Origin: an uncultured cyanobacterium | GTDB lineage: Bacteria > Cyanobacteriota > Cyanobacteriia > Phormidesmidales > Phormidesmidaceae | Assembly (NCBI GenBank): GCA_963838725.1 | Contig: CAWISM010000021.1 | Span: forward strand, 123,742 to 147,741 | Length of the DNA stretch: 24,000 nt | Reading direction: 5' to 3' | Shown here: in pieces, positions 1-24,000 of the stretch | Layout of the letters: each line of letters begins with the position of its first letter | Position numbering within the stretch: the first letter of the stretch is position 1 | Position numbers and translations under genes: made by a program | Notes under the pieces: generated by a model | Seen by the model: the letters and a program-made list of their open reading frames with translations, nothing else | What the model was told of the DNA's origin: nothing | Database searches by the model: none

Positions 1-2046
1 TATCTACTCAATCAGGCTCTTGTCCCTCACAACATCTACGCGCAGGTTTCCCACAGCGCAGTGGCCGGACGGCTGAAGGTGCTAGTCGAGTTTGAACGTC
101 CACCACAGCCGCAGCGGTTAATTCGATTTATTTGCGATCGCATCTACACGCTCAATTCCGACCTGATCGAAGGCGTTCACCTAATTGCCCGCACCGTCGG
201 CTCCGCCAAAACCGACTGGGAAGAGCGCATTCGCATTCCCACCGCCAGCCAGCGCCAGCCTGCTTCAGCCAGTTCAGATAGTCCGGCTAGTCCTGTAGAG
301 GCTGACCACACAAAGACTGACCAAGCAGAAACTGACCAAGCAGAAACTGACCAGTCAGACCTGAAGCTATTACACGAGTCTGCCCGCAGTAAAATCGCCC
401 GTCAGGTTATCCGCAGCCAGTTCAAATTCTTTCGCGCCGCGCTGCTCTCTGGGACCGCAACCGCCGCTTTCATCTTCGGCGGTTTAACCGATCTTATCCT
501 GTCAGAACGGCTCTCGACCTCTGTCGCGGTTCAGCCCGAGGTAGCGCTGCCTCGCTGGTACGAAGACAGCCCGTCCGAAGTAACAGACTCTGAAGCTACA
601 GAAGTTGTCCACACCTCAGGAGCTTCTGCGGCGCGCTTTACTGGCAGAACAGTCGAGGCCGCATTAGAAACGGTTTCGGTGATTCCACATCGAGCCGTCG
701 CCTATCCTCAAGATCCAACCGTCACTCTGCTGTTTGGCGGCGAACTAGGTCTTAATGACTTTGTCTTTGAGGACGCACAGAGTCTGAATCAGCTATTTTC
801 CGAGCTAGGGATTTACCAAAGAGCCGATGTGGCCATGCTCGGACTCTCGGAACCGCTCGCCACGCCCAGCACATCCCTACAAGAAAGCTTCTACCACCGC
901 ACCCGCCCCGAAGCGGTACAGGCTCTCAAAGCGGGCGGTGTCGATATCGTTAGTCTAGCGAGTGAGGGCACGCTGACCTACGGGTCGAGGGGGCTCGATG
1001 AAACCATTAGAACGCTTGACCAGGAAGGGCTGTATCGGATTGGGGCGGGGCGCAATCAGCTAGAGGCTCACCGACCCGAGATTCTAGAAGTCAAAGGGCA
1101 GCGGATTGCCTACCTGGGCTATAACCCTGAAACGCTAAAGGCGGCTCAAGCAGACAGTGCGGGGGTTGCATCCGCTAGCAGCGAAGAACGGCAGCACATC
1201 CTAGAAGATATTGAGACGATTCGGTCTCAGGTGGATTGGATCGTGGTGAACTATCGCTGGGGCGATATGTTGGACGCTTCAGTAGAGGACAGTGATGGAG
1301 CAGCAGACGCTACAGCCTTTGGCGTGCCTGCTGATTGGCAGCGATCGCTAGCTCATGATGCAATTGATGCTGGGGCAGATTTAGTTGTGGGCTATCATCC
1401 TAGCCAGATCCAGGGCGCAGAGATCTACAAGGACCGGGCGATCGCCTATTCTCTAGGCGACTTCGTTTTTGGTTCCGCCCCTTTCGAGGACCATGACACC
1501 GTTGCGCTGCGAGTCTCACTGCGCAATCGACGGATGAAAGCAGAGTTTCTCCCTATCAGCATCCGAGACTCGCAGCCAGCAATGGCCACAGGAGATCACG
1601 GCAGCGCCATCCTGCAAAATATTCGCCGCGCCTCATCCGCGTTCGATCAGCCGATGGAATTCCCGGCAGTATTACAGGCGCAATCTTCTAGCTCAGAAGC
1701 AGCTTCTCCTGCGGCTGCTCTTAAACCGATACAGGCAGACGAACTACAGGCAGATGAACTACAGGCAGACGAACTACAGGCAGATGAACTACAGGCAGAT
1801 GAACTACAGGCAGATGAACTACAGGCAGATGAACTACAGACAAATGAACTGACAGATGAACGTGCTCAGCCTCTACCTGCTGCTGGTTCGTCCTCAGATT
1901 CATTTTCTGCTCCTTTCATCGAACCCGATGTCGAACCCGTTTTACTGCCTGACCCCTCTCGTCATGACTCGCCCCACCCGATTTTGCACGAGTCAGATGC
2001 GCTCTTCTTGATGGAGTCTGATCGTAGAGAAGTAGAAACAGACTAA
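1..2046 (+). CDS. CapA (PGA_cap) family metallophosphoesterase-like protein, membrane-anchored, with two acidic pentapeptide-repeat tracts; 5' end probably outside the window
   Basis: Track ORF 61..2046 begins at GTG, but the same frame has no stop back to base 1, so the gene may start upstream. CapA-type motifs in the translation: VTLLFGGELGLND, VVGYHPSQIQGAEIY, IAYSLGDFVFG. One hydrophobic helix (AALLSGTATAAFIFGGLTDLIL). Confidence 0.7.
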   Translation, partial: YLLNQALVPHNIYAQVSHSAVAGRLKVLVEFERPPQPQRLIRFICDRIYTLNSDLIEGVHLIARTVGSAKTDWEERIRIPTASQRQPASASSDSPASPVEADHTKTDQAETDQAETDQSDLKLLHESARSKIARQVIRSQFKFFRAALLSGTATAAFIFGGLTDLILSERLSTSVAVQPEVALPRWYEDSPSEVTDSEATEVVHTSGASAARFTGRTVEAALETVSVIPHRAVAYPQDPTVTLLFGGELGLNDFVFEDAQSLNQLFSELGIYQRADVAMLGLSEPLATPSTSLQESFYHRTRPEAVQALKAGGVDIVSLASEGTLTYGSRGLDETIRTLDQEGLYRIGAGRNQLEAHRPEILEVKGQRIAYLGYNPETLKAAQADSAGVASASSEERQHILEDIETIRSQVDWIVVNYRWGDMLDASVEDSDGAADATAFGVPADWQRSLAHDAIDAGADLVVGYHPSQIQGAEIYKDRAIAYSLGDFVFGSAPFEDHDTVALRVSLRNRRMKAEFLPISIRDSQPAMATGDHGSAILQNIRRASSAFDQPMEFPAVLQAQSSSSEAASPAAALKPIQADELQADELQADELQADELQADELQADELQADELQTNELTDERAQPLPAAGSSSDSFSAPFIEPDVEPVLLPDPSRHDSPHPILHESDALFLMESDRREVETD
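316..360 (+). repeat. In-frame 15-bp tandem repeat x3 (TDQAE-TDQAE-TDQSD) inside the CapA-family gene
   Basis: actgaccaagcagaa at 316-330 and 331-345, then actgaccagtcagac at 346-360. Confidence 0.95.
1735..1839 (+). repeat. In-frame 15-bp tandem repeat x7 encoding (ADELQ)7, followed by a degenerate unit (TNELTDE)
   Basis: gcaga[c/t]gaactacag repeated head to tail seven times. The only variation is the synonymous GAC/GAT. The antisense track ORF 1721..1903 is its shadow. Confidence 0.95.
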
Positions 2047-2534
2047 TTGCGATCGCATCTAATAATCAGTAGAAACACGGTTCCGCTGTGATTTCGTCAT
2101 CTTTTTTTACCTGACAGGGAAGGCTTGAATATGTGCCAATATTCATAGCTACGGATAGCTTTAGGCTTCTGCCGGCCGCGCATAATAATATTTGTATGTG
2201 TGAAAAGAAGCCGTTTCAGCTAGCTAGTTAAAACGCTTTCCGTCGTTAAAATCCCTCGCCACAAAGGATTCAGCAGACCCTGATGATGACATCTGTACTC
2301 AATTCTCTCCCACCTATCTGTAGTCAATCCATACATACAAGCTGCAACAAATGTATGGGTCACTCATATAGCTGGCTGACCATAGGTATGAAAAACATTT
2401 CTATCTTCGATGATGTTTTTGAAACTTCGATATAAAATCTTCAGGATTTGATTATCGCTGTCCGTATATATGAAAAGCGGAACTGTCACTAGACATACCG
2501 CCGAACACTACTTCTGAACCGTCATTTGTGAGAT

Positions 2535-2783
2535 ATGAAAAAAATGGGTAGGGCAGGCAAAGCACTCAAGTGCGTTCTCCAGCAATATGGCATCAGTCAA
2601 AACAGACTGGCTGTCACAATGGGGGTGGCTCGGTCCACCGTCAATCAATGGGTCAATGAGGTTAGCGATCCGCTAGCCGATTCTATTCCAGATATCATCA
2701 CTGCCCTAGACACTTTAGAACCCTCTGCGGCACAGATCTTCTTACAGCTATACATTCAGCGTACAGGCTCGCCGACTAATTAA
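2535..2783 (+). CDS. Small XRE/Cro-type helix-turn-helix DNA-binding protein (82 aa)
   Basis: HTH_3-like segment [23 protein letters not shown]. Preceded by a 488-bp AT-rich non-coding stretch. Confidence 0.6.
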   Translation: MKKMGRAGKALKCVLQQYGISQNRLAVTMGVARSTVNQWVNEVSDPLADSIPDIITALDTLEPSAAQIFLQLYIQRTGSPTN

Positions 2784-2818
2784 TTCTGCGCTCTGTAGGG
2801 ACGTAACATGCTACGCCC

Positions 2819-4462
2819 CTACGGTAGCCAGATCGGATGTCTGCCTGCGATATCGAGCGATGTGGGTGCTAGTGAGACTGGCGTTCCCGCTCTTCGCTCC
2901 TCCAAAGTACTAAAAAGCGGCAGCAGCCATAGCCGATGAGTCGGCTCTGTATGGTCGCTGGGACCAGCCTCTTCTGTGATGGCTTCATCAAATAAAATGG
3001 CAAGTCCATCCGGGGCCAGATCGATAGTAATCTCAGACTGCGGCGGAAGCTCTATCAGCTTCTGAGCTTCACCAGTGTCTACATTGACAGCAGCTAGATA
3101 TGAGCTAGCTCGGTAGCTTTCTTCATATACGTTGATATAGGGATCTTCGGGTGAACCCGATTCGTCAGGCGTCTCATTATCAGCCTCATTATCAGCCTCC
3201 TCGTCTGGCACCACCTGGGTGATCAAGCTGTATAACAGCTTGCCGTCTTGATCAAACTGGGCGCTAATGATTGAACCATCGGTGTCTAGTAAAGGTTTTT
3301 CCTCGCCTTGATTAGATACTAGAAACAGCGTTTGGGTAAATCGCCGCTCTGGATCGTCTTGGTTGAAGTTGACGAGCGCGGCGGAACTGCCGTCTCTAGC
3401 GATATCTAAAGTAAGACCGTAGTTGGGAAGAAAGTCGATTAGCGTCTCTGACTGTGTTCCTGACTGGCTGTCATCAGCCTGTTTCGCCTCATCTACGGGC
3501 TCTAGAGAGAGAATAGCAGTGCCCTGCCCTTGCTGAAGCAATAAGGAACTGCTGTCAGGGGCGATTCTAAAGTCTCCACCAGGCTCAGTGTCTAGCTTTC
3601 TAGGCGGCTGGCCAGCCTGCAAAACCCACTGCCCAAAGTCGGCTGGATTATTTTGACTGACGCGCTGTACGACGATGGTTTGACCATCTGGGGATAGGTC
3701 AAAGTTAAGGTTTTGATAGTCGCGGTTGTCTAGTATCAGCTCTGTGACACCGGCTTCAGCAGCATCCGGCTGCGGCCAGAGCTTCCATATAGGTCTGGCA
3801 GAGGGTGCGGCTAGTCCAGTCGTGACGCTGTAGAGCTGGGCGGTTGCTGTCCGGTTAGTGTCATCTGCGGCGCTGACGGCTGAAAACAGAATGCGATCGC
3901 GCTCTGGATACGGCAAAAAGTCTAAAACAAGCTGATCTTCTGGTGTGAGCAGCGTCTTCTTTTTCTGGGTGAGGTTGAACAGAACGAGTCGTCCGGACTG
4001 ATCGCCTTCTGCGCCAATGTAGGCAAAGACGCGATCGCGCGTCTCAAACTCACTTTCAAACGGTTCGAATCCTGCCTTGCGATTGAGCGCCTGAGCATTG
4101 GGTAGCGTGATTTCGTAGGTTTCACCATAGGGCGCAGGCATATCTAGGGTGTAGGCCATGCGGCGTCCGGCCCAGCTAAACTTGCCGGAGAGTGAAGGCT
4201 CAATGCGTAAATTCTCTTCGACGCTTTGAGGGTCCATCGGCTGGCTAAACGTCAGCAGGAACGCTACGTCATTGGTGTTGACCATTTGATTTTGCCAGGA
4301 AAACTCTCTAACGCGAGGTAGCGCCTGCGAGCCTAGCAACAGCATGACGACAATCACCACGCTCAACAGCGCCATGACAGCAACAGCAGCGCGATCAAGC
4401 GGCTGGCTAAGAAATCGACTAGACCGCTGGCTGAGCGGCTGACGTGAAGGGCGCTGAGTCAT
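2819..4462 (-). CDS. Membrane-anchored periplasmic protein with PD40/TolB-like beta-propeller repeats (conserved hypothetical)
   Basis: N-terminal anchor AAVAVMALLSVVIVVMLLLG. Recurrent PD40-like motifs LSPDGQTIV, IAPDSSSLL, IARDGSSAAL, LAPDGLAILF. Start codon overlaps the stop of the upstream gene (TAATG at 4460-4464). Confidence 0.55.
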   Translation of the reverse strand: MTQRPSRQPLSQRSSRFLSQPLDRAAVAVMALLSVVIVVMLLLGSQALPRVREFSWQNQMVNTNDVAFLLTFSQPMDPQSVEENLRIEPSLSGKFSWAGRRMAYTLDMPAPYGETYEITLPNAQALNRKAGFEPFESEFETRDRVFAYIGAEGDQSGRLVLFNLTQKKKTLLTPEDQLVLDFLPYPERDRILFSAVSAADDTNRTATAQLYSVTTGLAAPSARPIWKLWPQPDAAEAGVTELILDNRDYQNLNFDLSPDGQTIVVQRVSQNNPADFGQWVLQAGQPPRKLDTEPGGDFRIAPDSSSLLLQQGQGTAILSLEPVDEAKQADDSQSGTQSETLIDFLPNYGLTLDIARDGSSAALVNFNQDDPERRFTQTLFLVSNQGEEKPLLDTDGSIISAQFDQDGKLLYSLITQVVPDEEADNEADNETPDESGSPEDPYINVYEESYRASSYLAAVNVDTGEAQKLIELPPQSEITIDLAPDGLAILFDEAITEEAGPSDHTEPTHRLWLLPLFSTLEERRAGTPVSLAPTSLDIAGRHPIWLP

Positions 4463-5286
4463 TAGTACTCGTAGGGATTCTTCGGTTCTTCGATTTGGCG
4501 TAGGGTAGTGGGTGCGATCGCGAGCTGTCGTCGTTCGTCTAGCACTTCGGTTTGCATTTGCCCGATCACCGATAGCCAGCTATCAACCGGATAGTCGTCT
4601 CTAGTCGCAGTGCCTGAGAGCTTAACGGGTAGGCCCACCGGATAGGCATCTGCCGCACAGCAAGTCAGCACAAACCGCGACACCATCAGATAGTCCTCTG
4701 GCCAGGTATCCGGATGGATCACAAACCCTGATAGGTCAACCCCGTCACCTTCGTAGGCGTCGGGCTCTGGGTAAACGTTCACCAGCCGAATCCAGTCAAT
4801 GATTGTGCGCTCTTCTGGCGCAGCGGCCCGCTCAAACCGCTGCGGCTGGGCTCTCGTCAAAGAAAGCGTATCAGAAATACCGCGCTGCGCTGCCGTTTGA
4901 CTGGCAAAGGCTCTAGGCGTGTAGATTAGGCCAAAGACAGCCACCGCTAGCAAAACGGCACTGCTGAAGTTGCCCGGTAGCAAAGTGATGTGACCTTGAG
5001 CGCTGTCTGTAGATTGCGCGCCAGTCTGGCTAGCTCGGTAAGTGCGTACTGTTTGCCATGCCCGGTAGAGCGCTAGAAACGCCAGAATGACAGCCGCCGA
5101 ATTGGAGAGCCAAGCATAGTCAGGATGCAGTAGCAGCAGCAGCTTGCCGCCAAACCAGTAGCGGAATAGCATCGCGCTCCACACCCCAATTGCCAACACG
5201 TCTAAAATATCTCGCCAGGGCAGGCGGGCTGAACGAGGTCGCTGGGTACGGGGACGCTGGGCTGGATTGGAGGAACGCGATCGCAT
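4462..5286 (-). CDS. TIGR03943/DUF1980 family protein (putative partner subunit of the adjacent permease)
   Basis: Two or three N-terminal TM helices, then a soluble domain with FVLTCCAADAYPVGLPV, which is typical of this family. Sits 32 nt downstream of a COG0701 permease, the usual pairing. Confidence 0.65.
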   Translation of the reverse strand: MRSRSSNPAQRPRTQRPRSARLPWRDILDVLAIGVWSAMLFRYWFGGKLLLLLHPDYAWLSNSAAVILAFLALYRAWQTVRTYRASQTGAQSTDSAQGHITLLPGNFSSAVLLAVAVFGLIYTPRAFASQTAAQRGISDTLSLTRAQPQRFERAAAPEERTIIDWIRLVNVYPEPDAYEGDGVDLSGFVIHPDTWPEDYLMVSRFVLTCCAADAYPVGLPVKLSGTATRDDYPVDSWLSVIGQMQTEVLDERRQLAIAPTTLRQIEEPKNPYEY

Positions 5287-5318
5287 AGAAACTATTCAAC
5301 CAAAACTACTTAACCGAA

Positions 5319-6353
5319 TCACCCAATATACAAATTGACAAACAGCGCCAGAACAAAGCTCATCATCGCCGCCAATACAAAGAGATAGAGTACCGCTCTG
5401 CCTTTGAAGACCGTTAGCAGCAGGCCAATATTTTTGAGATCGATCATCGGCCCGAAGATTAAAAAGGCTAGCAGCGAACCGCTGGTAAAGGTAGAAGCAA
5501 ACGATAGCGCAAAGAACGAATCGACTGTCGAGCAGATAGACACTACCGCCGCTAGGATCATCATCGCTAGAATCGAGGACACCATGCCTTGACCCAGGCC
5601 CAAGATGGTCTCTCTAGGAATCGCGACTTGTACCGTGGCGGCGATCGCACTACCGAATACCAAAACTGCACCGAGCTCGCGCAGCTCACGCACCATATTC
5701 TCTATCGCCGACTCAAACTTGCTGGCAACCGGCTGCTCTAGGATCGGATTGGCAACTAACCGCTGCGCTTCGGGTGTATCTAGCTGAAAAGCGCTTTCCC
5801 CCGCGCCCGCGAGAAAGGTGCCTCCTTGCAACAAAGCTGGTGGGTTTAGCTCTGTCGATTTCTCTGCTGATTTTTTGGGCACCTGCTGCCCGCGAAATCG
5901 ACTGCGCTCTACTGTCTGCTGTAAAAAAGGACCAATATCTGTCTGACGGCTAAACACCCAGCCAATTGAGGTGGCAATTATTAGTGAAAAGCCTATCCGT
6001 AGAAAAACAATTTCTGGCTGACCTCTAAAAGCAACCCAGGTCGCCCAAAACACCACCGGGTTGATCGTTGGCGCAGCCAGCAAAAAGCCAATCGATACTG
6101 CTGTAGGTGCGCCCTGCACAATTAGCCGCCGCGCCACTGGCACATTTCCACACTCGCAGACGGGAAACAGCAGGCCGATTAGACTGCCAACTAGCGCTCC
6201 TAGCAGTGGGTTCTTCGGCAGTATGCCGACTAGCTGGCGATCGTCAACGAAAAATAGCAGCAGGCTTGAAAAAGCAACGCCAATCAACAAGAAAGGAACA
6301 GCTTCTACCAGCAAGCTAAGAAACAGGGTGAATCCTGTATTGAGTTGAACCAT
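5319..6353 (-). CDS. COG0701/DUF318 (ArsP-like) predicted permease
   Basis: Polytopic membrane protein with the family motif FPVCECGNVPVARRL and a second half containing ICSTVDSFFALSF. Confidence 0.7.
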   Translation of the reverse strand: MVQLNTGFTLFLSLLVEAVPFLLIGVAFSSLLLFFVDDRQLVGILPKNPLLGALVGSLIGLLFPVCECGNVPVARRLIVQGAPTAVSIGFLLAAPTINPVVFWATWVAFRGQPEIVFLRIGFSLIIATSIGWVFSRQTDIGPFLQQTVERSRFRGQQVPKKSAEKSTELNPPALLQGGTFLAGAGESAFQLDTPEAQRLVANPILEQPVASKFESAIENMVRELRELGAVLVFGSAIAATVQVAIPRETILGLGQGMVSSILAMMILAAVVSICSTVDSFFALSFASTFTSGSLLAFLIFGPMIDLKNIGLLLTVFKGRAVLYLFVLAAMMSFVLALFVNLYIG

Positions 6354-6433
6354 TTATCAGGAAATGGGTCTCAAGAACCCGGTACCAAGGAAACTGACCA
6401 AAGCGAACACATCCTACTATAGTTTTGGTCACC

Positions 6434-6477
6434 TCAAGTGACACGCCTTACCGAATTCATTCGGTACAGGCTGTATA
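6434..6477 (-). repeat. Hairpin-forming intergenic repeat, copy 1 (related copy at 8966-9030)
   Basis: tcaagtgacacgcc-ttaccgaa-ttca-ttcggtacagg-ctgtata. Lies just downstream of the surE stop on the minus strand. Shares tcaagtgac[a/g]cgcc ... cggtacaggct[g/a]tat with copy 2. Confidence 0.7.
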
Positions 6478-6545
6478 GGCATTGCCAACTTTAACAACTT
6501 TTCTGTACTGGCTGCGCACTCACAGACCTTTTGTTACTAGGTAAC

Positions 6546-7241
6546 CTACCACATCTGAATTTTTACGACGCTAATCTGACCGTTCAGGCACACCTCGACA
6601 TCTGCGCCGCGATCGCGCAACCGCTTTTCATACGCGCCCACATAGCGAAATCCAGCTTCATCCACGACAAACTCAGTCGGCAGCGGCTGAGTGCACTGAT
6701 GACAAAATACGATACCGGGGTCGTCGTCACTGCCATCTAGAGGCGGTGCAGGCAGATTGACATTCCAAAATTCTCCAGGCTCAGCGCCCTTGTCCATTAG
6801 CTGTATCAAGACCTGGCGGGCTAGCCGGGTTGCCCGAGACCAGTCAAACGGCTGAGATCGGTAGCGATATTGAGAAATAGCAATGCCAGGTTTCCGCAGC
6901 AAAGCGGCCTCTCTCACGGCGGCCACTGTCCCAGAGACATAGGTATCAGAGCCCATATTCCCGCCCGCGTTAATGCCAGAGAGCACCCAGTCCGCTGCTG
7001 GATGAAGATGACTAATCGCAACTCGGCTACAGTCCGCTGGCGTACCGCCAATCGCATATTCGCTGTCGCCACGCTGGTCAATAGCAATCACGCCGCCTCG
7101 ATTGAGCTGGTGGCTGCACCCAGACAGATGCGTATCGGGTGCCACTACCACCGCATCACCCAGTCCGTCTACAGCAGCTTGAAGCGCCAATATCCCCGGC
7201 GCACCAATCCCATCATCATTAGTCAACACAAATAAAGGCAT
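6546..7241 (-). CDS. surE: 5'/3'-nucleotidase SurE
   Basis: N-terminus MPLFVLTNDDGIGAPGILAL is the SurE signature (xxLxSNDDGxxAPGI). Also VVAPDTHLSGCSH and SGINAGGNMG. 3-nt spacer to dapF. Confidence 0.85.
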   Translation of the reverse strand: MPLFVLTNDDGIGAPGILALQAAVDGLGDAVVVAPDTHLSGCSHQLNRGGVIAIDQRGDSEYAIGGTPADCSRVAISHLHPAADWVLSGINAGGNMGSDTYVSGTVAAVREAALLRKPGIAISQYRYRSQPFDWSRATRLARQVLIQLMDKGAEPGEFWNVNLPAPPLDGSDDDPGIVFCHQCTQPLPTEFVVDEAGFRYVGAYEKRLRDRGADVEVCLNGQISVVKIQMW

Positions 7242-7244
7242 ATT

Positions 7245-8117
7245 CTATCGGCCTGCTGCATTAACGTCGACATCTCCAGAGAATATCAAAGTTGCCGGAC
7301 CCGTCATATAGACTCGATTGCTGTTTGCCCACTCAATCTCTAGATTGCCACCGGGCAGTTCGACAGTTGTTTGCCGCTCACACTTGCCATTGAGCACTGT
7401 CGCCACCACCAGCGCACAGGCACCCGTCCCACAGGCCAGCGTCGGACCAGCGCCGCGCTCCCAAACCTTCATCTTCAAGAAATCGGGCCGGACGACTTCT
7501 ACAAACTCTGTGTTGATTCGCGCGGGGAAAGCATTGTGGTTTTCAAACAGCGGCCCAATTTTTGCTAGCGGCACTGCTTCCACATCTTCAACAAAGGTGA
7601 TGCAGTGCGGATTGCCCATGCTCACGCAGGTGACCTGCCAGTCTTTACCATCGACTGTCAGCGTTTCATTGACAGCTTTGCCATCGGGAGTACCTAATGT
7701 CGTTGGGATATCCTTAGCGGTCAAAATTGGCTCACCCATATCTACCGTTACCTGACCATCCGGCTTCAGCTCGGGGCGGATCATGCCAGCGAGCGTGTGG
7801 ATGGTGTAGGTATGTGGCAGCGCTGGCGTTTTGCCGTCTTTGGCTTCTAGATCGGCGATGAACTTGGCTAGGCAGCGAATGCCGTTACCGCACATTTCAG
7901 GCTCTGAGCCGTCGGAGTTATAGATGCGCATGGTGTAGTCTGCGTTTTCTTTTCCCGGTAGAACGAAGATGACCCCATCTGCACCGATGCCAAAATTGCG
8001 ATCGCATACATCCACCGCCTGCGCTGGCGTAATCACTGGCTCCTCGCTAGCCCGGTTATCTATCAAAACGAAATCGTTGCCGAGACCGTGATACTTGCTA
8101 AACGGAAGGGTTGCCAT
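7245..8117 (-). CDS. dapF: Diaminopimelate epimerase
   Basis: [15 protein letters not shown], both catalytic Cys motifs (EMCGNGIRC and LACGTGACA), SMGNPHCI. Confidence 0.92.
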
Positions 8118-8289
8118 AGTGAACGAGAAGAGGGTACGAACTGCATCTTATACCGCTTCCTATCATCTAACTCTGTTTGACCATAACTCTGTTTGGCCAT
8201 ATAGACAGCTTCTATCGCTGCTATCGATCGCCACTGGAGCAAGGCGGGCAAGCTGAAGATGTCGCTTTTGACACCGCTCTTTGTTTTCT

Positions 8290-8514
8290 ATGGCTTCTTC
8301 TATGGCTTCTCAGACTTTCGATACCGGTCTACCTAGCATCCGCAAAGTTCAAACTCTGATTCGCAACAAGCAGACTGTTGAAGTCAAGCTGATGACTGGC
8401 GATATACTCTCTGGGGCGGTGAGCTGGCAAGATGCCAATGCAATTTGTGTAAAGGGAAGTGATGGCAACGACACGGTTTTGATGCGCGGCGCGATCGCCT
8501 ACGTCAAAGGGTAG
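8290..8514 (+). CDS. hfq: Cyanobacterial Hfq-like Sm protein
   Basis: FDTGLPSIRKVQTLIRNKQTVEVKLMTGDILSGAVSWQD...AIAYV matches the cyanobacterial Hfq pattern (FDTSLPSIRQLQNLIK..VEIKLVTGD...WQD...AIAY). Start is ambiguous: TTG 8281, ATG 8290 or ATG 8302. Confidence 0.8.
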   Translation: MASSMASQTFDTGLPSIRKVQTLIRNKQTVEVKLMTGDILSGAVSWQDANAICVKGSDGNDTVLMRGAIAYVKG

Positions 8515-8965
8515 ATCCAACCAGCAGCGTACTGATTCATTGGATACATTTTATTCGTACAGCCAACCGATACGATAGGCTCGGCTATATGGATGCACTA
8601 TTGAAAAAGACGAGGCTAGCGCCAGAGAGGTCCTAAGAGAGAGCGAGATCCGTGCTTTTGTTAGTAATATCAGCTAAAGAGCACGAGGTCAAAACCTGCA
8701 TTAGCTTGATCAATCAGCAGTCTCACGCCAGCATGTTCGAGAAGCTAGGCGTGCAGGCGATCAGCGACCTGGCTAGGATTGCGGCTCGATAGTTCTATCA
8801 ATATATTGACATATTGACTTAGAAAAGAAATGAGAATTAAGCTGACGGCAATCAGTTGCGATATCAGCAGATTTTTGCTGATTTCGATTGGAATGCCGCT
8901 GACTATAGCTTTGGTCACTTGACTGAGGTACAGCTTGCAGGCTAAAAGCACTGTGTTTCAACGGG

Positions 8966-9030
8966 TCAAGTGACGCGCCTGTACCGTAGGCCCCGCCTTC
9001 TCGAAGAGTATGCATCCGGTACAGGCTATA
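8966..9030 (-). repeat. Hairpin-forming intergenic repeat, copy 2
   Basis: tcaagtgacgcgcctgtaccg-(29 nt)-ccggtacaggctata. Arms gcctgtaccg / cggtacaggc. Lies just downstream of the DUF421 gene stop on the minus strand. Confidence 0.7.
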
Positions 9031-9068
9031 TTCCTTTTAGCTATGTTCTCCAGCCGTCGCTCTTGATT

Positions 9069-9644
9069 CTAGGCATCTTCTGGAGAGCTAGAACGCAATT
9101 TAATATTGATACTGCCGTTGGGTTCTAGGGTGGCGGTTTCTATCTGTTCTTCTATTTTCTGCCAGGAGATGGCCGTTTTGAGTGGATTGCTTGCTGAGTC
9201 TAGATCGGTGAAAGTACCTTGCGATCGCATCACAACTTCTAGATCTTGCGAGGTAAGATGAGTTTCTCTTAACACTTGTTTGTCTACCTTGCCGTTTTTA
9301 ATTAGCAGCTTGGGTCCACCTTTGATCCAGGATTCTAACCAGGCAAACCGGAACGCAGCAGACGAGAGTAGCCGATGCATTAGTACTAGGGCAAACGCAG
9401 AAAGCAAAGTAGGGAAAAACGGCGACGACCCACTGATAGCTCGGCTCAATGTTGCCCCTAGCATGATGCCTATAATCACATCAAAAGTGGCATACTTACC
9501 GGCAAAGCGGCGATCGCCTAGTGCTCTGACCATTATCAGCGCACTGATATAGACAAACACCGCTCTAGCGCACATCTGCCCCACCGAAATGTTATCCGCG
9601 CTCAGCCCTAAAAGCCCGTCAAGCAGCCGACCAAAGAGATCCAT
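9069..9644 (-). CDS. DUF421 (YetF-like) membrane protein
   Basis: N-terminal TM region RAVFVYISALIMVRALGDRRFAGKYATFDVIIGIMLGATLSRAI and a C-terminal soluble part. Pattern typical of DUF421. Confidence 0.55.
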   Translation of the reverse strand: MDLFGRLLDGLLGLSADNISVGQMCARAVFVYISALIMVRALGDRRFAGKYATFDVIIGIMLGATLSRAISGSSPFFPTLLSAFALVLMHRLLSSAAFRFAWLESWIKGGPKLLIKNGKVDKQVLRETHLTSQDLEVVMRSQGTFTDLDSASNPLKTAISWQKIEEQIETATLEPNGSINIKLRSSSPEDA

Positions 9645-9749
9645 TCACCAACCTTTCCAAGGACATTACCCCGATCAAGATACTACACATGGTTTATGGT
9701 GACTGCTCGGCAGTAGTGACATAGCGAGTCTAGCCGAACGAACTCTCGA

Positions 9750-9779
9750 CTTAATTCATTTTTCGCCTTAATTCATTTT
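9750..9779. repeat. 13-bp direct repeat x2 (cttaattcatttt, 17-bp period) at the 3' edge of the psbV paralog operon
   Basis: Identical copies at 9750-9762 and 9767-9779, 7 nt beyond the psbV paralog stop. Confidence 0.9.
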
Positions 9780-9785
9780 GAGGAT

Positions 9786-10310
9786 CTATCTTTTAGGCTT
9801 GCCGCCTGCCCACTGGTCGCCGACGATATTGGGTTGGGCCAAGATATAGCCTGCGATCGCATCTAAATCATCATCAGTCAAATCCCGCATTCGAGGAAAC
9901 AAATCCGATCTGAGGGTTGAGGGATGCAGTTCCTCGAGCGATCGCAATCCGTCGTAGGTAGTTGGATTGTTCAAGTAATCTACGATTCCTATAACGCTAT
10001 CGCGCGCAGGCGTCGCATTTGCTAAAGTCTCTAGCCCTAGATCGACGTCTGGATTAGTTTTTGAGGCTCCGTCTATGTGGCACTGAGCGCAGCTACCGTT
10101 GAACTTCCGCTGTCCTTGGAGGAATTGTTGAGTTGTTAGGGTAACTGACTCTCCGACGTCGTTGAGAGCGACGGTGCGGTTGGTAGGATTGATTTCAACG
10201 GCGATCGCATTCTGCATCACAAAAAAGGTGAGCATTGCAACTGTCAAACAGATATAGATCGATAGTGCTTTGGTCAAAATGCTTTTGAGAATGTGAATCA
10301 TGGTACTCAT
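9786..10310 (-). CDS. psbV2: Cytochrome c-550 (PsbV) paralog, PSII extrinsic subunit
   Basis: Signal peptide ending AIA/VE. Haem motif CAQCH. Matches PsbV through ANATPARDSVIGIVDYLNNPTTYDG...ELHPS...LFPRMRDLTDDDLDAIAGYIL...WAGGK. The distal His (ELHPS) is retained. I prefer ATG 10310 (GAGAG upstream, 4 nt after the nblA stop) to the track start at 10373. The paralog number is nomenclature by context. Confidence 0.85.
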   Translation of the reverse strand: MSTMIHILKSILTKALSIYICLTVAMLTFFVMQNAIAVEINPTNRTVALNDVGESVTLTTQQFLQGQRKFNGSCAQCHIDGASKTNPDVDLGLETLANATPARDSVIGIVDYLNNPTTYDGLRSLEELHPSTLRSDLFPRMRDLTDDDLDAIAGYILAQPNIVGDQWAGGKPKR

Positions 10311-10314
10311 CTCT

Positions 10315-10539
10315 CTATTGAGAAGGTTTTGATTGAAACAGAATAGATTGAGAGTATTGATCTTGAGGAACATTCGTGGCGCTCAGCAAGTGATTGATCA
10401 AATTGTCTCGAACGATAATCTGTCGCATCAGTTCAACACTGTATGATCGAGCCTGCTCTAGCGATAAGTTCTGAGCCTTGTCCTTTACTTTTTGCAGCGC
10501 TTGCTCTTGTTCTAGATTGAGTTGACCGAGGATATTCAT
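10315..10539 (-). CDS. nblA: NblA-like phycobilisome degradation adaptor (74 aa)
   Basis: LNLEQEQALQKVKDKAQNLSLEQARSYSVELMRQIIVRDNLINHLL follows the NblA pattern (LSLEQEF.L......V..LS.EQA...L.E..RQMMVKDN.I..LLK). Flanked by psbF and psbV paralogs at 23-nt and 4-nt spacing. Confidence 0.75.
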   Translation of the reverse strand: MNILGQLNLEQEQALQKVKDKAQNLSLEQARSYSVELMRQIIVRDNLINHLLSATNVPQDQYSQSILFQSKPSQ

Positions 10540-10562
10540 GTGATTTCTCTCTTAATAAGCAG

Positions 10563-10697
10563 CTACCTTTGAATGAATTGCATAGCCGCAATCGATCCTA
10601 AGAAAAACACGGTTGGAATGGCTAGCGCATGAACGGCTAGCCACCGGATAGTGAAGATCGGATAGGAAACAGGCTGTTCGCGCTCGATATTTATCAT
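10563..10697 (-). CDS. psbF2: Cytochrome b559 beta subunit (PsbF) paralog, 44 aa, missing from the ORF track (<60 aa)
   Basis: My translation of the minus strand is [44 protein letters not shown]. It is near-identical to the PsbF consensus (..[36 protein letters not shown]), including the haem-ligand His. GGAGA lies 9 nt upstream of the ATG (10707-10711, minus strand). Confidence 0.9.
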
Positions 10698-10745
10698 GAT
10701 TCGATTTCTCCAAACTAGGATGCGCTAGACTAAGGTGTGTTGGAT

Positions 10746-11582
10746 TTATGCGATCTCTGGCGTGATTCGGCTGTAGAACTGACCGAGTATTTTGACAGTC
10801 ATTGCTGGTTTAGAGCCAAAGTCTGTATCCGACGGCTGCTGACTTTCAAACGAACCCGAGATTTCGCCTGTCGACTGGTTGACCCGGTCAACTTGCAAAA
10901 CAATGTTTCCGGTTCCCACCTTGAAAGACTTGTTGTTTTGACGAGAAAAAGCCTCTCTATCGGCCTGAATCGGGATGCCAACTGCCGCATCGTAGCCAAC
11001 TGCTAGCCCTCGACCTTTGGGATCGATAAAGCTAGAGGTGCGATAGGGCGGCACATCAAAACTGCCAGCAAATCGAGTAGAGGGGCTAATAGTATCTATC
11101 GCTGCTGCTGTTTTGGCTACGAGCCCTTTGATAGTGAACAGCAAGGGGACGCGATCGCCACTAGGAATTTGAACAGTGACAGGCTGAAAGTCAAATCCCC
11201 CTTGTTCAACAAACGTTATGGCTCCATTCGGCGATTTCTGTAATTCTCCACTCACCTGGTCGAGCGTAAAACTAGAACGAGTCAGCAATTTGCCTTCCAC
11301 GAATCTGCCTGACTGCTTCTTTAGCTGACCGTTTATAGAGGGGAACGTCTCGACTAGAAACGTTTTGGGCTGTAGGCACAGCGATCTAATTTGATAGGGC
11401 TGACTGCCTTCTAAGGGAATAGCGTCCATATTAGTCCCCGTCAGCGCTGGACAATCGTTGGCTAGCCCACTGCCTCTAATGTCATCGTAGGTAAGCTCCC
11501 CTGCTACTTTGGGACTGCTACAGGCAGTGAGCAGTCCTAAAGTCAGTGCTAGAACCGTTGCGATCAAAGTCTTATGTATCAT
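10746..11582 (-). CDS. psbO2: Manganese-stabilising protein (PsbO) paralog with lipoprotein-type signal peptide
   Basis: LTYDDIRGSGLANDCPAL, CLQPKTF, GFDFQPVTVQIPSGDRVPLLFTIKGLVA, FDVPPYRTSSFIDPKGRG, STGEISGSFESQQPSDTDFG all follow PsbO. N-terminus is MIHKTLIATVLALTLGLLTAC. Confidence 0.9.
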   Translation of the reverse strand: MIHKTLIATVLALTLGLLTACSSPKVAGELTYDDIRGSGLANDCPALTGTNMDAIPLEGSQPYQIRSLCLQPKTFLVETFPSINGQLKKQSGRFVEGKLLTRSSFTLDQVSGELQKSPNGAITFVEQGGFDFQPVTVQIPSGDRVPLLFTIKGLVAKTAAAIDTISPSTRFAGSFDVPPYRTSSFIDPKGRGLAVGYDAAVGIPIQADREAFSRQNNKSFKVGTGNIVLQVDRVNQSTGEISGSFESQQPSDTDFGSKPAMTVKILGQFYSRITPEIA

Positions 11583-11670
11583 TCTTAACTCAGATAAAGA
11601 ACTTATCTATTTCTTGTGCGGCCCTGTTTCCAAGGCAGCTTCTTCTGGGCATTGAGTGAAATTTTCTAAC

Positions 11671-11698
11671 AGGTTGTTTCAGACAGGTTGTTTCAGAA
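11671..11698. repeat. Perfect 14-bp tandem direct repeat x2 (caggttgtttcaga) in the divergent psbO2/apcD5 intergenic region; candidate regulator binding site
   Basis: Copies at 11671-11684 and 11685-11698, 89-116 nt upstream of the psbO2 ATG. The core GGTTGTTT recurs upstream of the psbA paralog (22754-22761). Confidence 0.6.
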
Positions 11699-11773
11699 AG
11701 TGCCAATCGAAAATTCCACCGGAAGTGCCATTAAGCATTCATTCTGCTGTGTAGGTTATCGAAGACTTCTGAA

Positions 11774-11894
11774 GAACTTATGAAAATACGGATAAAGCCA
11801 CAGACTCGAATTATGAAGTCATCAATTCAAAGCCAAAGTTTTGAAAAGAAAGCAAATATTGTGGGTTTGAAGTCACCTAGATTTTCATAAGTTC
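11774..11894. repeat. Perfect 14-bp inverted repeat (gaacttatgaaaat / attttcataagttc) separated by 93 nt, upstream of the apc array
   Basis: Arms at 11774-11787 and 11881-11894. A partial third copy (agaacttat) lies near 11598. Confidence 0.8.
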
Positions 11895-12009
11895 TCCATC
11901 TTTGTTCTTTATAGTGACCTTAACTTCCTCACAATTGAAGTACCCTCTGTTGAAGAAACAGTTGAAGAAGTTTTGTTTTATTCCCTTTGAGTAGTGAGAA
12001 TCAAGTACT

Positions 12010-12486
12010 ATGAGCCTAGTCACAGAACTAATTTTGAGCGCAGACAGCGAAGCTCGATATCCTGCGCCCAAAGAGCTGAGAATCTTTCAAGACTTTGTAA
12101 AAACTGGAGAGCAGCGGGTTCGAATCGCCAAAGCTTTAGCAGCTAACGAGCAGAGAATTGTTCAAAACGGCAGTCAGAAGTTTTGGGAGCGCTGTCCGAA
12201 TACACCTAGCAACAGCGGCGTCGATCGGAAAACCGCATCCTGCCAGCGCGATCAGGGCTGGTACATTCGCTTAATTGCCTACTCTATATTAGCTGGCAGC
12301 GAGCGTCCGCTAGAAGATATCGGTACAGTCGGCATCAAGGAAATGTACAACAACCTGGAAATCCCGATCAGAAATATTGCAGAGTGCATGCGCTGTCTAA
12401 AAGAAGAGGCGATGGCCGTTTTGAGTGATGAAGATGCTCAAGAAGTCGCCGCCTATTTCGATCTAATTATTCAGTCTTTGTCGTAG
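12010..12486 (+). CDS. apcD5: Allophycocyanin alpha-type subunit, far-red paralog (ApcD5, formerly ApcA2, by position next to apcB2)
   Basis: MSLVTELILSADSEARYPAPKEL..., CQRDQGWYIRLIAYSILAG and YFDLIIQSLS follow ApcA/ApcD. Carries PNTPSNSG in place of the canonical VVSPGGNAYG. The bilin Cys (residue 78) is present. The paralog number comes from remembered synteny only. Confidence 0.85.
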   Translation: MSLVTELILSADSEARYPAPKELRIFQDFVKTGEQRVRIAKALAANEQRIVQNGSQKFWERCPNTPSNSGVDRKTASCQRDQGWYIRLIAYSILAGSERPLEDIGTVGIKEMYNNLEIPIRNIAECMRCLKEEAMAVLSDEDAQEVAAYFDLIIQSLS

Positions 12487-12547
12487 CGCTTGAGTGATAT
12501 TCACACACTATTTGTTTAAAACACTATTCGTTTAGGAGATTTTTCCT

Positions 12548-13033
12548 GTGCAAGATGCTATCACCACTTTGATCAACACGTCCGATGCTCAAGGCAAATA
12601 TCTAGATGATTCATCGCTAGACACACTGCAAGAATACTTTCGCAGCGGCGATCTGCGAGCGAGAGCGGCAATGACCATTAGCGCTAACGCCTCTACTATT
12701 GTCACCAAGACAGTAGCAAAGTCTCTGCTATATACCGATATTACTGGCCCTGGCGGCAATATGTACACCTGTCGCCGCTACGCCGCTTGCATTCGCGATA
12801 TGGACTTTTTCTTGCGCTATGGTACCTATGCCATGCTAGCAGGCGATGCTTCAATTCTAGATGAACGGGTTCTAAACGGATTGAAAGAAACCTACAACTC
12901 TTTGGGTGTGCCTATCGGCGCGACTATCAGGGCGGTTCAGGCGATGAAAGAAGTGGTCAACGACATGCTAGGCGCTGAAGCTGGCAAAGAGGTCGGTCAC
13001 TACTTTGATCATATCTGTTCTGGTTTGAGCTAG
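12548..13033 (+). CDS. apcB2: Allophycocyanin beta subunit, far-red paralog
   Basis: GTG start gives [20 protein letters not shown] (canonical ApcB N-terminus). [25 protein letters not shown] and [15 protein letters not shown] lies 10 nt upstream. Confidence 0.9.
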
Positions 13034-13046
13034 TCGTTGTTTCTCC

Positions 13047-13098
13047 CAGCGCTCTATTAGCTAGTGGTAGTCGATAGCGGCGGCTAGTAGAGGCGCTG
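13047..13098 (+). terminator. Strong intercistronic stem-loop after apcB2 (partial terminator or RNA-stabilising hairpin)
   Basis: ccagcgctctattagc (13047-13061) pairs with gctagtagaggcgctg (13083-13098): 15 bp including one T-G wobble pair, with one bulged G and a 21-nt loop. It begins 14 nt after the apcB2 stop and is followed by tcttatc (weak U tract). Confidence 0.45.
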
Positions 13099-13129
13099 TC
13101 TTATCAGAGCCGTTATAGGAGATTTTGTG

Positions 13130-13609
13130 ATGAGTGTGATTTCTCAGGCGATCGCAACTGCCGATCGTGAAGTTCGCTATCTCTCTAAAGGAGAGCTAGA
13201 TGCGATCAACCGTTTTTTCAACAATGGCCCCCAGCGATTGAGAATTGTTTCTATTCTCAACAGCAACGCAGAAGAAATTGTTGAAAAAGGCGCTAGGCGA
13301 TTTTGGCAGCGACATCCAATTACCCCTAGCAACAGCGACAATCCGCAATTTCAAGCATCTTGCTTGCGAGATCAGGCTTGGTTTATCCGACTGATCTCGT
13401 ATGCGGTGGCGGTCGGCGATGTCGACCCGCTAGAGGCCAGCGGCGTGAGAGGCGCTAGGGAAATGTATCTTTCTTTGGAGGTGCCGCTGAGGTCGGTGGC
13501 GCTGTGTATGCGATCGCTCAAAGAAGTCACGCTAGAGATGCTGAGCGTAGAAGATGCCGCTGAAGTGGGGCCGTACTTTGACTATCTGATTGCGGGGCTA
13601 ATGCCCTGA
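13130..13609 (+). CDS. apcD2: Allophycocyanin alpha-type subunit, far-red paralog (ApcD2 by position)
   Basis: MSVISQAIATADREVRYLSKGELD, PITPSNSD, ASCLRDQAWFIRLISYAVAVGD, YFDYLIAGL. ATG 13130 is preferred to GTG 13127 because the conserved N-terminus is MS[IV][VI]. Confidence 0.85.
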   Translation: MSVISQAIATADREVRYLSKGELDAINRFFNNGPQRLRIVSILNSNAEEIVEKGARRFWQRHPITPSNSDNPQFQASCLRDQAWFIRLISYAVAVGDVDPLEASGVRGAREMYLSLEVPLRSVALCMRSLKEVTLEMLSVEDAAEVGPYFDYLIAGLMP

Positions 13610-13655
13610 GCCTTGAATTTACTTGAATTTGGTTTACTTCGACTTGGAGACCGCT

Positions 13656-16016
13656 ATGACCGATCGAACCAATGGAGGGAGCCCGGTTGTGCATCCGCAG
13701 CAGTACCACACGGTGCCGACGGCTGTGATCAATGGCGCACATCAGCGCGATCGCTATCTTAGCCATAGCGAAACGCAGACGCTCTCGACTTTTTTAAAAA
13801 CAGGTTTGCAGCGCCTAGAAATTGCTCAAACGCTAGCCCAGCACGCTAATGAGATTGTGGCGGCTGGCGGCAAACGTATCTTTGTCGGCGGCAATCCGAT
13901 GGCTTATTTCGAGCCGCCAGAGGAGCAGGTCGGCATGCCAGGATCTGGATACTTTGTGGCAGAAGACTATCTCTCCCCGAAATCTAGAACTCACCAGCAG
14001 GGCAATGGACATAGTGTCCAAAGTTCGATACCTTCTATCGCCAACCCAGTTGCCTGGTTCAAGGGATTGTTCTTTAGCGGCAAGCCCAGCGTGCCTAACA
14101 GCTTTCAGACGATCAACATTAGGGACTATGGCAAAGTGCGGATGAAGCGCTCCATGCGCGATCTAGGCTGGTTTTTGCGATATATCACCTATGCGATTGT
14201 GGCCGGTGATACGAGTATTATCGCCGTCAATACGCGAGGACTGCGAGGCGTCATTCCTGAAGATGTAACCGTAGCAACGACAGTGGCGCTGCGAGAAATG
14301 CAGTGGAAATCACTCTCTTATTTTCCAACAGAGTCAGCCGCTGCGGCGCTAGTTCGGCGATATTTTGATGTGTTGATTGCCGACTATCAGGTAGAAAAAC
14401 CCTCCGATCGATACCGCACGGGCGTCTCAAAACACGACCAGGGCCTCAGCCTGCCAGAAAGCTATGAAGATAGTGGCAGCGCCATCCCTAGATGGGTGGT
14501 GAAGCCTACTCTGCCCGATAGCGAAAAAGAGGCGGTGATTAGAGCCGCCTATCGACAAGTTTTTGAGCAAGATATTAGCGCTCTGAATGTAGCCGAACTG
14601 GTTCAGCCTATCTCTGAGCTAAAAGGCGAGCACGGGTCGATGGAACTGTTCATTCGGCAGCTGGGCAAATCGCGCCTCTATCGGCAGTTATTTTACGAGC
14701 CCTATACAATTAGCCGAGCAATTGAGCTGGCCTGTCGTCACTTCCTCGGACGAGGGCTGAGCTGTATGGAAGAGTTTCAGCGATACTTTGAGCTAGTTGC
14801 CGATCAAGGATTCTCGGCTTTGATAGATGCATTAGTTAGCTCACAAGAGTACGCTGACTATTTTGGTGTCGAAACGGTACCGTACATACGTAGTCTAGGC
14901 GTAGAAGCTCAAGCCTGCCGTAACTGGGGGCCACAGCTAGATCTATTTAGACACAGCGCGCCGGTTCGCAAAATGCCGCAGTTTGTCACCGCCTTTGCTA
15001 GCTACCGTCAACCTTTGCCGAATCAACACCCTTACGGCATAGGCAACGATCCGCTAGAAACGCAGTTTGGCGCTATCTTTCCGCATGAGACCACCAATCC
15101 TGCGGCTCAGCCCGTTCACTTTGGCGAAGACAGTCGCCGGATTTTGGTCGGTCACGCCCACAGAAAAAGTCACGCTGAAATCTCTCAGCAGATTTTCTCT
15201 TTGAAGACACCGCCGCACGGCACGCCCAAGCAAACAAACCAGCCGCCGAGTTCTGTTCCCAGCTTTGACAGCGCTCAGCATTCTGTTGAATCAGTTATTC
15301 TGGCCGCCTATCGACAGGTGTTTGGCTGTGAGGTACTAGACAGTCAACATCATAGAGTGGCGGAAACTCAGCTCAAAGGCGGGCTGATTACCGTGCGAGA
15401 GTTTGTTCGACAGTTAGCGAAGTCTCGGGCCTTCAGACGGGCTTATTGGGAAAATCTCTATATGACAAAGGCCGCTGAAATTATCCATCGGCGACTGCTA
15501 GGACGACCCACTTACGGACGCAGAGAAACCAGCAAATACTATGATATTTGTGGTCGAAAAGGGTTCTATGCGCTAGTTGATGCGCTAATTGATAGCGATG
15601 ACTATCGTACAGCGTTTGGAGAGAATACGGTTCCCTATGAGCGCTACGTGACGCCGCGTGGATTGGCATTGCGATCGCCCAAAGGCCCGGTTGCGATATC
15701 GAAACTCAGAGATAACCCGCATACGGTTGGCGCGTACATGATGCGCTATCAGCCGCCAGAAACGACTATGCAGCCGCGATCGCACCTAGCGAATGCACAA
15801 GCAAATGGGCACTCGACGCCGACTAGTCGCGATGCCAACAATTCTCTTGAAAATCGCCAAGCCTTACCAACAGAGTCCGCGATGGCTGAAAAATCTGTTG
15901 CTTCGCGAGACTCTACTGCTTTACCAAATTCTACTGTTTCTGAAAACCCTGCGGCTTTAGAAGGCGAAGATCTGGCGATGGCCGGGGCCCGACAAGACGC
16001 TAACTCCTCAGATTAG
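13656..16016 (+). CDS. apcE2: Phycobilisome core-membrane linker ApcE, far-red paralog (two REP/linker domains, Cys-free phycobiliprotein domain)
   Basis: From ATG 13656 (GGAGA upstream): MTDRTNGGSPVVHPQQYHTVPTAVI matches the ApcE N-terminus (..ASGGS...RPQLYQTVP). PB-domain motif MRDLGWFLRYITYAIVAGD. Two Pfam00427-like REP domains, each opening with AAYRQVF (about 14.5-14.9 kb and 15.3-15.65 kb). Confidence 0.9.
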   Translation: MTDRTNGGSPVVHPQQYHTVPTAVINGAHQRDRYLSHSETQTLSTFLKTGLQRLEIAQTLAQHANEIVAAGGKRIFVGGNPMAYFEPPEEQVGMPGSGYFVAEDYLSPKSRTHQQGNGHSVQSSIPSIANPVAWFKGLFFSGKPSVPNSFQTINIRDYGKVRMKRSMRDLGWFLRYITYAIVAGDTSIIAVNTRGLRGVIPEDVTVATTVALREMQWKSLSYFPTESAAAALVRRYFDVLIADYQVEKPSDRYRTGVSKHDQGLSLPESYEDSGSAIPRWVVKPTLPDSEKEAVIRAAYRQVFEQDISALNVAELVQPISELKGEHGSMELFIRQLGKSRLYRQLFYEPYTISRAIELACRHFLGRGLSCMEEFQRYFELVADQGFSALIDALVSSQEYADYFGVETVPYIRSLGVEAQACRNWGPQLDLFRHSAPVRKMPQFVTAFASYRQPLPNQHPYGIGNDPLETQFGAIFPHETTNPAAQPVHFGEDSRRILVGHAHRKSHAEISQQIFSLKTPPHGTPKQTNQPPSSVPSFDSAQHSVESVILAAYRQVFGCEVLDSQHHRVAETQLKGGLITVREFVRQLAKSRAFRRAYWENLYMTKAAEIIHRRLLGRPTYGRRETSKYYDICGRKGFYALVDALIDSDDYRTAFGENTVPYERYVTPRGLALRSPKGPVAISKLRDNPHTVGAYMMRYQPPETTMQPRSHLANAQANGHSTPTSRDANNSLENRQALPTESAMAEKSVASRDSTALPNSTVSENPAALEGEDLAMAGARQDANSSD

Positions 16017-16203
16017 TCCTATGATTCCAACCCAAAGCAACGCTCCGGCTAGCCGAGCCCAGAATCCGCCGCTCGCTGCTGCGGCTCCTCGTTTGAGCCT
16101 AAGAGAACAACTGCGTACCAACAATCCTTTCAACTACCGACTCTGCATTAGCTGGTTCGGTGGTGTACAAATTCATCCTAAGTTTTAGACCTTTGTTGAC
16201 CTC

Positions 16204-16749
16204 ATGAGCATTGTTAAACAGATTATCTCGAATGCCGATGAAGAGCTACGCTATCCCACCCCCGGAGAGCTAGAGATGATTCGCAGCTTCTGTAAAACCG
16301 GAGCCAGCCAGATCCAGCTAGCCAAAACGTTAGAATCTCACGCTTCTACGATTGTCGAACGGGGCACTCGGAAGTTCTGGCAAATCTGTCCTAGAACGCC
16401 TAGCAACAGCGGCAGTCCTCGTAAAACTGAGGCGGCGCAGCGAGATATGAGCTGGTACATCCGCCTGGTTAGCTACTGTTTGCTAGCCGGAAACGATCAG
16501 CCGCTTAGAGAAATTGGGCTGCTAGGGATGAAGGAGCTATACACCAATATCGGCATTCCTCTAGACAACATTTTGCAGTATTTGCGCTGTCTAAAAGCGG
16601 AGGCGATCGCGCTACTTTCTGAAGCTGAGGCCGAGGCAATCATCCCCTACTTCGATCAAATTATTCAGGAGCTGGTGCGGCCCGGTCCTGCTTACTTTGG
16701 CATCAAGGATCGCAGCGTCAGTCAAAGTGCTAGACAAGCGGCGGCATAG
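16204..16749 (+). CDS. apcD3: Allophycocyanin alpha-type subunit, far-red paralog lacking the canonical bilin-binding Cys and carrying a C-terminal extension (ApcD3 by position)
   Basis: MSIVKQIISNADEELRYPTPGELE, PRTPSNSG, AAQRDMSWYIRLVSYCLLAG (Ala78, GCG at 16435-16437, where the other two alphas have Cys), YFDQIIQEL, then an extra ~20 aa VRPGPAYFGIKDRSVSQSARQAAA. Confidence 0.85.
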   Translation: MSIVKQIISNADEELRYPTPGELEMIRSFCKTGASQIQLAKTLESHASTIVERGTRKFWQICPRTPSNSGSPRKTEAAQRDMSWYIRLVSYCLLAGNDQPLREIGLLGMKELYTNIGIPLDNILQYLRCLKAEAIALLSEAEAEAIIPYFDQIIQELVRPGPAYFGIKDRSVSQSARQAAA

Positions 16750-16809
16750 TACCTAGAAGTTTACAAAATCATCTCAAAAGACCCCACAGTACATGACGAG
16801 GATACAACA

Positions 16810-17868
16810 ATGACAATTACGATGGGCTCGCTTGGCTCAGTCAAAGATAGAGTCAAACAGCTCGATGACTGGCTCAAGCGCGATCGCTTTGTTTTTATTG
16901 GCTGGTCAGGGCTGCTACTCTTTCCCTGTTCCTTTTTAGCGATCGGCGCTTGGTTTACCGGAACAACCTTTGTCACCTCTTGGTACACTCACGGCCTAGT
17001 GTCTTCTTATTTAGAAGGCTGCAATTTTCTCACCGTCGCGGTGTCCACACCAGCCGAGAGTATGGGCCATTCGCTGTTGCTGCTTTGGGGACCAGAGGCA
17101 AACGGAGACTTTGTGCGCTGGTGCCAGATTGGCGGGCTCTGGACATTTACCGCCCTGCATGGCGTGTTTGGACTAATTGGATTTATGCTCAGGCAAATTG
17201 AGATTGCTAGGCTAGTCGGGATTCGGCCTTATAACGCGATCGCCTTTTCCGCTCCAATCGCCGTCTACTGCGCCACGTTTTTGATCTATCCGCTGGGTCA
17301 ATCTAGCTGGTTTTTCGGCCCCGGCTTCGGCGTCTCTGCGATCTTCCGCTTCTTACTGTTCTTCCAAGGATTTCACAACTACACGCTGAATCCTTTTCAC
17401 ATGATGGGCGTGACCGGCGTTCTAGGCGGGGCGCTGCTCTGCGCTATCCACGGCGCGACCGTGCAAAATACGCTATTTAGAGACAACCAAAGTAAAAACA
17501 CTTTCAAAGGCTTTAGCACTACCCAGGGCGAAGAAACCTACTCCATGGTGACGGCCAATCGGTTTTGGTCGCAGATTTTTGGAATTGCCTTTTCCAACAA
17601 ACGCTGGCTGCATTTTTTCATGCTGTTTGTTCCGGTTACTGGCCTGTGGATGAGCGCTATTGGCATGGCCGGGCTCGCCTTTAATCTCAGAGCCTATGAC
17701 TTTGTCAGTCAAGAGATCAGGGCCGCTGAAGATCCTGAATTTGAAACGTTTTACACGAAAAATATTCTGTTGAATGAAGGACTGCGCGCCTGGCTCTCAG
17801 AAATGGATCAGCCTGCGAAAAAGTTTGTTTTCCCCGACGAAGTTCTGCCCCGTGGCTTTTCTGAATAA
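16810..17868 (+). CDS. psbD3: Photosystem II D2 protein, far-red paralog
   Basis: Near full-length match to D2: [97 protein letters not shown]. Confidence 0.93.
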
Positions 17869-17927
17869 ATCTCTGAATAAGAACAAACAATCCTTCGTCC
17901 ATAGTTTTCTCACCAGATCTTACTCAC

Positions 17928-19376
17928 ATGGAAACTCCACTCGAAACGATTCCAGATCTATCACTTTCTCTTCCGGCTGAAGCTAGCTCAATTTTGGCAC
18001 CTGCTGGCCCAGGCTATGACGAGGCCACTAGCGGCTATGCCTGGTGGGCCGGAAATGCTCGCCTGATTACCCCAGAGCTGACTGGGCGCTTTCTGGGTGC
18101 TCACGTCGCCCATGCTGGTCTAGTAGCGCTGTGGGCGGGCGGTATGCTGCTTTTTGAAGTCTCCCACTTTAACCTTTCCAAGCCGATGTACGAGCAGGGC
18201 TGTATCCTCATGCCCCACATTGCCACTTTGGGAATTGGGGTCGGGCAGTCGGGTGAAATTACCAGCATATTCCCCTTTTTCGCCATTGGCGTGGCCCACC
18301 TGATTGGCTCGGCAGTGCTGGGCATCGGTGGCATGTATCACGCGATCAAAGGCCCAGAAAAGCTCTACGGTTTCTTTCAGTTTGACTGGACCGATAAGGC
18401 CAAGGTCGCGCAGATTTTGGGCTTTCATATCGCGATTTTGGGCATCTTTGCCCTGCTCTTTGCGGCCAAAGCGATGTACTGGGGCGGTCTGTACGATCCT
18501 TGGGCACCTGGCGGCGGCGATGTTCGTCTGGTGACTAACCCGACGCTAGACCCGCGTATTATCTTTGGCTATTTGATCAAAAGACCCACGGGGGGAGAAG
18601 GCTGGATTGTTAGCGTCAACAACTTAGAAGACATTATCGGTGGCCATATCTGGATTGGCTGCATTTTAATTGCCGGGGGCATTTGGCATATTCTTGTTCC
18701 GCCTTTGCGCTGGACTTATAATCTCTTTCCTTGGACAGGAGAAACCTATCTCTCGCAGAGTTTGGGGAATGTCGCTGGTCAGGCGTTTATTGCAGCCGCC
18801 TTCATTTGGTTCAACAATACGGCTTATCCCAGTGTGTTCTATGGGCCGACGGTTCCAGAATCTTCGCAGGCGCAGTCTTTTGTGTTTTTGATGAGAGACC
18901 AGGGCATGGGCGCGGATGTCGCCTCGGCGCAAGGGCCAACGGGGCTGGGTAAATATTTGCAGCGATCGCCGACTGGAGAAATCATCTTTGGCGGTGAGAC
19001 CATGCGGTTTTGGGATGCGCGGGCTCCTTGGCTAGAGCCTTTACGCGGCAAGAATGGTTTGGATTTAGACAAGCTTCAGCACGACGTTCAGCCCTGGCAG
19101 CTGAGGCGGGCCGCAGAATATATGACCCACTCACCGATCGGCTCACTGAACTCTGTGGCGGGTCTGGCAACAGAATCCAATGCATTCAACTATGTTTCTC
19201 CTAGAACCTGGCTAGCCTCGGCGCACTTTATCTTTGGCTTCTTCTTTTTAGTTGGTCATCTCTGGCATGCTGGCCGAGCGAGAGCGGCAGCGGCTGGGTT
19301 TGAGACTGGACTAGATCGTGAAAATGAGCCAGTGCTGTCGATGGCACCGATTGATCCGAGCTTGCGTTCTGACTAG
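17928..19376 (+). CDS. psbC2: Photosystem II CP43 protein, far-red paralog
   Basis: [53 protein letters not shown] (Mn-cluster second-sphere E/R retained), [22 protein letters not shown]. An in-frame TGA at 17874-17876 excludes any start upstream of ATG 17928. Confidence 0.93.
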
Positions 19377-19411
19377 ATAAGAATCGATTGTTTATTTCAG
19401 GAGAAAATCCG

Positions 19412-20941
19412 ATGGGACTCCCTTGGTATCGCGTTCACACCTCTGTGCTGAACGATCCGGGTCGATTAATTGCTGTGCATATCATGCACAATGCCCTCTG
19501 CGCTGGGTTTGCCGGTTCGATGCTGCTGTTCGAGCTGGCGCTGTTTGACCCGAGTGACCCAGTCTTAAATCCGATGTGGCGACAGGGCTGTTTTTTGATG
19601 CCGTTCGTCTCTAGACTCGGCGTGGTGAATTCTTGGCAAGGCTGGAGCGTCACGGGTGAGACATTTACGAATCCAGGCTTTTGGACATTTGAGACGGTGG
19701 CGATCGCGCACATCATCTTCTCCGGTCTCTCTTTCCTTGCCGCCTGCTGGCACTGGGTCTACTGGGACGTGGCCACCTTCTTCGATCCCAAAACAGACGA
19801 ACCCGTGATCGATTTGCCCAAAGTCTTCGGCATTCACCTAACCCTAGCCGGAATTCTCTGCTTTGGCTTTGGTGCTTTCCATCTCACCGGTTTATTCGGT
19901 CCTGGCATGTGGGTGTCCGATCCGCTAGGACTCACCGGACATATCCAGGGCGTTGCCCCTGAATGGGGCGCAGCCGGATTCGACCCCCACAATCCGGGGG
20001 GCGTGGTCGCTCATCACATCGCCCTCGGCATCGTTGCCATTATCGGCGGACTGTTTCACATCTCTGTTCGACCCCCTGAATATTTATACAAAGGGCTAAG
20101 AATGGGAAACATCGAAGGCGCACTCGCCAGCGGGCTAGCCGTCTTCTTTTCAGGAGCTTTCATCGCCGCTGGGACAATGTGGTATGGCACGGCTACCACC
20201 CCCATCGAACTCTGGGGGCCGACGCGGTATCAGTGGGATCAGGGCGTTTTTCAACAGGCGATTAGCCGCCAAGTAAAAGCCAGTATCAACAATGGTAAAA
20301 GCCTCTCTGAGGCGTGGTCAGAGATTCCGACCAAACTCGCTTTTTATGACTACATCGGCAACAGTCCGGCCAAAGGCGGACTCTTTCGAGTCGGACGCAT
20401 GGTAGACGGTGACGGCCTACCCACTGGGTGGCTAGGTCATCCGGTCTTTAAAGACGGCGAAGGCAGAGAGCTGACAGTTCGTAGAATGCCAAACTTCTTT
20501 GAAAACTTTCCAGTGGTCCTATTCGACCAAGACGGCATCGTTCGCGCCGATATTCCTTTCCGCCAGGCAGAATCGAAATACGGCGTTGAACAGACAGGCG
20601 TAACCGTCAGCTTTTACGGCGGCGAGCTAGATGGACAAACGTTTAGCGATCCTAAAGACGTTAAAAAATATGCCCGTCGCGCGCAGCTAGGAGAGCCGTT
20701 CGAATTTGATCGCAGCGTCTACGACTCGGACGGTTTATTTAGAACCAGCAATCGAGGTTTCTTTGCCTTCTTCCATGTGATCTTTGGCCTGCTGTGGTTC
20801 TTTGGCCATATCTGGCACGGGCTGAGAGCGCTCTTCCAAGACGTGTTCTCTGGCATTGATCCGAGCCTCAGCACTGAGCAAGTGGAGTGGGGCTACTTCA
20901 AGAAAGTCGGTGATCCAACCTCTCAACAAACACCCGCGTAA
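19412..20941 (+). CDS. psbB2: Photosystem II CP47 protein, far-red paralog
   Basis: From ATG 19412 (AGGAG at 19399-19403): [26 protein letters not shown] is the canonical CP47 N-terminus. [26 protein letters not shown] near the C-terminus. The track start at 19388 (TTG) is rejected. Confidence 0.93.
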
Positions 20942-20988
20942 AAGCCAAATAAAGCGACAAGATGCACTATCATCCTGTCGCTTTCTAA

Positions 20989-21219
20989 ATGCAACCAACT
21001 GTTTCAACAAGGCGATCAATGCAACAAAAATACGTTTCCAACAAAGCTGCGCCTTTGCAGTATCCCCTAAGAAAGCTCAACTCCGAAGCGGGCAAAGTCG
21101 TTCCTGGCTGGGGTACAGCGCCCCTAATGGGGATTATGCTAGTTGCGCTTCTACTCTTTATCCTGACGATTCTTCAGGTGTATAACGGTACCGTTGTTGT
21201 TGAAGGTGTCAATATGTAA
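20989..21219 (+). CDS. psbH2: Photosystem II PsbH paralog
   Basis: [40 protein letters not shown] follows PsbH ([20 protein letters not shown]...). Alternative start at ATG 21019 would give 66 aa. Confidence 0.85.
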
Positions 21220-21289
21220 AAAACCCGTAGAAGAAAAAACCACAAGACAAATAGAAAAGATAAGATCAGATAGTTTTGGCATGTAATTA

Positions 21290-21318
21290 GCCGTACGACA
21301 TAGAAACTGTCGTACGGC
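21290..21318 (+). terminator. Perfect 11-bp stem hairpin downstream of psbH2 (likely end of the apc-psb plus-strand transcript)
   Basis: gccgtacgaca-tagaaac-tgtcgtacggc, then ttccttg (weak U tract). 70 nt after the psbH2 stop. Confidence 0.5.
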
Positions 21319-21359
21319 TTCCTTGTAATACTGAATGATACTGAAGTCTTTAGCTCCAA

Positions 21360-21391
21360 CGCTGTTGTTCACGGCCGCTGTTGTTCACGGC
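21360..21391. repeat. Perfect 16-bp tandem direct repeat x2 (cgctgttgttcacggc) in the convergent psbH2/psbA spacer
   Basis: Copies at 21360-21375 and 21376-21391. Confidence 0.9.
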
Positions 21392-21570
21392 GCCTGTCAC
21401 TTTGCTGTCATACACCACACTAGCTGAAGACTCTATACAATAATAATGAGAAAGCGTAATAGCAAGCAAGTGTGATAGCGAACAAGTGTAACAGAGGGTA
21501 AGGTAACGCGTGGTCTCCGTAGGCGTGATCTGTGTATGCCAGATATCAGGACCGCACAGAGAATTCAGCA

Positions 21571-21599
21571 AGAAAAAGCGCTCTCTCGAAAGAAAGCGC
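21571..21599 (-). terminator. Rho-independent terminator of the psbA paralog
   Basis: Minus strand reads GCGCTTTCT-TTCG-AGAGAGCGC-TTTTTCT: 9-bp stem (one G-U), UUCG tetraloop, U tract. About 60 nt after the psbA paralog stop. Confidence 0.75.
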
Positions 21600-21660
21600 T
21601 ACCTAGATAACAACAAGAAAAGATTAATCGCTACGACATGCTAACGATTGAAGGCAAGCA

Positions 21661-22740
21661 TCAAGCCCCAATCTGAGGAGCCTGCATAGCCACTCGAACA
21701 GCCTCTCCACTGGCCAAATCCAGCGGAAAGTTGTGAGCATTACGCTCATGCATGACTTCAAAGCCCAGGCTGGCACGATTGACGACATCTGCCCAGCTTG
21801 GCAGCACGCGACCTTGCGAATCTAGAACAGAATGATTGAAGTTAAACCCATTCAGGTTAAAGGCCATCGTACTAATCCCCAGCGCTACAAACCAGATACA
21901 AACCACCGGCCACGCTGCTAAGAAGAAGTGAAGCTGACGGGAATTGTTGAAACTAGCATACTGAAAGATCAATCGACCAAAGTAGCCGTGAGCCGCTAGA
22001 ATGTTGTAAGTCTCTTCTTCTTGGCCAAACTTATAGCCTTCGTTTTGAGACTGTGAGTCGCTAGTTTCTCTGACCAAGCTAGAGGTCACTAATGACCCAT
22101 GCATCGCGCAGAACAAGGAGCCGCCCAGCACCCCTGCAACGCCAAGCATGTGGAAGGGATGCATCAGAATATTATGCTCTGCCTGGAAGACAAACATAAA
22201 ATTGAAAGTACCGCTGATGCCCATCGGCAGACCATCAGAGAAGCTGCCCTGGCCGATTGGGTAGATCAAGAAAACAGAGATAGTCGCCGCGACTGGCGCA
22301 GAATAAGCAATGCAAATCCAAGGACGCATGCCCAGTCGATAGCTCAGCTCCCATTCTCGGCCCAGATAACACAGCAGCGCTGGGATGTAGTGGAAGGCGA
22401 TCATCTGATAAGGCCCCCCGTTATAGAGCCATTCGTCTAAGGTGGCGGCTTCCCAGATTGGATAAAAGTGAAGCCCAATGGCATTAGAGGTAGGAACAAC
22501 AGCAGCCGTAATAATGTTGTTTCCATACAGCAGCGAACCAGAAAGTGGTTCGCGGATGCCGTCGATATCAACAGGCGGTGCCGCGATGAAGGCCGTGACA
22601 AACACAGTGATGGAAACGCCAAGAAGCGGCAGCATCAAGACACCGAACCAGCCGATATATAAGCGGTTCTCGGTGCTAGTTATCCATCGACAGAATTGTT
22701 CCCATCGGTTGATAGTCGGACGTTGAATAAGGGTAGTCAT
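21661..22740 (-). CDS. psbA3: Photosystem II D1 protein, far-red paralog (functional D1, not chlorophyll f synthase)
   Basis: [38 protein letters not shown]. Retains the Mn4CaO5 ligand contexts: D170 ([10 protein letters not shown]), E189 ([11 protein letters not shown]), and H332/E333/H337/D342/A344 ([16 protein letters not shown]), followed by a 16-aa CtpA-type extension. Confidence 0.9.
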
Positions 22741-22978
22741 GTTTCTACAATACGGTTGTTTACGTGAAGAACCTTATTGCAGCAAAACAAAGTGGAGATG
22801 TCATGAAGAGATGAAAGTTTTCTATTAGAAAAGCAACAAAGATAGCAAGAAAAGCCAGACAAAGGCTGTGAAGCAATTGATTGAAAGCAAATGACGGTTC
22901 TGCTCGAAGTCGTGCCTACCGCGACGCCTATAATGAATGATGTCGAATGGCTAAGGATATAGACACCGCGCACAACCT

Positions 22979-23914
22979 ATGATGACTTCCTTCATTGATT
23001 ATCTACATGCCAGCTGGCAGATGCTGAGTTCGACTGTTTCTAGACTGACGGCTCGGCAGCGCTGGGTGCTGCCGAGCTTGGTGGGAGCCGTGTTTTGGTG
23101 GAGTGCGATCGCCCATCCAGCCGCAGCCTACCAGGTCCAAGTCTTGCCGACCAATCCAGTTCAAGGCAGCACGCTATCAGTCATCGTACAAGGCGATAGT
23201 AGTAGTTCACAGCTGCCAACCGTTACTGTAGACGGTGCTACCTATACCGCTTTTCCGCTATCCGACAATCGCTATCGTGCGCTCATCCCGACTAGCCCCA
23301 ACACAAAATCCGGTCGGATGACGCTGCGAGTAGAAGGCCCTGCCGGGACTAACAATATTGCTGTGGGGATTGGCGATCGCAGCTTCAACACTCAATATAT
23401 CAACCTCTCTCCCGGCCGCGCTGGCCTAGAAGGCACCGACTACGAGTTTGACAGCCTAGATGCGCTTCGCGCCCTGCGCACACCCACCCGCTACTGGAGT
23501 GGTCCTATGGCTAGACCCAGCAATGGCCGAGTCAGCTCTGCGTACGGCAACCAGCGCTACTACAACGGTGTCTTCGCCGAAGGCTACTACCACCGAGGCG
23601 TGGACTATGCGGCTGGCAACGGTGCTCCGATCTACGCGCCTGCCGCTGGCCAAATTGCCCTAGTTGGCCGCGAGTCAGATGGCTTTGTGCTCAACGGCAA
23701 CACGCTGGGTATCGATCACGGACAGGGCGTTGTTAGTGTGATGATTCATCTCTCTGGGTTTGCGGTAAATGAAGGCGATTTTGTGCAGCAGGGTCAGCTA
23801 GTCGGCTACATGGGCGCAACTGGATTCGCGACTGGGCCAAACCTGCACTGGGGACTATTTGTCAATGAGGTGGCCGTCGATCCAGTTCCTTGGCGATATG
23901 ACGGCATCGAGTAG
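22979..23914 (+). CDS. M23 (LytM) family metallopeptidase with N-terminal signal/anchor
   Basis: HRGVDYAAGNGAPIYAPAAG, GIDHGQGVVSVMIHLS, GATGFATGPNLHWGLF (HxxxD and HxH zinc motifs). N-terminal hydrophobic segment VLPSLVGAVFWWSAIAHPAAA. Confidence 0.85.
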   Translation: MMTSFIDYLHASWQMLSSTVSRLTARQRWVLPSLVGAVFWWSAIAHPAAAYQVQVLPTNPVQGSTLSVIVQGDSSSSQLPTVTVDGATYTAFPLSDNRYRALIPTSPNTKSGRMTLRVEGPAGTNNIAVGIGDRSFNTQYINLSPGRAGLEGTDYEFDSLDALRALRTPTRYWSGPMARPSNGRVSSAYGNQRYYNGVFAEGYYHRGVDYAAGNGAPIYAPAAGQIALVGRESDGFVLNGNTLGIDHGQGVVSVMIHLSGFAVNEGDFVQQGQLVGYMGATGFATGPNLHWGLFVNEVAVDPVPWRYDGIE

Positions 23915-23940
23915 GCTCTGGAAATTTCTAGATGACTTTG

Positions 23941-23997
23941 TCTAATCAACACTGAAGTTATCTAATCAACAACTCTGTTTTATGACTCTGTTTTATG
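23941..23997. repeat. Two adjacent direct-repeat pairs at the window edge: tctaatcaaca x2 (20-bp period) and actctgttttatg x2 (tandem)
   Basis: tctaatcaaca at 23941-23951 and 23961-23971. actctgttttatg at 23972-23984 and 23985-23997. The array may continue past base 24000. Confidence 0.9.
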
Positions 23998-24000
23998 ACT

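Follow-up and report, generated by a model that had tools for sequence, protein, structure and literature searches.

Does a block of photosystem II (PSII) and allophycocyanin genes lying between housekeeping genes belong to a far-red-light photoacclimation (FaRLiP) system, and if so, where is the rest of that system? The window, the whole 24-kb stretch of DNA analysed here, carries such a block at 9786-22740. We consider it very probable that the FaRLiP system here is split, that this block forms its PSII/allophycocyanin sub-cluster, and that the block is orthologous, gene for gene, to its counterpart in Synechococcus sp. PCC 7335.

Gene content and identity of the block

A sequence-only reading had proposed 14 genes for the block, with the central order alpha-apcB-alpha-apcE-alpha-psbD-psbC-psbB-psbH. 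Pfam and NCBIfam domain and family matches placed all 14 genes as proposed, and the order was correct. The inventory was nevertheless short of one conserved 55-codon ORF at 16021-16188. The full ORF order is psbV-nblA-psbF-psbO (minus strand), apcD5-apcB2-apcD2-apcE2-orf55-apcD3-psbD3-psbC2-psbB2-psbH2 (plus strand), and psbA3 (minus strand), and 15 of 15 ORFs are intact.

9786-10310, minus: psbV paralog (cytochrome c-550); ORF to 10373, likely start at 10310, for a 174-aa product equal in length to that of PCC 7335
10315-10539, minus: nblA paralog, phycobilisome degradation adaptor (Pfam NblA, 4.8e-12)
10563-10697, minus: psbF2, cytochrome b559 beta paralog (Pfam Cytochrom_B559, 1.9e-18)
10746-11582, minus: psbO paralog of the far-red cluster (Pfam MSP, 8.8e-92)
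12010-12486, plus: apcD5, alpha-type (8UHE_A, ApcD5, 341 bits)
12548-13033, plus: apcB2 (Pfam; NCBIfam apcB 225.9 bits, slightly below the 228.15 cut-off)
13127-13609, plus: apcD2, alpha-type (8UHE_I, ApcD2, 325 bits)
13656-16016, plus: apcE2, core-membrane linker; ORF opening at 13623 (8UHE_K, ApcE2, 1485 bits)
16021-16188, plus: orf55, conserved small ORF between apcE2 and apcD3
16204-16749, plus: apcD3, alpha-type (8UHE_C, ApcD3, 387 bits)
16810-17868, plus: psbD3, far-red D2 (Pfam Photo_RC; protein 98.3% identical to the copy in the PCC 7335 cluster)
17928-19376, plus: psbC2, far-red CP43 (Pfam PSII; 98.3% aa identity to PCC 7335)
19412-20941, plus: psbB2, far-red CP47 (Pfam PSII, 3.2e-251; 98.5% aa identity to PCC 7335); ORF opening with TTG at 19388, the ATG at 19412 giving 509 aa, matching PCC 7335
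20989-21219, plus: psbH2 (Pfam PsbH, 2.2e-18; protein 82-86% identical to the PCC 7335 and cf. Phormidesmis LEGE 11477 copies)
21577-21600, minus: downstream of psbA3, a terminator-like hairpin with a T-run after it (consensus scan only)
21661-22740, minus: psbA3, far-red D1 (NCBIfam psbA, 717 bits)

The best solved-structure matches were the far-red PSII (8EQM, 7SA3) and the far-red allophycocyanin core (8UHE), all from PCC 7335; canonical subunits scored far lower, in agreement with the earlier view that these are far-red paralogs and not housekeeping copies. PsbA3 scored 811 bits to 8EQM_A and 795 bits to 7SA3_A, whereas every canonical D1 scored 679 bits or less. PsbO gave 562 bits to 8EQM_O versus 285 bits for the next PsbO, and with the window ApcE as query, canonical ApcE reached at most 821 bits against the 1485 of 8UHE_K. 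The top PDB match of PsbF2 was 7SA3_F/8EQM_F (39/44 residues identical). [quoted passage not shown]

The systematic substitutions claimed earlier were recovered as diagnostic far-red residues in PsbA3, ApcE2, and ApcD3. PsbA3 carries Tyr120 and Thr155 (7SA3 positions) in place of the Phe and Ala of canonical D1, and its Mn4CaO5 ligand set is complete. Because of these two residues and the full set of Mn-cluster ligands, PsbA3 is a D1, and its identification as ChlF was ruled out. In ApcE2 (786 aa, identical to P0001), VIPEDV replaces the bilin-cysteine motif ENACS of canonical ApcE, the phycobiliprotein-like domain is without Cys, and two REP domains correspond to two PBS_linker_poly stretches. 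In ApcD3, Ala replaces Cys81 (TEAAQRD, versus ASCQRD in ApcD5 and ASCLRD in ApcD2), implying that its bilin is bound non-covalently; such binding has been described for both ApcD3 and ApcE2 (PMC10810746). Family-level domain matches, taken alone, would suit ordinary white-light PSII and allophycocyanin genes in an unusual cluster. This identity is refuted by the structure-match score gaps, the alpha scores far under the ApcA cut-off, and the far-red-specific residues of PsbA3 and ApcE2, and we give it practically no chance.

The half-cluster of PCC 7335 has the same 15 ORFs in identical order and orientation, including the psbO-psbF2-nblA-psbV operon and orf55. Protein identity to PCC 7335 was 97-99% for ApcD5 (98.7%), ApcB2 (98.1%), ApcD3, PsbD3, PsbC2, PsbB2, and PsbA3. 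At the nucleotide level, the block was 86-91% identical to the PCC 7335 and LEGE 11477 copies, and homology to the PCC 7335 block covered window positions 9778-22811. These comparisons support orthology of each block product to an experimentally characterised far-red subunit of PCC 7335, not to the white-light copy. The low dN of the pigment-binding subunits (0.003-0.03) indicates purifying selection on the block genes, for which dN/dS versus PCC 7335 was about 0.01-0.2. Since gene content and order are those of PCC 7335, the system itself is already known; its gene set, order, minus-strand operon, and split have all been published for that strain.

The operon was described in PCC 7335 as psbO1-psbF2-nblA-psbV, nblA included (PMC8689208), and nblA is kept at the same position in five block-bearing genomes. 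According to the literature, psbO2, psbV2, and psbF2 are optional FaRLiP genes in Nodosilineales. PsbV (Pfam Cytochrom_C550, 1.8e-49; NCBIfam PS_II_C550, 200.7 bits, cut-off 177.75) was 82% identical in amino acids to the PCC 7335 cluster copy and gave 177 bits to the PsbV modelled in 8EQM, which is not the same isoform. The role of the cluster PsbV in the far-red complex is uncertain because of this difference in isoform.

Six lineages keep the orf55 C-terminus, NPFNYRxCISWFGGVQIHPKF, between apcE2 and apcD3. The 12 database homologs of orf55, among them S7335_3501 of PCC 7335, are all unnamed or labelled hypothetical, and their named sources are all close relatives (PCC 7335, LEGE 11477, Romeria LEGE 07310, and Phormidesmis MAGs).

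Control regions and predicted mode of action

Control regions upstream of the block units are conserved across the block-bearing relatives compared, and they contain copies of a shared motif, TTCATRASWTCTYCA.

11583-12009, no strand: divergent control region psbO/apcD5 (83% identical columns in the alignment with PCC 7335 and LEGE 11477)
11770-11784, minus: motif copy (inverted repeat I8 and pattern scans)
11884-11898, plus: motif copy (same evidence)
22793-22807, minus: third motif copy, within a conserved psbA3 promoter-proximal region of about 75 bp

Each of the three copies precedes one of three predicted transcription units, and the motif occurred in 0 of 35 loci without the block; the pattern was built from the same three sites that it matched, so that this count carries no independent statistical weight.

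The mode of action is carried over from known FaRLiP strains, PCC 7335 among them, and we infer regulation and pigment binding on that basis. Under light above 700 nm, an RfpA/RfpC/RfpB cascade, with its genes at another genomic location, would switch on psbO-psbF2-nblA-psbV (minus), the run from apcD5 through apcB2, apcD2, apcE2, orf55, apcD3, psbD3, psbC2, and psbB2 to psbH2 (plus), and psbA3 (minus), each with a copy of the T-rich motif ahead of it. In the resulting far-red PSII, Tyr120 and Thr155 of PsbA3 would form hydrogen bonds with the formyl group of the chlorophyll d in the ChlD1 site, and PsbB2 and PsbC2 would bind chlorophyll f. The two-repeat ApcE2 would organise a bicylindrical allophycocyanin core, in which non-covalent phycocyanobilin in ApcE2 and ApcD3 would shift absorption beyond 700 nm. 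The NblA paralog presumably aids removal of white-light phycobilisomes.

Insertion site and ancestry

The flanking genes are those named in the sequence-only reading, and the block boundaries were set by alignment to relatives whose DUF421-M23 spacer is empty.

8281-8514: hfq, left flank
8672-8901, plus: trkA/trkH junction remnant (blastn to L036 19814-20034, trkA end and trkH start, and L001)
9069-9644: DUF421 gene, left flank
9672-22947, no strand: extent of the insertion (alignment to the L033 spacer)
22979-23914: M23 peptidase gene, right flank

In L033 the spacer is a continuous 58 bp, which matches window positions 9645-9671 on one side of the block and 22948-22978 on the other. The block is thus a clean 13.3-kb insertion, and it is missing from the closest relative, L005, at the same locus. 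PCC 7335 and LEGE 11477 share the hfq-M23 neighbourhood and its bounding housekeeping genes; in both, however, the block lies between the hfq 3' end and trkA, whereas the window carries it between DUF421 and M23, with an empty hfq-trkA spacer. The psbH2-psbA3 spacer of PCC 7335 is also unlike that of the window. Relatives have intact trkA and trkH genes; both the window and L005 have lost them, the window keeping the 230-bp remnant.

The flanking genes are much more diverged from PCC 7335 than the block is. The three block copies (window, PCC 7335, and LEGE 11477) are equidistant and mosaic, unlike the flanks, a pattern suggestive of lateral exchange of the block; the substitution pattern of psbV tracks the flanks rather than the block. 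The clean insertion, and an ancestry at odds with that of the flanking genes, are mildly new.

Whereabouts of the remaining FaRLiP genes

A domain and family search bore out that rfpA, rfpB, rfpC, chlF, and the psa paralogs are absent from the whole 24-kb window. The earlier reading left two options, a split cluster or one continuing beyond base 24000, and only the first fared well. An unsplit cluster would have rfpC-rfpA-rfpB, the psa paralogs, and chlF shortly past the window end. The window stops 86 bp past the M23 gene, and in unsplit relatives (J06634_5, L039; J06554_11-type, L045) rfpC and rfpA adjoin psbA3. The psbA3 neighbourhood of the window, however, holds no rfpC remnant, and M23 belongs to a backbone (hfq...M23-ComFB-YkuD-LipA (lipoyl synthase)-GAPDH-MFS) conserved in about 30 relatives, which makes continuation unlikely and supports a split. 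The post-M23 backbone is present through 7.8 kb downstream in the block-bearing LEGE 11477 (L027), and neither a Photo_RC-family match nor any FaRLiP gene turned up within 7.8-10 kb past M23 in L027, L005, and the other loci. The PCC 7335 cluster is itself stated to be split (supplement of 10.1101/2024.05.15.594131). We therefore regard an unsplit cluster as very unlikely.

Since chlF, rfpABC, and six psa paralogs are absent from the 24 kb, we can only infer the capacity of the source organism for FaRLiP; the other half of the cluster presumably exists elsewhere in its genome. The block could instead be an orphan or relic, its partner genes lost or never present, with no working far-red response. 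Natural partial FaRLiP clusters exist (preprint 10.1101/2024.05.15.594131), and the empty locus of L005 would fit. Intact ORFs, low dN/dS, and conserved upstream regions argue against a relic, and complete FaRLiP gene sets are listed for the two sequenced strains that have this half-cluster, so an orphan block appears quite improbable.

Compared with the split half-cluster preferred here, the unsplit Nodosilineales clusters (Halomicronema hongdechloris and MAGs J06634_5 and J06554_11) share the psbV-(nblA-psbF)-psbO / apc-psb / psbA3 core, with psbO and psbV copies inside the cluster. They differ in having rfpC and rfpA directly after psbA3, with psa genes and chlF farther on, and in their unrelated genomic contexts; synonymous sites versus the window are saturated (dS >1.4). 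Leptolyngbya sp. JSC-1 has the canonical 21-gene FaRLiP cluster (Gan et al. 2014), which in the literature is contiguous with rfpABC, psa, and chlF and is not known to include psbO, psbV, psbF, or nblA. Like the window, it has apc genes followed by psbD3-psbC2-psbB2-psbH2, a psbA3, and an ApcE2 with two linker repeats and no bilin cysteine.

Gene content and far-red identity of the block

Every gene named in the sequence-only reading was present, as determined by ORF listing and profile searches. Its psbF needed correction: the locus was right, but the proposed 53-codon frame (10552-10713) was not the coding frame, and the real ORF has 44 codons. The left flank of the block encodes PGA_cap, HTH and Big_5 proteins, DUF1980, an ArsP permease, SurE, DapF, Hfq and DUF421, and the right flank within the window encodes an M23 peptidase. 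No tRNA genes were found at the block boundaries.

Genes of the block (by ORF and profile searches unless otherwise stated)
9786-10373, minus strand: psbV, likely start 10310; PS_II_C550 equivalog, 200.7 bits (cut-off 177.75)
10315-10539, minus strand: nblA
10563-10697, minus strand: psbF, 44-codon ORF
10746-11582, minus strand: psbO
12010-12486, plus strand: alpha-type gene 1 (apcD5)
12548-13033, plus strand: apcB (apcB2)
13127-13609, plus strand: alpha-type gene 2 (apcD2)
13656-16016, plus strand: apcE (apcE2), 786-aa product
16204-16749, plus strand: alpha-type gene 3 (apcD3)
16810-17868, plus strand: psbD (psbD3)
17928-19376, plus strand: psbC (psbC2)
19412-20941, plus strand: psbB (psbB2)
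20989-21219, plus strand: psbH (psbH2)
21661-22740, minus strand: psbA (psbA3)

A conserved 55-codon ORF (orf55; 16021-16188, plus strand) separates apcE2 from apcD3. The C-terminal sequence NPFNYRxCISWFGGVQIHPKF hardly varies, and the ORF was found at this position in six lineages that carry the block. The 12 database homologs are all unnamed or hypothetical (e.g., S7335_3501), their named sources are all close relatives (Synechococcus sp. PCC 7335, cf. Phormidesmis sp. LEGE 11477, Romeria LEGE 07310, and Phormidesmis MAGs), and no Pfam match was obtained for orf55. The nblA paralog and this uncharacterised 55-residue ORF are shown to be conserved members of this cluster type.

The proteins were searched against solved structures (PDB chains). 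As shown below, the top matches were the far-red complexes of PCC 7335 (8EQM and 7SA3, photosystem II; 8UHE, allophycocyanin core), with clear gaps to the canonical subunits, which bears out the earlier proposal that these paralogs are not the housekeeping copies.

Best matches among solved structures
PsbA: 8EQM_A and 7SA3_A, 811 and 795 bits; then 9T5T_A and 9T5U_A, 726 and 721 bits; all canonical D1 at most 679 bits
ApcE: 8UHE_K ("ApcE2"), 1485 bits; next class at most 821 bits
Alpha 1: 8UHE_A (ApcD5), 341 bits
Alpha 2: 8UHE_I (ApcD2), 325 bits
Alpha 3: 8UHE_C (ApcD3), 387 bits
PsbO: 8EQM_O, 562 bits; next 285 bits
PsbF: 7SA3_F and 8EQM_F, 81 bits; 39 of 44 residues identical

PsbD3, PsbC2, PsbB2, and PsbH2 shared 82-98.5% identity with their counterparts in the PCC 7335 cluster. 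PsbV was the exception: its match to 8EQM_V was no better than that to Thermosynechococcus PsbV (about 178 bits), and the isoform in the window is therefore not the one modelled in the far-red PSII structure. Notwithstanding what PMC9843442 states, the isoforms modelled in 8EQM (PsbO and PsbF) are those encoded directly beside apcD5 in both PCC 7335 (psbO at 7053-7892 of its locus, L036) and the window.

Alignment of PsbA3 to 7SA3_A, 8EQM_A, and one canonical D1 showed Tyr at 7SA3 position 120 and Thr at position 155, in place of the Phe and Ala of the canonical protein. These two PsbA3 residues (Tyr120 and Thr155), located at ChlD1, have been defined as far-red-specific in D1 (PMC8689208). 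All Mn4CaO5 ligands are retained, and the protein is therefore PsbA3 rather than ChlF. It is the sole D1-family product of the window, and no chlF (psbA4, chlorophyll f synthase) was found within the 24 kb. The two far-red D1 entries for PCC 7335 have different N-termini (8EQM_A, 359 aa; 7SA3_A, 361 aa). The 8EQM form is the counterpart of PsbA3 in the window and of the PsbA3 adjoining the PCC 7335 block, suggesting that PCC 7335 has two far-red-type psbA genes.

ApcE2 was identical (100%) to database protein P0001, and 85% and 84% identical to the LEGE 11477 and PCC 7335 proteins. It contains two linker repeats (REP domains, detected as PBS_linker_poly stretches in 786 aa). No Cys occurs in its first 260 residues or in its phycobiliprotein-like domain, whereas canonical ApcE has its Cys at about position 195; RGVIPEDVT stands in place of the canonical REIIENACSG, with VIPEDV at residue 199. 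The Ser in KRSMRDL was considered as the site of the missing cysteine and rejected, because a Ser is found there in canonical ApcE as well; the cysteine position is instead ENAC(S)/VIPEDV. At the bilin-cysteine position, ApcD3 has Ala, and ApcD5 and ApcD2 have Cys. The lack of this Cys in ApcD3 agrees with the 8UHE structure, in which the chromophores of ApcD3 and ApcE2 are bound non-covalently (PMC10810746).

Comparison with known clusters and the probable split

Both the PSII-core genes (psbA3, psbD3, psbC2, psbB2, and psbH2) and the allophycocyanin-core genes (apcD5, apcB2, apcD2, apcE2, and apcD3) of the far-red-light photoacclimation (FaRLiP) cluster (Gan et al. 2014) were found in the block. 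The earlier observation and its FaRLiP interpretation are correct. PCC 7335 and LEGE 11477 carry the same 15 ORFs as the window in identical order and orientation and in a shared chromosomal neighbourhood, which in these two strains reads DUF1980-permease-SurE-DapF-Hfq-block-TrkA-TrkH-DUF421-M23. In the window too, this half-cluster of the PCC 7335 type has non-FaRLiP housekeeping genes on both sides. The PCC 7335 operon of psbO1, psbF2, the nblA paralog, and psbV has been described (PMC8689208), and its FaRLiP cluster has been stated to be split (supplement of 10.1101/2024.05.15.594131). In the literature, psbO2, psbV2, and psbF2 count as optional members of the FaRLiP cluster in Nodosilineales (positions in Table S8 of the same preprint). 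This layout recurs in the window: psbO is divergent from the apc genes, and psbV is at the edge with psbF between it and psbO, all three in the same orientation. The system, gene order, accessory operon, and split state are all already published for PCC 7335, and the locus is one more FaRLiP member of a well-described system, with no new mechanism; its host is probably an uncultured marine or coastal relative of PCC 7335. What is modestly new is the site polymorphism, together with the discordant genealogy and the conserved uncharacterised small ORF.

Neither rfpA, rfpB, nor rfpC was detected within the 24 kb by ORF listing and profile searches, which returned no GAF/PHY/HisKA or response-regulator ORF, and the PSI paralogs psaA2, B2, L2, I2, F2, and J2 were also absent from it. 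The sequence-only reading had proposed that the cluster is either split or continues past base 24000. Species-representative genomes were scanned for the M23 peptidase, which yielded 35 loci; about 30 of these kept the order PGAcap-HTH-Big5-DUF1980-permease-SurE-DapF-Hfq-(TrkA-TrkH-DUF421)-M23. Downstream of M23, the ORF pattern was alike in all three loci inspected, and profile scans of the closest relative (L005) and of the block-bearing LEGE 11477 (L027) identified ComFB, YkuD, lipoyl synthase, GAPDH, and an MFS transporter; no Photo_RC-family match was found downstream of M23 in the relatives' loci. By synteny, the right neighbour of the block is backbone, which speaks against continuation past base 24000 and supports the view that the cluster is split in this genome as well. 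In the more distant relatives J06634_5 (L039) and the J06554_11-type MAGs (L045), by contrast, the cluster is unbroken and psbA3 has rfpC and rfpA as its immediate neighbours, which places the break in the group of PCC 7335, LEGE 11477, and the window just past the psbA3 promoter. Next to psbA3 in the window, no remnant of rfpC or rfpA was found.

Insertion site and history of the block

The insertion was compared across loci L005, L033, L036 (PCC 7335), and L038. L005 shares 87.7% nucleotide identity with the window over 1-8601 and 89.9% over the M23 gene, and lacks the block: DUF421 is followed by 45 bp and then M23. In L033, a continuous 58-bp DUF421-M23 spacer aligns to window positions 9645-9671 and 22948-22978, indicating a clean 13.3-kb insertion at 9672-22947. 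A long apparent match between the left junction and the L033 spacer was rejected as a spurious extension. No target-site duplication was detectable in the window, local alignment of the two junctions being no better than shuffles.

In PCC 7335 and LEGE 11477 the block occupies a second site at a distance of 2.6 kb, flanked by the hfq 3' end and trkA. The hfq-trkA spacer of the window is of the empty type, and the DUF421-M23 spacer of PCC 7335 has no room for a gene. In Phormidesmis CCAP 1446/5 the block is elsewhere (L041), and the hfq-M23 locus of that assembly (L010) is empty. Both block junctions in PCC 7335 (5897-5917 and 19442-19466 of L036) carry an imperfect repeat of about 22 bp from the 3' end of hfq, which includes the GCGATCGC (HIP1) palindrome. 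This repeat, deduced from separate alignments of each junction to L033 (direct left-right comparison gave 9 identical bases, no better than shuffles), may be a target duplication.

Synonymous divergence differed between block and flanks, as shown below. Within the block, psbV was exceptional, with a dS of 1.0 against PCC 7335. Block genes are saturated against the distant relatives and are therefore not intrinsically slow at synonymous sites.

Synonymous divergence (dS) of the window
Against PCC 7335: flank genes 1.2 to above 2.3; block genes 0.28-0.78
Against L005: flank genes 0.22-0.56, DUF421 0.94; block absent
Against J06634_5 or CCAP 1446/5: flank genes at least 1.3 (CCAP only); block genes above 1.4, saturated

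Third-position distances among the window, PCC 7335, and LEGE 11477 provided a test that is independent of rate differences between gene classes.

Third-position distances among three block-bearing genomes
Flanks: window-PCC 7335 0.88, window-LEGE 11477 0.78, PCC 7335-LEGE 11477 0.52; ratio 1.60 (95% bootstrap CI 1.47-1.76)
Block: window-PCC 7335 0.31, window-LEGE 11477 0.31, PCC 7335-LEGE 11477 0.33; ratio 0.96 (95% bootstrap CI 0.90-1.02)

At flank sites where one of the three genomes was odd, it was the window 780 times, against 428 and 336 for the others; the corresponding block counts were 563, 585, and 594. The block was a mosaic, with LEGE 11477 the outlier in apcB2 and psbB2, PCC 7335 in apcE2, psbO, and psbH2, and the window in psbV. 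Outgroup distances were equal, and the data are therefore clock-like. Neighbour-joining trees of the flanks grouped the window with L005 at 100% bootstrap. GC3 did not distinguish block from flanks in the window (0.540 against 0.547), and base composition is therefore no evidence for or against import.

A recent preprint argues that FaRLiP has been inherited strictly vertically. The block occupies two clean sites 2.6 kb apart in one hfq-M23 neighbourhood, is missing from the closest relative, and is known in three equidistant mosaic copies on backbones that are not equidistant. These observations suggest that the half-cluster could be a laterally exchangeable module among marine Nodosilineales, with recombination between related block-bearing lineages after their divergence. 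We regard this reading as evenly balanced, because its basis is only seven or eight flanking genes. Recombination among block-bearing lineages is the most economical reading, an older history being kept by the psbV edge of the window. If true, FaRLiP capacity would spread or be repaired via recombination between related lineages, contrary to strictly vertical inheritance. The natural comparison of filled and empty sites, together with the discordant genealogies, bears on the vertical versus lateral debate over far-red photosynthesis.

DUF421 (9069-9644) and a trkA/trkH remnant (8672-8901) were far more diverged from L005 than the rest of the flank: DUF421 showed 75.8% amino acid identity (dS 0.94), against 94-96% (dS 0.22-0.56) for the other flank genes. 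Both were closest to L001, another relative's locus (83-87%). The variable tract may therefore extend beyond the far-red genes, from about 8600 to about 23030. Between the remnant and DUF421, window positions 8903-9031 matched, inverted and at 87-89%, the sequence just downstream of LEGE 11477 psbH2, as well as intergenic spots in L005 and L024; this segment looks like a small dispersed repeat.

Putative control regions and small elements

The 427-bp divergent spacer between psbO and apcD5 was 83% conserved across the window, PCC 7335, and LEGE 11477, and about 75 bp directly upstream of psbA3 were likewise conserved. The pattern TTCATRASWTCTYCA, derived from an inverted repeat in the psbO-apcD5 spacer, occurred three times in the window, once before each predicted transcription unit, against a chance expectation of about 0.02 matches:

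11770-11784, minus strand: TTCATRASWTCTYCA
11884-11898, plus strand: TTCATRASWTCTYCA
22793-22807, minus strand: TTCATRASWTCTYCA

No match was found in 35 loci without the block. Because the pattern was derived from the same sites, its weight rests on cross-species conservation and specificity. T-rich motifs have been reported upstream of apc, psbO, and psbA3, with which TTCATRASWTCTYCA agrees in placement. A sigma-70 promoter scan returned fewer hits than expected by chance (9 against 15.4). TTCATRASWTCTYCA is a putative far-red promoter motif, and its three aligned copies could be of use in promoter engineering.

The Rfam IsrR model (RF01419) matched window positions 18387-18573 (minus strand), antisense to psbC2, at full length with 103 bits. 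The match recurred at the corresponding position of psbC2 in PCC 7335 and CCAP 1446/5 and is therefore read as an artefact: it would reflect the resemblance of the psbC2 coding sequence to isiA, the IsrR model being built on the isiA antisense strand, and is not taken as evidence for an sRNA.

The convergent psbH2-psbA3 spacer (21220-21660 in the window) was variable among genomes. It contained two small ORFs in LEGE 11477, whose matches to DUF433 and DUF5615 were no more than faint, one 366-aa ORF in J06634_5, and AraC, SDR, and aldo-keto reductase genes in the J06554_11-type MAGs. In the window, 16 nt of this spacer are duplicated exactly in tandem (21360-21391). The left edge of the block carries a tandem direct repeat of 17 nt (TCGACTTAATTCATTTT / TCGCCTTAATTCATTTT) at 9746-9779, just past the 3' end of psbV.

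Follow-up and report, generated by a model that had tools for sequence, protein, structure and literature searches.

NblA family proteins are cytoplasmic and tag phycobilisomes for Clp-dependent degradation. The canonical member is an adaptor of ClpC, by which phycobilisomes are degraded classically under nitrogen or sulfur starvation, and also in high light. The N-terminal motif LSLEQ(Q/E)F is said to be the region that binds ClpC. On the phycobiliprotein side, L51 and K53 (Nostoc 7120 numbering) are given as binding residues in PMC12695635, which cites Karradt et al. 2008 for this point. Cyanophage NblA proteins (e.g. that of S-TIP37; Nature 2025, PMC12695635) carry a threonine at the position of K53 and are still active in phycobilisome degradation; they are viral, have N-terminal additions and serve infection, not photoacclimation.

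Nearer to the present subject is an nblA paralog in the psbO1-psbF2-nblA-psbV operon of Synechococcus sp. PCC 7335, which has been named in print by Gisriel et al. 2022 (PMC8689208). That paper names the paralog only and gives no analysis, function or expression for it, and the literature searched on nblA in combination with far-red light photoacclimation (FaRLiP) or far-red light yielded nothing beyond Gisriel et al. about this gene. In Chlorogloeopsis fritschii, nblA transcripts go up 2-3 fold in far-red light and phycobiliprotein levels are lower (PMC6424891). The genes nblA1 and nblA2 of C. fritschii PCC 9212 (Ho and Bryant 2019, PMC6424891) are listed outside the FaRLiP cluster, and their response is largely independent of RfpABC. 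For the Nodosilineales, psbO2, psbV2 and psbF2 have been described as accessory FaRLiP genes (Antonaru et al., 10.1101/2024.05.15.594131); the word nblA is absent from the main text and the searched supplements of that work.

The window, that is the whole stretch of 24,000 nucleotides analyzed here, covers one half of a FaRLiP cluster, the one with the PSII and allophycocyanin genes, and its organism is related to Synechococcus PCC 7335 and cf. Phormidesmis LEGE 11477 (Table 1). The gene order of the apc-psb operon is identical in these two strains. Divergent from this operon, at a distance of 427 bp, is the unit psbO-psbF2-nblA-psbV, which is physically linked in this way to the FaRLiP paralogs apcD5/B2/D2/E2/D3 and psbD3/C2/B2/H2/A3, psbA3 being on the minus strand of the window. 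To the left of the psbV end follow hfq, dapF, surE and housekeeping genes. The genes around nblA had been called PSII paralogs in a sequence-only reading of this DNA, and correctly so, each of PsbO1, PsbV1 and PsbF2 having a second isoform elsewhere in PCC 7335 (PMC9843442). The psbV paralog is 84% identical to PsbV of PCC 7335.

Table 1. Features of the unit containing nblA, of the divergent operon and of the upstream boxes (positions in the window)
Feature	Position	Strand	Basis or remark
psbV paralog (cytochrome c-550), last gene of the unit	9786..10310	-	Pfam Cytochrom_C550, E 1.3e-49
nblA paralog, FaRLiP-linked NblA subfamily with C-terminal tail	10315..10539	-	74 aa plus stop; ORF, Pfam PF04485
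psbF2 (cytochrome b559 beta paralog, 44 aa)	10563..10697	-	Pfam Cytochrom_B559, E 1.9e-18
psbO paralog (manganese-stabilizing protein), first gene of the unit	10746..11582	-	Pfam MSP, E 8.8e-92; synteny
Box TTCATAAGTTCTTCA facing psbO, candidate far-red regulatory site	11770..11784	-	psbO ATG about 188 nt downstream
Box TTCATAAGTTCTCCA facing the FaRLiP apc operon	11884..11898	+	apc ATG (12010) about 112 nt downstream
Divergent FaRLiP operon: apc genes 1 to 3, apcE2 with two REP domains, apc gene 4, psbD3, psbC2, psbB2	12010..20941	+	Pfam
psbH2	20989..21219	+	downstream of psbB2
Related box TTCATGACATCTCCA, 2 mismatches	22793..22807	-	psbA3 ATG about 53 nt downstream

The spacing within the unit is tight. 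The same reading had put the nblA ATG 23 nt past the stop of the psbF paralog and the nblA stop 4 nt from the psbV ATG at 10310; both distances were recovered, the second one consisting of the letters AGAG, and it widens to 13 nt if psbV starts at the second conserved ATG, at 10301. Most PsbV homologs are 171 aa long, in agreement with the latter start. A longer psbV start at 10373, proposed by an ORF lister and overlapping nblA, was rejected as it is supported by no homolog. Because all gaps are small (48, 23 and 4 nt, from psbO to psbV), the four genes very probably form a single transcription unit. The region 9000-12100 was scanned for terminators on the operon strand, where the sole terminator-like match lies inside the psbO reading frame and was judged to be due to chance, and for sigma-70 promoters, none of which was found on the minus strand.

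The nblA reading frame consists of an ATG start, 74 codons and a TAG stop at 10317-10315, and its translation is identical to the one reported earlier. Between orthologs its dN/dS is 0.04-0.27, and this range, together with the identical position of the gene in 14 loci, establishes it as a real conserved gene and excludes a chance ORF. The corresponding values for psbO, psbV and psbF2 are 0.04-0.09, and the linked nblA copy is under purifying but somewhat relaxed selection. One might see in this relaxation a gene that is decaying or already a non-functional remnant: its dN/dS is above that of the neighbors (0.2 against 0.04-0.09) and its length at the C-terminus is variable, with products of 73 to 91 aa. 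We find this hardly credible, given that the frame is intact in the 14 loci, in lineages whose synonymous sites are saturated, that both the core and a tail motif are conserved, and that dN/dS stays well under 1. Three other reading frames of the region, one of 37 aa on the plus strand (10333-10446) and two of 52 and 53 aa on the minus strand that overlap nblA and psbF2, were dismissed for want of any supporting homolog or family.

Analysis of the translated product places it in the NblA family. Its score against the Pfam NblA model (PF04485), the check proposed with the first reading, is 46.6 bits for a cut-off of 25 (E 4.8e-12), and the match runs from residue 6 to residue 52 of the protein, over positions 1-47 of the 50 in the model. 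A sequence search of the PDB returned four NblA crystal structures only, the best being 1OJH (E 5e-4), with which residues 5-52 align without gaps. The AlphaFold2 model is a hairpin of two helices (residues 3-23 and 27-55) followed by a weaker helix (59-69), with a mean pLDDT of 85.6 and a core above 90. The helix-loop-helix pattern that had been recognized from the sequence alone is thus supported by Pfam, by the NblA structures in the PDB and by the predicted fold. Foldseek of this model against the PDB gave chance helical matches only (E >3); the short hairpin is too simple for a fold search, and we therefore rely on the sequence evidence. The helix-loop-helix has the same length and register as in the canonical proteins of PF04485, including the structures from Nostoc PCC 7120 (1OJH), S. 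elongatus and T. vulcanus, and the LxLEQ, RQ, DNL and LL positions, with L51 among them, are common to both. The invariant NblA positions L7, E10, Q11, Q29, Q40 and L52 are kept as well. The protein has 74 aa, compared with the usual 55-65 aa of NblA, and the extra length is a tail. No match was obtained at E up to 0.01 with the NCBIfam equivalog model NF045916 (PhycobilmeDegNblA), which the canonical NblA of PCC 7335 (P0225) matches at E 6e-11 and 42 bits, itself under the 100-bit cut-off of that model. By these matches the gene of the window is a true member of the NblA family, and a divergent one. Its setting is also different: the window gene is part of a PSII operon next to FaRLiP genes, whereas canonical nblA is a stand-alone stress gene.

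In order to describe this divergence, 1.84 billion representative proteins were scanned by HMMER with the NblA sequence of the window, which gave 52 matches. Four clusters among them align across all 74 residues, and the others end at about residue 53. A word-indexed protein search with the same query found 4 close relatives only, so that HMMER was needed to reveal the subfamily and its canonical relatives. An alignment was then built from the HMMER matches (short sequences only), further cluster members, four NblA sequences derived from the loci described below and the NblA of Nostoc PCC 7120, and the proteins linked to psbO and psbV were compared with about 45 canonical representatives. The linked proteins retain L51 and the LxLEQ, RQ, DNL and LL core, but differ at four positions. 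Position 13, a nearly invariant F in the canonical set (two exceptions), is Q, L or R in the linked one and Q in the window, where L7, L9, E10 and Q11 of the N-terminal motif are kept. The canonical K at position 44 is replaced by R, that at position 49 by the non-basic residues N, A, S, E or D, and that at position 53 by S, T or E (S in the window). To this is added a C-terminal tail, conserved and about 20 aa long, with the pattern PQxQYSQSI(L/I)FQ(S/G)K. A neighbor-joining tree of the 49-residue core recovers the linked proteins as a clade with a bootstrap of 26/50, a modest value owing to the short alignment (49 columns), and the clade is better supported by signature, tail and synteny than by this bootstrap. 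Taken on its sequence features, the linked gene defines a distinct NblA subfamily.

The consequences of these replacements can be discussed with the help of the phage proteins, which are divergent like the protein of the window, and are devoid of the QYSQSI tail. As T stands in place of K53 in an active cyanophage NblA (PMC12695635), the replacement of K53 suggests an altered rather than a lost function. With K53 gone, the protein may act on a substrate other than the classical one, and with both F13 and K53 replaced the canonical mechanism may not apply unchanged. The pattern of replacement would also suit a modulator, namely a protein that pairs with canonical NblA in a heterodimer or competes with it, and so redirects or blocks degradation, for instance sparing newly made far-red allophycocyanin cores as the visible-light antennae are removed. 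The core helices are conserved, and with them probably the dimer interface, and replacement is systematic at K53, where phycobiliprotein is contacted, and at K44, K49 and F13. Canonical NblA is present in the same genomes, and an obligate NblA1/NblA2 heterodimer is on record for Synechocystis (Baier et al. 2014, as cited in PMC6424891 and PMC7966870). We regard such a modulator as decidedly unlikely, the activity of the phage protein implying that loss of K53 need not abolish adaptor activity; the AlphaFold2 model, being that of a monomer, says nothing on pairing.

The distribution of the subfamily was followed through the genomic contexts of PsbV homologs and a scan of 185,579 GTDB species genomes with the subfamily alignment. 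It occurs in 14 distinct loci, every one of them with the arrangement apc<->psbO-(psbF2)-nblA-psbV; in terms of species genomes it is found in 10 of the 185,579, again always in the layout psbO-(psbF2)-nblA-psbV (10/10). The closest relatives of the NblA of the window are those of cf. Phormidesmis sp. LEGE 11477 (89% identity) and Synechococcus sp. PCC 7335 (82%), with an equal gene order on both sides. The latter is the paralog named by Gisriel et al. 2022 (PMC8689208) and a direct ortholog, its locus having the same neighbors on both sides out to dapF, surE and an ArsP permease. Compared with it, the protein of the window is longer by one C-terminal residue, and psbV is followed by an inserted DUF421 gene in the window, whose organism differs from PCC 7335 and is nearer to LEGE 11477. 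The presence of psbF2 between psbO and nblA is variable, the gene being missing in LEGE 11477 and several MAGs, so that nblA is the more stable one of these two genes.

There are, on the other hand, FaRLiP clusters that do not contain nblA. It is missing from those of Leptolyngbya SIO1E4 (L007) and of a further locus (L010), where psbV is upstream of chlF and in the opposite orientation, and from a third locus (L009), where psbV directly follows psbO. Since psbO and psbV paralogs are present in all three, nblA is dispensable for FaRLiP generally; it is at most a lineage-specific accessory gene that is confined to one clade. In comparison with the accessory genes of Antonaru et al., we are dealing with the same operon and lineage, and nblA is found only in split clusters at whose edge psbV lies downstream of psbO, both genes pointing the same way. 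The initial idea, in which nblA in a photoacclimation operon would tie the removal of white-light phycobilisomes to the synthesis of far-red complexes, stands in part. The family assignment and the genomic logic are supported, the unit being tight and divergent from the FaRLiP apc-psbD3C2B2 genes; induction by far-red light, white-light phycobilisomes as the target and a regulation unlike that of nutrient-stress nblA are proposals. The arrangement belongs to one clade and is not a general feature of FaRLiP.

As to the origin of the gene, nblA copies were counted in related genomes. At least four of them have a canonical NblA of 60-61 aa alongside the linked copy: Synechococcus PCC 7335 (P0225, on the 4.72-Mb scaffold that also carries the linked copy), the MAG MFD03250.bin.1.67 (P0102, likewise on a shared contig, of 1.91 Mb), the MAG J06627_28 (P0192) and a genome of 5.77 Mb (P0203). 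These coexisting copies are the best matches outside the subfamily (55-58% identity), for which reason a duplication within the lineage is the simplest origin of the linked gene. The clade in which canonical nblA was probably duplicated is a marine one of the order Nodosilineales, with Phormidesmis and Synechococcus PCC 7335 as relatives; the duplicate would have entered the edge of the split FaRLiP cluster, between psbO/psbF2 and psbV.

Insight into the regulation of the unit comes from the psbO-apc intergenic region. Two boxes, one facing each operon, form an 18-nt inverted repeat in it (Table 1). The 15-nt core TTCAYRRGTTCTYCA was searched for, with at most 1 mismatch, in 223 kb of sequence comprising the window and 16 distinct loci, and was found to be confined to the psbO-apc intergenic region and to the region upstream of chlF in L007. 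Of the 17 distinct loci, all except L010 have one copy facing psbO and another facing apc. In the window the only further match is the box before psbA3; three matches are found where 0.5 are expected, a number reached in 1 of 100 shuffles. The boxes facing apc, chlF and psbA3 run on into a similar T-rich stretch, and the copy facing psbO shares mainly the core. Antonaru et al. 2024 (bioRxiv 10.1101/2024.05.15.594131) describe a 'short' FaRLiP motif before psbO in Nodosilineales, and 'long' motifs too. Our box was derived de novo and recovers independently a motif before psbO; its identity with theirs is open to comparison by description only, the sequence of their motif not being printed, and the pattern of the T-rich extension fits their 'long' and 'short' motifs. 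This comparative evidence suggests a regulator common to the unit containing nblA and to bona fide FaRLiP units, RfpB, the FaRLiP response regulator, being the obvious candidate.

Published statements on the far-red regulation of this operon disagree. For both psbF genes of PCC 7335 it is stated that they are 'not modulated by FaRLiP' (Gisriel et al., PMC8689208). On the other side, PsbO1, PsbV1 and PsbF2 are preferred over PsbO2, PsbV2 and PsbF1 in the far-red PSII of that strain (PMC9843442), and in H. hongdechloris the PsbO and PsbV encoded in the cluster increase in far-red light (PMC6416890). From the shared box, the far-red isoforms PsbO1, PsbV1 and PsbF2 and the rise of PsbO and PsbV in H. 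hongdechloris we infer a far-red co-regulation of the nblA unit. An alternative is that nblA is an ordinary second copy in a constitutive psbO-psbV operon, engaged in general or nutrient-stress turnover of phycobilisomes and without any role specific to far-red light. It would agree with the statement on psbF just quoted, with that of Gisriel et al. (PMC9843442) by which PsbO1, PsbV1 and PsbF2 are outside any FaRLiP cluster, and with a weak induction of the FaRLiP genes in PCC 7335, where chlF rises 5-fold (PMC10127269); two NblA homologs are, moreover, found in many cyanobacteria (PMC7966870). We nevertheless judge an ordinary copy to be rather unlikely. It leaves aside the position of nblA at the FaRLiP apc boundary in all 14 loci, the box of FaRLiP type that faces psbO and the induction by far-red light of the orthologous psbO and psbV paralogs of H. 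hongdechloris, and the conserved substitutions and tail argue for a specialized role. In a consensus scan for NtcA (GTAN8TAC) no site was found within or upstream of the operon, the two matches of the window being at 21283 and 23228; regulation may escape a consensus scan of this kind. Classical nutrient-stress nblA has a promoter of its own under NtcA, NblR or RpaB, and here the spacer in front of nblA measures only 23 nt.

The evidence assembled above leads us to a reading that we hold with even confidence and that is the most likely of those considered: the divergent NblA paralog would be produced at the same time as the extrinsic subunits of far-red PSII and, by analogy with NblA, would act as an adaptor between phycobiliproteins and ClpC in the remodeling of the antenna. 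Its transcript would most likely be shared with psbO, psbF2 and psbV and start from a promoter in the region between psbO and the divergent apc genes. Since this region carries the box of the far-red-induced apc, psbA3 and chlF units, NblA would be made alongside far-red PSII and far-red allophycocyanin cores. A helix-loop-helix dimer, inferred from the analogy with NblA, would bridge phycobiliproteins to ClpC-ClpP3/R, and visible-light phycobilisomes would be removed or trimmed with the help of the paralog during the shift to far-red light. The replaced residues F13, K44, K49 and K53 and the tail would confer a preference for partners or substrates unlike that of canonical NblA, which would stay in the genome for nutrient stress. 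The physiology proposed here, in which a far-red NblA lowers the phycobiliproteins, is the same as that proposed for nblA1 and nblA2 of C. fritschii PCC 9212 (Ho and Bryant 2019, PMC6424891); unlike these genes, the nblA of the window is physically joined with the cluster and falls into a sequence subfamily of its own.

The location of the gene among PSII and not among phycobiliprotein genes deserves a comment. It would be explained if the adaptor had been repurposed for a substrate other than the phycobilisome, handing over to Clp, while the photosystems are exchanged, assembly intermediates or subunits of visible-light PSII or PSI, and divergent surface residues and a new tail would be in keeping with such a change. 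To our knowledge a non-phycobilisome substrate is without precedent among cellular NblA proteins. PsbO and PsbV are furthermore lumenal, and NblA has no signal peptide and would, from what is known of the family, be cytoplasmic; the linkage thus appears to be regulatory rather than physical, and we consider a repurposed adaptor very improbable. Returning to the phycobiliprotein-ClpC adaptor, the position of its gene suggests that the removal of the antenna is tied to far-red acclimation in this lineage. A bolder form of the proposal can be put forward only tentatively, with more doubt than trust on our part: a dedicated NblA subfamily under the control of RfpB, with an altered surface that lacks F13, K44, K49 and K53 and with a new C-terminal helix, that either selects visible-light phycobilisomes for Clp or shields far-red allophycocyanin cores from canonical NblA.

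The character of the subfamily, its synteny at the FaRLiP edge and the shared box are undescribed in the literature searched. If the operon were unresponsive to far-red light, the finding would shrink to one more paralog. The conserved box is a sharper candidate for the site of the regulator, and PCC 7335, which is genetically tractable, offers in the FaRLiP-adjacent subfamily a concrete handle that can be tested. So far the removal of the visible-light antenna in FaRLiP has been documented only by a modest rise of ordinary nblA transcripts in one strain. The linked subfamily also represents a natural experiment on the residues that set the substrate specificity of NblA. If the bolder form of the proposal is true, this would be the first light-quality regulon with a proteolysis adaptor built into it, and the exchange of the antenna in far-red light would be an active, programmed swap and not the result of dilution and transcriptional shut-off.

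Analysis of the unit comprising psbO, psbF2, nblA and psbV reveals that the related loci divide roughly evenly into those with psbF2 between psbO and nblA and those lacking it there (it is absent from L003, L005, L006, L008, L015 and L016). In LEGE 11477 (L003), psbO is followed directly by nblA with a spacer of approximately 22 nt (L003 9979-10000). The presence of psbF2 in only about half of these loci therefore indicates repeated gain or loss of this gene, with nblA being retained.

The start of psbV (window 9786-10373, minus strand) is ambiguous. The longest ORF, beginning at 10373, shares 59 nt with nblA; homologues favour the ATG at 10310 (174 aa) or the one at 10301 (171 aa, the commonest length); the spacing of a GAGAG stretch is better for the ATG at 10301. 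The DUF421/YetF-domain gene that follows psbV is peculiar to the window; the psbV genes of Synechococcus 7335 and LEGE 11477 have hfq as their immediate downstream neighbour.

Coordinates of the features described in the window and in related loci
Feature	Locus	Position	Strand	Context
547-aa ORF	window	2819-4462	-	adjoins DUF1980 and ArsP-permease genes
DUF421/YetF-domain gene	window	9069-9644	-	between psbV and hfq
psbF2	window	10563-10697		between psbO and nblA
Tandem duplication (14 nt), TTTCTAACAGGTTG / TTTCAGACAGGTTG	window	11663-11690	+	psbO-apc intergenic region
15-nt box TTCAYRRGTTCTYCA	window	11770-11784	-	
15-nt box	window	11884-11898	+	
15-nt box	window	22793-22807	-	
15-nt box	L001-L020			psbO-apc intergenic regions
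15-nt box	L007 (Leptolyngbya SIO1E4)	5301-5315		
55-aa ORF	window	16021-16188	+	between apcE2 and last apc gene
55-aa ORF counterpart	L001	4308-4478	-	
55-aa ORF counterpart	L003	4559-4726	-	

At the other end of the cluster (window 22741-24000), psbA3 is the last FaRLiP gene and is followed by a peptidase M23 gene; the window lacks psa, chlF and rfp genes. This layout is consistent with the published finding that the FaRLiP cluster of Synechococcus 7335 is split. The 547-aa ORF has no match in Pfam or NCBIfam; its position beside the DUF1980 and ArsP-permease genes is kept in Synechococcus 7335 and LEGE 11477.

The 55-aa ORF, for which an NCBIfam search returned no match, may represent a small far-red antenna operon protein that has so far gone undescribed. 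The sequence of its C-terminal half, LRxNNPFNYRxCxSWFGGVQIHPKF, recurs almost unchanged in Synechococcus 7335 and LEGE 11477.

The tandem duplication of the psbO-apc intergenic region is an insertion specific to the window when compared with the two closest genomes. Over the 223 kb of the related loci, the 15-nt box precedes the apc, psbO, chlF and psbA3 units and is located nowhere else, the psbA3 copy being degenerate, and this conserved sequence is a candidate binding site for the far-red regulator.

Follow-up and report, generated by a model that had tools for sequence, protein, structure and literature searches.

Photosystem II (PSII) cannot be assembled without cytochrome b559, yet what b559 does there is a matter of debate. 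One way to approach its function is offered by a natural beta-subunit isoform, found enriched in far-red PSII and always encoded alongside far-red isoforms of PsbO and PsbV. Such an isoform, PsbF2, has been described in Synechococcus sp. PCC 7335 as the product of a psbO1-psbF2-nblA-psbV operon (Gisriel et al., JBC 2022, PMC8689208). PsbF1 of the same strain is encoded in a normal psbEFLJ operon and is 75% identical to PsbF2, and both proteins carry the haem-ligand histidine (PMC8689208). Mass spectrometry of far-red PSII from PCC 7335 detected PsbF2 (86% coverage, 7 peptides) together with PsbF1 and a single PsbE (Gisriel et al.). The density at the beta position of b559 is fitted better by PsbF2 than by PsbF1 because of Ile27 and Ser35, an assignment from two side chains only that the authors themselves grade as tentative (PMC8689208). 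In dimeric far-red PSII (PDB 8EQM) PsbF2, PsbO1 and PsbV1 outnumber the other isoforms and are the ones modelled (PMC9843442). The models of both structures, 7SA3 and 8EQM, pair PsbF2 with PsbE and place a single haem b between two histidines. The authors describe the two psbF genes as 'not modulated by FaRLiP' (far-red light photoacclimation) and as lying outside the FaRLiP cluster (PMC8689208, PMC9843442).

A 2024 preprint (10.1101/2024.05.15.594131) treats psbF2 as an accessory FaRLiP gene, which 17 clusters carry between psbO2 and psbV2 (Table S8); these make up 70% of the clusters with psbV. The psbO paralog called psbO2 in this preprint is named PsbO1 in the PCC 7335 papers (PMC8689208, PMC9843442). 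The preprint reports far-red-biased expression for the flanking psbO2 and psbV2 genes, says that psbF2 alone 'lacks data' on expression in far-red light, and reports a short motif upstream of psbO. Its text gives neither a signature of the sequence nor an analysis of selection, does not spell out the motif, and does not list nblA as a member of the unit.

As psbF2, its operon, its peptides and its structural place are already published for a sister strain, the locus described here, carried by a 24-kb stretch of DNA that was analysed as a whole (hereafter the window), adds only another ortholog. What the present comparison contributes is an old and coherent psbF2 clade, a diagnostic signature in the stromal N-terminus, purifying selection on the clade, and a motif that lies upstream of the operon and recurs before the far-red apc and psbA3 units.

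The psbF2 gene and its operon

The psbF2 gene of the window, which encodes a paralog of the cytochrome b559 beta subunit, occupies positions 10563..10697 of the minus strand and consists of 44 codons and a stop codon, giving a product of 44 amino acids. This product scores 66 bits in the Pfam family PF00283 (Cytochrom_B559), for which the cut-off is 30 (E=1.9e-18, far outside chance), carries the class signature described below, and is matched by 33 PDB PsbF chains at E<=1e-3, the closest of all being 7sa3_F/8eqm_F. The haem-ligand histidine is residue 23, located in the stretch RWLAVH (codon 10631-10629), and the hydrophobic segment covers residues 19-39; the product thus has the form of a b559 beta subunit, which is a chain of about 39-46 aa with one membrane helix. 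The C-terminus AAMQFIQR is the same as in the T. elongatus and PCC 7335 chains, and both Ile27 and Ser35 are present, as in PsbF2 of PCC 7335. A Shine-Dalgarno-like GGAGA (10707..10711, minus strand) is found 9 nt upstream of the ATG (10697-10695); most psbF2 orthologs have purine-rich runs 7-10 nt upstream of their starts. An earlier reading of this DNA, made from its letters alone (the sequence-only reading), had reported a 44-codon minus-strand psbF frame with the haem-ligand histidine and a GGAGA 9 nt before it, and both the exact translation and the position of the GGAGA bear it out. Its remark that the frame is invisible to the open reading frame track is explained by the length below which ORFs are usually not listed (60 aa by default). 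An ortholog in the metagenome-assembled genome J06614_10 (L016, 5995-6129) has an apparent GTG start (VTNYNREQP...) preceded by AGGAGA, and automated gene callers could miss or truncate it.

In order to find partners of the gene, we searched the whole 24-kb window by tblastn with PsbE, PsbL and PsbJ queries, and found no psbE, psbL or psbJ. The lone match was a weak cross-match of PsbE to PsbF, which is expected within one Pfam family. This agrees with the earlier observation that none of the three genes stands alongside psbF2, and the 48 nt that had been counted between psbF2 and psbO are correct, as the psbO ORF ends at 10746. The window gene is flanked by psbO on one side and nblA and psbV on the other, not by the genes of a psbEFLJ operon; placement after psbE is a feature of context and is not required for membership in the PsbF family. 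We conclude that psbF2 is a genuine, intact and conserved psbF paralog without a psbE of its own. By analogy with PCC 7335, and from general knowledge, we assume that the source genome has one psbEFLJ operon and no second psbE. A profile search with six PsbE sequences returned 3,342 near-identical matches, and psbF2-bearing assemblies were absent among the 120 that were listed.

The first gene of the operon is a psbO paralog (10746..11582, minus strand; PF01716, E=8.8e-92), whose product shares about 93% identity with 8eqm_O (562 bits, the next chain scoring 285 bits). It is followed by psbF2, by a paralog of nblA encoding 74 amino acids (10315..10539, minus strand; PF04485, E=4.8e-12) that begins 23 nt downstream of the psbF2 stop, and by a psbV paralog (9786..10301, minus strand; PF14495, E=1.8e-49), which encodes a cytochrome c550 with a CAQCH haem site and closes the operon. 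The psbV start is probably M25 of a longer ORF (10301), with M22 (10310) as the alternative; the gene call is 171 aa in a contig identical to the window (L001). All four genes are on the minus strand, separated by 48 nt, 23 nt and about 13 nt, and a terminator scan found no terminator-like sites between them; sigma-70 and terminator scans of the operon gave nothing informative. Directly downstream of psbV is a gene for a DUF421/YetF-family membrane protein (9069-9644, minus strand), which is also present in L001 and not in the other relatives.

The sequence-only reading had missed nblA as the gene that comes next after psbF2. It is a gene for a phycobilisome degradation protein among genes that otherwise encode PSII subunits; NblA is also called in L001-L013, and has no counterpart in L014, L016, L017, L024 and L094. 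Because it is missing from several related loci, nblA is regarded as an optional passenger of the operon, and its position hints at phycobilisome remodelling coupled to the assembly of far-red PSII.

The psbO operon is divergent from a far-red apc/psb operon on the plus strand (12010..21219), which provides its FaRLiP context. The latter begins with three Phycobilisome-family genes (starts at 12010, 12548 and 13127), followed by the apcE-like linker gene apcE2 (13623-16016), a fourth gene of the allophycocyanin family (start at 16204), psbD3 (start at 16810; best PDB match 7sa3_D, 800 vs 675 bits), psbC2 and psbB2 (starts at 17928 and 19388), and psbH2 (20989-21219), which comes after psbB2 and encodes 76 amino acids including an N-terminal extension. 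The psbA3 gene lies on the minus strand (21661-22740), and directly after it there is a gene for an M23 peptidase (22979-23914, plus strand). No chlF, psa or rfp genes were found in the window. The window is one half of a FaRLiP cluster, and the cluster is apparently split in the source genome, as reported for PCC 7335. Since the best matches of PsbF2, PsbO and PsbD all come from PCC 7335, the window derives from a close relative of that strain. PsbV was tried as a further marker of kinship and rejected, because 8eqm_V and the PsbV of T. elongatus score equally against the window protein. PsbE, PsbF, PsbO, PsbV and PsbD chains of the PDB entries 9t5t and 9t5u also rank high against the window proteins, and these entries might represent another far-red or related PSII.

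Distribution, signature and selection of psbF2

Loci were collected in two ways, from contigs coding for the closest PsbF proteins and by scanning species-representative genomes with a PsbF2 alignment. The genome scan was limited to the best 80 of 598 stretches, so that the counts of psbF2-bearing species are lower bounds. Ninety-six psbF loci were classified without exception into psbE-F-L-J loci (73, or 76 with three later finds) and psbO-psbF-(nblA)-psbV loci (20). Three additional psbO-linked loci were recovered from more divergent proteins, so that at least about 22-23 such loci were fetched, and far-red apc genes lie beside the psbF copy in all of them. The layout of the window is repeated in L001-L019, L024 and L094-L096; in L011-L013, L094 and L096 the psbO-psbF string is enclosed by the cluster, with the apc genes on one side and chlF-psaA2 on the other. 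All recovered psbO-linked copies belong to marine Leptolyngbyaceae or Nodosilineales-type assemblies. The lineage of the window is Nodosilineales-type, as is the case for psbF2 in the preprint. The sole locus of Leptolyngbya JSC-1 among the best 80 of 598 stretches is a psbEFLJ locus.

The two classes are separated by their N-termini. The pattern M-x-N-x-x-R, accompanied by charged residues, is present in 12/12 unique psbO-linked sequences and in 0/51 unique psbE-linked sequences, in which the corresponding segment reads MTSN-x-PNQP. This test of the signature is conservative, because the set of PsbF1 sequences used for comparison is biased towards those resembling PsbF2. Ile27 is found in all 12 psbO-linked and in 6 of the 51 psbE-linked unique sequences. 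Ser35 occurs in 4/12 and 0/51, respectively, among the classified loci; it is also present in one psbEFLJ-linked protein (P0012) and is therefore not exclusive to PsbF2. Ile17 and Ala24 are the usual residues in psbO-linked PsbF proteins, Ala24 being found also in 9/51 PsbF1 sequences.

Comparison of the 12 distinct psbF2 coding sequences gave a pN of 0.104 against a pS of 0.69, and in the core (codons 12-44) a pN of 0.052 against a pS of 0.695. The pN/pS ratio is thus about 0.15 for the whole gene and 0.07 for the core, and the synonymous sites are saturated. The frame, whose disruption in close relatives the sequence-only reading had named as evidence against a gene, is intact in the relatives and under purifying selection there. 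The psbF2 clade is therefore old, coherent and subject to purifying selection, and psbF2 is not the product of a 'relatively unique and recent' duplication, as the 2022 paper had suggested (PMC8689208).

Two of the psbEFLJ loci deserve a separate description. A contig from JGI sample 3300040801 (L097, 3611-4521), the same metagenome that yielded the contig identical to the window, carries a canonical rubA-ycf48-psbEFLJ arrangement, and its PsbF1 has Ser35, like PsbF2. We considered it as the housekeeping psbEFLJ locus of the source organism and rejected it, because in tetranucleotide composition it comes only about 44th among 92 loci in resemblance to the window; it probably belongs to another cyanobacterium. 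In Elainella saxicola E1 (L073, 5687-6831) part of the b559 operon is duplicated in tandem, with the order psbE, psbF, a chimeric ORF, a second psbF, psbL and psbJ. The chimeric ORF joins the N-terminus of PsbL to the C-terminal half of PsbE and has no haem histidine; the second psbF encodes an identical protein from diverged DNA. Here an additional psbF has arisen in another way than in the psbO-linked loci.

A motif upstream of the far-red units

The 427-bp intergenic region between the apc and psbO operons contains two inverted copies of TTCATAAGTTCTYCA, and two matches were found in 0/100 shuffles. The copy that faces the psbO operon, TTCATAAGTTCTTCA (11770..11784, minus strand), lies 188 nt upstream of the psbO ATG. 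A -10-like TAACCT (11753-11758) follows 11 nt after TTCATAAGTTCTTCA, and the motif is thus at the position of a -35 box, with a transcription start predicted near 11745; a TAnnnT hexamer is found about 11 nt further on from the psbO-facing copies of the motif. The second copy, TTCATAAGTTCTCCA (11884..11898, plus strand), has the opposite orientation, faces the far-red apc operon, and is followed by a conserved TATAGT-like box. The apc-facing copy also has an extended conserved tail, tcTTTGTTcTTTATAGTGA. A related motif, TTCATGACATCTCCA (22793..22807, minus strand), faces psbA3 and lies 53 nt upstream of it.

When the pattern is relaxed to the 15-nt form TTCATRANNTCTYCA, it occurs three times in the window, each time upstream of and facing a FaRLiP unit, and not a single match appeared in 100 shuffles. 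The motif is present in 18/20 of the psbO-linked loci collected first and, in a slightly relaxed form, in L094 and L096; none of the 73 psbEFLJ loci has it (0/73). Its location at the -35 position is what would be expected for an activator-dependent promoter, and TTCATRANNTCTYCA is a candidate binding site of the FaRLiP response regulator. The motif of the window may correspond to the short motif that the preprint reports before psbO and gives as a figure (10.1101/2024.05.15.594131).

Another element of the same region is an exact tandem repeat, two copies of TGAAACAACCTGT with a 14-nt period (11669-11695, minus strand). It lies 87-113 nt before the psbO ATG, in what is presumed to be the 5' leader. 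We considered this repeat as a conserved regulator site and rejected it, as it is absent from all relatives.

The probable role of PsbF2 in far-red photosystem II

The ORF is the psbF2 gene of a psbO-psbF2-nblA-psbV operon, and we regard it as probable that this operon is activated together with the FaRLiP genes and that PsbF2 is a b559 beta subunit which pairs with PsbE in far-red PSII. According to this account, the four genes would be co-transcribed from a promoter whose upstream element is common to the far-red apc and psbA3 units, and the shared motif at -35 would switch the operon on along with the FaRLiP genes. PsbF2 would then be supplied with matching PsbO and PsbV isoforms during the assembly of far-red PSII. 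Structures and mass spectrometry of the ortholog suggest that PsbF2 would take the beta position of b559 beside the single PsbE from psbEFLJ, with the haem ligated by His23 and the PsbE histidine. The sequence-only reading had proposed that the beta subunit would have to pair with the housekeeping PsbE, and in the PCC 7335 models of far-red PSII the ortholog does make up b559 together with the only PsbE; the peptide evidence to which it had looked as a check is provided by the detection of the same ortholog by mass spectrometry. From its linkage and the shared upstream motif only, we infer that psbF2 may be far-red-specific. A functional difference from PsbF1, if any, would most likely reside in the stromal N-terminal tail (residues 2-11) and not in the nearly unchanged haem-binding helix. 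The importance of psbF2 hinges on far-red-specific expression and on a measurable effect on b559.

A rather unlikely extension of this account is that PsbF2 is a sixth far-red-specific PSII subunit, induced through the motif, which replaces PsbF1 and whose charged N-terminus, M-x-N-x-x-R-[E/D], is functionally distinct. If this were true, the N-terminus may shift the redox form of b559 and its part in a photoprotective side-path in an energy-limited reaction centre, or may instead assist in the docking of far-red allophycocyanin cores, whose genes are adjacent, and the natural exchange of one isoform for the other would offer a test of what b559 does.

The earlier suggestion that a far-red beta subunit could retune b559 or the pigments in its neighborhood fares less well. 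The substitutions in the membrane helix relative to PsbF1 are conservative (V17I, T24A, V27I and A35S), and this comparison lends no support to a retuning of b559 by PsbF2. To our knowledge, b559 binds no chlorophyll, and PsbF2 is not known to carry far-red-specific residues in contact with pigments. In PCC 7335 the Chl d is located at ChlD1 (PsbA3) and four Chl f are located in the core antenna, three of them in PsbB2; all Chl d/f sites of the structure are in PsbA3, PsbB2 and PsbC2, and none is at b559 (Gisriel et al.). Retuning of neighboring pigments is therefore unlikely, because the helix is almost unchanged and the Chl d/f sites all lie in PsbA3 and in the CP47/CP43 core antenna.

It is also conceivable that psbF2 is a constitutive, redundant spare that is interchangeable with PsbF1, and that its position in the FaRLiP region is an accident of the duplication of psbO and psbV. 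This would agree with the statement 'not modulated by FaRLiP' of the PCC 7335 authors (PMC8689208), with the similar scores of PsbF1 and PsbF2 peptides in far-red PSII preparations, and with a helix that is almost unchanged and whose variant residues occur in some PsbF1 proteins (Ala24 in 9/51, Ile27 in 6/51). However, every fetched locus (about 22-23) is linked to FaRLiP apc genes, several of them inside the cluster, and the upstream motif is common to apc and psbA3. The N-terminal signature (12/12 vs 0/51) and the strong purifying selection oppose the drift of a spare copy. Additionally, PsbF2 exceeds PsbF1 in dimeric far-red PSII (PMC9843442), and psbO2 and psbV2 are far-red-biased according to the preprint (10.1101/2024.05.15.594131). 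On balance we consider a redundant copy to be improbable.

A role of PsbF1 or PsbF2 outside b559, the other isoform being the one paired with PsbE, seems very improbable; it could be at a separate single-helix site in assembly intermediates of far-red PSII, such as that of the extra helix in 7SA3, or in a beta/beta haem homodimer. Haem-binding PsbF homodimers have been made in vitro, which counts for such a role. The idea of a separate site comes from the PCC 7335 authors themselves, who observed an unassigned transmembrane helix in apo-far-red PSII, a preparation that contains PsbF1 as well as PsbF2 and yielded no further protein without an assignment (PMC8689208). However, the extra helix is missing from the more complete dimeric far-red PSII, 8EQM (PMC9843442), and the sequence of PsbF2, which keeps the histidine and the whole helix, has no sign of a new binding mode. 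Finally, a frame of only 44 codons that is without its usual partners and below default ORF thresholds might be taken for a product of chance, or for a decaying pseudogene left over from the duplication of a psbEFLJ operon. This is refuted by the Pfam match (E=1.9e-18), by a frame that is intact in every related locus examined, by purifying selection (pN/pS of about 0.15, and 0.07 in the core) and by the detection of ortholog peptides.

The closest known protein, PsbF2 of PCC 7335 (S7335_3212, chain F of 7SA3 and 8EQM), has the same length as the window protein, is identical to it at 39/44 positions, and shares His23, Ile27 and Ser35. The five substitutions are I2T, E5G, V10I, V22I and T29S, and the window protein begins with MINIER, unlike most members of the clade, which begin with MTNxNR. 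Both genomes have the same four-gene operon with no psbE alongside. The window operon adjoins far-red apc genes, whereas the PCC 7335 papers place theirs outside the FaRLiP cluster; this difference may be a matter of definition. The layout described in the preprint is also found in the window, where psbF2 lies between psbO2 and psbV2 in the orientation of psbO2, and psbO2 is reversed upstream of the FaRLiP apc genes.

Canonical PsbF1 and the PsbF2 of the window belong to the same Pfam family, have the same length and the same haem-ligand histidine, and are nearly identical in the helix; overall, the window protein is 73-87% identical to the psbEFLJ-linked copies that were fetched. They differ in the N-terminus, as described above, and in their neighbors, which are psbO, nblA and psbV for psbF2 and psbE, psbL and psbJ for psbF1. 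With the core far-red subunits PsbA3, PsbB2, PsbC2, PsbD3 and PsbH2, PsbF2 has in common that its gene lies in or beside the same cluster and that its ortholog is enriched in far-red PSII. Unlike these core far-red PSII paralogs, psbF2 is not universal among FaRLiP clusters, being present in the 17 clusters of the preprint (10.1101/2024.05.15.594131).
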